Origin: a virus
Lineage: Duplodnaviria; Caudoviricetes
Length of the DNA: 64,000 nucleotides
Virus record (IMG/VR): IMGVR_UViG_3300024346_000005
Strand: one strand, 5' to 3'
Shown piece by piece: positions 1 through 64,000 of this stretch. A program made the translations under genes and the position numbers. How positions within the stretch are numbered: the first letter of the stretch is position 1; each line of letters opens with the position of its first letter. The notes beneath the pieces are model-generated. The model had not been told where the DNA came from. It searched no databases and was given only the letters and a program-made list of their open reading frames with translations.

Positions 1-21
1 TTTGTTAGAATCAGCAACTGC

Positions 22-93
22 TGTGCCAGTTGCCTAAGTGGCACAGAGGGGGTTCCGCTGCCCCCCCTGACCCCTTATAATTGATTCATACCA
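22..93 (+). promoter_or_regulatory. Early promoter module A1 (palindrome + G/C hairpin + TATAAT)
   Basis: TGTGCCA(22-28)-N10-TGGCACA(39-45); G-run/C-run hairpin 46-67; TATAAT 76-81; 24-bp repeat ACCCCTTATAATTGATTCATACCA 70-93. Confidence 0.85.
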
Positions 94-107
94 AGCAACC
101 CCACCAA

Positions 108-425
108 ATGCGTAAGATTGAATCCCTGATGAACGATGCCATCACCAACGGCACTGATTTTCGTTCTGCTAATACTAACGTTGTGCAGGCAGATGGCATC
201 GCTGTTGTATTGCTTCACGGCAACAAGATTGCCGAGGTTGGTGATAATTTCGTCCGATTGTTTGATGGTGGATGGCAGTCTAATACAACCAAATCCCGCC
301 TGAATGCTATTCTTCAGGTTCACGGGATTAAGGGCGAATGTGTATTCCAGAAGAAAGGACAGTGGTTCCTAAATTATGCTGGAAACGGCGTAATTCCTTT
401 CTTCTCAGGTATGCGTCTGGCATAG
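108..425 (+). CDS. Early hypothetical protein (105 aa; LHGNKIA / TTKSRLNA motifs)
   Basis: ATG 108 follows the module A1 leader. The track start at 81 is a TTG inside the -10 box. Confidence 0.8.
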   Translation: MRKIESLMNDAITNGTDFRSANTNVVQADGIAVVLLHGNKIAEVGDNFVRLFDGGWQSNTTKSRLNAILQVHGIKGECVFQKKGQWFLNYAGNGVIPFFSGMRLA

Positions 426-426
426 A

Positions 427-491
427 GTGCCACTCGGGGAACTGGCACAAGGTTCCCCCCAGACCCCCTCCTGACCCCTTATAATAACAGT
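427..491 (+). promoter_or_regulatory. Early promoter module A2
   Basis: GTGCCA(427-432)-N10-TGGCAC(443-448); TATAAT 480-485, 31 nt after TGGCAC. Confidence 0.8.
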
Positions 492-1400
492 ATGAAAAAC
501 ACCCACCTCGAACACCCCGAAGATTCTATCCTGACCGGGGACCTGACCGTTCTGGATTGGTTCGTGAATCCCGGCACCCTAAGTGTAAAGATTGACGGAG
601 CGCCTGCTATTGTTTGGGGCACGAATCCTGCCAACGGTAAGTTCTTTGTTGGCACCAAAAGTGTCTTCAACAAAGTCAAAATCAAAATCTGTTATACTCA
701 AGAAGATGTGTTTGCTCTGTATGGTGAGCAACCCGCACTGATTGAGATTCTAGCGGCATGTCTTAAGTATCTGCCCCGTACAGAGACAATCTATCAGGGA
801 GACTTCATCGGGTTTGGTGGTTCTAATGAGTATACTCCGAACACCATCACTTATAAGTTTTCTGAGATTGTGCGGCAGACTATTATCATCGCACCCCACA
901 CTTGCTATTATGCCGAGAGCGACATTCGTGATGCGGTTGCAATGCCTGACCGTGCCATATGGAATGATACCGACAGCGTAAAGTTTGTCAAACCAGATAC
1001 TTATATCCTTCACAATCAGGAGTCCTTCGCTGATGTTGAGGAAGTGGTAAAGTTTACCCGTGCTATGGCACTTGCTGTAGAGTTTGTTTCTGACAAGCAA
1101 GCAGCAAAGATTAAGAAACAACTGAATGCCTGTATTCGTGCCGGTGATGCTATCATTGCCCAAACGTTTGAGGACTTTGATTGTGACCCTAAACTGATTG
1201 GACTGTGGGCACTAGTGAAGTCAATCAAAGATGATTGTTTGTTCCTGTGCCGCAATAGTGGTCCCGCAGCATACATCAACGGCAACCGTATTGATTCTGA
1301 GGGTTATGTGATGACCAATGAGTTTGGTATGTTCAAACTGGTCAATCGTGAGGTCTTCAGCTATGCTAACTTCAATCACGGGAGGTTTCAGGTCGCATAA
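492..1400 (+). CDS. Conserved phage protein with ligase/nucleotidyltransferase-like motifs (DUF6267-like, 302 aa)
   Basis: Long ORF; KIDG (KxDG motif I), IYQGDF, SEGYV, FKLV resemble ATP-dependent ligase motifs I/III/IV/V. Confidence 0.6.
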   Translation: MKNTHLEHPEDSILTGDLTVLDWFVNPGTLSVKIDGAPAIVWGTNPANGKFFVGTKSVFNKVKIKICYTQEDVFALYGEQPALIEILAACLKYLPRTETIYQGDFIGFGGSNEYTPNTITYKFSEIVRQTIIIAPHTCYYAESDIRDAVAMPDRAIWNDTDSVKFVKPDTYILHNQESFADVEEVVKFTRAMALAVEFVSDKQAAKIKKQLNACIRAGDAIIAQTFEDFDCDPKLIGLWALVKSIKDDCLFLCRNSGPAAYINGNRIDSEGYVMTNEFGMFKLVNREVFSYANFNHGRFQVA

Positions 1401-1415
1401 GCAACACTGATGGTT

Positions 1416-1461
1416 CGGGGGGTTGACCTTCCCCCCTCTGACCCCTTATAATTGATTCATA
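1416..1461 (+). promoter_or_regulatory. Early promoter module A3 (no palindrome, near-consensus -35)
   Basis: TTGACC 1423-1428 in the hairpin loop, 18 nt before TATAAT 1447-1452; shares ACCCCTTATAATTGATTCATA. Confidence 0.8.
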
Positions 1462-1474
1462 AGCAACCCACCCG

Positions 1475-2059
1475 ATGCTCAACACTCTCCAAGTCGCCGC
1501 TCAACTCAAGGTCACCAACTTTGATGCATTTGCCAAACCCGGTAAAAACAAAGGTTCGCGTGGGCAACTGATTGAAACTGCCCTTGGCATTCCTAACAGT
1601 TCCAACCTGAAAGATTTGGTGGACGGTGAACTTAAGACTTTCACAGTTGGTGAGTCTATCGCCGTCACACAGTTGAAGCACTGCCTCTCTGAAATCATCG
1701 AAGACGGTGTTAGTTTCACTGATAGTAAGGTAGGAGAAAAACTATCTCAGACCATCTACGTTGGTTTCACCCGTGCCAATGATTATGTGGGTACTGAGGT
1801 TCTGAATCCTGAGACTCACCCTGAGCACTATCAGGAACTGGCAGAGGATTACACCTTCATTTGTGATACCATCCGCAGTTCATTTGACTCTGGCAGTATA
1901 CTCAACACTATCACCGGACCTAACGGACTGCTGCAAATCCGCACCAAAGCATCTAAAACTAACGGTCGCTATGTTCCTCTGACCTTTGCAAATTGCACCC
2001 TCAAAGATAAGGGTATGGCATTTTACCTCTGTGGCAAGTTCGGGAAGGAGGTCCTGTGA
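1475..2059 (+). CDS. MutH/Sau3AI-like PD-(D/E)XK endonuclease (194 aa)
   Basis: NKGSRGQLIETALG...DLVDGELKT and LQIRTK match the MutH-family pattern KGWxGxLLExxLG...D...ELKT and LQIRPK. Confidence 0.7.
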   Translation: MLNTLQVAAQLKVTNFDAFAKPGKNKGSRGQLIETALGIPNSSNLKDLVDGELKTFTVGESIAVTQLKHCLSEIIEDGVSFTDSKVGEKLSQTIYVGFTRANDYVGTEVLNPETHPEHYQELAEDYTFICDTIRSSFDSGSILNTITGPNGLLQIRTKASKTNGRYVPLTFANCTLKDKGMAFYLCGKFGKEVL

Positions 2060-2126
2060 CAGTCTGACCGCTGGCACACTGGGGGTCCGCTGGCACCCTC
2101 CGACCCCTTATAATTGATTCATACCA
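2055..2126 (+). promoter_or_regulatory. Early promoter module A4
   Basis: TGTGACA(2055-2061)-N10-TGGCACA(2072-2078); TATAAT 2109-2114; 24-bp repeat 2103-2126. The upstream ORF stop TGA lies inside the left arm. Confidence 0.85.
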
Positions 2127-2139
2127 AACAACCCAACCG

Positions 2140-2307
2140 ATGCGAATCGAAGTCCGCTACCAGACCCCCTACAACCAGACCGAGTGGCGCTCCCAGTGGT
2201 TCCCCACCCTTCCCGAAGCGGAGCGGATGGTAGACTTCTACCGCTCCTGCGGGTCACCCTCCCACATCTGCCCCTCATCGCTGGCACAGTTCGCCCACCT
2301 TCAGTAG
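2140..2307 (+). CDS. Early hypothetical protein (55 aa, MRIEVRYQTPYNQTEWRSQWF...)
   Basis: Translated by hand; ATG after the module A4 leader, TAG 2305-2307; below the track length cut-off. Confidence 0.75.
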   Translation: MRIEVRYQTPYNQTEWRSQWFPTLPEAERMVDFYRSCGSPSHICPSSLAQFAHLQ

Positions 2308-2363
2308 TGGCACACAGGGGGCACCTGATGCCCCCTCTGACCCCTTATAATTGATTCATACCA
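2292..2363 (+). promoter_or_regulatory. Early promoter module A5
   Basis: TGGCAC 2308-2313 with degenerate left arm; hairpin CAGGGGGCA...TGCCCCCT; TATAAT 2346-2351; 24-bp repeat 2340-2363. Confidence 0.8.
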
Positions 2364-2378
2364 AACGAACCGACCCGA

Positions 2379-2573
2379 ATGACCCGCAACGCCATCACCG
2401 CTCAGGACCGTGCCGCCCAGTCCCGTGCCATCGCTGCCGCTGCCATCGCTGAGGCAGACCGTAAGGCAGGCACCGCTGATGAGCGTAACCTCAACACCCT
2501 GATAGGTATTCTCACCCTGCCCCGCTGCGGTTGTAATGGTCATCCTGCCTGCCCCCGCTGCGGTTGGATGTGA
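2379..2573 (+). CDS. Small Ala-rich protein with C-terminal Cys/His cluster (64 aa)
   Basis: ORF between modules A5 and A6; ends CGCNGHPACPRCGWM. Confidence 0.75.
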   Translation: MTRNAITAQDRAAQSRAIAAAAIAEADRKAGTADERNLNTLIGILTLPRCGCNGHPACPRCGWM

Positions 2574-2640
2574 CAGTTGCCCTAGTGGCACACGGGGTCT
2601 CCCAGGACCCCTCTCCACCCCTTATAATTGATTCATACCA
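2569..2640 (+). promoter_or_regulatory. Early promoter module A6
   Basis: TGTGACA(2569-2575)-N10-TGGCACA(2586-2592); TATAAT 2623-2628; 24-bp repeat 2617-2640. The upstream stop TGA lies inside the left arm. Confidence 0.85.
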
Positions 2641-2654
2641 CGCAACCCAAGCAA

Positions 2655-2852
2655 ATGCAAATCACTAAAGTCTACGCTGTCATCGGTGGTTTTGATTATG
2701 AAGGTGAGGACTTCAAATCGCTCCGCTTGTTTGACTGCTTCTCCACTGCAAATGCATACCTTGTGTATCTTGAGGAGCAGGAGGGTTATGATTACTCCAA
2801 GATGGATGTTCGGGAGGTGAATATGGAATCGGCACTGCTGTGTGCCGCCTGA
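2655..2852 (+). CDS. Early hypothetical protein (65 aa)
   Basis: ATG 2655 (MQITKVYAVIGGFDYEGE...). The track start 2628 is inside the -10 box. Confidence 0.75.
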   Translation: MQITKVYAVIGGFDYEGEDFKSLRLFDCFSTANAYLVYLEEQEGYDYSKMDVREVNMESALLCAA

Positions 2853-2912
2853 GGCACTGGCACATCGGGTGCCCCTGGCACCCTCTCCACCCCTTATAAT
2901 TGATTCATACCA
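2841..2912 (+). promoter_or_regulatory. Early promoter module A7
   Basis: TGTGCCG(2841-2847)-N10-TGGCACA(2858-2864); TATAAT 2895-2900; 24-bp repeat 2889-2912. Confidence 0.85.
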
Positions 2913-2926
2913 AACAACCCAAGCAA

Positions 2927-3187
2927 ATGACCGTCACCACCTACCAGACCTGCCTGACCGACCAAACTTATAACGGTTGGACCAATTATGAAACCTGGAA
3001 CGTAGCTCTCTGGATTCAGAATGATGCTTGCGTTCAGGATGCTATCGCAGAACGTGATATCTGCTGCTATGAAGAACTGCTTGAATTGATGTATGATTGT
3101 GGTGCCAAAGAGACCCGCGACGGTGTGAAATGGACTGACCCTAAAGTCAACCGCGCAGAAATCAACGGCGACATTTTCGACTTCTAA
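2927..3187 (+). CDS. Early hypothetical protein (86 aa; YNGWTNYETWNVALW motif)
   Basis: ATG 2927 after the leader CAACCCAAGCAA; aromatic-rich motif typical of small phage proteins. Confidence 0.75.
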   Translation: MTVTTYQTCLTDQTYNGWTNYETWNVALWIQNDACVQDAIAERDICCYEELLELMYDCGAKETRDGVKWTDPKVNRAEINGDIFDF

Positions 3188-3193
3188 ATCTCA

Positions 3194-3225
3194 AGTCCTG
3201 GGAGAATGACTCTAAACTTCTCCCA
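3194..3225 (+). ncRNA. Candidate H-type pseudoknot in the 5' leader of ORF 3256
   Basis: S1 AGTC 3194-3197 / GACT 3208-3211; S2 TGGGAGAA 3199-3206 / TTCTCCCA 3218-3225; loops of 1, 1 and 6 nt. Confidence 0.5.
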
Positions 3226-3255
3226 CACTTTCATTAACATTTTTCTTTCTACATT

Positions 3256-3405
3256 ATGTCCCGCGATGTCCTCCTCTCACTCCTTGCTAAGGGTTCCAAT
3301 GGTGAGCAAATTCTCCAGATTCTTGATTCAATTGTTGATGGGGTTTCTGATAGTGTCAGTCCTGATTCCGCTGCTAATCCTACTCTAAGTGAGATTCAGT
3401 TCTGA
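3256..3405 (+). CDS. Small acidic hypothetical protein (49 aa, MSRDVLLSLLAKGSNGEQILQILDSIVDG...)
   Basis: Translated by hand; ATG after a U-rich unstructured spacer; TGA 3403-3405. Confidence 0.6.
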   Translation: MSRDVLLSLLAKGSNGEQILQILDSIVDGVSDSVSPDSAANPTLSEIQF

Positions 3406-3409
3406 TACC

Positions 3410-3480
3410 TAACCAATTGCCAGACTGGCACCGGGTCACCGGGACCGGGACCCCTGACCCTGTAGACTAAAGCATACCAA
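3410..3480 (+). promoter_or_regulatory. Early promoter module A8 (variant)
   Basis: TGGCAC 3426-3431, -10 TAGACT 3463-3468 (31-nt gap kept); leader CATACCAAACGAACCGA. Confidence 0.7.
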
Positions 3481-3495
3481 ACGAACCGAGACCAA

Positions 3496-3675
3496 ATGAC
3501 CGCCTTCAACCCCTACGTCGCAACCCTGATTGAAATGGGATACGATGAGCAGGACTGCCGGAACGTTGCTGCCGCTGGTTTGGATGCCACGTATCCCCGA
3601 ACCATCCACGGGCGGACCTTCCAAACCAAAGCAGAATACGATGAGGCACTGGCAGACTTCCTCAACGGAATCTGA
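3496..3675 (+). CDS. Early hypothetical protein (59 aa, MTAFNPYVATLIEMGYDEQDCR...)
   Basis: Translated by hand; sits between modules A8 and B1. Confidence 0.75.
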   Translation: MTAFNPYVATLIEMGYDEQDCRNVAAAGLDATYPRTIHGRTFQTKAEYDEALADFLNGI

Positions 3676-3718
3676 GGGGTCCTGCCCCCGACCTGCTACA
3701 ATACTATCAACCGCAACC
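3676..3718 (+). promoter_or_regulatory. Early promoter module B1 (extended -10)
   Basis: GGGG/CCCC hairpin, TGcTACAAT (TACAAT 3697-3702); 29-bp perfect repeat 3690-3718 = 3877-3905. Confidence 0.75.
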
Positions 3719-3725
3719 GACCCGA

Positions 3726-3878
3726 ATGACCCGCGCTCTGTTCCCCATCGGATTCTGTGCCCTCTGCCTGATGATTGGCAACGCTGCCCTCTCCACCATC
3801 GGCGCCACACTGGAAGCGGAGCAGGCGGAAATCTGCCACCGTAGCGGTTCGCTGGACTGCCCCCCATTGCCCCGCTGA
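3726..3878 (+). CDS. Small protein with hydrophobic N-terminal segment (50 aa)
   Basis: MTRALFPIGFCALCLMIGNAALSTIGATLEAEQAEICHRSGSLDCPPLPR; translated by hand. Confidence 0.65.
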   Translation: MTRALFPIGFCALCLMIGNAALSTIGATLEAEQAEICHRSGSLDCPPLPR

Positions 3879-3905
3879 CCTGCTACAATACTATCAACCG
3901 CAACC
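3877..3905 (+). promoter_or_regulatory. Early promoter module B2
   Basis: GACCTGCTACAATACTATCAACCGCAACC, identical to 3690-3718; TACAAT 3884-3889. Confidence 0.75.
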
Positions 3906-3912
3906 AATCCCG

Positions 3913-4143
3913 ATGATCCTCAAGGTTACCCGCTTCTCCCGCCGAAACAAGGTCACTCCTATGGTTCAGTTCGTCCGCTTCCCCGAGGGCGTTTCCCCTC
4001 AGATGGGATATCGTCTGTTGGGCAACCCCTCCAACGGAATCAATATCAAGCGGGCAACCGTTGAGCAGGTCGGACCCGATCAGGTCACCAAAACCCCTAA
4101 GGTTTATGATTTGCGGGTCGGACGGGTTCTGACTGCTGCCTGA
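3913..4143 (+). CDS. Early basic hypothetical protein (76 aa)
   Basis: ATG 3913 after the B2 leader, in frame with track ORF 3775..4143. Confidence 0.7.
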   Translation: MILKVTRFSRRNKVTPMVQFVRFPEGVSPQMGYRLLGNPSNGINIKRATVEQVGPDQVTKTPKVYDLRVGRVLTAA

Positions 4144-4170
4144 CCCCTGATCTGCTACAATACTATCAGT
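4141..4170 (+). promoter_or_regulatory. Early promoter module B3
   Basis: TGcTACAATACTATCAG; TACAAT 4156-4161. Confidence 0.7.
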
Positions 4171-4189
4171 TCCACCGACACCGACCCCG

Positions 4190-4354
4190 ATGACCTCTGC
4201 CGAACTGACCGCTGCCATTGCCTCCGGAGAATTCAAGGTCACCCGCCTGCCCCGCCGTGGTCCCCGTCCCGGTCAGGCAGCGATGACCCGTAAAGAGGAC
4301 CTTGCTGCCCGCCACCTTGAGCGCCGCATTAAGCAGGGGTGGGTTTCCCTCTGA
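4190..4354 (+). CDS. Early basic hypothetical protein (54 aa, MTSAELTAAIASGEFKVTRLPRRG...)
   Basis: Translated by hand; between B3 and B4. Confidence 0.7.
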   Translation: MTSAELTAAIASGEFKVTRLPRRGPRPGQAAMTRKEDLAARHLERRIKQGWVSL

Positions 4355-4384
4355 CCCCATTCCATGCTATGATTCTCTCAGTTC
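4336..4384 (+). promoter_or_regulatory. Early promoter module B4
   Basis: TGcTATGAT (4368-4373); TATGATTCTCTCAGTTC 4368-4384 identical to 4689-4705. Confidence 0.7.
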
Positions 4385-4401
4385 CAAACCAACCAACACC
4401 G

Positions 4402-4647
4402 ATGGCACTCTTCTCTCCAGCAACCGACCTTCAGACCCGCCAGACCGTATGGGTCTCCCGCAACGTTTCCAAGGGTCGCCCGCAACTCAACTCCCACCGT
4501 GATGATGTGCTGGGTCGCTCCATGGAGTCCGATGGTCTATCCGCCGTTGAGTTGGCAGACCTTCACACCCCGTTCGTGGGTTGGCAGGGTCCGGGTCATC
4601 AGTTCTACTGTAACCCCGAAGCAAAGCGCCTGACCTGGTTGGGGTGA
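4402..4647 (+). CDS. Early hypothetical protein (81 aa)
   Basis: ATG 4402 after an A/C-rich leader, in frame with track ORF 4339..4647. Confidence 0.7.
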   Translation: MALFSPATDLQTRQTVWVSRNVSKGRPQLNSHRDDVLGRSMESDGLSAVELADLHTPFVGWQGPGHQFYCNPEAKRLTWLG

Positions 4648-4654
4648 GTTCGTG

Positions 4655-4705
4655 GGGGTGGGGTTCGTTCCCTGCCCCCGATTCGTGGTATGATTCTCTC
4701 AGTTC
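4655..4705 (+). promoter_or_regulatory. Early promoter module B5
   Basis: G/C hairpin 4655-4679, TGgTATGAT (4689-4694). Confidence 0.7.
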
Positions 4706-4722
4706 ACAAGCAACCGACCCTC

Positions 4723-4935
4723 ATGCGTAACCCCCTCTACACCGTCATCATCTGGCAGGACGTACCGAGCAGCGCCTGCTCTGAACTCCGCCTTCGCTTC
4801 CGGAAGCGCAATATCACCGTCTTCTGGCGGTCGGGTCACCTCAGCACCCATACCGTCCGCCGCCGTGATATGCTCCGCCTGCTCAATCCGCAGCAGAGCG
4901 TTGGGCAGTGGTTGAACCGTTATGCTCTGGGGTGA
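4723..4935 (+). CDS. Early Arg-rich hypothetical protein (70 aa)
   Basis: ATG 4723 after the B5 leader, in frame with track ORF 4690..4935. Confidence 0.65.
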   Translation: MRNPLYTVIIWQDVPSSACSELRLRFRKRNITVFWRSGHLSTHTVRRRDMLRLLNPQQSVGQWLNRYALG

Positions 4936-4960
4936 CCCTCTGGTCGTTCCTGGTCTGGTT

Positions 4961-4999
4961 GGGGTTCTGACCCCATTCGTGCTACAATTCACTCAGTTC
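4961..4999 (+). promoter_or_regulatory. Early promoter module B6
   Basis: GGGG-TTCTGA-CCCC hairpin, TGcTACAAT (4983-4988). Confidence 0.7.
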
Positions 5000-5015
5000 A
5001 CACCCCCCCCCCATC

Positions 5016-5282
5016 ATGGCACTTCACAACCAACACACCGCCATCGGTCATCTGGGTTCCGGCGCCGATGGCGTTCGTGCCTCTATGGCAGTCAACTCTG
5101 CCAACGGTTCGGGGCGTGGCATGACCCTGACCCCCGTAACCGGTCTGGGTCGGCAGTGGGTCGGAGACAAGACCACCAACGCCCAACGCTTCGCCGCTCA
5201 GGCAAAGGCAGACCGAATTGCCGCTGCCCGTGACCGCCGCCTGAATGGGGTGGGTCACTCCCCGCTCGCTGCCCGCTTCTGA
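5016..5282 (+). CDS. Early Gly/Ala-rich hypothetical protein (88 aa)
   Basis: Track ORF starting after the B6 leader; last gene of the GC-rich array. Confidence 0.7.
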   Translation: MALHNQHTAIGHLGSGADGVRASMAVNSANGSGRGMTLTPVTGLGRQWVGDKTTNAQRFAAQAKADRIAAARDRRLNGVGHSPLAARF

Positions 5283-5288
5283 GCGGGT

Positions 5289-5323
5289 TGGTCGTTCGTG
5301 CCGGGGCAGTCTGGTCGTTCGTG
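5289..5323 (+). repeat. 12-bp direct repeat TGGTCGTTCGTG
   Basis: Copies at 5289-5300 and 5312-5323; partial copy TGGTCGTTC at 4941-4949. Confidence 0.7.
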
Positions 5324-5490
5324 TGGGGACAGTGCCCATGGCGCGGTGCCGACCCCCCGCCGCCCCGTATATAAAAACGCCTAACTACCCTAACCTACAA
5401 AGTGTTACGGAAGCGAGAGATGTATAAACACCAAACATAAAAAAATTTTTCGCTATATAAAAAATAAAATAAAGTTTTATAAACACGAAA

Positions 5491-5661
5491 ATGAAAAAAA
5501 ATTCCGAGGAAATTTTCGAGTCCATACAAGTTGATCCAATTACCGGGCAATATTTTTTAATAATCCCCGAACAAATTATGAACGAACTTTCTTGGTATGA
5601 AGATACCGAAGTCAAGTTTTTATTGGATGGTAAAGATGTGATTCTTTCCGAAAACGATTGA
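5491..5661 (+). CDS. AbrB/MazE (swapped-hairpin)-like DNA-binding protein (56 aa)
   Basis: MKKNSEEIFESIQVDPITGQYFLIIPEQIMNELSWYEDTEVKFLLDGKDVILSEND; the IPxxIxxxLxWxxxTEV pattern fits AbrB-like proteins. Not in the track. Confidence 0.6.
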   Translation: MKKNSEEIFESIQVDPITGQYFLIIPEQIMNELSWYEDTEVKFLLDGKDVILSEND

Positions 5662-5690
5662 TTGACAACTGATATATAATGTTGTATGAT
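5662..5690 (+). promoter_or_regulatory. Consensus sigma70-type promoter
   Basis: TTGACA 5662-5667, N17, TATGAT 5685-5690. Confidence 0.8.
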
Positions 5691-5712
5691 ACTGAAGTAA
5701 CTACTTACTATT

Positions 5713-6471
5713 ATGGCTAAAGGATTTACCGTTAAAGCATCTGCCCCCGTAGCAGCAAATAAAGAATTAGAATGGGATTACGATCTAGCAAGGGAAATGG
5801 TACGAGGCAAATCAATTGTCTTTTGTCTTCCCGGAAGAGGAGTCTCCTATACATATCTGAAAAGTTTTGTTCAATTGTGCTTTGATCTTGTACAGAACGG
5901 TGCAAGCATTCAAATCTCACAAGACTATTCATCCATGGTAAACTTTGCACGATGCAAATGTTTGGGTGCGAATGTACTCAGAGGTCCAAATCAACTTCCC
6001 TGGGATGGAAAACTCAATTATGATTGGCAACTTTGGATTGACTCTGATATTGTCTTCAATAGTGAAAAGTTTTGGCAATTAGTTCTTATGGACAAAGATA
6101 TTGCATCTGGATGGTATGCAACCGAAGACGGGCATACAACCTCAGTGGCACACTGGATGGAAGAAGATGATTTCCGCAATAATGGTGGAGTCATGAATCA
6201 TGAGACCGTCGATAGCATCTCCAAGCGTCGCAAACCATTCACAGTTGATTATGCAGGATTTGGTTGGTTACTGATTAAGAAAGGAGTCTTCGAGCACTCG
6301 GAGATGACATATCCATGGTTTGCACCAAAGATGCAAGTCTTTGAATCTGGAGAAGTTCAGGATATGTGTGGAGAAGATGTATCATTCTGTTTGGATGCAA
6401 AAGAAGCAGGATTTGAGATTTGGTGCGACCCTCGTATTAGAGTCGGTCACGAAAAGACAAGAGTAATTTGA
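5713..6471 (+). CDS. GT-A fold glycosyltransferase-like protein (252 aa)
   Basis: LWIDSDIVF DxD motif, GFGWLLIKKGVFE, GEDVSFCLDA, RVGHEK: GT2-like signature. Confidence 0.7.
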   Translation: MAKGFTVKASAPVAANKELEWDYDLAREMVRGKSIVFCLPGRGVSYTYLKSFVQLCFDLVQNGASIQISQDYSSMVNFARCKCLGANVLRGPNQLPWDGKLNYDWQLWIDSDIVFNSEKFWQLVLMDKDIASGWYATEDGHTTSVAHWMEEDDFRNNGGVMNHETVDSISKRRKPFTVDYAGFGWLLIKKGVFEHSEMTYPWFAPKMQVFESGEVQDMCGEDVSFCLDAKEAGFEIWCDPRIRVGHEKTRVI

Positions 6472-6635
6472 TGACTAACGAATCTTACAATATAATCTGT
6501 AAGGGTCGTAAAATTTATTCTAATCTTACAGAAGAAGAATACTTCAATACTATGGAGGATCTGTCCGTACAATTTTATCAGACGGGTTCTCCAAATCCAA
6601 ATGAAATTGAAACTGAAATTATAGGAGAAAATTAA
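6471..6635 (+). CDS. Small acidic hypothetical protein (54 aa)
   Basis: ATG overlaps the upstream TGA; MTNESYNIICKGRKIYSNLTEEEYF... Confidence 0.65.
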   Translation: MTNESYNIICKGRKIYSNLTEEEYFNTMEDLSVQFYQTGSPNPNEIETEIIGEN

Positions 6636-6787
6636 TGGCAATTAAAAAATCATCAGGTGGTGGTGGGAAGCAAGTAATTGAATCTCTCCCCAAGAAAACT
6701 AAGCAAGGTTGTGGTGCTCATACTAAGTATGCGGCATCTTCTCGTAATAAAGCTCGTAAGAAATACAGGGGACAAGGTAAAAAATGA
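6635..6787 (+). CDS. Small highly basic protein (50 aa)
   Basis: TAATG coupling and GGAG upstream; MAIKKSSGGGGKQVIESLPKKTKQGCGAHTKYAASSRNKARKKYRGQGKK. Confidence 0.7.
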   Translation: MAIKKSSGGGGKQVIESLPKKTKQGCGAHTKYAASSRNKARKKYRGQGKK

Positions 6788-7275
6788 ATCCATTGCTTTT
6801 CATTTCTGAAGATAAAGAAAAGGCACTAATTCAACAAATAACTTATCTCATTCAAGTATCGGAGATTGATATTCATCCTTCCGATACTTGTTTTTTAATG
6901 GTTTCTCCCGATTATTCCGCAATTGTGACACAACATCTTTCACATTCTTTAAGTATGGATGGAGAAATATTTCATATAGAATCAGTTAATGTTCCATTTC
7001 CGGATGAAAATGTAAACGAATATCGTAAAGATTTTATTGAAAACTATTTAAAGTGGTCAAAACAGTGGAAAAAATTTGTTTTAATTGAGGCAGGAGTTAT
7101 AAGAGGAGGTAATTATAAATGGATTACGGATATAATTGACAAAAAATACTATACAGTAGCATTATGTGAGAATATTCATAGTAAATTTAAAAGTGATTTT
7201 GTCTCGTTATACTATGATGATAGTAAAGTAGACCTTCATTTTTGGTGGGAAAGACCAAATAATCATTGGAGATAA
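6784..7275 (+). CDS. Phosphoribosyltransferase-fold protein (163 aa)
   Basis: FVLIEAGVIRGGNY resembles a degenerate PRPP-binding loop (hhhhDDhhxxGGT). Confidence 0.5.
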   Translation: MNPLLFISEDKEKALIQQITYLIQVSEIDIHPSDTCFLMVSPDYSAIVTQHLSHSLSMDGEIFHIESVNVPFPDENVNEYRKDFIENYLKWSKQWKKFVLIEAGVIRGGNYKWITDIIDKKYYTVALCENIHSKFKSDFVSLYYDDSKVDLHFWWERPNNHWR

Positions 7276-7307
7276 TAGACTAAATATTTTTTTTACATAA
7301 AATTTAG

Positions 7308-7649
7308 TTGAAACAGCATTCGATGGGAACTCATCTCCTTTTGGAGGTGTATGATGTTAAATTTAACCTCTTAAATGACGTAATATCTCTCCAAGAAACA
7401 ATGGAGAAGGGTATTAATCGTGCAAATATGACTATTTTGAATATTTTTTCTCATTGTTTTTTTCCTCAAGGATGTACTATTGTTATTGCACTCTCAGAAA
7501 GTCATGTTTCTTGCCACACCTGGCCTGAAAATGGTTGTATAGCAATTGATGTCTATACTTGTGGTGAAGGAAATCCTAGACTAGTTGCAATTGAATTATT
7601 AAAATATCTAAATTCTGATAATTACAATCTTCGAGAAGTAAATCGTTAA
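7308..7649 (+). CDS. speD: S-adenosylmethionine decarboxylase proenzyme family
   Basis: HLLLEVY, ALSE-SHVSCHTWPE (pyruvoyl-forming Ser), IDVYTCG; late promoter CTAAATA 7280-7286. Alternative start ATG 7323. Confidence 0.9.
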   Translation: MKQHSMGTHLLLEVYDVKFNLLNDVISLQETMEKGINRANMTILNIFSHCFFPQGCTIVIALSESHVSCHTWPENGCIAIDVYTCGEGNPRLVAIELLKYLNSDNYNLREVNR

Positions 7650-7657
7650 ATAGTAAT

Positions 7658-7708
7658 AGGAGATAGAAACCTCCTTTATAAAAGTTCTGTTTTAAATTAA
7701 AACAGGAG
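7658..7708 (+). promoter_or_regulatory. Two-hairpin leader overlapping the SD of ORF 7716
   Basis: AGGAG 7658-7662 / CTCCT 7671-7675; CTGTTTTA 7687-7694 / TAAAACAG 7698-7705; SD AGGAG 7704-7708; TAAATA 7647-7652. Confidence 0.45.
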
Positions 7709-7715
7709 TTTCAAA

Positions 7716-7892
7716 ATGCTATTCGAATCAGAAGAAAATCAAAAAAGACTCATTCAAGAAGTGGTCTATGATGTTGCACCGAAGCATAACCTAAAAAAAC
7801 AAGTTGAACTGCACGAAAAAATTCGTAATGATGAAGACTATGATGATTGGTCTTATGGAACAGAACCAAACTATGGTTCTTCCTGGAAGTAG
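7716..7892 (+). CDS. Small acidic hypothetical protein (58 aa)
   Basis: AGGAG SD, ATG 7716, TAG 7890-7892; translated by hand. Confidence 0.65.
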   Translation: MLFESEENQKRLIQEVVYDVAPKHNLKKQVELHEKIRNDEDYDDWSYGTEPNYGSSWK

Positions 7893-7920
7893 GTATAAAT
7901 AAATAAAAAACTTTCGTTCG

Positions 7921-8322
7921 ATGGCAATTCAAAGGATATCCAGATCATTCAAAGATATCAGTTTATCCTTTGAACCACATCCAGTGACAAAGGATCTGCC
8001 GATACTAAAGAATGAAAATGCAATTCGTAGATCAGTAAGAAATATTGTAGAAACTATTCCAACGGAAAGATTCTTCAATTCACTCTTAGGATCTGATATT
8101 ACAAAAAGTTTATTTGAATTTGTTGATTTTGGTACTGCATCAGTAATACAAAGTCAAATTGAAATATCCATTAATAACTTTGAACCAAGAGTTAATAATG
8201 TAGAAGTTCAGGTAGATCCTATTCCAGATGATAATACCTTTAATGTAACAATTATTTTTGATATTATAGGGCAAGAATTTCCAACTCAAGAATATTCATT
8301 CATACTAGAGGCAACAAGATAA
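7921..8322 (+). CDS. gp25: Baseplate wedge subunit gp25
   Basis: SFKDISLSF...AIRRSVRNIV...ERFFNSLLGS...FEPRV; synteny with gp6. Confidence 0.9.
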   Translation: MAIQRISRSFKDISLSFEPHPVTKDLPILKNENAIRRSVRNIVETIPTERFFNSLLGSDITKSLFEFVDFGTASVIQSQIEISINNFEPRVNNVEVQVDPIPDDNTFNVTIIFDIIGQEFPTQEYSFILEATR

Positions 8323-8323
8323 A

Positions 8324-10198
8324 ATGCCTTTTACTAAATTTACAAATCTAGATTTCGATCAGATAAAGACATCCATTAAAGATTATCTCCGTGCCAACTC
8401 CACATTCACGGATTTTGACTTTGAGGGATCTAATTTTTCTGTACTAATAGACACGCTAGCATATAATACCTATATTACCTCATTCAACTCGAATATGGTT
8501 GTGAACGAATCCTTTCTGGATTCTGCAACTGTTCGTGAAAATGTTGTTTCACTAGCAAGAAATATCGGTTACGTACCTCGCTCCAGGACGGCAGCAAAGG
8601 CACAAATATCATTTAATATCCCCACAACCGCAACTCCCACACTTACCTTACAGAAAGGTCTAGTCTGTATAGGTTCTGTAGATAATACTTCATACACATT
8701 TTCAATCCCAGACAACATATCATCAAATGTTGTAGACGGAGCAGCATCTTTTAATAATATTAATATCTATCAAGGAACATTTTTAACTAAACAATTTACA
8801 GTAGATGGATCTCTGGATCAAAGATTTATTTTAAACAACTCATTTATTGATACTTCCACCATCTCAGTCTATGTGAAGGGAATTAATGATAGTGGTCTTG
8901 GAGTAGAATATTCTTCTGTTGATAATATTCTTAATGTAGATTCATCCTCAAGAATATATCTCCTACAAGAAGTTCAAGATGAAAAATATGAATTACTTTT
9001 CGGTGATGGACTGATTGGAAAAAAATTAGAAAACAATTCAGTAATTACAGTAAATTATATTGTTACCGATGGTGAAGATGGTAATGGTGCTTCTTCATTT
9101 TCTTTTGCCGGGAGCACTAGTCCAAATAGTGAAACAGGTTCGGTCTCTGTTATAACGAATCAGTCATCTCAAAATGGTTCTGAAATAGAATCCATAGATT
9201 CTGTCAAATATTTTGCCCCAAGAATTTATTCCTCCCAATATAGAGCAGTAACATCAAGAGATTATGAGGCAATTATAAAAAAAATATATCCAGATACCGA
9301 ATCAGTTGCTGTTATTGGAGGTGAGGAATTAGATCCACCAGAATTTGGTACAGTATCAATAAGTATTAAACCAAAAAATGGAACTTTTGTTTCCGATTTT
9401 AATAAAGAACAAATTAAAAATAAATTAAAGCAATATAGTATTTCTGGAATTAATCAAAAAATAATTGATCTTAAGATATTATATGTAGAAATTGATTCAT
9501 CAATTTATTACAACTATGCTCAAGTATCGGCAGTAGAATCATTGAAAACAAAAATTATAAATTCATTGACAGAATATTCCGATTCTGTGGATCTCAATTC
9601 ATTTGGTGGAAGATTTAAATATAGTAAGGTTCTTCAAATAATTGACAATACTGATATTGCTATAACTTCTAATATCACTAAGGTTAGAATTAGAAGAGAT
9701 TTGAAAGCGCAGATAAACCAGTTTGCACAATATGAACTATGCTTTGGAAATAAATTTCATATCAATAGTGGCGGTTTTAATATTAAAAGCACTGGATTTA
9801 AAATTTCTGCAGATTCGGATACCGTATATCTAACAGATGTACCTAATAGCGATGGAAAAACTGGAATACTATCAATAGTAAAACCTTTAAGCGATGGAAC
9901 TACAAGAATAGTTGCAAAATCTTCCGGAACAGTTGATTATGTGAAAGGTGAAATTAAATTGGGAACCATAAACATTATTTCAACATCTAAAGAAAATGAT
10001 ATTATCGAAATACAGGCATTCCCAGAATCTAATGATGTTCTTGGACTAAAAGATTTATATTTAAATTTTAGTATTTCAAAAAGCACAATAAATATGGTAA
10101 GAGATGTAGTTGCCTCCGGTGATGAAATATCAGGTACATTATTTGCCAGAGACTATTATACATCAAGTTATTCAAACGGGAATTTAATAAGAGCATAA
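8324..10198 (+). CDS. gp6: Baseplate wedge subunit gp6
   Basis: LDFDQIKTSIKDYL...FEGSNFSVLIDTLAYNT; RAVTSRDYEAII. Confidence 0.92.
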   Translation: MPFTKFTNLDFDQIKTSIKDYLRANSTFTDFDFEGSNFSVLIDTLAYNTYITSFNSNMVVNESFLDSATVRENVVSLARNIGYVPRSRTAAKAQISFNIPTTATPTLTLQKGLVCIGSVDNTSYTFSIPDNISSNVVDGAASFNNINIYQGTFLTKQFTVDGSLDQRFILNNSFIDTSTISVYVKGINDSGLGVEYSSVDNILNVDSSSRIYLLQEVQDEKYELLFGDGLIGKKLENNSVITVNYIVTDGEDGNGASSFSFAGSTSPNSETGSVSVITNQSSQNGSEIESIDSVKYFAPRIYSSQYRAVTSRDYEAIIKKIYPDTESVAVIGGEELDPPEFGTVSISIKPKNGTFVSDFNKEQIKNKLKQYSISGINQKIIDLKILYVEIDSSIYYNYAQVSAVESLKTKIINSLTEYSDSVDLNSFGGRFKYSKVLQIIDNTDIAITSNITKVRIRRDLKAQINQFAQYELCFGNKFHINSGGFNIKSTGFKISADSDTVYLTDVPNSDGKTGILSIVKPLSDGTTRIVAKSSGTVDYVKGEIKLGTINIISTSKENDIIEIQAFPESNDVLGLKDLYLNFSISKSTINMVRDVVASGDEISGTLFARDYYTSSYSNGNLIRA

Positions 10199-10199
10199 T

Positions 10200-13100
10200 A
10201 TGATACAGACTGGGTTCGAATCTAGAGTTAAGGTTCAGCAAGTTATTGAAAATCAACTTCCAAACTTTATTTTGGATGAAAGTCCAAATACGGCAGAATT
10301 TTTAAAGCAATATTATATTTCTCAAGAATATCAAGGTGGTGTAGTTGATATTGCAGAAAATTTAGATCAATATTTGAAATTAGATAATCTAACTCCAGAA
10401 GTTGTAGTTGATAGTACGATACTTACAATAGGAATCACAACAACATCAAATATTATTACAGTAAGTAGTACTAAAGGTTTTCCTCAAACTTATGGTTTAT
10501 TGAAGATTGATGATGAAATTATTACATATACCGGAATAACCACAAATACATTTACAGGATGTGTTCGTGGGTTTAGTGGCATTACTAATTATCATTCAAA
10601 TTCAAATCAAGAAGAATTAGTATTTTCAGAATCGATATCTACATTTCATAGTGCTGGATCATCCGTACAAAATCTAAGTTCTTTATTCTTAAAAGAGTTT
10701 TATAAAAAAATAAAATACACTTTTACTCCAGGTCTGGAAGAAGTTGATTTTGTATCAAATTTAAATGTTGGTAATTTTATAAAGGAAGCAAGATCATTTT
10801 ATCAGGCAAAGGGGACTGACGAATCATTTAGAATTTTATTTAATATTTTATATGGAGTAACTCCTCTGGTAGTAAATTTAGAGGAGTTTTTAATTAAACC
10901 ATCTTCGGCAGAATTTATAAGAAGAGAAATTGTAATTGCAGAAAGAATTTCTGGAGATCCTTCTAAATTGGTAGGTCAAACAATTCAGAAATTTAATGAT
11001 GAGAGCACTAGTGCCTCAATTTCTGAAGTAGAACTATTTACCAGAAATAATATACAATATTTTAAGATTTCACTTTTTGTTGGATATGAAAATTTTTCCG
11101 CTGTTCTTGGAAATTTTACAATTACTCCAAATACAAAAAGTCTAAAAAATGTTGCCATCGGGTCGTCAGTAATTTCAGTAGACTCTACAATAGGATTTGC
11201 TGGAATTGGAACCATCATATCTGGAATTAATACTATCACTTATACAAGTAAGAGTATTAATCAGTTTTTTGGATGTACTGGAATTACATCTTCAATTTTA
11301 TCATCTGCCGATATAAGATCTGATGAAATTTATTTTGGATATGAAAATGGAGATTTGGATAAAAAAGTTGAGTTAAGACTTACGGGAGTATTATCTAAAT
11401 TTGTTCAAGTATCAGATACTTTAAATTTGGATGAAGGGCAAAAAATATCAGTTAAAAATATTGGGGATTTGATTCAAAATCCGCAGCAGAATAAGACATA
11501 TAAAGAAATATTTGCAAATTCGTGGATATACAATACTGGATCTAGATATGAAATAGAAAATATCAGTAATTTTACTTTAAAAAGTCCAATTGACAGGTCT
11601 AGTTTAAAAATTGGAGATGAAGTAGAAATTTTAGAAAAAAATAGTAATGTTGTAGTTTCATCTTCTGGTGCATATATTTCGGATATTATATCTTCACAAA
11701 ATAGAGTTATTATATATAATTTAAACTTCACGGCAGAAAATGGAGTGAAGTATGATTTAAGAAGAAAAATTAATACCGCAAACAGTACAGTAGTTCCAAT
11801 AGAATTTGGAAATAATGTTATTTTATCAGATATTCAAAATTTATATACTGATGATGAGTATGCCTATGTAGCTTCTAACTCATTACCATCGGGTAGAGAT
11901 GGATATGATGGAAATTTTACATATAAAATAACAAAAGATATTAAAACATCAGTTGGAATAGGAACTGCTGATGTAATAGATAACAACTACACAAGTATAG
12001 TATTTCAAAATCCAGTTCCATTTATCACTGGCGATAGAATTTACTATCAACCATCAGGAACACCTATTGTTGGATTAGATACTGGAGATTATTATGTACA
12101 AGTTCTAGATCCATCTAATAAAATAAGATTATATTCATCATTATCATTTGTTGGAACTGATAATTTCTTAACATTTTCAAATTCAAATTTTGCCAATCAA
12201 ACTCATAGATTTACATTATATTCTCAGAAATCTGGTATAATTGGTGCTCAAAAATTACTCAAAAAATTTCCATTATCTGAAAGTATCGATACTGGAACTG
12301 GAGAATTAACAATTCCAGGTTCAGTCGGAATGTTAATTAATGGTGTTGAAGTTAATAGTTATAAATCTAATGATAAAGTATACTATGGTCCTTTAAAATC
12401 TATTAGTGTATTAAATGGTGGAATAGACTATGATGTTATTAATCCCCCATCAATATCCGTTTCTTCTGGAATTGGATCTACAGCATTAGTTAGACCAGTA
12501 GTTGGTGGGTCAATTAAAAAAGTTTACATCGATTCTCAAGACTATGATATCAATACAATTGTATCTATTGGTGTAACTGGTGGTAATGGGTCTGGTTGCG
12601 TATTAGAACCCATTCTTACGAAGAGAAGAAGAGATATTTTCTTCGATGGAAGATTGACCACAAATTCTGGGGGAATTAGTTCAACGACAAATCAATTGTC
12701 ATTTTTAACGAATCACAATTTAAGCAATGGGGAATTAGTAGTTTACAATTCTAATGGAAATTCTTCAATTGGTATTGGTACTACAAATTTAACTTTAGTA
12801 AATAATGCCACATATTATTCTAAAGTTGATAATAACAGAACTATCAGACTTTATCAGTCCAATTCTGATTATCAGTCGGGAATTAATACTATCAAATTTA
12901 ATGGAATTAGTGCCGGAGGAATACATAAGTTTTCTACTGCATCATTTAAAAATACCATATCAGAGATTAAAATATTAAATGGTGGGAATGGATATACAAA
13001 TAGAGAGTTAATTGTTTCTTCAACAGGAATATCCACAATAAACTACACGATTAGTTTCGAAAATCATGGATTTAAGAGTGGAGAACTTGTAACTTATCAA

Positions 13101-16100
13101 TATGAAACATCTACAATTGGAATTTCTACATTATCTCAATATCATGTATTGAAAAATAATGATGATTCTTTTAGACTTTGTGATGCTGGAATTGGTGGAA
13201 CTGACATATCAAATTATAATAGAAAAAATTATATTAAATTTTCTTCTACTGGATCGGGATATCAATATTTTAGTTATCCTAATATTTCTGTTTCTATACA
13301 ATATACTCCTGTTGGATTTGGAACCACAAGTCAACAGATTCAATCTCTTGTAGCAACTCCTATTGTTAAAGGTAATATTATAGATGCTTATCTATATGAA
13401 AGTGGAACTGGATATGGATCGACAATTGTAAATCTTGAGAGAAGACCATTAATAACGATAAAAACCGGAAAGGAGGCAAAATTAAAACCAATTATTGTAA
13501 ATGGTCAAATTAATTCCGTAAATATTCAATATGGTGGGGTTGATTATTATTCAACTCCTGATTTGGTTGTAACAGATTTAACCGGTGCCGGATCCGGAGC
13601 AGATTTAAGACCAGTCATTACTAACCAAAAAATAACAGATATTAAGATAGTAAATCCGGGAATTGGATACTCAAGCACCTCAACAATAATTAAAGTAAAT
13701 CCTTCAGGTTCTAATGCAATTTTAAGTGCCAATATTAGAGATTTAACAGTTAATAATAACTTAAAGTTTGGTGATGAAATTTTAATAGAAACTGAAAATC
13801 AATTGCAGTATTCTGTTTGTGGATATTTTGAAAACTTAAGAACTTCATTTGGTGATAGTGGATCTCAGGTTTCTAATATAATTGGGTGGGCATATGATGG
13901 AAATCCAATATATGGAGCATATGGATATTCTAATCCGGAGGATACCAATTCTACTCCTAAAATTTTAACTTCTGGATATACATTAAGTTCTTCTAACATT
14001 ATTGATAGACCAGAATTGCCGTTAGGGTTCTTTGTTGAAGATTACAAATACACAAATTCTGGAGATTTGGATGAAAATAATGGAAGATTTGGAAAAACAC
14101 CAGAATTTCCAAATGGAGTTTATGCATATTTTGCAACTATTAACCCAACCTCTTTCACTTCACAATTCCCATATTTTATAGGAAACAAATATAGATCTAA
14201 TACCATAAATGAAAACTATACTTTAAACCAAACATTTGATTTTAACAACTCAAATTTACTTAGAAATACCTTACCGTATAAAGTATCCGATAATTATGCA
14301 AAAAATGATTTTATAGTAGAGACTAATGAAATTACATCACAAGAGTCGATTGTTGAGTCGGTATCTGAAGGATTTGTAAGTTCTTTTGATATTATTAATT
14401 CTGGATCTGATTATAAAGTTAATGATATTTTAAATTTCAACGATAGTGGCACTTCTGGAGGTGGATTGATTGCAAGAGTATCTTCAATAGAAGGAAAAGA
14501 TATTACAAAAATAGATACTTCTATAGAAACTTATGAAAATTCTATTTTTACATATAATGCTGGAGGGGAAGTAAAAGTTACAATTAAACCATATCACAAT
14601 TTGTCCAATAATGATTTTGTTATGGTTTCAGGATTTTCAACCAACTTATCAAAGTTAAATAATTCATATAAGATTGGAGTATCTTCGTATTATTCAAATG
14701 TTCTTAAGGACATTCCATCAACATCAACATCAGGATTGACAACTGAAATTTATATTACACAACTTCCAGAAACCGTATCTATAGGAAGTAGCATCGCAAT
14801 AGGTAGTGAAAGACTATCAGTATTGGAAGTATATAAAAACCTTAATATACTTAAAGTAGAAAGAGGATCTACCGGAGTATCTCACACTGCAACTACTCAA
14901 ATAAACTTTATTCCAGATTCATTCATTATTTCACAAAAAATAGATTATTTTGAATCTAATGTAAATGACAAAGTATTTTTCAATCCAAAACAATCAGTAG
15001 GAATTGGTACTACACCTGGAATTACAAATAAAATAACATTTCAATTTGGAGATTCTAATATTACCAGAACTGTTCCAACTCAAGGAATTTATATTGAAAA
15101 TCACCCATTTAAAAATAATCAGCAGGTAATATTTGCGAGCAATGGTAATGGTGTAATATCAATTTCAACTTCACTAAGTACAGGTACATTTGATTTACCT
15201 CAAAATGTATATGTAACTAATAAAAATAAAAATACAATTGGAATAAAAACTACTCTCAATTCTTCCGAAGTATTCTTCATTACTAACGGTAGTGATAATG
15301 ATAAGTATTCATTTGAAAGTACATACCCACAAATAGTTGGAAAGGTTGAAAGAGTTAAATCTACAGTTTCAGTATCAACTTCTCACGAACTTTCTAGCGG
15401 AGATGTTATTAGTTTAAGTATAGAACCAAATCTTTCTGTTGGTATTGGAACTTCTACTGGCATTAGAGTAAAAAGAGATTTAATAACTGGAAACATTTTA
15501 ATCAATCCAATTGGATTTACTTCAACCGGAATTAACACATCAACAAATAGCATTTCAATTAATTCGCATAACTTAAAAACTGGAGATAAAATTCTATATT
15601 CATCTAATTTAGTTGCATCTGGATTATCAACTGGATTTTATTATGTTTACCGAGTTAATGATAACACAATAAAACTTTCTGAAACATATCTAGACTCTAA
15701 AACCATTCCCCCAACAACAGTAAGTATTGCCGGAACTGGTGGTTCAAGTCAAAGTATTTCATTAATAAATCCCCAAATTGAATCAATTAAAAATAATAAC
15801 CTTATATTTAATTTATCAGATAATTCTTTAGCGGGATATAAATTTAAACTTTACTACGATCAAGATTATAATAATGAATTTATTTCAACTCCATCTTCTA
15901 ATTTGTTTACACTATCTGACATTGGAACTATAGGAGTTTCCACTAATGCCTCTCTGGCAATTAATTATAGTGAAAGTTTACCAACAAAGTTATATTACAA
16001 TTTAGAAAAATCTGGGTACATTAGCACTTCAGATACAGAAGTAAATAATTATTCCGAAATATTATTTGCGAATAGCGTATATCGTTCTAATTATATAATT

Positions 16101-19100
16101 TCTGGTGTAGGAGCAACTACATTTAATGTTTCTTTATCTAAAAAACCAGAAAAATTAACATATATTCAAAATGAGTGTGATAAATTACAATATACTACTA
16201 CTTCATTATCGGCAAAAGGTCCTATTGATAGAATTGATATTATTTCTGGTGGTTCTGGATATAAAAAACTTCCAACATTTGTAGGATCTAATTCTGCGAA
16301 CGGAAAGGATGCTTACATTACTCCAAAATCGACATCTATAGGCAATGCAAAAGAAGTAAGAATTGTCAATGAAGGATTTCAATATTCTTCAGATAAAACT
16401 TTACAACCAGTTGCATTCATATCTCCTCTAATCACAATTAAAGACTCAAATACAATTGGTATTGTTACAGTTAATAATGGCGGAAATGGATATACTGATT
16501 CCCCATCTGTAATAATTGTGAATTCTAGCACTGGAGAAAAAATTGATAGTGGAATATTGGAAGCAAAACTATCAGGAAATTCTATTGATTCTATAAGTAT
16601 TATACAGCAACCAAATGGTCTTCCAGAAACAACGGTACAATTATTCACCACCAATAACACTAATGGAATTAGTATTCAACAAGTTCAATCTTCTTCAAGT
16701 GGAATATTTACTTGCTTCATAACAACACCAACTTTAGGATTTTCTACCTTTGTACCATATCCTTTTAGTGCTAATGATCAAGTATTTGTGGAAGGAATTC
16801 AAAAATTTAGTACCGAAGGGACTGGATTTAATTCTGAAGACTATGGATACAAATTCTTCAAGATTCAGAGTATTAATACTGCTGGAGTTCTCGATTCAGT
16901 AACAATCAATATTTCTGGATTAACTACAAATACTGGTATAGCAAAAACAATTCAGGATTCTGTTGGAAATATCATAAAAAGAACCGACTATCCATCATTT
17001 ACTGTTACTCAAATTCCATCTCAATTTATTGTTGGAGAAAAACTTATTTCAAATGATACTGAGAGAGACTTAGAAATTTCTTCATATGAAAATTCATTTA
17101 TTAAAGTATCCGGAACCTATGAGTTGTCTGTTGGAGAAATTATTATAGGAAAAGAATCTGGAAATATAGCAACAATAGATAAAATTGAATCTGGTATCGG
17201 TAGATTTAAGATTGACTATTCAGTTGAAAAAAACATTGGATGGTCTAATGATATTGGTAAATTAGATCAAGATAATCAAGTTATTCCGAATAATGATTAT
17301 TATCAGAATCTTTCCTACACGGTAAAGAGTCCAATTACATATCAAGAATTAAGAACACCAGTTAATAGTTTAGTCCATACTAGTGGATTGAAGAATTTTG
17401 CAGATACTGGAATCACATCAACTACAAACTTTGGTGCTATAAATTCTGAGAATGCTACATCTATAATTTATGACATAATAGAAGAAAACCGAGTAGATAC
17501 AATTTATGATTTTGATTTAGTAAAAGATATTGATGTAGTTGGGACTTCTTCAAAGTTCTTAAAATTAAAAAATAAAAAATTAACTGATTACATTGAGTGT
17601 AGAAGTAATGTAGTTTTAAAAATAGATGACATAAATCGACAATTTTCCGACTCCGATGGAAATCCAAGTGAATTTCTCAATTTACTACAATTAAATTCTG
17701 GAGTATCTTATAACAATATACTAGTCCGGGTTTCCAGTCTTGATAATACAGAAATTCAATTAACGGAATTAGTTTTATTGAATAATGGAAGTAATCCATT
17801 TTTGGCAGAAAAATCAACTCTAGTCAATACTGGAGTAGGACTTACACATATCTCCGGAGAACCAATAGGAAAATTTATATTAATTGAAGACGATGTGGAT
17901 GATAATACTTACTTAAGATTTATTCCAAATAATCCATTCGATATTGATTATGATGTTAAACTAATTAATAGTAATTTTAATTCTCCTTTAGTAGGAATTG
18001 GGACAACTTCTGTAGGATTCATCAATTTAACCGGTTCAAATAGAACTGCGGCATCTGGAATACAAACTTCACTTGTATCCGTAGAATCTAATAAGTTTTC
18101 TTCATTGTATTTAAATGTCCAGATTGTTGGTTCAGCAACAACTCAAATGAACTTTGCTGAAGTTTATTTGAATCATAAAGAATATGTAAACTTATTATCT
18201 ACAACAATTAATTCAACTGTTGGAATTGGATCAACTGTAATTTTTGTTGCTGATACAACTGGACTTATAGTTGGTGTAAGTTCTGTAAGTGTGGTTGGCG
18301 CCGCAATTACTAACAGACCAATTGTTGCCATTGGATCTACATTTGTTCAAATCGGCACTGCATCTACATCATCAAGCATAATTGGTGTTGGCACTGTCGT
18401 CAATTTTAGTACTATCATCGATGATACTTATATCTCAGAATATTATTTTGATTCTGAATTTTCCAGCAATTATTATTCCGGTAATAATATAGGAATATTC
18501 ACGGCAAGTATTTCTCCTTCTGGAATTTTATCATTAAATTATATTAATAATTCATCAAATCCAGTAAATGTCAGGTCAAAAGTTGTTGGGTTTGGAACAA
18601 CATCTGTAGGAACTGGTGCATATAGATTTATATCTCCAGGTCAAATACCAGGAAATGAAAGAAGTGCAGTATATCAATCAACTTATTCATCCACAGTTTC
18701 TTCCGCATCAACTGTCATATCATTGGATAAATCTAATTTTAATGCAGTTAAATCTTTGGTGGAAGTCAGTGTTGGATCAACAAGTGCTCTTCATCAAATT
18801 ATGTTAATACAGGACGAAACTGACATTTATGTTCAACAGTCACCATTTCTTTCTGTTGGAAGCACAAATGGAATTGGAACTTTTGGTGGAGAATATTCTG
18901 GTAGTAATTTTATACTAAAATTCTATCCAGACACAACAATAACTTCAAAGGTTAATATTTCAGCATTTAATCAATGTTTCTATACAACTTTAGATATTCA
19001 AAATACTGCTCCGAATTTAAGTTACGGAACAGTAGAAGAATCGATTGATATTAAATTATATAATGCAATTAATGGAAGTAGAATTAATAAAACTAATTTT

Positions 19101-22100
19101 AATCTAAACTCCAATGGAATTGAAATTTTTAGAAAAAGATTTAATCCAATAAATCCATTAACTCCAGACCCATCAACGGGAATATTCACTATACAAAATC
19201 ATTTCTTTAGTAATCTAGAAAAACTTATCTATACGCCAAAATCAACATTTATTGGAGTTGGTGCCAGTGCCGTTGGAATTGGTTCAACTCTAAATTCTGT
19301 AGGTGTTGTAACTACAATACTCCCATCTGATGTTTATGTTATAAAATTATCAGATAATACATTTAAATTATCCACAAGAAAGGATTATGCTACACTAGGA
19401 ATTGGAGTTACATTTACTTCATACGGTAGTGGTAATGCACACCAACTTGAAATGGATAAAAAACTTGAAAAATCACTTATTACTATCGACAATATTGCCC
19501 AATACCCATTACAATTTACTCCAATAGCATATAATTTGCTTGGTAATGGTGGGCAAATAAGTGCAGGTTCTTCAATATTTGCCTTGAGTGGAATATCTAC
19601 AATTATTCCAAAAGATATTCTAAAAATTGATAATGAATATATGGGTATAATTAATGTTGGATTGGGAACTACTAATGTTGGACCTATTACAAATAGTGGA
19701 AATGTTAATTTAGTTGAAGTCACTAGAGCATTTGTCGGATCATCGGCAACAACTCATACAGACACTACTTCAGTAAGAATTTATAAAGGATCTTATAATA
19801 TTGTTGATAGTAATATTTTCTTTGCCGAATCTCCAAGAGGTAATCCACAAATAGAAAGAGATTCTAGTAATTTGACTTTCGAAACTTCTGATTTTACGGG
19901 AAGAGTTTTCTTGAGAAATGATTACACATCAAATCAACTGTATGATGATATTTCAAGTCAATTTACAGGTATTGGTAGAACTTTCACATTAACTGTTGGT
20001 GGGGCAAACACTGTAGGACTAGGAACCACTGGAGGAAATGGAATTTTGTTTATAAACGGTGTTTTCCAAACTCCAACAACTATTAATAATCCGCAAAATA
20101 ATTTTAGTATTATTGAAAATACTGTTTCTGGAATATCTAGCGTAGTATTCTCTGGTATTACATCTTCTGGTACTGGTACAATTATTACTTCAGATTTTGA
20201 TGTAAATCAAAATCAAACCCCCAGAGGGGGGATAATTATTTCGTTGGGTTCTTCTATTGGTCTTGGATATGCACCTCTTGTAGGGGCAGCAGTAACTGCC
20301 GTAGTTGGTGCTGGGGGCAGTATAGTATCTGTTGGACTAGGAACTACTGATAATCTTGGTTCTGGATATAATGGTGTTGTTTCGGTGGGAGTTTCCGTAT
20401 ATCAAAGTGATCATATTGGAGATACAGCAATCATAACTGCATCGGTTGGAGCGGGTGGAACTCTATCATTTACTGTCGTTGGTGGCGGAACTGGATACAC
20501 AAATCCTAAAGTATTCGTATCTGAACCATCATATGAAAATTTAAGTGTAATTGGCGTATCTAGATTGGGACTTGGGGCAACAACAAGAACTGGAATAGGT
20601 CTTTTACTCAATGTTGAAGTTGGAGCAAGTTCTGCAACTGGAATAGGATCAACATACTTTGAAGTTTCTAGATTTAGTATTTCTAGACAGGGTTACTCAT
20701 TCCGAAGAGGGGATGTATTTAAACCAGTTGGATTGGTGACTGCTAAAGGATTGGCATCTCCATTATCAGAGTTCCAGTTGACAGTAGTTGATACATTTTC
20801 AGATTCTTTTGCCGCTTGGCAGTTTGGAGAGTTTGATTATATAGATTCAGTAAAAAATTATCAGGATGGAGTTAGAACAAGATTCCCATTATTCTATAAT
20901 AATGAATTATTAAGTTTTGAATCTCTTGAGGATTCTCAGATAAATCTTTCAAATGCTCTATTAATTGTCATAAATGGAGTCATTCAAGATCCTGGAGTTG
21001 CCTATGAATTTGATGGTGGAACTAGTTTCGTGTTTACAACTGCTCCAAGACCAGAGGATAATGTTGCGATTTTCTTCTATAAGGGTACTGATGGTGACGA
21101 TGTTATTGTAAATGATACGATTAATGAAACTCTAAAAAGAGGTGATACTGTACAGGTTCTTAAAAATAATTCAATTCCCGGAACAATAACACAAGATAAG
21201 AGGACAATATTTGATTTATCATTCTCTGATAAGTTTGAGACTAATTTATATTCAAATCAAGGAGTTGATTCAGAAAATAATAAACCATTAAGTTGGATTA
21301 AACAAAAAGTTGATAGGAAAATTAACGGAGAAGATGTTTATAAAACTAGAGATTCTATTGAGTCTTTAATTTATCCAACTGCTAAAATTATCAAAGATTT
21401 TTCAACTACATCTGATGAAATATTTGTAGATAATGCAGAATTCTTTAATTATGATTTGACAGCACCAGAAAAATTTGATGCTTTAATTTTTTCTGGAGTT
21501 GCTGATCCAGTATCTGCTGGAATAACTGCAATAGTTTCTATTGCGGGAACAATTCAATCTCTATCAATTAGTAACCCTGGAAGTGGATACACTGGAGCAT
21601 CAGTTACTGTTAAGATTGCTGCACCATCAACAGTTGGCATTTTGACTTCATTACCTATGGGTGGTATTGGTATTGGGTCTACTGCAACCGCAACTATTGC
21701 AGTCTCTGCTGCAGGATCTCTAACAACTCCAATTACAATTATAAATCCCGGATTGGGTTACAGTGTTGGGAGACCACCAGAAGTTATTGTTCCACTTCCA
21801 GATCCAATATATGAAAATATTACAAATATTTCTCTAGTAAATGGATTCTCTGGAACTATTATTGGAATTGGAACCACGACAGGTAGTGGTGGAAATCCCC
21901 TAGCACTTAAGTTTACTTTAGAAGGACCTGTTGGATTTCCTCAATTGCAAACTGGATATCCAATTTATATTTTTGATACAAGAGTTGGAAAAGGAGTAAC
22001 TTCTATCAACAGTTCTAACTCTGCAGTGGTTGGAATTGGAACAACCTTTGTAGATAATATTTACTATATTCATCAAATCTCTTCTACTAGCACTACTGGA

Positions 22101-22340
22101 ATTATTACTTGTAATATACTATCAACTACATCTGTGGTTGGGTTAGCATCTACTGGAAGTATATCAAACCCCATAGGTAAATTCTCTTGGGGTAGAATGT
22201 CTGGATTTAATAGATCAAGTTCTGCAATTTCAATAGGAGTGACTGGAAATACTGTAGATGTTGGATTGTCAACTTTTGCAACAATTCAAAGAAGAGGAGT
22301 TGGTATTAGACAAACCGGAGCACTTCCAAAACTTTTATAA
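10200..22340 (+). CDS. gp7: Giant baseplate wedge initiator gp7-like protein (4046 aa, YHYH-like domain, Gly/Thr/Ser beta repeats)
   Basis: Position between gp6 and gp8; N-terminus with YQAKGTDESFRILFNILYG; GWAYDGNPIYG and DLDENNGRFGKTPEFPNG motifs. Confidence 0.75.
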   Translation: MIQTGFESRVKVQQVIENQLPNFILDESPNTAEFLKQYYISQEYQGGVVDIAENLDQYLKLDNLTPEVVVDSTILTIGITTTSNIITVSSTKGFPQTYGLLKIDDEIITYTGITTNTFTGCVRGFSGITNYHSNSNQEELVFSESISTFHSAGSSVQNLSSLFLKEFYKKIKYTFTPGLEEVDFVSNLNVGNFIKEARSFYQAKGTDESFRILFNILYGVTPLVVNLEEFLIKPSSAEFIRREIVIAERISGDPSKLVGQTIQKFNDESTSASISEVELFTRNNIQYFKISLFVGYENFSAVLGNFTITPNTKSLKNVAIGSSVISVDSTIGFAGIGTIISGINTITYTSKSINQFFGCTGITSSILSSADIRSDEIYFGYENGDLDKKVELRLTGVLSKFVQVSDTLNLDEGQKISVKNIGDLIQNPQQNKTYKEIFANSWIYNTGSRYEIENISNFTLKSPIDRSSLKIGDEVEILEKNSNVVVSSSGAYISDIISSQNRVIIYNLNFTAENGVKYDLRRKINTANSTVVPIEFGNNVILSDIQNLYTDDEYAYVASNSLPSGRDGYDGNFTYKITKDIKTSVGIGTADVIDNNYTSIVFQNPVPFITGDRIYYQPSGTPIVGLDTGDYYVQVLDPSNKIRLYSSLSFVGTDNFLTFSNSNFANQTHRFTLYSQKSGIIGAQKLLKKFPLSESIDTGTGELTIPGSVGMLINGVEVNSYKSNDKVYYGPLKSISVLNGGIDYDVINPPSISVSSGIGSTALVRPVVGGSIKKVYIDSQDYDINTIVSIGVTGGNGSGCVLEPILTKRRRDIFFDGRLTTNSGGISSTTNQLSFLTNHNLSNGELVVYNSNGNSSIGIGTTNLTLVNNATYYSKVDNNRTIRLYQSNSDYQSGINTIKFNGISAGGIHKFSTASFKNTISEIKILNGGNGYTNRELIVSSTGISTINYTISFENHGFKSGELVTYQYETSTIGISTLSQYHVLKNNDDSFRLCDAGIGGTDISNYNRKNYIKFSSTGSGYQYFSYPNISVSIQYTPVGFGTTSQQIQSLVATPIVKGNIIDAYLYESGTGYGSTIVNLERRPLITIKTGKEAKLKPIIVNGQINSVNIQYGGVDYYSTPDLVVTDLTGAGSGADLRPVITNQKITDIKIVNPGIGYSSTSTIIKVNPSGSNAILSANIRDLTVNNNLKFGDEILIETENQLQYSVCGYFENLRTSFGDSGSQVSNIIGWAYDGNPIYGAYGYSNPEDTNSTPKILTSGYTLSSSNIIDRPELPLGFFVEDYKYTNSGDLDENNGRFGKTPEFPNGVYAYFATINPTSFTSQFPYFIGNKYRSNTINENYTLNQTFDFNNSNLLRNTLPYKVSDNYAKNDFIVETNEITSQESIVESVSEGFVSSFDIINSGSDYKVNDILNFNDSGTSGGGLIARVSSIEGKDITKIDTSIETYENSIFTYNAGGEVKVTIKPYHNLSNNDFVMVSGFSTNLSKLNNSYKIGVSSYYSNVLKDIPSTSTSGLTTEIYITQLPETVSIGSSIAIGSERLSVLEVYKNLNILKVERGSTGVSHTATTQINFIPDSFIISQKIDYFESNVNDKVFFNPKQSVGIGTTPGITNKITFQFGDSNITRTVPTQGIYIENHPFKNNQQVIFASNGNGVISISTSLSTGTFDLPQNVYVTNKNKNTIGIKTTLNSSEVFFITNGSDNDKYSFESTYPQIVGKVERVKSTVSVSTSHELSSGDVISLSIEPNLSVGIGTSTGIRVKRDLITGNILINPIGFTSTGINTSTNSISINSHNLKTGDKILYSSNLVASGLSTGFYYVYRVNDNTIKLSETYLDSKTIPPTTVSIAGTGGSSQSISLINPQIESIKNNNLIFNLSDNSLAGYKFKLYYDQDYNNEFISTPSSNLFTLSDIGTIGVSTNASLAINYSESLPTKLYYNLEKSGYISTSDTEVNNYSEILFANSVYRSNYIISGVGATTFNVSLSKKPEKLTYIQNECDKLQYTTTSLSAKGPIDRIDIISGGSGYKKLPTFVGSNSANGKDAYITPKSTSIGNAKEVRIVNEGFQYSSDKTLQPVAFISPLITIKDSNTIGIVTVNNGGNGYTDSPSVIIVNSSTGEKIDSGILEAKLSGNSIDSISIIQQPNGLPETTVQLFTTNNTNGISIQQVQSSSSGIFTCFITTPTLGFSTFVPYPFSANDQVFVEGIQKFSTEGTGFNSEDYGYKFFKIQSINTAGVLDSVTINISGLTTNTGIAKTIQDSVGNIIKRTDYPSFTVTQIPSQFIVGEKLISNDTERDLEISSYENSFIKVSGTYELSVGEIIIGKESGNIATIDKIESGIGRFKIDYSVEKNIGWSNDIGKLDQDNQVIPNNDYYQNLSYTVKSPITYQELRTPVNSLVHTSGLKNFADTGITSTTNFGAINSENATSIIYDIIEENRVDTIYDFDLVKDIDVVGTSSKFLKLKNKKLTDYIECRSNVVLKIDDINRQFSDSDGNPSEFLNLLQLNSGVSYNNILVRVSSLDNTEIQLTELVLLNNGSNPFLAEKSTLVNTGVGLTHISGEPIGKFILIEDDVDDNTYLRFIPNNPFDIDYDVKLINSNFNSPLVGIGTTSVGFINLTGSNRTAASGIQTSLVSVESNKFSSLYLNVQIVGSATTQMNFAEVYLNHKEYVNLLSTTINSTVGIGSTVIFVADTTGLIVGVSSVSVVGAAITNRPIVAIGSTFVQIGTASTSSSIIGVGTVVNFSTIIDDTYISEYYFDSEFSSNYYSGNNIGIFTASISPSGILSLNYINNSSNPVNVRSKVVGFGTTSVGTGAYRFISPGQIPGNERSAVYQSTYSSTVSSASTVISLDKSNFNAVKSLVEVSVGSTSALHQIMLIQDETDIYVQQSPFLSVGSTNGIGTFGGEYSGSNFILKFYPDTTITSKVNISAFNQCFYTTLDIQNTAPNLSYGTVEESIDIKLYNAINGSRINKTNFNLNSNGIEIFRKRFNPINPLTPDPSTGIFTIQNHFFSNLEKLIYTPKSTFIGVGASAVGIGSTLNSVGVVTTILPSDVYVIKLSDNTFKLSTRKDYATLGIGVTFTSYGSGNAHQLEMDKKLEKSLITIDNIAQYPLQFTPIAYNLLGNGGQISAGSSIFALSGISTIIPKDILKIDNEYMGIINVGLGTTNVGPITNSGNVNLVEVTRAFVGSSATTHTDTTSVRIYKGSYNIVDSNIFFAESPRGNPQIERDSSNLTFETSDFTGRVFLRNDYTSNQLYDDISSQFTGIGRTFTLTVGGANTVGLGTTGGNGILFINGVFQTPTTINNPQNNFSIIENTVSGISSVVFSGITSSGTGTIITSDFDVNQNQTPRGGIIISLGSSIGLGYAPLVGAAVTAVVGAGGSIVSVGLGTTDNLGSGYNGVVSVGVSVYQSDHIGDTAIITASVGAGGTLSFTVVGGGTGYTNPKVFVSEPSYENLSVIGVSRLGLGATTRTGIGLLLNVEVGASSATGIGSTYFEVSRFSISRQGYSFRRGDVFKPVGLVTAKGLASPLSEFQLTVVDTFSDSFAAWQFGEFDYIDSVKNYQDGVRTRFPLFYNNELLSFESLEDSQINLSNALLIVINGVIQDPGVAYEFDGGTSFVFTTAPRPEDNVAIFFYKGTDGDDVIVNDTINETLKRGDTVQVLKNNSIPGTITQDKRTIFDLSFSDKFETNLYSNQGVDSENNKPLSWIKQKVDRKINGEDVYKTRDSIESLIYPTAKIIKDFSTTSDEIFVDNAEFFNYDLTAPEKFDALIFSGVADPVSAGITAIVSIAGTIQSLSISNPGSGYTGASVTVKIAAPSTVGILTSLPMGGIGIGSTATATIAVSAAGSLTTPITIINPGLGYSVGRPPEVIVPLPDPIYENITNISLVNGFSGTIIGIGTTTGSGGNPLALKFTLEGPVGFPQLQTGYPIYIFDTRVGKGVTSINSSNSAVVGIGTTFVDNIYYIHQISSTSTTGIITCNILSTTSVVGLASTGSISNPIGKFSWGRMSGFNRSSSAISIGVTGNTVDVGLSTFATIQRRGVGIRQTGALPKLL

Positions 22341-22359
22341 ATACTTAAAAAATATCAAT

Positions 22360-23919
22360 ATGGCGGCAATAGTAACGGATCAATTTAGAATATTAAATGC
22401 AAGTAATTTTATAGATTCTGTAACTGGTGGTAACGATTCTTACTATGTTTTTTTGGGTTTGGACAATCCAGTACAAGATGCATTTGGAAGAACTACTGAT
22501 TGGAACACCAATGCCCCAAATCCAACAGATAATTTGAAATATTCCTCACACTATAGAGATACATCTTTATTTGGTAAAAAAATTACATCTAGTAATATTA
22601 GAAGACTTATAAGAAAAGTTACTTGGACTTCTAATACATCATATGAGATGTATAGGCACGATTATAGCATTCAGAATCCAACACCAAATTCAAATTCAAG
22701 TAGATTATATGATTCTAATTATTATGTAATTAATAGTGATTTTAGAATTTATATTTGTATAGATAATGGTTCTTCTGGAACTAGTTTGAAAGGTGGCAAA
22801 TCCCAAGATGAGCCCACATTTACAGATTTGGAACCTTCAGCAGCGGGAACAAGTGGAGATGGTTATATTTGGAAATATCTCTTTTCAGTTTCTCCCAGTG
22901 ATATTATAAAGTTTGATTCGACAGAATATGTTGTTGTTCCTAATGATTGGAAAACATCAACAGATTCTCAAATTGTAAGTGTAAGGGAAAATGGAAATTC
23001 TGGACCTACAAATCCAAATCAAATTAAGAAAGTATATATTGCATCTGGTGGCGGTGGATATAGTGAAGTTGTAAAAACTGTTGATATTCTTGGTGATGGA
23101 GTTGGCGGCAGAGTTTCTATAAAAGTAAGTGGCGGAAAAATTACTGAAACTCAAGTTGTTGCAGGTGGTTATGGATATACTTGGGGAATTGTTGATTTAG
23201 GAAGTCTTCAACCTATAGACAGTCTTCAAAATCCAGCAAAACTAATACCAATCATTCCACCATCAAAGGGGCATGGTTACGACATTTATACCGAATTGGG
23301 AACAGATAAGGTATTGGCATATGCCAGATTTGACGATTCAACTAAAGATTTTCCAACGGACACTAAATTTGCTCAAGTTGGAATTATAAAAAATCCAACT
23401 ACATTTTCTTCGGATACTGTTGTTTTTACAGAAAATCAGTATTCATCACTATATGCAGGAATTACTACATCAATTAGTGGAAATCCAGTTATTGGAGAGG
23501 AAATTGAACAAACCAGAGCAGATGGAAAAATTGCAAAGGGATATGTAGCTTCATATGACAGTGAAACTAAAGTTTTAAAATATTTTAGGGATAGATCTTT
23601 ATATTTCGGTAGTATAAATGAAGATGAAACTGATTATAATACAGTTAGTGCAGATTCTAATGTATATGACTTCCAATCTAATGGTGGAAATATTGTAAGT
23701 GTAAATGGAACATTTACCGCATCTATAGACACGTCATTTAATGCCAATAAGGTTACGGTTGGAGGTAAAGTTATAGACTTGGGGGTAACTTTTACAGAAG
23801 GTCTTGCAAATCCTGAGATAAATAAAAAGACAGGAGATATAATTTATATTGATAATAGACCCCTGGTAACAAGAGACATTAGGCAAAAAGAAGACATTAA
23901 AATTATCCTGGAATTCTAA
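22360..23919 (+). CDS. gp8: Baseplate wedge subunit gp8
   Basis: Start MAAIVTDQFRILNA after late promoter 22336; GYIWKYLF; IIYIDNRP...DIKIILEF. Confidence 0.9.
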   Translation: MAAIVTDQFRILNASNFIDSVTGGNDSYYVFLGLDNPVQDAFGRTTDWNTNAPNPTDNLKYSSHYRDTSLFGKKITSSNIRRLIRKVTWTSNTSYEMYRHDYSIQNPTPNSNSSRLYDSNYYVINSDFRIYICIDNGSSGTSLKGGKSQDEPTFTDLEPSAAGTSGDGYIWKYLFSVSPSDIIKFDSTEYVVVPNDWKTSTDSQIVSVRENGNSGPTNPNQIKKVYIASGGGGYSEVVKTVDILGDGVGGRVSIKVSGGKITETQVVAGGYGYTWGIVDLGSLQPIDSLQNPAKLIPIIPPSKGHGYDIYTELGTDKVLAYARFDDSTKDFPTDTKFAQVGIIKNPTTFSSDTVVFTENQYSSLYAGITTSISGNPVIGEEIEQTRADGKIAKGYVASYDSETKVLKYFRDRSLYFGSINEDETDYNTVSADSNVYDFQSNGGNIVSVNGTFTASIDTSFNANKVTVGGKVIDLGVTFTEGLANPEINKKTGDIIYIDNRPLVTRDIRQKEDIKIILEF

Positions 23920-23924
23920 AAAAA

Positions 23925-26900
23925 ATGACACAGAAAACAGATTTAAACATCAGTCCATATTATGATGACTTTGATTCTGAAAGGAATTTTTATAAAGTCT
24001 TGTTTAAACCAGGATATCCAATACAGGCAAGGGAATTAACAACTCTCCAATCTATCTTGCAGGATCAGGTAAAATCTTTTGGAAGTCATATATTTAAAGA
24101 GGGATCGGTAGTTATTCCCGGAAATATTGCCTATGATGGAAATTTTAATTCTGTAAAACTTAATCCAACTAATTTTGGAGTTGATATTTCTCTTTATATT
24201 AATAATTTTATTGGTAAAAAAATAACAGGGCAAATATCAGGAACAACAGCAATAATTCAATTTGTTTCCCTCCCCGATGGAGAAAATGTAGAAGATTTAA
24301 CAATATATGTAAAATATTTGGATTCTGATAATAATTTTCAGTTTAATCCGTTTGAAGATGGAGAATCATTAATTGCAGAAGAAAATATAACTTATGGTAA
24401 TACTACCATTAATGCAGGAACTCCATTTGCATCATTAATAGCACTGAATGCAACATCCGTAGGTTCTTCTGCATCTATTGGTGATGGAGTTTATTTCATT
24501 AGAGGTTATTTTGTTAATGTATCTAAACAAACTATAATCTTAGATAATTATACAAATACGCCCTCATATAGAGTTGGACTAAAAATTGACGAATTAATTC
24601 TCAGTGCTGGAGATGACAGTTCATTGTATGACCCATCTAAGGGATTTACAAATTATGCAGCACCCGGAGCAGATAGATTTAAGATTGATTTAACTCTAAC
24701 GAAGAAATTAATATCAGACCTCAACGATACTGATTTTGTTGAACTTTTGAGAGTTGAAAATGGAAAAATTAAAATTATTGAACAAAAAAGTCAATATAAT
24801 ATAATCAAAGATTATATGGCAGAAAGAACTTATGACGAATCTGGTGATTATACTGTTGAACCTTTTAATGTATCTGTAAATAATTCTTTAAATGATAGAT
24901 TAGGTAATAATGGTTTATTTTTCAATACCGAAACAACTGAACAAAAAAACTCACCATCAGAGAACTTGATGTGTTTAAAAATATCCCCAGGAAAGGCTTA
25001 TGTAAGGGGATATGATATAGAAAAAATTTCAACAACAATTATTGATATTGATAAACCAAGAGATACGGCAAGAGTAGATAATGTAAATGTTCCTTTTGAA
25101 ATGGGAAATGTTCTAAGAGTTAATACAGTATCCGGAACTCCAAAACAAAAACTTACAATAGATTTATTGGATCAATTTGTGGGATCTGGAACCACTATCG
25201 GAAACGCAAGAGTATATAATTTTAGTTTGACCGATGCCTCTTATACCAATAATGCTACTAATTGGAATTTATATCTTTATGACATTCAGACTTACACAAC
25301 TGTCGGTTTAAATACTTCAGTAACAAGTGTAGAATTACCTGCAACATCGTTCGTAAAAGGAAAAAGTAGCGGCGCTAGTGGTTTTGCAGTTTCTGCTGGT
25401 GGAGCATCATCTACTATTAACTTAAGACAAACTTCCGGAACATTTTCAGTTGGAGAGCAGTTAATTATCAATGGGATTGATTTTCCAAGAACTATTAGAA
25501 CAGTAACTGCATATTCCACAGAAGACATTAAATCAGTAAAACAAACAACCACCGTATCCGGACTTTCAACAAATTTTACTGCAAATTGTTTTCTTGAAAG
25601 ATTTAGATTACCTAATGGTGTTTCTCAGGGAACAATTAGTGGTGGAAACACCTTAGTAAGCCCAGGAAAATTCTTCACTGGTGTAAAAGTAGGATCAATT
25701 ATTAGGTATCAAACTACAACTGGAGATGAATCATTTAATCGGGTAACTGCAGTTCCTTCTTCTGGTACATCATTAACAATTGCTGGTATCACCACAGTTT
25801 CTGGAGTATTTGACGGTGCCGTTGCAAATGGAACTTACAGTAACATACTTATGGGTGCTCCGGTCATAAGAAATGAGAATTCTGGGTTCCTATATGCACA
25901 ATTACCAGATCCTAATGTTTCTTCAGTAAATCTTTCAGATTCATCATTAACAATTTCCGAACAAATAACCGGACAAGGCACAAATGGTAGTGGAGTATTG
26001 GAATTCAATACTTCAGCAATTAGTGGAATTTCTAGTGTATTTTTTGAGTCATTTGATCAGGAAAGATATTCAATACACTATAGTGGAGGTGGTATTGGTA
26101 CGATAACTTCAGATCAATTTGTTTTGAGCGGAAATACGGTAACTATTAGTGGATTGTCTGCTTCACAATCAAATGTTGTTGTAAATACTACACTAGTTAA
26201 AAATGGAATACAAAGCAAAGTAAAAACATATAATAGAAGTCAACCTTTAAATGTAACAAGATCAAAGTATCCACAATCAGGAACTGGTATTAGTTCTTCA
26301 ATTGGAGACGGTCTTACTTATAATCAATTTTATGGACTGAGAGTTCAAGATGAGGAAATATCACTAAATTACCCAGATGTAGTAAAAATTATTTCAGTTT
26401 ACGAGTCATTCGATTCTTCTGCACCTACTTTAGATAGGATACAATTTGGTGCTAGTGCTAATGTATCAACTAATGCTATTATTGGTGAAAATATTATAGG
26501 AAACAATAGTAAAGCTGTCGCAAGAGTCGTTTCAAGTCCATCTACCAACATCCTTGGAGTAGTATACTTAAATTCAGAAAGATTTACAGATTCTGAAACA
26601 GTTACGTTTGAGGAATCAAACATAACCACAGAAATTGAAGCAATAACTCCTGGAAAGTATAAAGATATTACAAATTCATATAGACTTGACAAAGGGCAAA
26701 AAGATCAATATTATGATTATTCCAGAATCGTCCGGAATAAGGGAACTACAGAACCATCAAAACAACTTTTAGTTGTGTTTGATTATTATTCAGTTCCTTC
26801 TAATGATGGTGGTGATGTATTTACTGTATTAAGTTATGATAAAGAACGATTTACACATGATGTCCCTTTCATTGGACCAAGATCTGTAAGATCTTCAGAT

Positions 26901-29900
26901 ACTTTAGATTTTAGGCCAAGAGTTTCTATTTTTACCTCAGATAGTTCTTCTCCATTTGATTTTGCATCAAGAACTTTAAGTCCAACACGAATTTTATCAC
27001 CAAATGAAAGTTCATTGCTTGGTTATGATTATTACTTAGCTAGAATTGACAAACTATATCTTGATAGAAATAAAAATTTCATCCTAGAAAAAGGAATATC
27101 CTCAAATACCCCTAAGGCACCGGATAAAAATGATGCTGTAATGGAAATTGCAACCATAAAACTTCCACCATATCTTTACAATCCTGCAAATGCTGTGGTG
27201 ACCTTGAAGGACAATAGAAGATATACTATGAGAGATATTGGACTAATTGAAGATAGGGTAGAAAACTTAGAGAGGGTTACTTCACTGTCTTTACTAGAAG
27301 TAAATACTCAGACTTTGCAGATTCAAGATGCTGATGGTAATAATAGATTTAAGAGTGGATTTTTTGTAGATGATTTTAAAAATTATTCTTTTATTAACAG
27401 GGGATTATCTTCCATTAGAGTTAATACATCTACAAATGAAATAACACCTGTTATTAGTAGAAATTCACTAAAATCGCAAATTGCACCAGAGTCTGCAATT
27501 ACTGATGAAAATTTAGATTTTTCAGAAAATTTTAAGTTACTAGATCCAAATGTAGTAAAAACAGGAAAAGCAGTAACTTTAAAGTACGAATCTATTGGAT
27601 GGATAGAACAAGCTTTTGCAACGACAGTTGAAAATGTAAATCCATTTAATGTAATTGTTTATAGTGGTGATATTAAATTAAGTCCAGAAATTGACAACTG
27701 GGTGAGAACAATTCAACTTCCAGATAAAAATATTAGCATAACATTAAACTCTAGCAGAACTCTTACTAATAATTTAACAAGTAATGTTTCCGTTACTCTG
27801 ACACCAATTAATACTCAAACAAGTGACACAGTTAATCTTCCTGATATTTTTGGGGAAGGTAATTTTACTACAACTGTTGGTAGTGACCAAACTCAAACTT
27901 CATCAACTGCTACAAATACTACTTCCAATACTGCAACAACTGAAAACTTTGATACGGTAAGTAATACTGATACGACAATAAGAAATGTATTAATATCTTC
28001 ATCTAGCGAATCATTTATGAGATCCAGAAATATTCAATTTTCTGTATCTAATATCAAACCATCTACACAATTTTATCAGTTCCTTGACGGAAATAGTGGA
28101 GTTGATTTTATTCCAAAATTAATCGAAATATCAAACCCATCTAAAGCGTTTGTAGTTGGAGAAACTGTTATTGGAACATCTGGGGGTAATAATTTAATTT
28201 CATTTAGAGTTGCAGCACCAAATCACAAATATGGTCCATATAATGCACCATCTACTACTTATACAATTAACCCATATATTAGAACTGAATCTATAGCATC
28301 AGGATATAGTCAATCATCAAAAGTTTTGAATGTTGATACGGTTTCACTATCAGAAGAAGCTCAAGGAAAGTATTCTGGATATTTACTTAGAGGTATGCAA
28401 TTGGTTGGTCAGACTAGTGGATCTGTGGCAACCGTAAGTGACTTAAGACTTATTTCTGATAATTTTGGAGATTTGATTGGAACGTTCTTTTTAAGAGATC
28501 CAAATACAGTCCCAACTCCAACTGTAAGAATTTCTACTGGAACTAAAACATTTAAGTTGAGTTCAAGTTCAACAAACGATCCAGGTCTTCCAGGAAGTTC
28601 GGACACTTCAGTTGCTGAAACAAATTTTAATTCTGATGGTACTCTTGAACAGTGGGAAAATACTGTTACGGCAACTACGAAAAATCTAACGACAAAAACA
28701 GTAACTAACTTAACAACAAATACAACACAATCAGTTACAACAATAAACACTCATACTAGAACAACTATCCAGAGATTCGTAGACCCTCTTGCACAATCTT
28801 TTGTTGTTGGTGGAAATATAGAGGCTCCAGATTCTTCTAGAGAAGGATTGGCAACTGATGATTCTAATGGTGCCTTTTTAACTGCCGTTGATTTATTCTT
28901 TGCCAAAAAAGATAGTGGAAATGCTACAGTAAAGGTTGAAATAAGAACTGTAGAACTGGGAACACCCACAAGGATTGTTATTGGAAATTCGGTTACATTA
29001 AGACCAAGTGAAGTAAATATTTCTTCAGATGCTTCAGTTGCAACTAAGGTTACTTTTGATGAACCAATTTACCTACCACCAGGAAGAGAGTATGCTGTCG
29101 TAATTATTTCAGAAAATAGTGATCAGTATGAGATGTGGACTGCAGTTATGGGTGAAAAAACTGTCAATACCAAAAATCTCCCAGATGTAAATGCCGTAAC
29201 CTACTCAAAGCAATTTGCGATGGGAAGTCTGTTCAAATCTCAAAACGGATCTATATGGACAGCAAATCAATATCAGGACCTCAAATTTAAACTTTATAAA
29301 GCACAATTTATTGAAAATCAACCAGGAACTGCATTTTTCTATAATCCAACATTAGATGAAAGTAATGGATATGTTCAGAGATTAGGAAACAATCCGCTAA
29401 CAACATTACCAAAAACACTTACTCTTGGAATTACTACAATAACCAATGCATCATTGATTTCTGATTTATCCAAAGGTAGAAAGGTTGCTGGATCACAACC
29501 TTATGTCTATGGATATGTAGTTGGAACAGGAAGTTCGGTAGCAACAGTAGGATTAACTACGGGAGGAAGTAATTATGTTACAGATTCTAATGTAAGCACT
29601 TATAATATTACTGGAAATGGTTCTGGACTTGTTTTAAGTATTACAGCAACTTCGGGAACAATTTCCGGAACCCCAATAATTGTAAATCCCGGAAATGGAT
29701 ATGCGGTAGGGGATGTTGTTGGTATTGTAACTTCTACAGTAGGCACCGGAACTTCCGTGCGTGGGCGTGATGCAAAAATTACAGTAACTGGAAACAATAA
29801 TAGTATTGATACTTTATACCTTTCCGGAGTTCAGGGTAATACTTTTACAGTTGGTGCCGGACTAAGTTACTATAATAATTCCAATACAATAGTTTCTCTT

Positions 29901-31295
29901 GCAAGTACTACAATTAGAAATTCTGCACCTTCAACTGATCAATATTCTGGAAATTTCATAAGAGTAGAACATTTTGACCACGGAATGTATGGAAATACAA
30001 ATAAACTTAGAATTTATAATACAGAATCTAGTACCGCACCAGTTGTAATTACTTCACCAATAACTTCAACGTCAACAACAATTGCTATCGGAGATACTTC
30101 AAACTTTGGAACTTTTGAAGGAGTTTCTGTAAGTGGATCTAATCCTGGATATGTAAAAATTGGAAATGAAATAATTAAATATCAGTCTATTGGTAGTGGA
30201 TTCTTAGGTACTATTACTAGGGGTATTGATTCTACCATTCCAATTGATTATAATATCAATACTTTAATATACAAGTACGAACTGAATGGTGTTTCTTTAA
30301 GAAGAATTAATAAAACTCATGACATCGATGATTTAGATATCGGACTAGATGGATATTATCTCCAAATTGATAGAACCGCAAATGGAGAAAATAGAAGTAC
30401 TGATGGATTTATCGGTGCAAATGCCGCAAATGCGCCACAACTGCAATTTACCTCAGAAGCAACTTTAGGAGGTTCTAAAGTTCTGGCTACAGAAAATATC
30501 CTTTACAGCTCTGTAGTACCAACATACGACATCATTACTCCAGGATCTTCCACATCGGTTTCGGCTGTGATTAGATCTGTTTCTGGAACAAGCGCAAGTG
30601 GAAGTGAGATTTCATTCTTAGATAATGGATTTGAACCAATTCAGTTGAATTCATTAAATACGTTAAAATCTATGAGACTTGTATGTTCTAAAGAAAATGA
30701 AACTGAATATCTTAATAATTTACCAAGAAATAAATCATTTACTACAGGAATAACTTTAAGTACAACAGATTCTAATTTATCACCCATAATATTCTTAGAT
30801 ACTGCATTTACTGAGTTTATTTCCAATCGTTTGAACAGTCCAGTTTCTGATTATGCATCTGATGGTAGATCTAATTCTATATTGGATGATCCACACGCAG
30901 TAGTGTATGTTTCAAGATCAGTAAATTTGGTGCAACCAGCAACTTCTCTTAAAGTTATTTTATCTGCATATCGTCATGAATCTGCCGATTTTAGAGTTTT
31001 GTATAGTCTGTTTAGGCCGGACTCTTCCGAAGTTGAACAATCATTTGAACTATTCCCCGGTTATGATAATCTTAAGTCTACGGCATCCGGACTTTCGGTA
31101 GTTGATTCTTCTCTCAATAATGGAAAACCCGATTCTTTTGTAAGTTCTAGTTTAGACAATCAATTTAAAGAATATGAATTTACTGCAGATAATCTTGGAT
31201 TATTTAATGGATATGTAATCAAAATCGTAATGTCTGGAACTAATCAGGCATATCCACCAAGAATAAAAGAACTTAGGACGATTGCCGTAAGATGA
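23925..31295 (+). CDS. Large virion structural protein (DUF4815/VrlC-like, 2456 aa)
   Basis: N-terminus NISPYYDDFD...LFKPGYPIQARELTTLQSILQ; DPLAQSF and QDLKFKLYKAQF motifs. Confidence 0.8.
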   Translation: MTQKTDLNISPYYDDFDSERNFYKVLFKPGYPIQARELTTLQSILQDQVKSFGSHIFKEGSVVIPGNIAYDGNFNSVKLNPTNFGVDISLYINNFIGKKITGQISGTTAIIQFVSLPDGENVEDLTIYVKYLDSDNNFQFNPFEDGESLIAEENITYGNTTINAGTPFASLIALNATSVGSSASIGDGVYFIRGYFVNVSKQTIILDNYTNTPSYRVGLKIDELILSAGDDSSLYDPSKGFTNYAAPGADRFKIDLTLTKKLISDLNDTDFVELLRVENGKIKIIEQKSQYNIIKDYMAERTYDESGDYTVEPFNVSVNNSLNDRLGNNGLFFNTETTEQKNSPSENLMCLKISPGKAYVRGYDIEKISTTIIDIDKPRDTARVDNVNVPFEMGNVLRVNTVSGTPKQKLTIDLLDQFVGSGTTIGNARVYNFSLTDASYTNNATNWNLYLYDIQTYTTVGLNTSVTSVELPATSFVKGKSSGASGFAVSAGGASSTINLRQTSGTFSVGEQLIINGIDFPRTIRTVTAYSTEDIKSVKQTTTVSGLSTNFTANCFLERFRLPNGVSQGTISGGNTLVSPGKFFTGVKVGSIIRYQTTTGDESFNRVTAVPSSGTSLTIAGITTVSGVFDGAVANGTYSNILMGAPVIRNENSGFLYAQLPDPNVSSVNLSDSSLTISEQITGQGTNGSGVLEFNTSAISGISSVFFESFDQERYSIHYSGGGIGTITSDQFVLSGNTVTISGLSASQSNVVVNTTLVKNGIQSKVKTYNRSQPLNVTRSKYPQSGTGISSSIGDGLTYNQFYGLRVQDEEISLNYPDVVKIISVYESFDSSAPTLDRIQFGASANVSTNAIIGENIIGNNSKAVARVVSSPSTNILGVVYLNSERFTDSETVTFEESNITTEIEAITPGKYKDITNSYRLDKGQKDQYYDYSRIVRNKGTTEPSKQLLVVFDYYSVPSNDGGDVFTVLSYDKERFTHDVPFIGPRSVRSSDTLDFRPRVSIFTSDSSSPFDFASRTLSPTRILSPNESSLLGYDYYLARIDKLYLDRNKNFILEKGISSNTPKAPDKNDAVMEIATIKLPPYLYNPANAVVTLKDNRRYTMRDIGLIEDRVENLERVTSLSLLEVNTQTLQIQDADGNNRFKSGFFVDDFKNYSFINRGLSSIRVNTSTNEITPVISRNSLKSQIAPESAITDENLDFSENFKLLDPNVVKTGKAVTLKYESIGWIEQAFATTVENVNPFNVIVYSGDIKLSPEIDNWVRTIQLPDKNISITLNSSRTLTNNLTSNVSVTLTPINTQTSDTVNLPDIFGEGNFTTTVGSDQTQTSSTATNTTSNTATTENFDTVSNTDTTIRNVLISSSSESFMRSRNIQFSVSNIKPSTQFYQFLDGNSGVDFIPKLIEISNPSKAFVVGETVIGTSGGNNLISFRVAAPNHKYGPYNAPSTTYTINPYIRTESIASGYSQSSKVLNVDTVSLSEEAQGKYSGYLLRGMQLVGQTSGSVATVSDLRLISDNFGDLIGTFFLRDPNTVPTPTVRISTGTKTFKLSSSSTNDPGLPGSSDTSVAETNFNSDGTLEQWENTVTATTKNLTTKTVTNLTTNTTQSVTTINTHTRTTIQRFVDPLAQSFVVGGNIEAPDSSREGLATDDSNGAFLTAVDLFFAKKDSGNATVKVEIRTVELGTPTRIVIGNSVTLRPSEVNISSDASVATKVTFDEPIYLPPGREYAVVIISENSDQYEMWTAVMGEKTVNTKNLPDVNAVTYSKQFAMGSLFKSQNGSIWTANQYQDLKFKLYKAQFIENQPGTAFFYNPTLDESNGYVQRLGNNPLTTLPKTLTLGITTITNASLISDLSKGRKVAGSQPYVYGYVVGTGSSVATVGLTTGGSNYVTDSNVSTYNITGNGSGLVLSITATSGTISGTPIIVNPGNGYAVGDVVGIVTSTVGTGTSVRGRDAKITVTGNNNSIDTLYLSGVQGNTFTVGAGLSYYNNSNTIVSLASTTIRNSAPSTDQYSGNFIRVEHFDHGMYGNTNKLRIYNTESSTAPVVITSPITSTSTTIAIGDTSNFGTFEGVSVSGSNPGYVKIGNEIIKYQSIGSGFLGTITRGIDSTIPIDYNINTLIYKYELNGVSLRRINKTHDIDDLDIGLDGYYLQIDRTANGENRSTDGFIGANAANAPQLQFTSEATLGGSKVLATENILYSSVVPTYDIITPGSSTSVSAVIRSVSGTSASGSEISFLDNGFEPIQLNSLNTLKSMRLVCSKENETEYLNNLPRNKSFTTGITLSTTDSNLSPIIFLDTAFTEFISNRLNSPVSDYASDGRSNSILDDPHAVVYVSRSVNLVQPATSLKVILSAYRHESADFRVLYSLFRPDSSEVEQSFELFPGYDNLKSTASGLSVVDSSLNNGKPDSFVSSSLDNQFKEYEFTADNLGLFNGYVIKIVMSGTNQAYPPRIKELRTIAVR

Positions 31296-31492
31296 TTAGG
31301 GTGAAGGGGCATACAAATCTTTATAGAGATGAAAATAGTGGAGCTATTGTAAATTGCGATTCTACGGCATATAATCAATATCTTAATATAATTAATAATA
31401 AAGAATCTCAAAAAAAAGAATTAGATACGATTAAACAAGATATTAATGAAATTAAATCACTATTAAAGGAGTTATTAAATGGATCCAAATGA
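31292..31492 (+). CDS. Small hypothetical protein with C-terminal coiled coil (66 aa)
   Basis: ATGA overlap with the upstream gene; LYRDENSGAIVN motif. Confidence 0.75.
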   Translation: MIRVKGHTNLYRDENSGAIVNCDSTAYNQYLNIINNKESQKKELDTIKQDINEIKSLLKELLNGSK

Positions 31493-31649
31493 AATTAAAT
31501 TGCAGTCAGTCAATAAGTTATTCGAATATGAAAAACACTGTAGAATTATTGATGAATTGAGTTCTGAACAATTGAAAAATTTCTCAAAACTTTACTGCAA
31601 ATTATATTTAAAACAGCAAGAAACTTTAGCAACTATGAGTAAGATATAA
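31479..31649 (+). CDS. NblA-like small helical protein (56 aa)
   Basis: SD AAAGGAG 31465-31471; MDPNEIKLQSVNKLFEYEKHCRIIDELSSEQLKNFSKLYCKLYLKQQETLATMSKI; LSSEQLKNF resembles NblA MSxxQAKxF. Confidence 0.55.
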   Translation: MDPNEIKLQSVNKLFEYEKHCRIIDELSSEQLKNFSKLYCKLYLKQQETLATMSKI

Positions 31650-31675
31650 ATAAATTGTAGATCTAAAAAAGATAG

Positions 31676-32020
31676 ATGGCAGCAGTATACGTAAATAATC
31701 TAGTCATCAATTCTGGTTCCCATTTTAGTCAGACTTTTACTTTAGAAGGATCTGATAGCAATTCTCCATTAAATTTGAACAATTATGAAGTTGATGCCCA
31801 GATGAGAAAGTGGTCTGGGAGTTCTTCGGCAATAAATTTTTCGACAAGTATAATCGCACCTTCTACCTCAGGGAAAATATCTATAGGATTAACATCTGGA
31901 CAAACTGTAGATTTAAAATCGGGAAGATATATTTATGATATTTTAATTATCGATCCATATGGGATAAAAAATAGAGTTATTGAGGGAATGGTTCTTGTAA
32001 GAGAGGGAGCAACTAGGTAA
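31676..32020 (+). CDS. Putative virion structural protein (114 aa)
   Basis: Late promoter 31645; GRYIYDILI...RVIEGMVLVREGATR adaptor-type motif. Confidence 0.7.
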   Translation: MAAVYVNNLVINSGSHFSQTFTLEGSDSNSPLNLNNYEVDAQMRKWSGSSSAINFSTSIIAPSTSGKISIGLTSGQTVDLKSGRYIYDILIIDPYGIKNRVIEGMVLVREGATR

Positions 32021-32484
32021 TGTCTGACATCAAAGTAAGAGTAGGACAACAAAATGCAGTTAAAGTTATATCTAGTATTTCTGGAGCTGCTGGCGGATCT
32101 GCCATTACTGCTATTACTGCCGAAAATGTTATTGGTGGAATTGCTTCCGTAACTTCTCTCCACGTTTCCGGTATCTCTACTTTCGTAGGTGTAAGTACCT
32201 TTAATAATGATGTATATATTAATGGCGATCTTTATGTTAGAGATGATTTATTATTTGATGAATTTACTGCTCGGAATGCAAATATTACCGGAATCCTTAC
32301 AGTAGGTCAATCAATTTATTATCCGTTAGGACAACCTTATGGTGTTGCATATTTTGATCCTAATGACCGATTAGTTTCTACCGGAACTACTTCATCGGCA
32401 ATATCAGAAACTAACTATATACTTACAACTGACAATTCAGGAATACCAACCTGGTCCAGTGTTATAGATGGAGGAACCTATTAG
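32020..32484 (+). CDS. Putative fibre/structural protein (154 aa)
   Basis: VSGISTFVGVSTF fibre-type repeats; ends IDGGTY. Confidence 0.65.
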   Translation: MSDIKVRVGQQNAVKVISSISGAAGGSAITAITAENVIGGIASVTSLHVSGISTFVGVSTFNNDVYINGDLYVRDDLLFDEFTARNANITGILTVGQSIYYPLGQPYGVAYFDPNDRLVSTGTTSSAISETNYILTTDNSGIPTWSSVIDGGTY

Positions 32485-33329
32485 TGTCTAAACCAGCAAG
32501 TAGACAAGAACTCGTAGACTATTGCCTAAGACGCCTAGGTGCCCCTGTACTGGAGATTAACCTTGCCGACGACCAAATAGATGATTTAGTAGATGATGCC
32601 CTACAGTACTTCCAGGAGAGGCACTTTGATGGCGTAGAAAGAATGTATTTGAAATATCAATTTACTCAAGATGATATTAATAGAGGAACCGCATCAAAAG
32701 GAAGTGGAGTTGGATTAGTAACTACAACAGGAACATCAACAAATATATCAGGTCTTGGAACAATTACTTCCAACTTTTATGAAACATCCAATTTTATTCA
32801 GGTTCCGGATTCTGTAATTGGAATAGAAAAAGTTTTTAAATTTGATGCTAGTTCTATCTCTAGAGGTATGTTTAGCATTAAATATCAACTATTCTTAAAT
32901 GATTTATACTATTTCAATTCAATTGATTTATTACAATATTCGATGGTAAAAAGTTACCTTGAGGATATTGATTTTCTTTTGAGTACTGATAAGCAGATAA
33001 GATTTAATAAAAGACAGAATAGAATGTATCTCGATATTGACTGGGGATCTCAACAAGTTGGAACTTTCCTAATAATTGATTGTTACAGAATTTTAGATCC
33101 AAATACTTTTACTGACGTTTACAATGACAGTTTTTTAAAGAAATATCTAACTTCACTTATGAAAAAACAGTGGGGTCAGAACCTAATTAAATTCAGAGGA
33201 GTTAAATTACCGGGTGGAATTGAACTGAATGGTAGAGAACTTTATGAAGATGCTGAAAGAGAGTTGGAAGATATAAAACAAAGAATGGTACTTGAATATG
33301 AACTTCCACCTTACGATTTTATTGGATAA
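32484..33329 (+). CDS. gp13: Neck protein gp13
   Basis: LVDYCLRRLGAPVLEINL...LKKYLTSLMKKQWGQNL. Confidence 0.9.
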   Translation: MSKPASRQELVDYCLRRLGAPVLEINLADDQIDDLVDDALQYFQERHFDGVERMYLKYQFTQDDINRGTASKGSGVGLVTTTGTSTNISGLGTITSNFYETSNFIQVPDSVIGIEKVFKFDASSISRGMFSIKYQLFLNDLYYFNSIDLLQYSMVKSYLEDIDFLLSTDKQIRFNKRQNRMYLDIDWGSQQVGTFLIIDCYRILDPNTFTDVYNDSFLKKYLTSLMKKQWGQNLIKFRGVKLPGGIELNGRELYEDAERELEDIKQRMVLEYELPPYDFIG

Positions 33330-33331
33330 TA

Positions 33332-34723
33332 ATGGCACTAAATCCCTTTTTTCTTCAAGGTTCACCAAATGAGCAAAGACTTGTTCAGGAATTAATCAAC
33401 GAGCAGTTGAGAATTTATGGTGTAGAAGTAATTTATATTCCTAGAAAATTTGTGAGAAGAGAAACTATACTTAGAGAGGTTTCTTCATCCAAATTCGATG
33501 ATAATTTTGCACTAGAAGCATACATAAGCAATTATGAAGGATATAGTGGACAGGGAGATATTCTTACCAAGTTTGGAATGAGTTTGAAGGATGATTTGAG
33601 TCTAATCATATCCAAGGAAAGATACGAAGACTTTATTGCACCTTTTCTTGAGGGTGATAACGATGAAGAAATTGTTTTATCTTCAAGACCCAGAGAAGGA
33701 GATTTAATATACTTCCCACTAGGTCAAAGACTATTTGAAGTTAAATTTGTAGAGCACGAGCAACCATTTTACCAGTTAGGTAAATTATATGTTTACGAAC
33801 TAAAATGTGAACTATTCGAATATGGGGATGAAGTTATTGATACATCTATCGATGAAATTGATACTCAAATTGAAGATGAAGGATATATAACCACACTAAA
33901 TTTGATTGGACTTGGAAGAACTGCTACTGCAACAGCAGGAATTGGAAGTGGTTATATTAGGCAGATAACATTGAATAATGATGGATATGGTTATACTTCT
34001 CCACCAGTAGTAAGCATATCCTCGGCACCTTTTGGGGGGACAAATGCAGTTGGAGAAGCAATTACAGAACTGAAATCCGGTATTTATTCAATTAAACAAA
34101 TAGTATTAAAAAATGCCGGGGCAGGTTATACTTCTGCTCCAATCATTACAATTACGGGTAATGGAAGCGGAGCGGCAGCTACTTGTGGAATTGAAACCTC
34201 ACAGTCTGGGGTCATATCTATAACTCTTACAGATAATGGTGTTGGGTATTCGACTGCACCTCTTGTGACTATTGTTGGAAGTGTTGGTTCCGGAGTAACT
34301 GCAACGGTAATATCGTCGGTCGTTGGTACTGCTCAGAGTGTATCTTCTATAAAAATTGCAAATACTGGAATAGGATACACTATTGCCCCTCAAGTTATCA
34401 TTAATGGACCTCCAATTCTAACTGGAATTGGGACCTATCTCTTTAATGAAATTGTAACCGGATCTAGGTCTGGCACAACAGCAAGAGTTAAATCTTGGGA
34501 TTTTGATACAAAAATTCTTAAGATTTCTTTTGTCAATAATGTAACACCTAATGGATTTTTCCCAGGAGAAACAATTGTGGGATCAATTTCTAGTGCTAGA
34601 TATTCCGTAAACGATTATAATAATTGGAATCCTTACGATAAATATGGAGATAATTTGCAGATTCAGACTGAAGCAGAATCTATTTTAGATTTTTCAGAAT
34701 CAAATCCATTTGGTTCTTATTGA
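33332..34723 (+). CDS. gp14: Neck protein gp14 with internal beta-repeat insertion
   Basis: EQRLVQELINEQLRIYG...FYQLGKLYVYELKCELFEY; four GxGY(T/S)xxPxVxI repeats. Confidence 0.88.
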   Translation: MALNPFFLQGSPNEQRLVQELINEQLRIYGVEVIYIPRKFVRRETILREVSSSKFDDNFALEAYISNYEGYSGQGDILTKFGMSLKDDLSLIISKERYEDFIAPFLEGDNDEEIVLSSRPREGDLIYFPLGQRLFEVKFVEHEQPFYQLGKLYVYELKCELFEYGDEVIDTSIDEIDTQIEDEGYITTLNLIGLGRTATATAGIGSGYIRQITLNNDGYGYTSPPVVSISSAPFGGTNAVGEAITELKSGIYSIKQIVLKNAGAGYTSAPIITITGNGSGAAATCGIETSQSGVISITLTDNGVGYSTAPLVTIVGSVGSGVTATVISSVVGTAQSVSSIKIANTGIGYTIAPQVIINGPPILTGIGTYLFNEIVTGSRSGTTARVKSWDFDTKILKISFVNNVTPNGFFPGETIVGSISSARYSVNDYNNWNPYDKYGDNLQIQTEAESILDFSESNPFGSY

Positions 34724-34771
34724 TACTATAAATATATAATACGATAATGATTGGATAATCGGGTATAGAAA

Positions 34772-35572
34772 ATGCTAGGAACCTATTTTTATCACCAAAT
34801 TATTAGAAAGACTGTTACTGCATTTGGAACTCTTTTTAATGACATTTATATTGAGCATAAAAATTCATCTGATGTAGGAATCAGTCAGATGAAGGTTCCT
34901 CTTGGATATGGACCGATGCAAAAGTTTCTGGCCAGAATTGAACAACAATCTGAATTGAACAAACCAATTCAGATTACTCTTCCCAGAATATCATTTGAAA
35001 TGACTTCTATTCAGTATGATTCTACAAGAAAGGCAAATGTAACTCAAACATTCAAAACTTGTGGTAATGGTGATACTGTAAAGAAGGTTTATATGCCAGT
35101 TCCATATAATATTGGGTTTCAATTAAATATTATGACTAAGTTGCAAGATGATGCTCTGCAGATAGTAGAACAGATTCTTCCAAGTTTTCAACCATCATTC
35201 AATCTAACAGTAGATTTGGTAGATTCTATCGGAGAAAAAAGAGATATTCCCGTGGTTTTAGATAGTGTATCTTTTACCGATGATTATGAAGGAGATTATT
35301 CAACTCGGAGAACCCTAATATATACTTTAAATTTTACTGCTAAAACTTATCTGTTCGGACCAATTTCTGATAGTACAGATGGTCTTATTCGTAAGGTTCA
35401 GGTTGATATGTATACGAGTACCGATACTACAACTGCTAAGAGAGAAATGAGATATACTCTTGTTCCAGACCCGATTGACGCAGGTCCGGATGATAATTTT
35501 GGATTTAATGAAACTTGGGAAACATATAGTGATGCTAGAACTTATAGTCCAACTCAACAAAGTGATATTTGA
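34772..35572 (+). CDS. gp15: Tail sheath stabiliser/terminator gp15
   Basis: YFYHQIIRKTVTAFGTLFN...LPRISFEM...EQILPSFQP. Confidence 0.92.
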   Translation: MLGTYFYHQIIRKTVTAFGTLFNDIYIEHKNSSDVGISQMKVPLGYGPMQKFLARIEQQSELNKPIQITLPRISFEMTSIQYDSTRKANVTQTFKTCGNGDTVKKVYMPVPYNIGFQLNIMTKLQDDALQIVEQILPSFQPSFNLTVDLVDSIGEKRDIPVVLDSVSFTDDYEGDYSTRRTLIYTLNFTAKTYLFGPISDSTDGLIRKVQVDMYTSTDTTTAKREMRYTLVPDPIDAGPDDNFGFNETWETYSDARTYSPTQQSDI

Positions 35573-35578
35573 TATATT

Positions 35579-36001
35579 ATGAAAAATAATTATGAAGATT
35601 TGGATAAAGCTCTGAACATAGAAAGTAGTATTATTGAGGTAGAAAAGTCTATTACACCAATTGATATTATTCCTACACAGAATAATGATATAAAAAAAGA
35701 TTATGAATATACAAGAGCAAATCTATATTCACTAATTGAGAAAGGTCAGGAAGCCATTAATGGAATTATGGAACTTGCCGGTGATGGTGGAAGTCCAAGA
35801 GCATACGAGGTGGCGGGGCAACTTATTAAGAGTGTGGCGGATACAACTGATAAATTAATAGATCTTCAGAAGAAATTGAAAGATGTTCAGGAGGATAATA
35901 CTAAAATTGCCAATAATGTTACAAATAATGCCGTGTTCGTTGGATCTACTTCGGAGTTGTCAAAATTACTGAAGCAAGGTTTTCTAAATAATAAAGAATA
36001 A
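35579..36001 (+). CDS. gp16: Terminase small subunit gp16
   Basis: DYEYTRANLYSLIEKGQEAI...PRAYEVAGQLIK...VFVGST. Confidence 0.9.
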   Translation: MKNNYEDLDKALNIESSIIEVEKSITPIDIIPTQNNDIKKDYEYTRANLYSLIEKGQEAINGIMELAGDGGSPRAYEVAGQLIKSVADTTDKLIDLQKKLKDVQEDNTKIANNVTNNAVFVGSTSELSKLLKQGFLNNKE

Positions 36002-36013
36002 TGTTTTCCTAAA

Positions 36014-37480
36014 GTGCCTAAATTAAAATCCCACCAGACGGTTGAAAGTATTGCGAAAAAGCATCGTCAGGATATTTCTTTTGTAAGAAATCAACTTAAG
36101 ATGGGTATTGCTATTGAAAAGGAGCATACTAAAGATAAGGATCTTGCTGCTGATATTGCTCTTCAACATCTTGACGAGTTTCCAGATTATTACACTAAGT
36201 TGAAAAAGATGGAGTCTGATGCTAGAAAAGAGCATAAAAACTTTAAGGATGTGAAAGAGAGTCTTCGTGATTGGTTTGGTAAATCTGAATCAATCGGTAA
36301 AAAAAGAAAACCTGGTTGGGTTGAAGTAGTCTCCGGAGAACCTTGTGCCCGTGAAGAAGGCGAAGAGGATGAAACACCCAAGTGTGTTTCTTCAGATAAA
36401 AGAGCAAGTATGACTAAATCTGAAAGAATATCTGCTCAAAGAAGAAAAAGTGCCGCAGACCCAAATCAACCAGAAAAATCGGGTGCTGCTAAACCAACTT
36501 ATGTTTCTACCGATAAACCAAAAAAGAAAATGAACGAAGAATCAGATGTTAAAGGTAAAGGAAGCGGCACAAAAGATGCTTGTTATACTAAAGTAAAGTC
36601 AAGATATTCTGTCTGGCCTTCAGCATATGCTTCCGGAGCACTTGTAAAATGCCGCAAGGTTGGTGCTGCTAATTGGGGAAATAAATCAGAATCAATAAAT
36701 TTATCATCAAAAGATTCTATTTCAGAAGAAATGGGTATGAGATATTGCCCCAAATGTGAAAAAGATGAGACTAGAGATGTATGCAAATATGGTCCCAAGT
36801 ACTGGGATATGTTTTCACTACCTTCCAGATTATCCCCAAATCAGATGAAGTTTAGTATTGCTCAGGTTCATCCTACTAATGAGTCTAAGGAACCAGACCA
36901 CGAATATTCTATGGCAAGGTCTGAACTCTCTACAATTATTTCTGCTGCAAAAAGACTCCGTGGCAAATTGAATGGTGAGGGTAATATTGAGGCATGGGTT
37001 CAATCAAAAATTACAAAGGCAGCAGATTATATTGATGCTGCTGCTGACTACCTAGATAGTGGAGAACACGATGTTAAAGAGGCGTGTTGGAAAGGTTATA
37101 AGAAAAAGGGTATGAAGACGATGTTTGGTAAAAAATATCCAAACTGCGTTAAGGTTAAGGAATCTATTGATGTATATTCCAATTGGAGGGAAGATTTTGG
37201 TCTGAATGAAGCATCCGCTGCCTGGCAAAGAAAAGCAGGTAAAAATCCTGAGGGTGGTTTAAACGCAGCAGGAGTTGCATCTTATAGAAAAGAAAATCCA
37301 GGTTCAAAATTGCAAACTGCCGTTACTACTAAACCATCAAAATTAAAACCCGGTTCTAAGGATGCAAAACGCAGAAAATCATTCTGTGCTCGTATGAGTG
37401 GAATGCCTGGACCTGCGAAAGATGAAAAAGGTCGTCCAACAAGAAAGACATTATCCTTAAGAAAGTGGAACTGTAACTAA
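36014..37480 (+). CDS. Modular basic protein (DUF5661-like N-terminus, DUF6321-like C-terminus); putative internal-head polyprotein
   Basis: MGIAIEKEHT...IALQHLDE..DYYTKL; AWQRKAGKNPEGGLN...SFCARM; modules separated by xxE-S/A sites. Confidence 0.6.
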   Translation: MPKLKSHQTVESIAKKHRQDISFVRNQLKMGIAIEKEHTKDKDLAADIALQHLDEFPDYYTKLKKMESDARKEHKNFKDVKESLRDWFGKSESIGKKRKPGWVEVVSGEPCAREEGEEDETPKCVSSDKRASMTKSERISAQRRKSAADPNQPEKSGAAKPTYVSTDKPKKKMNEESDVKGKGSGTKDACYTKVKSRYSVWPSAYASGALVKCRKVGAANWGNKSESINLSSKDSISEEMGMRYCPKCEKDETRDVCKYGPKYWDMFSLPSRLSPNQMKFSIAQVHPTNESKEPDHEYSMARSELSTIISAAKRLRGKLNGEGNIEAWVQSKITKAADYIDAAADYLDSGEHDVKEACWKGYKKKGMKTMFGKKYPNCVKVKESIDVYSNWREDFGLNEASAAWQRKAGKNPEGGLNAAGVASYRKENPGSKLQTAVTTKPSKLKPGSKDAKRRKSFCARMSGMPGPAKDEKGRPTRKTLSLRKWNCN

Positions 37481-37481
37481 A

Positions 37482-37796
37482 ATGAAATCCTTCAATCAGT
37501 TTATTTCAGAAAGTGTTAATATTGCCGGAAATTTCAACGGCAATCTTTATATGAATGGTTCAGAATCTCAATCAGAACCCGTTGGAGAGTCTTTTACCGC
37601 AGATATAGTTTGGGAAGGTAAAATGTATAGATTAGAAGTTGAAGGCAAGATGTTAAACAAAAATGAACTTGCAGAGCAACTTCAGGGAGAATATCCCGGA
37701 GCAATTGTACATAACATTTACCCTCAAACAACAAATTCTTTAAAAATTAAGAACTCACAAAGATATCAACCCGAAAGACTAACTTCGACTGATTAA
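37482..37796 (+). CDS. Hypothetical protein with capsid-targeting-like N-terminus (104 aa)
   Basis: Starts MKSFNQFISE-S, compare T4 IPII/IPIII MKTYQEFIAE. Confidence 0.65.
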   Translation: MKSFNQFISESVNIAGNFNGNLYMNGSESQSEPVGESFTADIVWEGKMYRLEVEGKMLNKNELAEQLQGEYPGAIVHNIYPQTTNSLKIKNSQRYQPERLTSTD

Positions 37797-37798
37797 TT

Positions 37799-39073
37799 AT
37801 GGCACAATGGAATAAGAAAACACAAGATTTTTTAGATCAAGAAAGAAGTCTCTTTGAGGTTTATAATATCGCAGATCATTGGGGAAACCAGACTGACTGG
37901 AGACCCCAATTTACTAACAACAACAGATTTAAAATATCTCCGTTCCAAACAGTATTCTTCAACACCTTCCAGTATGGAAAGGAAACTGATGTATGGGATG
38001 AAAGAGTAGTTGGAGTTGGAACTGCAACATTTAATGCAAATGCCAGTAATGTTGTAATGCAAGTTGAATCTACTGCTGGTAGTAAAATCGTTCGCCAAAC
38101 CAAGAATGTGATGAGATACATTCCTGGTAGGGGTGCAACTCTTGCATTTGCAATTCGTCTTGAACAACCACAAGTTGGTATTCGCAGAAGATTTGGATTG
38201 TTTGATGAAAATAATGGTGTTTATTTTGAGGATAATGGGGGAACATATTCTTATGTGCTCCGTAGTAGTGTAACTGGAATTGTTACAGAAACCAGAGTAT
38301 ACAGAGATGAATGGAATGGTGAGAAGTTTTATGGTAATGGGTGGACTGGAGTAACCGCAGATCCAACAAAACAACAAATGATTTCCATCAATTATGAATG
38401 GTATGGTGCAGGTATAATTCAATTTACTTGGTTGATGAAGAATGAGACTGTTGCATCTCATACTTTTGAGAACTCAAATACTAATCCGGGAGTTTGGTGT
38501 TCTACTCCATTCTTACCTATTAGACTTGAGATAGAAAATATAACAGGTGTTGCAGGAACTCATTACATGTATCAGGGTTCTAATTCTCTGATTCAGGAAG
38601 GAGAATCAGAAAAACTTGGAACTCTTTTGAGCATCTCAAATCCCATCACAGGGACAACGATGTCATCTGCAAATACATTTTATCCAATTATAAGCATTCG
38701 TTTGAAATCTAATAATCTAACTGGTGTAATTCTCTTGAGATCATTACAGGCAGCAACTGATGATAATACGAATGTTTATTGGCAACTTTTACAAAATGCA
38801 ACACTGACTGGAGGAACTTGGGTAAATCATCCCGATCCAAACTCTTTTATGCAGTATAATATCACTCAAACTGCAGTATCTGGTGGAAGTGATCTTTTGA
38901 GTGGTTTTGTAATTAATGGTAGTGGTGCGTTAGTTGATCTTGATGTTAGAGCAGCACTTCAGTTAGGTAGAAGTGGTATTGGAACAATTAGTGATACTTA
39001 CACTCTTGCTTGTGCATCTCCAAACACTAACAAAAAAGCACTTGCGGTATTGAATTGGATTGAACAAAGGTAA
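37799..39073 (+). CDS. Conserved beta-rich hypothetical/structural protein (424 aa)
   Basis: Long ORF in the late operon; YEWYGAG motif; no function recognised. Confidence 0.7.
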   Translation: MAQWNKKTQDFLDQERSLFEVYNIADHWGNQTDWRPQFTNNNRFKISPFQTVFFNTFQYGKETDVWDERVVGVGTATFNANASNVVMQVESTAGSKIVRQTKNVMRYIPGRGATLAFAIRLEQPQVGIRRRFGLFDENNGVYFEDNGGTYSYVLRSSVTGIVTETRVYRDEWNGEKFYGNGWTGVTADPTKQQMISINYEWYGAGIIQFTWLMKNETVASHTFENSNTNPGVWCSTPFLPIRLEIENITGVAGTHYMYQGSNSLIQEGESEKLGTLLSISNPITGTTMSSANTFYPIISIRLKSNNLTGVILLRSLQAATDDNTNVYWQLLQNATLTGGTWVNHPDPNSFMQYNITQTAVSGGSDLLSGFVINGSGALVDLDVRAALQLGRSGIGTISDTYTLACASPNTNKKALAVLNWIEQR

Positions 39074-39078
39074 TTTTT

Positions 39079-41784
39079 ATGGATATTCAAGACATTCAAC
39101 TAAAGATAGGTGATGCATATCTCTCTAATCCAAATCTAAAGAGAGCAAATACTCCAATACAATTTACCGAAGAACAAATTATTGAGTTCTTAACTTGTAA
39201 GGAAGACCCCGTTTATTTTGCCAAGAAATATATCAAGATTGTTAATGTTGATGATGGTCTTGTTAAGTTTAATATGTGGCCCTTTCAAGAGAGATTGGTC
39301 AGCAACTTTCATAAGAACAGATTTAACATAGCAAAGATGCCACGCCAGGTTGGTAAGGCATTAGCATTAGATACTCCAATACCAACACCTGAAGGATGGA
39401 CGACGATTGGGGATATTGAAGTTGGGGATCAAATACTTTCTCCCGATGGAAATTCAGTTTCTGTAACATTTAAAACAGAAACTATGATTAATCACCAGTG
39501 CTACAAAATATTTTTTGATAATGGAGAAGAAATTGTCGCTGATGCAGATCATTTGTGGGAAGTAAATAGTTCTTATTGGAGAACTGGAAAAAAAGTTATC
39601 AATACTGATGAAATATATTCAAGATACTTAAAGAAAACTAACAATAAAAGAGGTAAAGGTGTAGAAGGGTCACTTTATATTGACTTATCTAAAGCAATTA
39701 ATGGGAAAAATCAAAATTTGCCTATAGATCCATATCTTCTTGGTGTTTGGTTGGGTGATGGATATTCTGCAGACGGGAGAATAATAGCACATAAAGATGA
39801 TTATGAATTTTATAAAACAAAACTAGATATTGAACACGAAAGAGAAGATAATAATTGTATTCGTTTTAAGTGTAGGGATTTAAGAAAAAAATTAAAAGAA
39901 AATAATTTATTAAAGAATAAACACATTCCACAAATATATCTTCGCACATCCATAGAACAAAGAATGGAATTATTGCGAGGATTGATGGATACTGACGGTT
40001 CAATTACAAAAAATCAATCATTTGAATTTTACCAAAAGAATTATGAATTTATTCTTCAAGTTGTTGAACTTCTATCTTCTTTAGGTATAAAATCCAGAGT
40101 AAGTAGAAGGTTAATAAATCAGTGTTGGTATCATACTGTTCGTTTTCCCAGTAAGGAAAATATTTTCAATCTTCCAAGAAAGTCCGAATTAATAAATTTT
40201 GGTGGAAAGGGAAGACCTCAAAATAAAAGACATTATATACAAAAAATAGAAAAGGTCGATAGTGTCCCAGTTGCGTGTATTCAAGTAGATAGTGATGACC
40301 ATCTGTTTTTATGTGGAAGAACATTTATTCCCACACATAATACAACAACGGTAGTATCATACTTATTACATTATATTGTTTTTAATGACAACGTAAATGT
40401 GGGTATTCTGGCAAACAAAGCATCAACATCAAGAGAAATCTTAAGTAGACTTCAATTATCTTATGAGAATCTTCCAAAATGGATGCAACAGGGTATTGTT
40501 TCCTGGAATAAAGGTTCATTAGAATTGGAAAATGGGTCAAAAATTATTGCGGCATCAACGTCTGCTTCTGCCGTTCGAGGAATGTCATTCAACATTATTT
40601 TCTTGGACGAATTTGCGTTTGTTCCAAATCATATTGCCGACGATTTCTTCGCATCAGTATATCCCACAATTTCATCTGGTAAGTCCACCAAGGTTATTGT
40701 AGTATCCACACCCAAAGGTATGAATCATTTCTACCGTATGTGGCACGATGCAGAGCGTGGTAAGAACTCATTTGTTGCCACAGAGGTCCACTGGTCTGAA
40801 GTGCCCGGTAGAGATGAGGAATGGAAGGCACAGACGATTGCCAATACTAGTGAAGAGCAGTTTAGGGCAGAGCACCTTTGTGAGTTTCTGGGGTCGGTAG
40901 GAACACTCATCAATCCAAGCAAACTGAAAATATTAGTCTATGATGACCCAATAAAAAGAAGTAAAGGTCTTGATGTTTATGAAAATCCAATAGAAGACCA
41001 CAGTTATTTAATTACGGTTGATGTTGCTCGTGGAATGGGTAATGATTATTCGGCATTTGTTGTTTTTGATATTACGGAGTTTCCTTACAGAGTTGTGGCA
41101 AAATATAAAAATAATGAGATTAGACCGATGCTATTTCCAAGTATTATTAATGAGGTGGCAAGAGGATATGATAATGCCTGGTTACTTATAGAAGTAAATG
41201 ATATTGGAGATCAGGTTGCTAATATTCTTCACTACGATTTAGAATATGATAATATCCTAATGTGCTCTATGAGAGGTAGGGCAGGGCAATTAGTTGGGTC
41301 TGGATTTAGTGGTAAAAAATCTCAACTTGGAGTTAGAACAACTGCAGCAGTTAAAAAATTAGGATGTTCAAACTTAAAATTACTTATTGAGGATGATAAA
41401 TTATTTGTGAATGACTATGATATTATTAGTGAACTTACAACATTTGCCCAAAGACATAATTCATTTGAAGCGGAAGAAGGTTGTAATGATGATTTGGTAA
41501 TGTGCCTTGTAATTTTTGCCTGGTTAGTCGCTCAGGAATATTTCAAAGAAATGACTAATAATGATATTCGTAAAAGAATATATGAAGAACAAAAGAATCA
41601 AATAGACCAAGATATGTCTCCGTTTGGATTTATTTCAGATGGATTGGAAGATATGGAGGTATTTGTAGAACAAGAAACTGGAGACAGGTGGATGTTTGCC
41701 ACTTCAGAAAACGGAATACAGACACAAGATATTTGGAATGTTGATGAGTACGGAGATGTGTCAAATGAGTGGGATTACAGATAA
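39079..41784 (+). CDS. gp17: Terminase large subunit gp17 (intein-containing; about 573 aa after splicing)
   Basis: CKEDPVYFA, Walker A PRQVGK/TTT split by the intein, Walker B IIFLDEFAF, nuclease TVDVARG. Confidence 0.95.
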   Translation: MDIQDIQLKIGDAYLSNPNLKRANTPIQFTEEQIIEFLTCKEDPVYFAKKYIKIVNVDDGLVKFNMWPFQERLVSNFHKNRFNIAKMPRQVGKALALDTPIPTPEGWTTIGDIEVGDQILSPDGNSVSVTFKTETMINHQCYKIFFDNGEEIVADADHLWEVNSSYWRTGKKVINTDEIYSRYLKKTNNKRGKGVEGSLYIDLSKAINGKNQNLPIDPYLLGVWLGDGYSADGRIIAHKDDYEFYKTKLDIEHEREDNNCIRFKCRDLRKKLKENNLLKNKHIPQIYLRTSIEQRMELLRGLMDTDGSITKNQSFEFYQKNYEFILQVVELLSSLGIKSRVSRRLINQCWYHTVRFPSKENIFNLPRKSELINFGGKGRPQNKRHYIQKIEKVDSVPVACIQVDSDDHLFLCGRTFIPTHNTTTVVSYLLHYIVFNDNVNVGILANKASTSREILSRLQLSYENLPKWMQQGIVSWNKGSLELENGSKIIAASTSASAVRGMSFNIIFLDEFAFVPNHIADDFFASVYPTISSGKSTKVIVVSTPKGMNHFYRMWHDAERGKNSFVATEVHWSEVPGRDEEWKAQTIANTSEEQFRAEHLCEFLGSVGTLINPSKLKILVYDDPIKRSKGLDVYENPIEDHSYLITVDVARGMGNDYSAFVVFDITEFPYRVVAKYKNNEIRPMLFPSIINEVARGYDNAWLLIEVNDIGDQVANILHYDLEYDNILMCSMRGRAGQLVGSGFSGKKSQLGVRTTAAVKKLGCSNLKLLIEDDKLFVNDYDIISELTTFAQRHNSFEAEEGCNDDLVMCLVIFAWLVAQEYFKEMTNNDIRKRIYEEQKNQIDQDMSPFGFISDGLEDMEVFVEQETGDRWMFATSENGIQTQDIWNVDEYGDVSNEWDYR
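39358..40341 (+). mobile_element. Class 3 intein with LAGLIDADG homing endonuclease (328 aa)
   Basis: Starts Ala (ALALDTPIPTP); block B DADHLW, block F VPVACIQV, ends PTHN before Thr; LGVWLGDG and LRGLMDTDG. Confidence 0.9.
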
Positions 41785-41849
41785 GTATATTGAAGACAAG
41801 GAAATTATAAATACTTTTAGAATAATTCGGGATAATACGGAGAATAAAG

Positions 41850-44012
41850 ATGCCGCTAAATTTAGCATCTCCTGGAATCGTAGTAAGGGAAGTTGATCTA
41901 ACCTCTGGTAGAGTCCAACCAGCTTCCAATAAGATTGGGGCAATTGTTGCACCTTTCGCAAAGGGACCTGTAGATTCGCCAACCTTAGTAGAGAATGAAA
42001 ATGATCTGCTGAATAATTTTGGCGAACCATACTCCACAGATAAGCACTATGAAAGTTGGATGGTTGCTTCATCCTACCTTTCGTATGGTGGTTCATTACA
42101 GGTAGTCAGAGCAGACGACGCCGATCTAAAAAATGCCCGTGTTGCATCTGTAGGAGTTGCAACCGTTAAAATTAAGAGTTTAGATCATTATGAAGAATTG
42201 GGGTATGATGAAAATACCATTCCAAATGTTATTGTAGCAGCAAGAAATCCTGGTTCTTGGGCAAACGGAATCAAAGTAGCAATTATTGACTCCAAGGCAG
42301 ACCAAATTTTAAGCGGTATTGTAACTACGCTTGCCAGAGTTGGTTACGGTGTAACTCAATCCCTTACCGGAAAAGCAGATGTTGGAACGGGTACTTCCAT
42401 ATCGTTAACTGGTTCTTATCTAAAAGGAATCATTACTGAGGTTGGTGCCAGTTCAATTGCTGTTAAGATTTTAAGTAAGGTATCCTCCGGAAATACAGAA
42501 ACAATTGTTGATTATCAACAAGACGGAACTTATTGCTTTACCGAATCTGGAATTGTCGGTATCGTTACAACCGGAGACTCTCTGGTTTCATTGGGAACCA
42601 CATCTTACGCTAGTGAACTTGATTGGTTCAGTCAGCAATATATTACTCCCAACATTCAGTGGAATAATCTAGCACCAGCACCAGGAACTTCGGCATTTGC
42701 AGAACCAAGAGGATCAAGATTTGATGAAGTTCACGTAGTAGTTATTGATGATTTGGGAACAGTTACTGGTAATGCCGGAACAATTCTTGAAAAGCATATA
42801 GGTCTTTCTAAGGCAACTGATGCGGAGTTTTCTGCCGGAAGTACTTCTTATTGGAGAAAATATATTGCCGCAGGTTCTGCAAATATCTTTGCTGGTGGTG
42901 CTCCTGCTGGTCTTACCACAACAGGATATGATCCGAATCAATTTGACTTAACGACCGATAATGGATGGGACCAACCCGCAGAAGGTATCATTTTTGGTGC
43001 CGCAGGTGCAAATACTTACACGTTAGCAGGTGGTCTTAACTATAATGGACAAACAGGAATTGGAACTACCGGTGCTCTTACCGCAACTCTAGCAGAACTA
43101 AAAGACGGATATGATTTATTTGAGAACACAGAAGATATCAAAGTAGATTTCTTATTGATGGGATCTGCTGGTTATGCGAAAGAAACTGCACAAGAACTAG
43201 CAAACAAACTTATTTCGGTTGCCGAACTCAGAAAAGATGCAATTGCCTTCATTTCACCTTACAGAAGTTCTGCCCTTACTGATACGTCAGTACAAACTGA
43301 AGTTACGGTTAGAAACTCTACTGATATTACAAATAATGTAATTAGTTTCTTCTCTTCCGTAGCATCTTCGTCTTATGCAGTATTTGATTCTGGTTATAAG
43401 TATATGTACGATAGATTTGCAAATACTTATAGATATGCTCCTTTAAACGGTGATATTGCCGGTCTTTGTGCTCGTAGTGACATTAATTACTTCCCCTGGT
43501 ATTCTCCAGCAGGAACCTCAAGAGGTGCCATCTTAAATGCTGTTAAACTTGCTTATACTCCAAGTAAGTCTCAGAGAGATCGTCTTTATACAAACCGAAT
43601 CAATCCAATCATCTTCTCACCAGGAGCAGGTATTATTCTGTTCGGTGATAAGACTGGATTAGCAAGAACATCAGCATTTGATCGTATTAATGTTCGCAGA
43701 CTCTTCATCTACCTTGAGGATGCTATTTCTCGTGCCGCTAGGGATGTGCTATTTGAGTTTAACGATGAAATTACAAGAACTAATTTTGTAAATACTATTG
43801 AACCATTCTTGCGTGATGTTCAGGCAAAGAGAGGCATCTTTGATTATGTCGTAATTGCTGATGAAACTAATAACACGGCAGCAGTTATTGATGCTAATGA
43901 GTTTAGAGCAGACATCTACATTAAACCAGCGAGATCGATTAACTTCATCGGTCTTACCTTTATTGCCACCAAGACTGGTGTTGATTTTGAAGAAATAATC
44001 GGCAACTTTTAA
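41850..44012 (+). CDS. gp18: Tail sheath protein gp18
   Basis: SPGIVVREVDL; PWYSPAGTSRG; FDRINVRRLF; IKPARSINFI. Confidence 0.95.
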   Translation: MPLNLASPGIVVREVDLTSGRVQPASNKIGAIVAPFAKGPVDSPTLVENENDLLNNFGEPYSTDKHYESWMVASSYLSYGGSLQVVRADDADLKNARVASVGVATVKIKSLDHYEELGYDENTIPNVIVAARNPGSWANGIKVAIIDSKADQILSGIVTTLARVGYGVTQSLTGKADVGTGTSISLTGSYLKGIITEVGASSIAVKILSKVSSGNTETIVDYQQDGTYCFTESGIVGIVTTGDSLVSLGTTSYASELDWFSQQYITPNIQWNNLAPAPGTSAFAEPRGSRFDEVHVVVIDDLGTVTGNAGTILEKHIGLSKATDAEFSAGSTSYWRKYIAAGSANIFAGGAPAGLTTTGYDPNQFDLTTDNGWDQPAEGIIFGAAGANTYTLAGGLNYNGQTGIGTTGALTATLAELKDGYDLFENTEDIKVDFLLMGSAGYAKETAQELANKLISVAELRKDAIAFISPYRSSALTDTSVQTEVTVRNSTDITNNVISFFSSVASSSYAVFDSGYKYMYDRFANTYRYAPLNGDIAGLCARSDINYFPWYSPAGTSRGAILNAVKLAYTPSKSQRDRLYTNRINPIIFSPGAGIILFGDKTGLARTSAFDRINVRRLFIYLEDAISRAARDVLFEFNDEITRTNFVNTIEPFLRDVQAKRGIFDYVVIADETNNTAAVIDANEFRADIYIKPARSINFIGLTFIATKTGVDFEEIIGNF

Positions 44013-44031
44013 TTAACAGAGGTTAAAAACT

Positions 44032-44622
44032 ATGGCAACCAGAAATCAATTAAATCCACCCCCTTTAAGGAAGATTACAGACTTCAAGAGTAAGTTATCT
44101 GGTGGTGGTGCTAGAAGTAACCTCTTTGAGGTTGTTCTTTCATTCCCAGATGCTGCTCCTGCTGACACTAATGTTCTCGACAAGTCTAGATTTTTAGTCA
44201 AAACGGCGGCACTTCCAGGTTCAACGGTGACTCCACTGGAAGTTGCCTTTAGAGGAAGAACTCTAAAATTAGCAGGAGACCGCACCTTTGAAAGTTGGAC
44301 GATTACCGTCATTAACGATACTGATTTTGCCATTCGTTCGGCATTTGAAAATTGGATGAATGTAATCAACCGAGTTTCTGATAACACTGGAGTTACTGAT
44401 CCTGCACTATATCAGGCAGATGCATTTGTTTACCACTTAGATCGTGATGGTTCAACTCTAAGAGCATATCATTTCTATGATTTGTTTCCAACAAATATCA
44501 GTCCAATTCAGTTAGCATATGAAACTGATGCAATTCAGGAGTTTACTGTAGAAATGCAAGTTCTCTGGTGGGAAGCAGTCAAGGGTGATTCTCCTGCTGC
44601 TGGTGGCGAAGATATCAACTAA
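44032..44622 (+). CDS. gp19: Tail tube protein gp19
   Basis: GGARSNLFEV; FRGRTLKLAGDRTFESWTITVIND. Confidence 0.95.
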   Translation: MATRNQLNPPPLRKITDFKSKLSGGGARSNLFEVVLSFPDAAPADTNVLDKSRFLVKTAALPGSTVTPLEVAFRGRTLKLAGDRTFESWTITVINDTDFAIRSAFENWMNVINRVSDNTGVTDPALYQADAFVYHLDRDGSTLRAYHFYDLFPTNISPIQLAYETDAIQEFTVEMQVLWWEAVKGDSPAAGGEDIN

Positions 44623-44654
44623 ATAAACTATAACAGGTAAGCATACTTTATAAG

Positions 44655-46319
44655 ATGGCGAAACTTTTTGGTTTTTCAATTGAGGATAATGAAAAAAAAT
44701 CCAAATCTATAGTCTCCCCCGTTCCTCCTAATAATGAGGACGGGGTTGATCATTATATCCAATCGGGTTTTTATGGGCAAACTATTGATATTGAAGGTGT
44801 TTACAGAACTGAATATGATCTAATTAGAAGATATCGTGAGATGGCTCTTCATCCAGAATGTGATGGAGCAATTGAAGATGTTGTTAATGAAGCAATTGTA
44901 AGTGACTTATATGATTCTCCAGTTGAAATAGAACTATCAAATTTGAATGCGAGCGATAAACTAAAAAAAGTTATAAGAGAAGAATTTAAGCACATCAAAG
45001 AAATTATGGACTTCGATAAGAAGTCTCACGAAATTTTTAAAAACTGGTATGTTGACGGAAGACTATTTTATCTCAAAATTATTGATGTAAAGAAACCTGA
45101 AGATGGAATTCAGGAATTGAGATATATTGATCCTATGAAGATGAAGCACGTTCGTCAGGAAAAAAAGACAAATAATAATTCTGGACCAAATTTATCTGCA
45201 CTTACCAATTTTAATGTAAATCAGGTTACATATCCAGAAATTGAAGAATATTTTATCTATACTCCAACCACTAATTATCCCTCAGGTACTTTTAGTTCAT
45301 CAGCAAAGAATTCGGTAAAGATAGCAAAAGATTCTGTTACTTACTGCACTTCTGGATTAGTAGATAGAAATAAAGGAACAGTACTATCATATCTCCACAA
45401 ATCAATTAAGGCACTCAATCAACTTAGAATGATTGAAGATTCTCTGGTGATTTACAGATTATCCAGAGCACCAGAGCGTCGTATTTTTTATATTGATGTT
45501 GGCAATCTTCCAAAGGTAAAAGCAGAGCAATACCTCAAGGAGGTTATGAGTCGCTACCGCAATAAATTAGTTTATGATGCACAGACAGGTGAAGTTCGTG
45601 ATGATCGCAAGTATATGAGTATGCTTGAGGATTTCTGGCTTCCAAGAAGAGAAGGTGGTAGGGGAACTGAAATAACAACTCTACCTGGTGGTCAAAATCT
45701 TGGCGAACTTTCAGATATTGAATATTTCCAGAAAAAACTTTATAGGGCACTTGGAGTTCCAGAATCCAGAATTGCTGGTGGTGGTGATGGATTCAATCTG
45801 GGACGTTCATCAGAAATTCTAAGAGATGAACTTAAGTTTTCTAAGTTTGTCGGACGCCTAAGAAAGCGTTTTGCAAATATGTTTAATGATATGCTTCGCA
45901 CTCAACTACTCCTTAAGAATGTTGTAACTCCAGAAGATTGGGAGATTATGAGCGATCATATTCAGTATGATTTCTTATATGATAATCATTTTGCCGAACT
46001 TAAGGAGGCGGAATTACTTACAAATAGATTGTCACTTGTTACTTCTATGGAGGCATATATCGGAAAGTATTTTTCTACCGAATATGTTCGTAAAAAGATT
46101 CTTCGTCAAACTGATTCAGAAATTATCGAAATTGATGCTCAGATTGATGATGAAATTGCTAAAGGTATTCTCCCAGACCCGAATGCTCAGGTAGATGAAA
46201 TGGGAAATCCAATTCCAGAAGGTGGGGAAGTTCCACCGGCAGAAGGAGTTCCAGAAGAAATTCCACAAGAACCTGTTGCTCCAGAACCTCCTCCAGAACC
46301 TAAAGGTGGCAAGATATAA
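44655..46319 (+). CDS. gp20: Portal protein gp20
   Basis: YRLSRAPERRIFYIDVGNLP; EDFWLPRREGGRGTEITTLPGG. Confidence 0.97.
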   Translation: MAKLFGFSIEDNEKKSKSIVSPVPPNNEDGVDHYIQSGFYGQTIDIEGVYRTEYDLIRRYREMALHPECDGAIEDVVNEAIVSDLYDSPVEIELSNLNASDKLKKVIREEFKHIKEIMDFDKKSHEIFKNWYVDGRLFYLKIIDVKKPEDGIQELRYIDPMKMKHVRQEKKTNNNSGPNLSALTNFNVNQVTYPEIEEYFIYTPTTNYPSGTFSSSAKNSVKIAKDSVTYCTSGLVDRNKGTVLSYLHKSIKALNQLRMIEDSLVIYRLSRAPERRIFYIDVGNLPKVKAEQYLKEVMSRYRNKLVYDAQTGEVRDDRKYMSMLEDFWLPRREGGRGTEITTLPGGQNLGELSDIEYFQKKLYRALGVPESRIAGGGDGFNLGRSSEILRDELKFSKFVGRLRKRFANMFNDMLRTQLLLKNVVTPEDWEIMSDHIQYDFLYDNHFAELKEAELLTNRLSLVTSMEAYIGKYFSTEYVRKKILRQTDSEIIEIDAQIDDEIAKGILPDPNAQVDEMGNPIPEGGEVPPAEGVPEEIPQEPVAPEPPPEPKGGKI

Positions 46320-46346
46320 ATAATCTTATAATAATAAATTGTTTTT

Positions 46347-46514
46347 ATGGAAGAACTTATCGATTTGATTGCAACAGATGCTTCGGCATCCGATGTATCC
46401 GATAGAATTAAAGAAATATTATACGCAAAAGCATCGGACAGAGTTGATTCTGCCCGACCTTATATTGCGGCATCGATGTTTGGTGATGAAGACAATACGG
46501 AGGACCAAGAGTAA
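46347..46514 (+). CDS. Small acidic prohead core protein (gp67 position, 55 aa)
   Basis: Late promoter 46315; MEELIDLIATDASASDVSDRIKEILYAKA...; not in the track. Confidence 0.6.
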   Translation: MEELIDLIATDASASDVSDRIKEILYAKASDRVDSARPYIAASMFGDEDNTEDQE

Positions 46515-47041
46515 TGGCAATTAAGGTTGTACAAAAAGTAAATAGAATAACTGCAACTGCGGGTGCAGCAACTACTAGCAATCCTATTGCTCTTAAAAGT
46601 GGATATTTGAGAGTTTCTACTGGACTAACATCGGTCTATGTTGAAATTGATAGTGAACCTGTTGCCACCGTAAATTCTTTTCAAATTGGTCCATATGGTA
46701 ATGAAGTATTGAAAGAAAGACTTGCAAGACAAAAGATTGCGGGAATTACTACGGGAACATCAACAATTGTTTCTTTTAGTGAAAATGCAGGAAATCCATT
46801 TTTAGTTGGTGATTATGTTACTATCCAAAATGCCCAACCGGCAGGAATTAATACAGAACATAAATTAGTCACTCAAGTGCTTAATGATTCTTTAACAATT
46901 TCACACAATAGTTCTTCTATTGTTGGAGTAATTACTACAACTAATGCAAATATTGCAAGAAGTGTGAAAGTGAGTGTTCTTGCGGCAGATGGATCTCAAA
47001 ATGTAAGTATCACAGAAATCGTTCAGTTAGTCACCGAATAA
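46514..47041 (+). CDS. Conserved hypothetical head-region protein (175 aa)
   Basis: TAATG coupling; lies between gp20 and gp21. Confidence 0.7.
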   Translation: MAIKVVQKVNRITATAGAATTSNPIALKSGYLRVSTGLTSVYVEIDSEPVATVNSFQIGPYGNEVLKERLARQKIAGITTGTSTIVSFSENAGNPFLVGDYVTIQNAQPAGINTEHKLVTQVLNDSLTISHNSSSIVGVITTTNANIARSVKVSVLAADGSQNVSITEIVQLVTE

Positions 47042-47043
47042 AA

Positions 47044-47694
47044 ATGAAACTCATCACAGAAGAAGTCTCACACGTAGAGTTTATTACCGAAAAAGTAGGT
47101 AAAGAAACTAAAACCTTTATTCAAGGAGTTTTCCTTCAGGGAGACATTTGTAACCGTAACGGTAGAATGTATCCGATGGAAACTCTTGCGAAAGAAGTGG
47201 CAAGATATAATGAAGCATTCGTTTGTAAAGGTCGTGCTCTTGGAGAACTCGGACATCCAGATGGTCCTACGGTAAATCTTGACCGTGTTTCTCATAAGAT
47301 TGTTTCCTTAGAACAAAAGGGATGCAATTTTATTGGTAAGGCACAACTTCTTGGAACTCCTATGGGTAAGATTGCCGAATCTCTTATTAAAGAAGGCGTT
47401 TGTCTTGGAGTTTCTTCTCGTGGTGTTGGATCACTCCAAATGACTAATGAAGGTCATAAAATTGTTGGTAAAGACTTTATGCTCGCAACTGCTGCTGATA
47501 TTGTGGCAGATCCTTCTGCTCCCGATGCTTTTGTACAGGGAATATTTGAAGGGAAGGAATGGATTTGGGAAGGAGGAATCCTTCGTGAAAGACTTGCAGA
47601 GCAAACAAAGAAGAGAATTAATACTCTTGTAGATGAAAAAACTCTACAAGAGCATAAAGTTCAATTGTTTCAAGATTTCTTAGGAAATCTATAA
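47044..47694 (+). CDS. gp21: Prohead protease gp21
   Basis: MKLITE; NRNGRMYP; GELGHP; GVSSRGVGS; DIVADPSAPDAF. Confidence 0.95.
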   Translation: MKLITEEVSHVEFITEKVGKETKTFIQGVFLQGDICNRNGRMYPMETLAKEVARYNEAFVCKGRALGELGHPDGPTVNLDRVSHKIVSLEQKGCNFIGKAQLLGTPMGKIAESLIKEGVCLGVSSRGVGSLQMTNEGHKIVGKDFMLATAADIVADPSAPDAFVQGIFEGKEWIWEGGILRERLAEQTKKRINTLVDEKTLQEHKVQLFQDFLGNL

Positions 47695-47734
47695 ATTATA
47701 AATAAATATAGATTATAATACAAGATCTAAAAAA

Positions 47735-48895
47735 ATGTCCGTTGGTAGAAATTTACAAGAAATGGAAAACGTAGTAACCAAAGGAGCCTCACCTGCCGAA
47801 ACTCCTTCAAAGAGTGCAACTCCTATTTTAACTCCAGGTCAAACTGGTTCTTGGGAAGATTTGGGTGGTCCAACTCCAGAAAATTATCGTCCCGATGACG
47901 ATTCTTCAAAACTCAAGGATCCTGCCACAACTCTTGCACAAGTTAGAGATGTTGTAAATGCTAAGGCATCTGCAGCAGATCCTATGAAAGGTGTTAAGGA
48001 AGAGACTGAAGAAGATGAAGATCTTGTCGATGAAGAAGATGAAGAAGAAGATGTAGTATCTGAAGAGTCTCACGAAGACGAAGAAGAAGATCCAAAACCA
48101 AAGAAAGGTAAAAAGTCTTCTAAAGAAGAAGAAGATGAAGACGAAGATGAAATGAAGGAAGACTTTGACATCGAAGAAGATGTTAATGCTCTCCTTGCTG
48201 GTGAGGATCTCTCGGAAGAGTTCCAAGAAAAGGCAAGAACAATTTTTGAGGCAGCAATCCGTTCTAAGGTTGTTGAAATCAAAGAAGAACTTCAAGAAAC
48301 TTATGAAAATGCACTCATTGAAGAAATTGAAGTAATCAAAGAAGGTCTTGTTGATCGTGTCGATGCATACCTTGAGTATGTTGCTGATGAGTGGGTTTCT
48401 GAAAACGCACTTGCAGTTGAGCACGGTCTCAAAACTGAAATGACCGAATCATTCCTCCAAGGAATGAGAGGTCTTTTTGAAGATCATTATGTTTCAATCC
48501 CTGAAGATAGATATGATGTAATCGAGAGTATGGTAGATAAACTTGATGAAATGGAAGGAAAACTCAACGAGCAAATTCAAAGAAATGTTGCTCTGAACAG
48601 AAGATTAGCAGAGTCGGTTGCCGATGTAATTTTTGCAGATGTCGCTGAGGGTCTTGCACTTTCTCAGAAGGACAAACTCGCTTCTCTTGCCGAAAATGTT
48701 GAGTTTGATAGTGAAGCAAACTATCGTGAGAAACTGGTAACTCTGAGGGAATCTTATTTCCCAACATATACTAGTGCTCAAAGAGATGACTCTGAAACCT
48801 TATCCGAAAGTACTGATGTCCAGTCCCAACAACCACAAGTTGATGGAAGAATGGCAACATACCTTCAGACTCTGGGAAGAGTCGCCAAACTGTGA
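47735..48895 (+). CDS. gp22: Prohead scaffolding protein gp22
   Basis: Long acidic tract; LSEEFQEKARTIFEAA; between gp21 and gp23. Confidence 0.9.
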   Translation: MSVGRNLQEMENVVTKGASPAETPSKSATPILTPGQTGSWEDLGGPTPENYRPDDDSSKLKDPATTLAQVRDVVNAKASAADPMKGVKEETEEDEDLVDEEDEEEDVVSEESHEDEEEDPKPKKGKKSSKEEEDEDEDEMKEDFDIEEDVNALLAGEDLSEEFQEKARTIFEAAIRSKVVEIKEELQETYENALIEEIEVIKEGLVDRVDAYLEYVADEWVSENALAVEHGLKTEMTESFLQGMRGLFEDHYVSIPEDRYDVIESMVDKLDEMEGKLNEQIQRNVALNRRLAESVADVIFADVAEGLALSQKDKLASLAENVEFDSEANYREKLVTLRESYFPTYTSAQRDDSETLSESTDVQSQQPQVDGRMATYLQTLGRVAKL

Positions 48896-48945
48896 TTTTT
48901 TAAATAATAAACAATCAAACAAAAACTTTTAACAAGGTAAAACAA

Positions 48946-50328
48946 ATGCAAATGTTCAACGCAGAATATTTGCAGGAGAAGTGGGCACCAATTCTGGATT
49001 ATTCCGGAATGGATCAGATCAAAGATGCACATCGCAGATCTGTAACCGCTATCCTGCTAGAAAACCAAGAGAGAGAACTCCGCGAAGAGCGTGACTTCCT
49101 CTACGAATCTCCAACCAACTCTGGCAATGCTGCTGGTGCTTCCGGTGGATTTGGTGGCAGTGCTCAAGGATTTAATGCTGGACCTACAGCTGGTTTCGAC
49201 CCCGTTCTGATTTCGTTAATCAGACGCTCGATGCCTAATCTGATTGCTTATGACCTGTGTGGCGTTCAACCAATGAACGGACCTACTGGACTCATCTTTG
49301 CGATGCGTTCACGTTACACCAGTCAGTCTGGAACTGAAGCATTCTTTGACGAAGCAGACACAAGATTCTCTGCTCAGAGTGCTACCAACAACCTTGTATC
49401 AGGTAACGTCGGTTTCGGTACTACTGCTGCTCAGTCAGGAACCAACCCAAGCGTTCTGAACGATACTCCAACCGCAGGAACCTACAACGTTTCCACCGGT
49501 ATGAATACTGGCGATTCAGAAGCACTTGGTGATGGCAATGCATTCAACGAAATGGCATTCTCAATCGAGAAAGTCACTGTTACTGCTAAGTCCCGTGCTC
49601 TGAAAGCTGAGTATTCACTTGAGCTCGCTCAAGACCTCAAGGCAATTCATGGTCTGAATGCTGAAGCAGAATTGGCAAACATTCTCTCAACTGAGATTCT
49701 TGCCGAAATCAACCGCGAAGTTATCAGAACCGTATACAAGATTGCTAAGCCTGGTGCTCAAGCAAACACTGCTACTGCTGGTACTTTTGACCTTGACGTT
49801 GACTCCAACGGTCGTTGGTCGGTTGAGAAGTTCAAGGGTCTTATCTTCCAAATCGAGCGCGATGCTAACGCTATCGCCCAGCAAACTCGTAGAGGAAAGG
49901 GTAATATGATTCTTTGCTCCGCAGACGTTGCTTCGGCACTTGCGATGGCAGGAGTTCTTGATTACACCCCAGCACTCAACGCAAACCTGAATGTTGATGA
50001 TACCGGCAATACCTTTGCTGGCGTTCTTCAAGGTAAGTATAAGGTTTATATTGACCCATATTCGGCAAACGTTGCTCCTAATCAGTTCTACGTTGTTGGT
50101 TATAAGGGTTCTTCTCCTTATGACGCAGGTCTATTCTACTGCCCTTATGTTCCTCTCCAAATGGTTCGTGCCGTTGGTGAGAACACCTTCCAACCAAAAA
50201 TCGGATTTAAGACCCGCTACGGCATGGTCGCCAATCCATTCGCTGAAGGTACAACCGTGGGTCAGGGTGCTCTTAATAACAACCTCAACGCTTATTACAG
50301 GAGAGTCAAAGTTGCAAATCTCATGTAA
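48946..50328 (+). CDS. gp23: Major capsid protein gp23
   Basis: VQPMNGPTGLIFAMR; TAKSRALKAEYSLELAQDLKAIHG; FKTRYG. Confidence 0.98.
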   Translation: MQMFNAEYLQEKWAPILDYSGMDQIKDAHRRSVTAILLENQERELREERDFLYESPTNSGNAAGASGGFGGSAQGFNAGPTAGFDPVLISLIRRSMPNLIAYDLCGVQPMNGPTGLIFAMRSRYTSQSGTEAFFDEADTRFSAQSATNNLVSGNVGFGTTAAQSGTNPSVLNDTPTAGTYNVSTGMNTGDSEALGDGNAFNEMAFSIEKVTVTAKSRALKAEYSLELAQDLKAIHGLNAEAELANILSTEILAEINREVIRTVYKIAKPGAQANTATAGTFDLDVDSNGRWSVEKFKGLIFQIERDANAIAQQTRRGKGNMILCSADVASALAMAGVLDYTPALNANLNVDDTGNTFAGVLQGKYKVYIDPYSANVAPNQFYVVGYKGSSPYDAGLFYCPYVPLQMVRAVGENTFQPKIGFKTRYGMVANPFAEGTTVGQGALNNNLNAYYRRVKVANLM

Positions 50329-50361
50329 GGTTATAAACCTAATGTGATTACTAGTATAAAT

Positions 50362-50388
50362 AAGAGAGTCTTACGACTCTCTTTTTTT
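50362..50388 (+). terminator. Intrinsic terminator after gp23
   Basis: AAGAGAGTC-TTAC-GACTCTCTT followed by a T-run. Confidence 0.8.
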
Positions 50389-51099
50389 ATGCAACATTTT
50401 ATATACAAGACCACACATATTTCTGGAAAATATTATATCGGAAGGCACTCAACTAAAAATATAAATGATGGATATTTGGGCAGTGGAAGATGGGTGAAAT
50501 CAATAAAAGAAAAATCAAATCTTTCGAGAGAAATACTTGAATATTGTAATAATGATAAAGAACTAATAGAAAAAGAAACTCTTTTAATAGAACAAAATAT
50601 ATCAAATTCTTTATGTATGAACTGGAACGATAAAGGTGTCGGTTGGTCGTCAAGGTTTAATCCATCCAAACTAAATCCAAGTAGATTTGCTGGAGATAAA
50701 AATCCAATGAAAAATGAAGAAGTTAGAAATAAAGTAAGTGAGTCTGTAAAAAAAGGATATGCCGAAGGAAGAATTCATCCCCTACTAGGCAAAAAACATA
50801 CTGAAGAATCTAAAGAAAAAAATAGACAAAAGCATCTTGGTAAAAAACTTTCACCAGAAACTATTGAAAAAATAAGAAATGCCAATATAGGAAAAGAACA
50901 AACAGACTACCAAAAGCAAAAAGCAAGAGAGGCAAATGAAAAAACTTGGAAAATAATCACACCAGAGGGAGAAGAAGTCATTATAACAAATCTACGCCAA
51001 TATTCCTTAGAAAGAGGTTTAGACCCAGGAAATATGATGCATGTGGCAAGAGGAAGGCAAAAGCAACATAAGGGTTATAAAGTATCTAAAGTAACTTAA
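50389..51099 (+). mobile_element. Free-standing GIY-YIG (Seg-like) homing endonuclease with NUMOD3-type repeats (236 aa)
   Basis: FIYKTT...YYIGRHST..INDGYLGSG; GKKHTEESKEK / GKKLSPETIEK; own late promoter 50355. Confidence 0.85.
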
Positions 51100-51128
51100 T
51101 ATACAAATCACTCTAAATAAAAATAAAA

Positions 51129-51683
51129 ATGCCTTGCTCCTTCCCCAACCAAATTGATAATAGAAACTTTCTATCACCAGTTGGGTTTAAGTTTTCATTA
51201 GCAAAAGAACCTAAAGTTGCCTTTTTCTGCAATACGGCAAGAATACCAGAAATTACATTATCTCTCAACATCCAACCATCATACCTAAAAGATATTGATG
51301 TTCCTGGTGATAAAATTACGTATGGTGATTTATCTCTAAGATTTTTGGTTGATGAGAACATGGAGAACTATATGGCAGTTCATAATTGGTTGACAGGTCT
51401 TGGATTTCCAGAAACAGCACAGCAATATAAAGATTTAATAACTATAGTAAATGATACAACACAAGCACAAGACCCCAAAAGAGCATTTAGTGATGGAAGT
51501 CTTTATATTCTGAATAGTAGCTATAACACAACTGCCGTGGTAAAATTCAAGGATTTATTTCCAGTATCATTAAGTTCTCTTGAGTTTGATGCCACACAAA
51601 CAGACATTCAGTACTTTACAGCAGACGTAGCTTTCAAGTATACTGTGTATAATATCCTTGATAATAATAATCAACCCCTATGA
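51129..51683 (+). CDS. gp3: Tail completion protein gp3
   Basis: NFLSPVGFKF...FLVDENMENY..VHNWL; usual cyanophage position after gp23. Confidence 0.85.
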   Translation: MPCSFPNQIDNRNFLSPVGFKFSLAKEPKVAFFCNTARIPEITLSLNIQPSYLKDIDVPGDKITYGDLSLRFLVDENMENYMAVHNWLTGLGFPETAQQYKDLITIVNDTTQAQDPKRAFSDGSLYILNSSYNTTAVVKFKDLFPVSLSSLEFDATQTDIQYFTADVAFKYTVYNILDNNNQPL

Positions 51684-52111
51684 ACCTTGATGAAATCCAG
51701 GAAATGTGGCAAAGAGATTCTGTCATAGACCCTGATAACTTACACGATGAATCACTAAAAATTCCTCAACTTCATTCCAAATATTATACTCTATATAATA
51801 CCATCACTCTTCTTCGTGAAAAAGCAAGAGAAACACATAATAGAGTCAGGTTGGAACGCTATAACTACTACACAGGAAAGGCAACAGCAGAGGTCTATGC
51901 CGAAGAACCATTTCCGTATAAGGTAAGAGAAAAGGACGCCATACAGAGGTATATGGACGCCGATGAGAGACTGTCTAAGATTGATTTGAAGATTAGATAT
52001 TATGATGTTATGCTTAAGTTTCTTGAAGAAGTCATTAAGATGATTACGAATAGAAATTACTCCATCAAGAATGCTATAGACTGGCACAAGTTTACGGCAG
52101 GGTATAACTAA
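51680..52111 (+). CDS. uvsY: Recombination mediator UvsY
   Basis: ESLKIPQLHSKY; YYTGKA; NRNYSIKNAIDW. Confidence 0.9.
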   Translation: MNLDEIQEMWQRDSVIDPDNLHDESLKIPQLHSKYYTLYNTITLLREKARETHNRVRLERYNYYTGKATAEVYAEEPFPYKVREKDAIQRYMDADERLSKIDLKIRYYDVMLKFLEEVIKMITNRNYSIKNAIDWHKFTAGYN

Positions 52112-52189
52112 ATAAAAATAAAATGAAAACTTACCCACCTTTTTATGTGTATTATTTTGTATAAATAGGAGTATGAGTGGATATTTTAA

Positions 52190-52747
52190 ATGGCATATAT
52201 TTACAAAATAACCAATTTAAAAAATAATAAAATTTACATTGGTTTTACAATAAATGAAATTGAAGTAAGGTTAAGGAATCATATAAGAGCATCAAGACAA
52301 AATAAAGAAAGACATACATATCTCCATTCGGCAATTAGAAAGTATGGTGAAAAATTTTTTATAGTTGAAGAAATAGAGAGTGGTGATGATAAAAAACTTT
52401 TAAATGAAAGAGAAAAATATTGGATTGATTATTTTAAACCAGATTATAACCTAACAAAAGGTGGAGATGGTTGTTTAGGTTATAAGCATTTGGAGGGGAC
52501 AAAGTTAAAAATAACTGGGTGCCCAAAAGGAGCAAAACAAACTTTGAGTGAAGAACAAAGAGATATTCTTTCCAATAGAGCAAAAATGATGAATGAGAAG
52601 AAGGGAAAGGGATATAAATTAAATGTTAGTGAAGAAGAGAGACAAAGAAGGAGAGAAAATATGATTAGAATTAATAAAGAAAGAAAAGGTCAAAATACAA
52701 CTTTAAATAAAAAAAGAGATGATAAGGGTCGGTTTTTATCGAAATAA
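52190..52747 (+). mobile_element. Free-standing GIY-YIG homing endonuclease (185 aa)
   Basis: YIYKITN...IYIGFT...RLRNH...NEREKYWI...YNLTKGG; late promoter 52160. Confidence 0.88.
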
Positions 52748-52771
52748 ATATCTATAACTGAAATTTTGTAA

Positions 52772-54235
52772 ATGGTCAATTTGGTCATAGAAAAAAAGAA
52801 TGAAGTATATTTACATATTACTGCAGAACCTCATATTTATTATGAATTAAAGGACTCTTTTCAATTTGAAGTTCCTAATGCAAAATTTTCTCCTGCATAT
52901 AAAAATAAATGGTGGGATGGTCGTATATATTTGTTTAATGTAGACACAAGAGAAATTTATATTGGACTCTTAGATAGAGTGATTCAGTTCTGTAAAGACC
53001 ACGATTATACTTATGAATTTGTGAATAATAAGTTTTATGGACTCCCCTTTGAGATAAATGAAAATATTTCAAAAGAAGGTGTAAAGGATTATTTAAATTC
53101 TATTTGCTCCCATATTCCACGCGATTACCAAATTGAGGGAGTATACGACGCTTTAAAATATAATCGTAAATTATTGATATCTCCAACTGCTTCTGGAAAG
53201 TCTTTGATGATATATGGTATTGTGAGATATTATGTTGAGAAAGAACAAAATATTCTCGTAGTTGTTCCAACGACTTCCCTTGTAGAACAAATGTATAAAG
53301 ATTTTGCAAGTTATGGGTTTGATGTTGGTTCATACTGCCACAAGATATACGCTGGTAAGGAAAGAGAAACTGATTCCCAAGTTATTATTACCACCTGGCA
53401 GTCTATTTACAAACTTCCCAAGCAGTATTTTTCCAGATTTAATGTAGTCGTAGGAGATGAGGCACACCAGTTTAAATCCAAGTCATTAATATCTATAATG
53501 ACGAAACTTTGTGATGCAAAATATCGTTTTGGATTCACCGGAACACTGGATGGGTCTCAAACTCATAAGTGGGTTTTGGAAGGTTTATTTGGACCTTCAT
53601 ATAAGATTATTAAGACAGATGAACTGATGCAGAAAGGTCATCTTGCTAAATTAGATATTAAAGTTCTACTACTGAAGCATCCTCCTCACAGATTTGAAGT
53701 ATTTGAGGATGAGGTTCAGTATATTATTAATCACTCAAAGAGAAATAACTTTATTAAAAATCTTGCTCTTGATTTAAAGGGTAATACTCTTGTTCTTTTT
53801 GCCAGAGTAGAAGGGCATGGGCAACCACTTTACGAACTCATAAATAATAGCAAAACTGACAATAGACACGTATTCTTTGTTCATGGAGGGGTTGCTACTG
53901 AAGAACGAGAATTAGTTAGGGAAATTACCGAAAGAGAGAATAATGCAATCATCGTTGCTTCCTATGGCACTTTTTCTACTGGTGTCAATATCAGAAATCT
54001 TCATAATGTTATATTTGCTTCACCTAGTAAATCAAGGATACGAAATCTCCAATCCATCGGAAGAGTCCTGCGAAAAGGAGAAAACAAAGTAAAGGCAACT
54101 CTATATGATATTGCCGATGATATTAGTTACAAATCAAGAAAAAATTATACACTCAATCACCTTATTGAAAGAATCAAGATTTATAATGAAGAAAACTTTA
54201 ATTACGATATTGTAAATATACCACTTAAGGATTAA
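52772..54235 (+). CDS. uvsW: RNA-DNA helicase UvsW
   Basis: SPTASGKS, GDEAH, GFTGT, QSIGRVLR. Confidence 0.95.
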   Translation: MVNLVIEKKNEVYLHITAEPHIYYELKDSFQFEVPNAKFSPAYKNKWWDGRIYLFNVDTREIYIGLLDRVIQFCKDHDYTYEFVNNKFYGLPFEINENISKEGVKDYLNSICSHIPRDYQIEGVYDALKYNRKLLISPTASGKSLMIYGIVRYYVEKEQNILVVVPTTSLVEQMYKDFASYGFDVGSYCHKIYAGKERETDSQVIITTWQSIYKLPKQYFSRFNVVVGDEAHQFKSKSLISIMTKLCDAKYRFGFTGTLDGSQTHKWVLEGLFGPSYKIIKTDELMQKGHLAKLDIKVLLLKHPPHRFEVFEDEVQYIINHSKRNNFIKNLALDLKGNTLVLFARVEGHGQPLYELINNSKTDNRHVFFVHGGVATEERELVREITERENNAIIVASYGTFSTGVNIRNLHNVIFASPSKSRIRNLQSIGRVLRKGENKVKATLYDIADDISYKSRKNYTLNHLIERIKIYNEENFNYDIVNIPLKD

Positions 54236-54236
54236 T

Positions 54237-54644
54237 ATGGGAGAAGAGTTTTACTGTATTTTAAAATTAGTATCAAGTGAAGAGATTCTATCACTTATTA
54301 TGATAGATGAGAATGATGGCGATCCAATTATTATTCTACAAAATCCAGTACTTATGAAACCCGTAACAACCTCTACCGGTGATTCTTATGTGAAGATTAA
54401 GCCCTGGATAGAAATGTCTAGTGATGATATGTTCTTGATTAAACTTGATAAAGTTATTACGATGACTGAAACACAAGACGTTAAATTAATTCAGTTATAT
54501 GAACATTATGTAAGTGATGATTCAATAGAAGTATATAAACCGGCTGGAGAAGTCAAACCTTCATCAACTATGGGTTATGTATCTTCGGTAGAGGAAGCAA
54601 GAAAGAATTTGGAGAATCTCTATAAAGATAATAAAGAAAGCTAA
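54237..54644 (+). CDS. Conserved T4-like hypothetical protein (135 aa)
   Basis: ILKLVSSEEI...LQNPV...KPW; usual position between uvsW and gp55. Confidence 0.75.
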   Translation: MGEEFYCILKLVSSEEILSLIMIDENDGDPIIILQNPVLMKPVTTSTGDSYVKIKPWIEMSSDDMFLIKLDKVITMTETQDVKLIQLYEHYVSDDSIEVYKPAGEVKPSSTMGYVSSVEEARKNLENLYKDNKES

Positions 54645-54670
54645 GACTTATCTTCAACGGGGACAAACCT

Positions 54671-54722
54671 AGTCTATACGGTTTTTCAATACTTGTCAAG
54701 CCCTTGCGGTATGTGCTATAAT
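54671..54722. promoter_or_regulatory. Divergent sigma70-type promoter pair sharing one -35 palindrome
   Basis: + strand: TTGTCA 54693-54698, N18, TGcTATAAT 54717-54722. - strand: TTGACA 54699-54694, N17, TAGACT 54676-54671. Confidence 0.6.
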
Positions 54723-54752
54723 AATTACAACTTATACTAAAAGTTCGATGCT

Positions 54753-55274
54753 ATGCCTAAAAAGAAATCAGAACATTATGTAAACAATAAAGAGTTATTA
54801 GAATCTCTTATTGTTTATAGATCTAAAGTAGATAAGGCAGCACAGAAGTATTTTGAGAAGTATGATAAGTATCCCCCTAAGTCTGGTGCTTGGGAAGGAA
54901 AACCTAGAATTCCAGATTATATTGGAGAATGCTTCTTGAAGATTGCCACTCACCTTTCATATAAACCCAATTTTGTAAATTATATGTTCCGTGAGGATAT
55001 GTGCTCCGATGGAATAGAGAATTGTGTTCAGTACATTCATAATTTCAATCCAGAAAGGTCTCAGAATCCTTTTGCTTATTTCACTCAGATTATTCACTAT
55101 GCCTTTTTGAGAAGAATTCAGAAAGAAAAGAAGCAACTGGAAATCAAGACAAAAATTATTGAAAGAACCGGTTATGATGAGGTTATGACAATTGATGACG
55201 GAGTGCTTTCTGGGAACAATAGTGAATACAACAGTATGAAAGACGCCATCCAGTACAGAAACGGAAACCGATGA
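54753..55274 (+). CDS. gp55: Late-transcription sigma factor gp55
   Basis: HYVNNKEL; YIGECFLKIATHLS; NPFAYFTQIIHYAFLRRIQKEKKQ. Confidence 0.95.
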   Translation: MPKKKSEHYVNNKELLESLIVYRSKVDKAAQKYFEKYDKYPPKSGAWEGKPRIPDYIGECFLKIATHLSYKPNFVNYMFREDMCSDGIENCVQYIHNFNPERSQNPFAYFTQIIHYAFLRRIQKEKKQLEIKTKIIERTGYDEVMTIDDGVLSGNNSEYNSMKDAIQYRNGNR

Positions 55275-55323
55275 TTTTTAGATATTATTTTTATAAATAG
55301 TATCGTGGTAATAAAAAAATAGA

Positions 55324-56046
55324 ATGAATATTCTTTATAAAATAACATATCTTCCTCATCTAAAAAATCAAACTCCCCCTTATTATTATGTTGGATCGAA
55401 ATACAACTATGGTAAAAAATATTTCGGATCTCCGTCATCCAAACAAAAAGATTGGTATAGTGGAGACCTTACTATTTGTAAATGGTGGAAAGAAAAAATA
55501 AAAAATAATATAGATGATTTTTATTTTGAAATAATATCAGAATATGGTGAAATATCTCCTAAGCAATTAGTTGAGGAGGAGAAAAAAATTCATATGGAAT
55601 TAGATGTTAAAAATAGTAAAGAATATTTTAATAAATCTGTAGCAACTTCTGGGTGGGTATCTGTTCCAAGAACAGATAATACAAAGAAAAAAATAAGTGA
55701 GATTACCAAAAATTATTGGGATCAAAATAGTCAAAAAGCATTAGAAAGAAGGAAAGAATTGAGTGAAAGAAATAAAAAAATAAAATCTAAAGAATTAAAA
55801 GAAAAATGGAAAAATCCAACTGATAAAATGTTGGATAATTATGAAAGATTTGTCAATATGGCAAAAAACCAAAAAAGGGGGAAGGATAAATCTAAAAGAA
55901 AACAAAGGACCACCCAAAAAGTTTTTTGTTGTGGTATAATATACGAAGATGCCGTTGAAGCAAGTAAAGTCGTCGGCATAAATCCAGTCAATATTCGTCG
56001 CAGATGTAGATTAGAACAATATACCGATTGGTATTATTTGGAATAA
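55324..56046 (+). mobile_element. Free-standing Seg-like (degenerate GIY-YIG) endonuclease with C-terminal HTH (240 aa)
   Basis: LYKIT...YYVGSK...YFGS; YFNKS; C-terminal IYEDAVEASKVVGINPVNIRRRC; late promoter 55292. Confidence 0.75.
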
Positions 56047-56050
56047 AATT

Positions 56051-57088
56051 ATGAAAGTTGCAATTTTAACAGACACCCACTGGAGCGCCCGCAAAGCTTC
56101 AAGAAATCTTCACGACTATTTTCAATTGTTTTACGATAATGTTTTCTTCCCTGCTCTAGAAGAACACGGGGTAGAGACTGTAATTCATATGGGTGATGCC
56201 TTTGATAATCGTAAAAGTATCGATTTCTGGGGTCTTGATTGGACTAAAAAAGTAGTATTAGAACCTCTTAGAAAGTACCAAGTCCATATGATTGTGGGTA
56301 ATCACGATATTTTTCTTCGTAATTCTACTGAAATTAATGCTCCAGAACTACTCCTAAAAGATTACTCAAACATAAAGACTTATAGTTCCCCAACGAATAC
56401 AAAGGTTTGTGGAATTGATATGACTTTTATTCCTTGGATTTGTAGTGAAAACTATGATGAAACTCTAAAAGTTATTCAGAAGTCAAAGGCAAAGATTGCG
56501 ATGGGGCACCTTGAACTCAAAGGGTTTCGGGTTAATAAACATCTTGTAATGGAGGAGCATGGACTGGAAGCAAATCTTTTTTCAAACTTCAAAAAGGTAT
56601 TTTCTGGTCATTACCACACTCGTTCTGATAATGGAACTGTGTTCTATCTCGGTAATCCTTATGAAATGTACTGGACGGATGTAAATGATACTCGTGGATT
56701 TCATATCTTTGATACCGAAACTCTAGAGCATACTCCAATCAACAATCCTTATAAATTATTCTATAACATTTATTATGAAGATACTCCACATCAGACTTTT
56801 GATGCCTCCGAGTATTCTAATAAGATTGTCAAAGTAATCGTCCGTAAGAAAACCAAGCAAAAAGATTTTGAAAAGTTTATTGACAAACTCTATAAGATTG
56901 GTATTCAAGACCTGAAGATTGTTGAAAACTTTGAGATTCAGGAAAATGAAAACTTTGTAATTGATGAGGAAGAGAATACTATTTCAATTCTGAATCGTTA
57001 TATTGATGAATCCGAATATGACTTTGATAAGAGTACTATCAAGAGTATATTCCAAGACCTCTATAAACAAGCTTGCGAAGTGGAGTAA
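56051..57088 (+). CDS. gp47: Recombination endonuclease subunit gp47 (Mre11/SbcD-like)
   Basis: LTDTHW, HMGDAFD, IVGNHD, GHLE, SGHYH. Confidence 0.95.
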   Translation: MKVAILTDTHWSARKASRNLHDYFQLFYDNVFFPALEEHGVETVIHMGDAFDNRKSIDFWGLDWTKKVVLEPLRKYQVHMIVGNHDIFLRNSTEINAPELLLKDYSNIKTYSSPTNTKVCGIDMTFIPWICSENYDETLKVIQKSKAKIAMGHLELKGFRVNKHLVMEEHGLEANLFSNFKKVFSGHYHTRSDNGTVFYLGNPYEMYWTDVNDTRGFHIFDTETLEHTPINNPYKLFYNIYYEDTPHQTFDASEYSNKIVKVIVRKKTKQKDFEKFIDKLYKIGIQDLKIVENFEIQENENFVIDEEENTISILNRYIDESEYDFDKSTIKSIFQDLYKQACEVE

Positions 57089-57089
57089 A

Positions 57090-57371
57090 ATGTTTCTTCT
57101 AACTCTTAAGGGTCGTAAAGATGATGGTGCATATGCCGTTCAAGACCAATATGGAGAAAAGGTTTTATTTTTATTTGAAGAAGAGGATGATGCCACTCGG
57201 TATGCTATGATGCTTGAGTATGATGAAGACTACGAAAAAGAAATGGAAATTGTGGAAGTTGATGATGAACTTGCCATAAAGACTTGTAAGCATAACAACT
57301 ACAAGTATGCCGTAATTACTACTGATGATATTGTAATTCCTCCTAAAAATGATAACCTTCAAAAAAATTAA
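57090..57371 (+). CDS. DUF3110-like protein (93 aa)
   Basis: LFLFEEEDDATRYAMML...VIPP resembles the cyanobacterial DUF3110 pattern; ATG 57090. Confidence 0.6.
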   Translation: MFLLTLKGRKDDGAYAVQDQYGEKVLFLFEEEDDATRYAMMLEYDEDYEKEMEIVEVDDELAIKTCKHNNYKYAVITTDDIVIPPKNDNLQKN

Positions 57372-59064
57372 ATGGAAGAACTTTCTTTCTACCGGACAGC
57401 ATTTTACGGAGATTGATTTCCAAAAGAATAATACAAACTTAATTATTGGAGCAAATGGTGCAGGGAAATCAACTGTACTGGATGCTCTTACTTTTGTTTT
57501 ATTCAATAAAAGTTTTAGGAAAATCAATAAAAATCAATTAATCAATCAAACAAACGAAAAGGATTGTTTAGTTGAGATTGAGTTTTCTGTCAATAGTCGT
57601 GATTATTTGGTTCGTCGTGGAATCAAACCAAATGTCTTTGATATTGAAGTAAATGGAAAACAACTTCATAAGGAATCTGATGACCGCATTAATCAAAAAT
57701 TACTAGAAGAAAATATTCTAAAGGTAAATTATAAATCTTTCACTCAGATTGTAATTTTGGGTTCCAGTACCTTTGTGCCTTTTATGCAACTTACGACTGC
57801 CAATCGTCGTGAGGTGATTGAGGACTTATTGGATATTCGGATATTCTCTACGATGAACACTATCATCAAAGAAAAGATTCGTACTAAAAAGGAAGAAATA
57901 AAATCTCTTGAGTTGAAGAAGCAAAACCTTAAGGACAAGGTTGAAATGCAGAAGAGTTTTATTGAGGAACTTGAGAATCGTGGCAATGCTAATATAAATG
58001 CCAATAAACGGAAAATTTCCGATTTAGATACTGAAGTCGGTACTTATATGACCGAGAATGCCAAGACTGAAGAAGACATTTTCAAATACACAAAAGAACA
58101 AGAGGAGGTTATTGGTGCCGCAGAGAAGTTAGGGAAACTCAATAATCTTAAGGGTAAAATCTCTCAAAAAGTATCTACGATTACTAAAGAGCATAAGTTT
58201 TTTAGTGAAAATACGGTATGCCCTACTTGTACTCAAGGTATTGATGAAAGATTTCGCCTAGATAGAATTGCAGATGCTCAAAATAAAGCAAAGGAACTCC
58301 AGAAAGGTTTTCAGGAACTTGAGGAGACTATGAAGTTTGAACAAGAACGAGAGCGTCAATTTCTAGCACTATCACAGGAGATTACGAAACTCAACCATGA
58401 GATTTCTCAAAACAATACTCGGATTTCACTCAGTCAGAGACAAATCCGAAACCTTGAATCTGAAGTTCAAACTATTACCGAACAACTTAAAAACAGAAAT
58501 ACTGAAAATGAGAAGTTAGAAGAGTTTAGAGATAATCTTCAAAAAACATTTGATGACCTTTCGGATAAAAAAGAAGAAATCGTTCATTATGATTTTGCCT
58601 ATTCCTTACTCAAGGATGATGGTGTAAAAACGAAGATTATTAAAAAGTATCTCCCGTTCATAAATCAGCAGGTGAATCGTTACTTACAGATGATGGATTT
58701 TTATATCAATTTCCATCTTGATGAAGAGTTTAATGAGAGCATCAAGTCACCCATTCATGAGAACTTTTCTTATGCTTCTTTTAGTGAGGGTGAGAAAATG
58801 AGAGTTGATTTGAGTTTGCTATTTACTTGGAGAGAAGTCGCAAGACTTAAGAACTCTGTAAATACAAATCTTTTGATAATGGATGAAGTTTTCGACTCAT
58901 CCCTTGATGGATTTGGAACCGATGAGTTTCTTAAGATTATTCGTTATGTCATAAAGGATGCTAATATATTCGTGATTTCTCATAAGACCGGACTTGAGGA
59001 CAAATTCCAAAGTGTCACAAGGTTTGATAAGAAGGCAGGATTCTCGTATAAAGTAGAAACATAA
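57349..59064 (+). CDS. gp46: Recombination ATPase gp46 (Rad50/SbcC-like)
   Basis: GANGAGKS, CPTC zinc hook, FSEGEK signature, IMDEVFD. Confidence 0.95.
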   Translation: MITFKKIKWKNFLSTGQHFTEIDFQKNNTNLIIGANGAGKSTVLDALTFVLFNKSFRKINKNQLINQTNEKDCLVEIEFSVNSRDYLVRRGIKPNVFDIEVNGKQLHKESDDRINQKLLEENILKVNYKSFTQIVILGSSTFVPFMQLTTANRREVIEDLLDIRIFSTMNTIIKEKIRTKKEEIKSLELKKQNLKDKVEMQKSFIEELENRGNANINANKRKISDLDTEVGTYMTENAKTEEDIFKYTKEQEEVIGAAEKLGKLNNLKGKISQKVSTITKEHKFFSENTVCPTCTQGIDERFRLDRIADAQNKAKELQKGFQELEETMKFEQERERQFLALSQEITKLNHEISQNNTRISLSQRQIRNLESEVQTITEQLKNRNTENEKLEEFRDNLQKTFDDLSDKKEEIVHYDFAYSLLKDDGVKTKIIKKYLPFINQQVNRYLQMMDFYINFHLDEEFNESIKSPIHENFSYASFSEGEKMRVDLSLLFTWREVARLKNSVNTNLLIMDEVFDSSLDGFGTDEFLKIIRYVIKDANIFVISHKTGLEDKFQSVTRFDKKAGFSYKVET

Positions 59065-59075
59065 GCAAAAGGAAA

Positions 59076-59213
59076 ATGCAAGTACCTAACAGGCATCACC
59101 ACTCACGCAAGGAGCAGAAGCGGAAACTCAAACCGCAGGCACTCCGACAGGCAAAGGCACGACTCAAAGCCTTTAAGAAAAAGCACTCTTCGGAGTGTTT
59201 TTTTTATAAATAA
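59076..59213 (+). CDS. Small basic peptide (45 aa)
   Basis: SD AAGGA; MQVPNRHHHSRKEQKRKLKPQALRQAKARLKAFKKKHSSECFFYK; translated by hand. Confidence 0.55.
   Translation: MQVPNRHHHSRKEQKRKLKPQALRQAKARLKAFKKKHSSECFFYK
59178..59205. terminator. C(UUCG)G-loop intrinsic terminator
   Basis: A5-GCACTC-TTCG-GAGTGT then T-run 59198-59205; potentially bidirectional. Confidence 0.8.
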
Positions 59214-59231
59214 TTAGAAAGTTTTGGAAAA

Positions 59232-59870
59232 ATGAGAGAACAAGAAGTTAGAAATCTTTGGGAAGCATATCTGGAAGTTTGTGAAAATCAGCAACTTGAT
59301 GAAGTTTCTGATGAACTTGTAGGTAGAGCTGTAAATAAACGTATTGCTGCTACTGGTGCCGCAAATGATACGGAAATGAAAGACCGCACTCCTGAAAATA
59401 TGAGAGCTTCTGTGAGAGCTGGCGAAAAGGAAGCAAGTATGAAGACTGCTGCCGCTAAAAGAAGGAAAAGAATGAATAAAGAAGAAGTTGACCTCTTTGA
59501 CACCATTCTTGAGCACCTAGTTGCCGAAGGTTATGCCGATACAAATGAAGCAGCACTTGCTATTATGGCAAATATGAGTGAAGAGTGGATTGGTAGTATT
59601 GTTGAGGCAGTAGACCCAGACTATACGGGTCCATCTCAAGATCCGTTATCTAGAGCAAGCAGAGCAATTGGAAATGCTGTAAAGTTTGCTACGGGACAAC
59701 AAGCTGCGGAAGTAAGAGCAAAACAAAAAGGTGTTCCCGGAAATGTTGTTGTTAAGCAGTCTGGTCCCTTTTCGACAAAAAATGTTCCAACTAAGGGATC
59801 TTTTATTTCTGATACTGAAATGAGAAGGAGAGGTCAAAGTACACAACCAATGGGACCCATAGGAAAATAA
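59232..59870 (+). CDS. Late modular protein, putative internal head protein (212 aa)
   Basis: Late promoter 59205; acidic helices ending LDE/KEE/IVE alternate with basic segments. Confidence 0.6.
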   Translation: MREQEVRNLWEAYLEVCENQQLDEVSDELVGRAVNKRIAATGAANDTEMKDRTPENMRASVRAGEKEASMKTAAAKRRKRMNKEEVDLFDTILEHLVAEGYADTNEAALAIMANMSEEWIGSIVEAVDPDYTGPSQDPLSRASRAIGNAVKFATGQQAAEVRAKQKGVPGNVVVKQSGPFSTKNVPTKGSFISDTEMRRRGQSTQPMGPIGK

Positions 59871-59935
59871 ACCACTTTCAAAACTGGCACACCAGAGGGT
59901 TTCACGACCCTCTTTTTTTGTATAATAGGTTCATA
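59869..59935 (+). promoter_or_regulatory. Distal copy of the early promoter module / terminator hybrid (C1)
   Basis: TGGCAC 59885-59890; stem AGAGGGT/ACCCTCT plus T-run; TATAAT 59921-59926. Confidence 0.75.
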
Positions 59936-59952
59936 AGACAAACGAACTCCTA

Positions 59953-62130
59953 ATGACCGTAAATTTTGAAGTAAAAGGTATGCTTGCCCGTCTTCTGGCA
60001 ACGGAAGACCTGATTGTGGAACACAAGAAGGTTGAGACTGCCTGCTTTAATGTTCATACGCGGGTCCTGACGCTTCCTATGTGGCAGAAGGCAAGTAATT
60101 GTGTCTATGATATGTTGGTTGCCCATGAGGTATCCCATTCACTTTATACACCTGATGAAGACTGGACGGAGCAGGTTAGGGTTCCTCAACAGTTTGTGAA
60201 TGTCTGTGAGGATGCTCGTGTGGAGAAACTCATCAAACGCCGTTATGCCGGATTGGCAAAGACCTTCTATGGTGCCTATCGGGAACTTCAGGAAGAAGAT
60301 TTCTTTCAGATTGGTGATGATGACCTTTCAACACACAATCTTGCCGACCGTGCGAACCTTTACTTCAAGGTTGGTAATTTCTTGACTCTTGAATTTACCA
60401 ATAGGGAGCAAGAAATTGTTGATATGATTGGCAAGGCAGAAACCTTTGATGAAACTCTGGATGCTGCCAAGGTTCTTTATGATTACTGTAAGCAAAAGCA
60501 AGAAGAACAAACAAAACTTCCGAGTATTGATAATCACGAAAAGTCTTCTGGTTCTGGTGCCGGAGAGCAACCCGAAGAACAGCAAGAACTTTCTCCCGAA
60601 GAGGATGGTGAAGGTGAGAGTGATAAGCAACAGACTTCTGAGTCTGAGCAACAAACTCAAGGCGAAAAGTTTGATGACCAGAATACCCAACAAACTGGTG
60701 GACAACACGCCGAACCAGATGTGAAGACTATGAGTTCTCTTGAGGAAAACCTTAAGGAACTGGTGAATAACAACATTCAGGAAACTAATTATATTGAAGT
60801 TCCTAAATTGAATCTGGATTCGGTGATTATTTCTAATCAAATTATTCACAATACTTGTAAAGATAATTGGGAGAAGCAACTCTTTATTCACGAAGATAGT
60901 GAAATCTTTACCACAGTGGATGCCGAGTATGTATCTTTTAAGCGTTCGGCACAAAAGGAAGTCAATTATCTGGTGAAAGAGTTTGAGTGTCGTAAGGCAG
61001 CAGACTCTTATGCCAGAGCATCAGTTTCTAAGACTGGTGTTCTGGACTGTACGAAACTTCATACCTATAAGTATCAGGAGGATTTGTTTAAGAAAGTAAC
61101 CACATTTGCCACCGGTAAAAATCACGGTCTGGTTTTTATTCTTGATTGGTCTGGGTCTATGAGTAATGTTCTTATGGATACGGTCAAGCAACTTTATAAT
61201 CTTATTTGGTTCTGTAATAAGGTTAATATTCCTTTTGAGGTTTATGCCTTTACAAATGATTGGAACTATAGGTCTTCATATGATGCCGATGGTAAAGTGA
61301 CTAGTACTCCTCAAGAACATACAGTTCGTAAAGAAAATGAACTAGTGGTTGATTATACATTTGGTCTTCTGAATCTCTTTACCAGCAAGGTAAAAAGTTC
61401 GGTTCTTGATACTCAACTCAAGAATATCTACCGGGTTGCCAAACAATATGATCGCACTGGTTGTGGGGGTTGTAAGTATCAATCCCCCCATAAACTAACT
61501 CTTTCTGGAACTCCACTGAATGAGTCACTTGTTGCCTTACATCAGATTCTTCCATATTTTCAGAAAGAACATAAACTTCAGAAAGTCCAGTGTGTAATTC
61601 TGACTGATGGTGAAGCAGCTCCTCTGAAGTATTATCGGGAAGTTAAACGTACTTGGGATAATGGAGAGTCTTATTTGGGATGTAATTATATTCAAGATAA
61701 TTCTTATCTTCGTGACCGTAAGACTGGAAATGTATATAAGTTTTCTGAAAAAAACTGGAATAATAATACGTCTTTTACGGACCTTCTTCTCCGAAATCTT
61801 CGTGATAAGTTTCCCAGCGTGAATTTTATTGGAATGCGTATTCTTGATAGTCGTGATGCCGGGCATTTTATTCGGAATTATACTGGTTATACTGACGGCA
61901 CTTACGATAAAGTGATGTCCCGTTGGAGGAAAGAACGTAGTTTTGCCATTACCTCTTCCGGATATCATACTTACTTTGGTATTTCTTCCTCTGCTCTCAA
62001 TAGTGATAGTGAGTTCAAGGTTGCCGAAGATGCCTCAAAGGCACAAATTAGAACCGCATTTGTCAAGTCTTTGAGTTCTAAAAAAATGAACAAAAAGATT
62101 CTTGGTGAATTTATTCAATTAGTTGCTTAA
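59953..62130 (+). CDS. cobT: CobT-like protein: N-terminal HExxH domain plus C-terminal VWA domain (725 aa)
   Basis: AHEVSH, NVCEDARVE; MIDAS LDWSGS, SGTP, LTDGE. Confidence 0.8.
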   Translation: MTVNFEVKGMLARLLATEDLIVEHKKVETACFNVHTRVLTLPMWQKASNCVYDMLVAHEVSHSLYTPDEDWTEQVRVPQQFVNVCEDARVEKLIKRRYAGLAKTFYGAYRELQEEDFFQIGDDDLSTHNLADRANLYFKVGNFLTLEFTNREQEIVDMIGKAETFDETLDAAKVLYDYCKQKQEEQTKLPSIDNHEKSSGSGAGEQPEEQQELSPEEDGEGESDKQQTSESEQQTQGEKFDDQNTQQTGGQHAEPDVKTMSSLEENLKELVNNNIQETNYIEVPKLNLDSVIISNQIIHNTCKDNWEKQLFIHEDSEIFTTVDAEYVSFKRSAQKEVNYLVKEFECRKAADSYARASVSKTGVLDCTKLHTYKYQEDLFKKVTTFATGKNHGLVFILDWSGSMSNVLMDTVKQLYNLIWFCNKVNIPFEVYAFTNDWNYRSSYDADGKVTSTPQEHTVRKENELVVDYTFGLLNLFTSKVKSSVLDTQLKNIYRVAKQYDRTGCGGCKYQSPHKLTLSGTPLNESLVALHQILPYFQKEHKLQKVQCVILTDGEAAPLKYYREVKRTWDNGESYLGCNYIQDNSYLRDRKTGNVYKFSEKNWNNNTSFTDLLLRNLRDKFPSVNFIGMRILDSRDAGHFIRNYTGYTDGTYDKVMSRWRKERSFAITSSGYHTYFGISSSALNSDSEFKVAEDASKAQIRTAFVKSLSSKKMNKKILGEFIQLVA

Positions 62131-62157
62131 CTAAATACTCAAAAAGTGCTTATAAAA

Positions 62158-62715
62158 ATGAAGACCTTTCAGGAATTTATGGTAGAATGCTATTCTATTC
62201 AAGAGACTTCTCTTACTCGTGTAATGAGTAAGTCCGAAAAGGGTGGGATGGCAATTCTTTCTGGGCAGAGGGGTGACAAATCAAAATCAGAAAATAAGGA
62301 AAGGTCTGCAAGAACTGAAAGAAGAATTAGAGGTGCCGGTCTTCCGGGTCCAACAAAAGTATCTGGAAGATATACGGAAAACCCAGGAACTCCAGATGAG
62401 AAAAAAGTGGGTGAAAAATCTCACGTAGTTTCTTCTGGTAAAATGGGTAAGAAGAGGTTTAAGAAAACCATAGAGAAACTTGGAACTGAAAGAGGACTCA
62501 AACAAAAGCGTAATGCTCCTGAAGGTTCATCTAAAGACGACCAAGATTCCGTATTGATTCAACGTAAAGGTGGGGGTGAAGCATCACTCAAAGGAACATC
62601 CAAAACATCTTGGCCTGGTAAAGGTAAGAATGTTGGAGTCGGAAAAATGAAACCAGGAAGAACTGGTGAGTTTGATACAAAAGTCAAAAACAAAACATTT
62701 ACTTATGAAAACTAA
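62158..62715 (+). CDS. SAM-lyase (T3 SAMase)-like protein with capsid-targeting-like N-terminus (185 aa)
   Basis: MKTFQEFMVE N-terminus; SxxR-x7-N-xx-R, GRYTE, EKS, QDSVL, AxL motifs; late promoter CTAAATA 62131. Confidence 0.65.
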   Translation: MKTFQEFMVECYSIQETSLTRVMSKSEKGGMAILSGQRGDKSKSENKERSARTERRIRGAGLPGPTKVSGRYTENPGTPDEKKVGEKSHVVSSGKMGKKRFKKTIEKLGTERGLKQKRNAPEGSSKDDQDSVLIQRKGGGEASLKGTSKTSWPGKGKNVGVGKMKPGRTGEFDTKVKNKTFTYEN

Positions 62716-62893
62716 ATTGAGATTAGAACACGTTGTAAATCACGACACCAAAGAAGTTTGGGTGAAGTGTGACAGTGCGATTACTGCTATGGGTATTCCT
62801 GCTATGGTAAATGAATATTATCCTGGTTATAGGGGTCATTGTGCGAGTCTTGAGTACATAGATAAACTACGAAACCAGCAGGTCCAATCTTAA
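62705..62893 (+). CDS. Small hypothetical protein (62 aa)
   Basis: ATG 62705 overlaps the upstream gene end; in frame with track ORF 62666..62893. Confidence 0.65.
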   Translation: MKTKLRLEHVVNHDTKEVWVKCDSAITAMGIPAMVNEYYPGYRGHCASLEYIDKLRNQQVQS

Positions 62894-62945
62894 AACCGTC
62901 CATAGGGGGTCCCACGACCCCCTTTTTTATTGTATAATTACTTCA
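62881..62945 (+). promoter_or_regulatory. Distal copy of the early promoter module / terminator hybrid (C2)
   Basis: Stem AGGGGGT 62904-62910 / ACCCCCT 62917-62923 plus T-run; TATAAT 62933-62938; degenerate operator GGTCCA-N10-CGTCCA. Confidence 0.7.
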
Positions 62946-62971
62946 GTTAAACAAAACCACCTAACTAGATT

Positions 62972-64000
62972 ATGCCTCGCAAAACTGCCGTGAATGACGC
63001 CCAACTGATTGAAGCAATCAAAGAACTTTATGGTACTGAAATTACTTCTGGCGACCTCAAGGGTTTCTGTGCCTCTCGTTCGCTCAACTATCAAACCGTA
63101 AGCAATAAACTCTCACAATACAAAACTTCCCGTGGCAAATGGAACCTTGAAGTGACTCAAGAGCGTGTAGAAGAGATTGAGCGTTCTTTCCAAAATGTTG
63201 CGGTTCTTCCTGAGCATCAGCAAAACCTTATTCCCGATAAAGATGATACCTTCGTCAAGTTTGGTAGTTTTGCTGATGTTAAAAAAATTCTTCAGTCCCG
63301 TCTTTTTTATCCTACGTTCATTACGGGTCTTTCGGGTAATGGTAAAACGTTCAGTGTGGAGCAAGCGTGTGCTCAACTAAAGCGGGAACTTATCCGTGTG
63401 AATATCACTATTGAAACCGATGAGGATGATTTGATTGGTGGTTTCCGTCTCGTGAATGGTGAAACTGCTTGGCACAACGGTCCTGTGATTGAGGCACTTG
63501 AGCGTGGTGCCGTATTGCTTCTGGATGAGGTTGACCTTGCTTCCAATAAAATCCTGTGCCTTCAATCCATTCTTGAAGGTAAGGGTGTGTTCCTGAAAAA
63601 AATCGGACGGTTCGTCAAACCTGCTCCCGGATTCAACGTGATTGCCACCGCAAACACCAAGGGAAAGGGTTCTGAGGACGGTAGGTTCATCGGCACCAAC
63701 GTGCTCAACGAAGCGTTCCTAGAGCGGTTCTGCGTGACCTTTGAGCAACCATATCCTGCTGCTGCTACTGAGATTCGCATCCTTCAGGGAATCGCAGCAT
63801 CTCTGGGTCTTACCGAGATTGATGATTTTTGTAAGCGGTTGGCAGATTGGGGTGACGTAATCCGTAAGACATTCTATGATGGTGGTATTGAAGAAATTAT
63901 CTCTACCCGCCGACTGGTTCATATCGTCCGTGCCTACAGCATCTTTGGTGATAAGGCAAAAGCAATTCAGGTTTGTATCAATCGTTTTGATGATGAAACC
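62972..64000 (+). CDS. cobS: MoxR/CobS-type AAA+ ATPase (truncated by the window end)
   Basis: Translated by hand from ATG 62972: GLSGNGKT, ETDEDDLIGG, LLLDEVD, ATANTKG, NEAFLERF; absent from the track because it has no stop in the window. Confidence 0.9.
   Translation, partial: MPRKTAVNDAQLIEAIKELYGTEITSGDLKGFCASRSLNYQTVSNKLSQYKTSRGKWNLEVTQERVEEIERSFQNVAVLPEHQQNLIPDKDDTFVKFGSFADVKKILQSRLFYPTFITGLSGNGKTFSVEQACAQLKRELIRVNITIETDEDDLIGGFRLVNGETAWHNGPVIEALERGAVLLLDEVDLASNKILCLQSILEGKGVFLKKIGRFVKPAPGFNVIATANTKGKGSEDGRFIGTNVLNEAFLERFCVTFEQPYPAAATEIRILQGIAASLGLTEIDDFCKRLADWGDVIRKTFYDGGIEEIISTRRLVHIVRAYSIFGDKAKAIQVCINRFDDET

Follow-up and report, generated by a model that had tools for sequence, protein, structure and literature searches.

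Probable PeSL-like shuffling of single-gene cassettes in the hyperplastic region of a cyanomyovirus

PeSL repeats and their recombination mechanism were defined by Arbiol 2010 (PMC2839356) and Comeau 2014 (PMC4122927). PeSL cassettes are known from the T4-like phages RB49/phi1, T4/PST and KVP40/nt-1 (PMC2839356; PMC4122927). Within a hyperplastic region, single small ORFans each follow a copy of a repeated unit: upstream stop codon, poly-G/poly-C stem-loop, host-type promoter, leader and ATG. Where close relatives differ by an indel, a replacement or a promoter swap, the breakpoints fall inside the repeats. PeSL-like elements are few in S-PM2, the one cyanophage case found in the literature surveyed, and the mechanism was judged unlikely there (Puxty 2015, PMC4503421). 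The S-PM2 ORFanage and the hyperplastic regions of cyanomyoviruses hold small, dispensable, mostly unknown genes (PMC4503421; Clokie 2010 review, PMC2984593). Integron gene cassettes form one-directional arrays in which each short unit holds a single gene, the borders are structured and the content varies.

These traits recur in the array at positions 22-5282 of the window, the 64,000-nt stretch of viral DNA analysed here. The source is a large cyanomyovirus of the T4-like type, related to S-SRM01 and P-SSM2, and the array is its hyperplastic small-gene region. Several features set it apart from PeSL. PeSL has a -35 box and an AT-rich upstream tract; the array has neither, and instead carries TGGCACA 36-37 nt before the -10 box. 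Its hairpin is located between TGGCACA and the -10 box and lacks the T tail of PeSL, and its leaders lack the Shine-Dalgarno sequence that precedes the ATG in PeSL. The hosts are cyanobacteria, and the whole array stands out as GC-rich against an otherwise AT-rich genome. For RB49, promoter and terminator activity and mini-circles (by inverse PCR) were demonstrated; for the array, such activity is a prediction, and no circles were observed among contigs of public runs. It differs from S-PM2 in having one unit per gene and direct comparative evidence of shuffling.

Layout of the array

Fifteen consecutive + strand ORFs of 49-302 aa occupy 22-5282. The start codons of four were shifted by one base, to 2655, 2927, 3913 and 4723. 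The features are:

22..107, + strand, module 1 (type A): palindrome TGTGCCA-N10-TGGCACA at 22-45, G/C hairpin at about 48-66, -10 box TATAAT at 76-81, then a C/A-rich leader reaching the ATG
108..425, + strand, cassette ORF F03: 105 aa, Kyano_Gp96 (PF23790)
426..491, + strand, module 2 (type A): TGGCACA (443-449) is the loop of hairpin GGGGAAC..GTTCCCC; -10 box at 480-485, ending 6 nt from the ATG of ORF 492
492..1400, + strand, cassette ORF F10: 302 aa, DUF6267 (PF19782), KIDG motif
1401..1474, + strand, module 3 (type A variant): hairpin GGGGGG..CCCCCC, -10 box at 1447-1452, without TGGCACA
1475..2059, + strand, cassette ORF F15: 194 aa, phrog_15364, weakly MutH-like
2055..2139, + strand, module 4 (type A): overlaps stop 2057
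2140..2307, + strand, cassette ORF F05: 55 aa, GC3 0.84; a search for a family match found none
2308..2378, + strand, module 5 (type A): hairpin GGGGGCA..TGCCCCC
2379..2573, + strand, cassette ORF F07: 64 aa, Cys-rich C-terminus
2569..2654, + strand, module 6 (type A): overlaps stop 2571
2655..2852, + strand, cassette ORF F02: 65 aa, phrog_17343
2841..2926, + strand, module 7 (type A): hairpin GGGTGCC..GGCACCC; overlaps the last codons of F02 and stop 2850
2927..3187, + strand, cassette ORF F01: 86 aa, DUF7249 (PF23907)
3188..3255, + strand, AT-richer spacer before ORF 3256: hairpin GGGAGAA..TTCTCCC, pyrimidine-rich leader
3256..3405, + strand, cassette ORF F35: 49 aa
3406..3495, + strand, module 9: CTGACCCTGTAGACT promoter, shared with S-RIM44
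3496..3675, + strand, cassette ORF F08: 59 aa, phrog_649
3676..3725, + strand, module 10 (type B): extended -10 TGCTACAAT at 3694-3702
3726..3878, + strand, cassette ORF F17: 50 aa, hydrophobic N-terminus
3876..3912, + strand, module 11 (type B): 29-mer in common with module 10
3913..4143, + strand, cassette ORF F26: 76 aa, phrog_9180
4141..4189, + strand, module 12 (type B): TGCTACAAT at 4153-4161
4190..4354, + strand, cassette ORF F18: 54 aa
4352..4401, + strand, module 13: TGCTATGAT at 4365-4373
4402..4647, + strand, cassette ORF F09: 81 aa; its N-terminal motif RQTVWVS is common to family F06 of relatives
4648..4722, + strand, module 14: strong G/C hairpin at about 4654-4680, TGGTATGAT at 4686-4694
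4723..4935, + strand, cassette ORF F19: 70 aa, phrog_7365
4936..5015, + strand, module 15: repeat CTGGTCGTTCCTG; TGCTACAAT at 4980-4988
5016..5282, + strand, cassette ORF F27: 88 aa, Ala-, Arg- and Gly-rich
5283..5370, + strand, GC-rich end piece: two 23-nt tandem units (TGGTCGTTCGTG...)

The sequence-only reading had described a PeSL-type architecture with 14 modules before 14 of the 15 ORFs, and the order of stop codon, G/C stem-loop, promoter, leader and ATG before single small genes bears this out. The stop codons at 2057, 2571, 2850, 3876, 4141 and 4352 all lie inside or against the next module, as it had listed. The remaining ORF (3256) follows the AT-richer hairpin variant, which is probably a divergent module because it resembles units of S-SRM01. 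Differences among orthologues of the small ORFs are distributed 84/56/179 over the codon positions, a pattern that marks them as real genes.

The array begins about 280 nt upstream of the window, as seen in contig L009, which is 100% identical to the window across the overlap and adds one further degenerate module and a 74-aa ORF. It adjoins the baseplate genes on their upstream side (upstream of gp25 and gp6). In composition the array is an island: its GC3 is 0.55-0.84 versus 0.24 in the backbone, and the switch to the AT-rich backbone at about 5370 is abrupt. An assembly chimera was rejected, as the GC-rich/AT-rich junction recurs in many independent contigs.

Design of the modules

The perfect repeats cited earlier proved exact in every copy. 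The 24-mer ACCCCTTATAATTGATTCATACCA occurs at 70, 2103, 2340, 2617 and 2889, with a sixth copy at 1441 that has three mismatches; 0 copies are expected from shuffles. A 29-mer is repeated at 3690 and 3877 and a 17-mer at 4368 and 4689. Type A modules have the order TGGCACA, G/C hairpin, -10 box and C/A-rich leader. The tract upstream of the -10 box is C-rich; in it, TGGCACA precedes the box by a constant 36-37 nt and often forms the 3' arm of a 24-bp palindrome. A -10 box was found ahead of 14 ORFs (CCTTATAAT seven times, TGCTACAAT four times, TGTAGACT, TGCTATGAT and TGGTATGAT once each). It lies 21-28 nt from the ATG in 13 cases and 6 nt at ORF 492, whose mRNA is probably leaderless for this reason. 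No -35 box was found 16-18 nt from the -10 boxes of the modules, which therefore fail a canonical sigma-70 scan. The leaders comprise 18-20 nt with 38% A, 45% C and 10% G; they contain no Shine-Dalgarno sequence and no GGAG-like run.

Of 42 distinct type A modules, about 30 have a G/C hairpin of 6-8 bp in the same location, between TGGCACA and the -10 box. These hairpins use at least six different stem sequences in varying register, and because of the varying register RNAalifold returned no consensus structure over them. T tails were absent after the hairpins of the window. In AT-rich contexts elsewhere, a T run comes directly after the hairpin, which is the arrangement of a true intrinsic terminator. 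In the type B modules (3676-4401) the hairpin is weak or absent, so these cassettes may lack insulation. The modules are predicted to act as promoters and terminators, with early expression of the cassettes as the likely timing.

The design extends beyond the window. TGGCACA stands 36-37 nt before the -10 box in P-SSM2, Syn9, S-PM2, S-SRM01 and S-SKS1, and this conserved spacing makes it look like a lineage-wide promoter design. In relatives, the TGGCACA/-10 design occurs genome-wide, beyond the array. The same module design is found at the same genomic place in S-SRM01, S-RIM44, P-SSM2 and S-SKS1. In its ORFanage block, S-PM2 has the same TGGCACA-hairpin-TATAAT units (record positions 5093-22989).

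Cassette turnover among related arrays

More than ten related viral contigs were compared and at least 12 arrays were mapped. The expectation of module-bounded changes among relatives was confirmed: cassettes differ in presence, identity and order, and all of the approximately 24 breakpoints (window coordinates) lie in modules or at most 10 nt from a start or stop codon. The junction modules are chimeric, or the junction sits in shared short repeats. The mapped arrays hold about 35 cassette families, which are gained, lost or moved from one array to another; more than one array position was recorded for each of F05, F22, F23 and F32. Intergenic breakpoints as such are also expected from selection alone.

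F15 is missing from L025 and L006, and the position of F05 differs in L011 and L022. L015 lacks F07, and the module that precedes F02 there is chimeric, combining window modules 5 and 6. L015 also carries a 170-nt unit (ORF F11 and a new promoter) inserted just before the F08 ATG (module 9), with repeated leader ends on its flanks. F08 is swapped for 162 unrelated nt in contigs of RNA-library runs X19 and X20. F26 is cleanly skipped in related strains (3879 to 4152), with a 17-nt shared core at the junction. F27 is missing from L025 and one RNA-library contig; this indel of cassette 15 is bounded by TGGTCGTTC(C/G)TG repeats, which belong to the module 15 repeat and the 23-nt units of the end piece. 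The F27 homologue in L029, another phage, sits within a tightly packed operon. F01 is the most widely shared cassette. F35 directly follows F01 wherever both are present, except in L012 and L023, where F24 lies between them.

The idea that each cassette brings its own expression signals did not survive this comparison. The same ORF is found behind different promoter types in different phages, and identities are discordant: for F07, 90% in the ORF versus 77% in the module, and for F03, 75% versus 89%. Modules act as shared linkers that belong to no single cassette and reassort independently of the ORFs. In L025, four modules carry CCCTATAAT in place of the window's CCTTATAAT, a pattern suggestive of concerted evolution.

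Origin of the repeats and of the GC-rich island

Most probably, the locus is a hyperplastic region with PeSL-like repeats before single genes, in which repeat homology drives the shuffling of genes and promoters. The composite repeat takes in the end of the preceding gene (last codons and stop), TGGCACA, the G/C hairpin, a promoter of the -10-only or extended -10 kind, and the leader. Host RNA polymerase would start at each unit soon after infection, and the hairpin would damp read-through, making each gene an insulated unit. The comparison of arrays shows that 20-90 bp of identity between units provides the homology for recombination, which deletes, inserts, replaces and reorders genes and swaps promoters between them, much as the PeSL repeats of RB49 and phi1 do. 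The outcome is a combinatorial cassette repertoire across related phages.

The repeats could also belong to an ordinary small-gene cluster without a recombination role, with promoters alike only by selection to the same strong consensus and gene content changed by illegitimate recombination filtered by selection. Intergenic breakpoints and the genome-wide TGGCACA-N30 -10 design of relatives fit this explanation. It is nevertheless unlikely: exact runs of 24-43 nt, including the leader, cover positions without a known promoter role, junctions in shared runs yield chimeric modules, several paralogous modules of one genome share the same substitution, and modules and ORFs have discordant histories. 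The GC3 contrast, the abrupt boundary and the Ala/Arg-rich proteins would suit a recent insertion from a GC-rich phage or host that brought along repeats with no continuing role. This origin is very improbable, as many diverged relatives, 236-kb genomes among them, have a GC-rich array in this position, and AT-rich cyanomyoviruses share the module design. Moreover, the core cyanomyovirus genes F03 and F10 are themselves shifted within the array, with a GC3 of 0.44-0.55 versus 0.30-0.31 in P-SSM2 and S-SRM01; the neighbouring backbone gene is unshifted.

Hairpins at the cassette borders also invite the integron analogy drawn in the sequence-only reading. In a full integron-like system they would be attC-like sites, and a dedicated site-specific recombinase would excise and insert cassettes as circles. 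The authors of PMC2839356 speculated about a stem-loop-recognising protein, and one RNA-library contig contains a joint that goes back from 1391 to 205. This joint involves a diverged F03 copy (84% identical) and thus fits a rearranged strain, not a circle. The analogy is hardly tenable. Around three related arrays, the called genes at distances up to 6 kb gave no integrase or recombinase Pfam hit (window proteins were in scope up to 6.5 kb), and the hairpins share no conserved attC-like core and vary in sequence and register. Unlike integron cassettes, each unit has its own promoter, modules and ORFs reassort independently, and breakpoints are scattered over palindrome, hairpin, -10 box, leader and ATG instead of one site.

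A further proposal, possible but doubtful, joins an undescribed bipartite class of cyanomyovirus promoters, TGGCACA-N(~30, usually a hairpin)-TAnnnT, with a regional GC and C enrichment that is adaptive or recombination-driven. The element at about -49 to -43 would stand in for the -35 box, recognised either by a host factor or through an RNA polymerase contact. The enrichment might provide host-like codons, so that the first phage proteins are made without rare host tRNAs or phage tRNAs, or it might stem from GC-biased gene conversion at a recombination hot spot. Host tRNA loss blocks Syn9 (PMC11726456).

PeSL-type shuffling is known in the coliphage RB49 and so far undescribed in cyanophages. 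With the PeSL-like array, this modular shuffling would no longer be confined to T4-like phages of enterobacteria and Vibrio but would reach the ecologically dominant cyanomyoviruses. Its modules offer a compact promoter and leader design of predicted activity without -35 box or Shine-Dalgarno sequence. The sharp GC island is relevant to the expression of the first genes of AT-rich phages in hosts that are GC-rich, a topical question since PMC11726456. Cassette shuffling would provide a concrete route by which small unknown genes turn over, and such genes are candidates for roles in host takeover or counter-defence.

Module architecture of the cassette array

The array at 22-5282 is a real feature. 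Its 15 small ORFs are present on the plus strand, as the sequence-only reading had described; four of the start codons had to be moved by one base. The exact repeats that it had cited were all found, far above chance. The ORF at 3256, said to stand without a module, is preceded by a hairpin and a pyrimidine-rich leader resembling units of the isolate S-SRM01. Just before the window start lie one more degenerate unit and a 74-aa ORF; upstream of the latter, small ORFs are tightly packed and lack modules. Seven modules are of type A.

Elements of the type A modules (up to 2926, plus strand), from 5' to 3'
1: end of the upstream ORF and its stop, often within TGTG(C/A)C(A/G)-N10-(G/C)TGGCACA
2: G/C hairpin
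3: TC(T/C)(G/C)ACCCC
4: TATAAT
5: TGATTCATACCA
6: C/A-rich leader, then ATG

The modules that follow carry TGTAGACT or the extended -10 boxes TGCTACAAT, TGCTATGAT and TGGTATGAT, with slight upstream structure. The start codon lies 21-28 nt past the end of the -10 box in the array, except in the DUF6267 gene (family F10; window 480-494). Here, all relatives have a gap of 6 nt, behind any promoter type (homologues in L025, L015, L006, L003, L022, L024 and L030). This constant gap predicts a leaderless mRNA. The leaders consist of 38% A, 45% C and 10% G and contain no Shine-Dalgarno sequence. A scan for canonical promoters and terminators gave no match at the modules save a chance TTGACC in module 3. 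By contrast with the array promoters, which lack a -35 box, the promoter at 5662-5690 is a canonical sigma-70 one (TTGACA, 17 nt, TATGAT). It stands before the first backbone gene, 5713-6471, a phrog_1574 member with a distant glycosyltransferase match.

Cassette order and breakpoints in relatives

An exact 21-mer yielded 26 stretches from 24 IMG/VR contigs. Module-led ORFs were grouped into about 35 families and then mapped.

Cassette order (ORF families) in the window and in related viral contigs, each ending at the AT-rich backbone
Window: F03 F10 F15 F05 F07 F02 F01 F35 F08 F17 F26 F18 F09 F19 F27, backbone
L025: F34 F03 F10 F05 F07 F02 F01 F35 F08 F13 F18 F09 F19, backbone
L015: F03 F10 F15 F05 F02 F01 F35 F11 F08 F12 F13 F16 F18 F09 F23, backbone
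L006: F10 F05 F07 F02 F01 F35 F08 F09, backbone
L011: F02 F05 F01 F35 F23 F17 F06 F18, backbone
L020: F02 F01 F35 F22 F21 F14 F06, backbone

These differing maps indicate a combinatorial array content, and F05, F22, F23 and F32 change their position between phages.

Breakpoints in window coordinates
Against L025: 1478/2071, 3725/4359, 4952/5289
Against L015: 2363/2583, 3489/3492, 3734/4174, 4725/5288
Against L006: 3702
Against contigs of two runs: 3501/3685, 3879/4152, 4939/5361

Every breakpoint falls inside a module or at most 10 nt from a start or stop codon; modules with a 10-nt margin cover about 27% of the region. The varied order with breakpoints at modules is the opposite of the identical gene order, free of module-bounded indels, that would speak against the shuffling locus proposed from the sequence. 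Intergenic breakpoints would also be favoured by selection alone, so the junction sequences weigh more. Before F02 in L015 stands a module with its 5' part from window module 5 and its 3' part from window module 6, the product that a crossover between these two modules, with loss of F07, would leave. A 170-nt unit of L015 (F11 and a new promoter) has the same leader end, CGACCCG(A)ATGA, on both flanks. The F26 cassette is skipped exactly at the 17-nt core common to modules 11 and 12. Cassette 15 is bounded by TGGTCGTTC(C/G)TG repeats. At the array end, 5289-5333, two 23-nt tandem units (TGGTCGTTCGTG...) have a third copy in module 15 (4940-4965), and these copies bound the cassette-15 indel in L025 and in one RNA-library contig.

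Depending on the phage, F10 stands behind TATAAT, TACAAT or GTGCCATACT, F15 behind TATAAT or GTGTCATACT and F05 behind TATAAT or TGTAGAAT. ORF and module identities are 90% and 77% for F07 (window against L025), 90% and 69% for F05 (against L015), and 75% and 89% for F03 (against L025). By this comparison, modules and ORFs reassort independently of each other. Four L025 modules have CCCTATAAT and their counterparts in the window uniformly CCTTATAAT, which points to exchange between modules inside one genome. Short-read assemblies of DNA runs break at modules, as at repeats.

In one contig of the RNA-library run X19, window position 1391 (the F10 end) is followed by 184 other letters and then by 205, in a diverged F03 copy, so that the two cassettes stand in the opposite order to the window. 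This joint may represent a rearranged strain or a tandem copy; a circle is less likely.

The TGGCACA element and the hairpins

TGGCACA occurs 14 times in the window, against 4.7 expected. Of 207 distinct contexts over all loci, 95 have a TAnnnT hexamer whose start lies 36-37 nt downstream, a sharp peak. Whole records were scanned for TGGCACA-N28-31-TAnnnT, with the reversed pattern as control.

TGGCACA-N28-31-TAnnnT matches on the richer strand (control matches in brackets)
G001, a 233.9-kb relative: 24 (0)
P-SSM2: 13 (0)
S-SRM01: 10 (0)
Syn9: 9 (0)
S-PM2: 8, seven of them in the 'ORFanage' 5093-22989 (0)
S-SKS1: 7 (0)

The pattern was not enriched in S-RIM44, with two matches versus one control match. 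Near-identical TGGCACA-hairpin-TATAAT units are present in the marine S-PM2 'ORFanage' (NC_006820, 8590-8632 and 9870-9911), in the freshwater S-SRM01 (NC_070963, 54660-54701 and 57344-57385) and in L003. This likeness agrees with an earlier proposal linking the ORFanage to freshwater phages.

The 5' arm of the palindrome varies (C to A, making TGA stops) and the 3' arm is constantly TGGCACA. There are no compensatory changes between the arms, and a pure RNA stem is therefore not favoured. TGGCACA seems to be a sequence element located around -49 to -43 and not only half of a stem. No description was found in the literature searched, which lay outside the Syn9 transcriptome and S-PM2 genome papers, so that an earlier description may exist; a full-text search for TGGCACA with 'cyanophage' gave a PCR primer only.

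Owing to the varying hairpin register, RNAalifold on 39 modules yielded no consensus structure. Per-module folds placed a 6-8 bp G/C hairpin directly after TGGCACA in about 30 of 42 distinct type A modules, with at least six stem sequences (GGGGGCA/TGCCCCC, GGGTGCC/GGCACCC, GGGGTC/GACCCC, GGGGGG/CCCCCC, GGCACC/GGTGCC and GGAGGG/CCCTCC). The mean z-score was -1.4 versus shuffles; z-scores of whole-module folds are modest in such GC-rich sequence. The homologous units in AT-rich parts of relatives carry a T run immediately 5' of the -10 box, e.g., GAGGGTCCTCAAGACCCTC-TTTTTTT-G-TATAAT, which by its sequence has the form of an intrinsic terminator. In the window, a C/T tract and not a T run follows the hairpins. 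Termination in the array is thus plausible and may be leaky.

Genome setting, gene content and known systems

The window comes from a T4-like cyanomyovirus that is rich in AT; GC is 28-38% along most of the window, and the nearest isolates are S-SRM01, S-SKS1 and P-SSM2. No tRNA genes lie in the window. Habitat labels are mixed: 'marine' for DNA runs, 'freshwater' for RNA runs. Within 1-5370, GC is 46-48% up to about 2060 and 53-59% from there on. An assembly artefact as source of this composition switch is ruled out by identical and diverged contigs. Positions 1-3293 are 100% identical in two contigs from other samples, and a GC-rich array is joined to the same set of AT-rich genes in over ten diverged contigs, genomes of 234 kb and 236 kb among them (a small DNA-binding-like ORF, the 252-aa phrog_1574 protein, AdoMet decarboxylase, gp25 and gp6).

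GC3 is 0.55-0.84 in cassettes 4-15 versus 0.24 in backbone ORFs, with the exception of cassette 8 (3256-3405; 0.36). Ala and Arg are twice as frequent in these cassettes, Lys and Ile half as frequent. Array spacers are C-rich (36% C, 18% G). F10 (492-1400) has a GC3 of 0.44-0.55 in the clade of the window versus 0.30-0.31 in P-SSM2 and S-SRM01, and conserved resident array genes are raised by 0.15-0.25 over orthologues in these two phages. The backbone gene next to the array (GC3 0.26-0.38) has no such shift, which argues for a regional and not only imported GC enrichment. Candidate causes are a host-like codon usage in the earliest-made proteins (context in PMC3152331, PMC11726456), unstructured mRNAs low in G that would suit initiation independent of a Shine-Dalgarno sequence, and GC-biased gene conversion at a recombination hot spot.

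Orthologues in the window, L025, L006, L015 and L011 differ by 84/56/179 over the three codon positions, with 132 synonymous versus 109 non-synonymous changed codons. Eight families had matches, all of unknown function; the other cassette ORFs of the window had no family match.

Cassette families with matches
F03: Kyano_Gp96
F10: DUF6267
F01: DUF7249
F15: phrog_15364; weak MutH match (NCBIfam E 2e-6, far under cut-off)
F02: phrog_17343
F08: phrog_649
F26: phrog_9180
F19: phrog_7365

The F10 protein has an invariant KIDG motif and a weak RNA_ligase lead in an Atlas search (score 0.78), and may be a ligase-like nucleotidyltransferase. An AlphaFold model of F10 from 8 sequences had a low pLDDT of 42.5, and PDB sequence searches with F10 and F15 gave nothing useful. 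F09 had no tblastn match in isolate phages. F09 (4402-4647) and F06 (L003, L011, L018, L020, L027) have the N-terminal motif ..L(Q/K)(T/D)RQTVWVS.. in common, stand near the distal array end within three cassettes of the backbone and are probably one diverged family. F13 (L015 7386-7607; L025 4360-4581), absent from the window, has a weak HicA toxin match (Pfam E 0.0045, below cut-off) and stands alone, with no obvious HicB partner. An F27 homologue (L029 1768-2019) lies directly 3' of a DEAD-box helicase gene in a densely packed operon of another phage, so this small gene can occur both with and without a module of its own.

The sequence-only reading had likened the array to both integrons and PeSLs, the promoter-early stem-loop repeats of RB49-type T4 relatives. 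The integron analogy does not hold: called genes within 6 kb of three related arrays include no recombinase family, the hairpins lack a shared core, breakpoints scatter over the repeat and each unit carries a promoter of its own. PeSLs consist of an upstream stop, an AT-rich tract, sigma-70 -35 and -10 boxes, a poly-G/poly-C stem-loop, a Shine-Dalgarno sequence and ATG, and precede ORFans in hyperplastic regions; they were shown to act as promoters and terminators, and inter-unit recombination yields indels and mini-circles (PMC2839356, PMC4122927). The only cyanophage mention found judged PeSLs in S-PM2 too sparse to matter (Puxty 2015). In all respects testable by comparison, the window array behaves like PeSLs. 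It has no -35 box, AT-rich tract or Shine-Dalgarno sequence. We infer its transcription signals, early timing and protein functions. The comparative data on relatives uphold the PeSL-type reading, and such a mechanism at the array is well supported.
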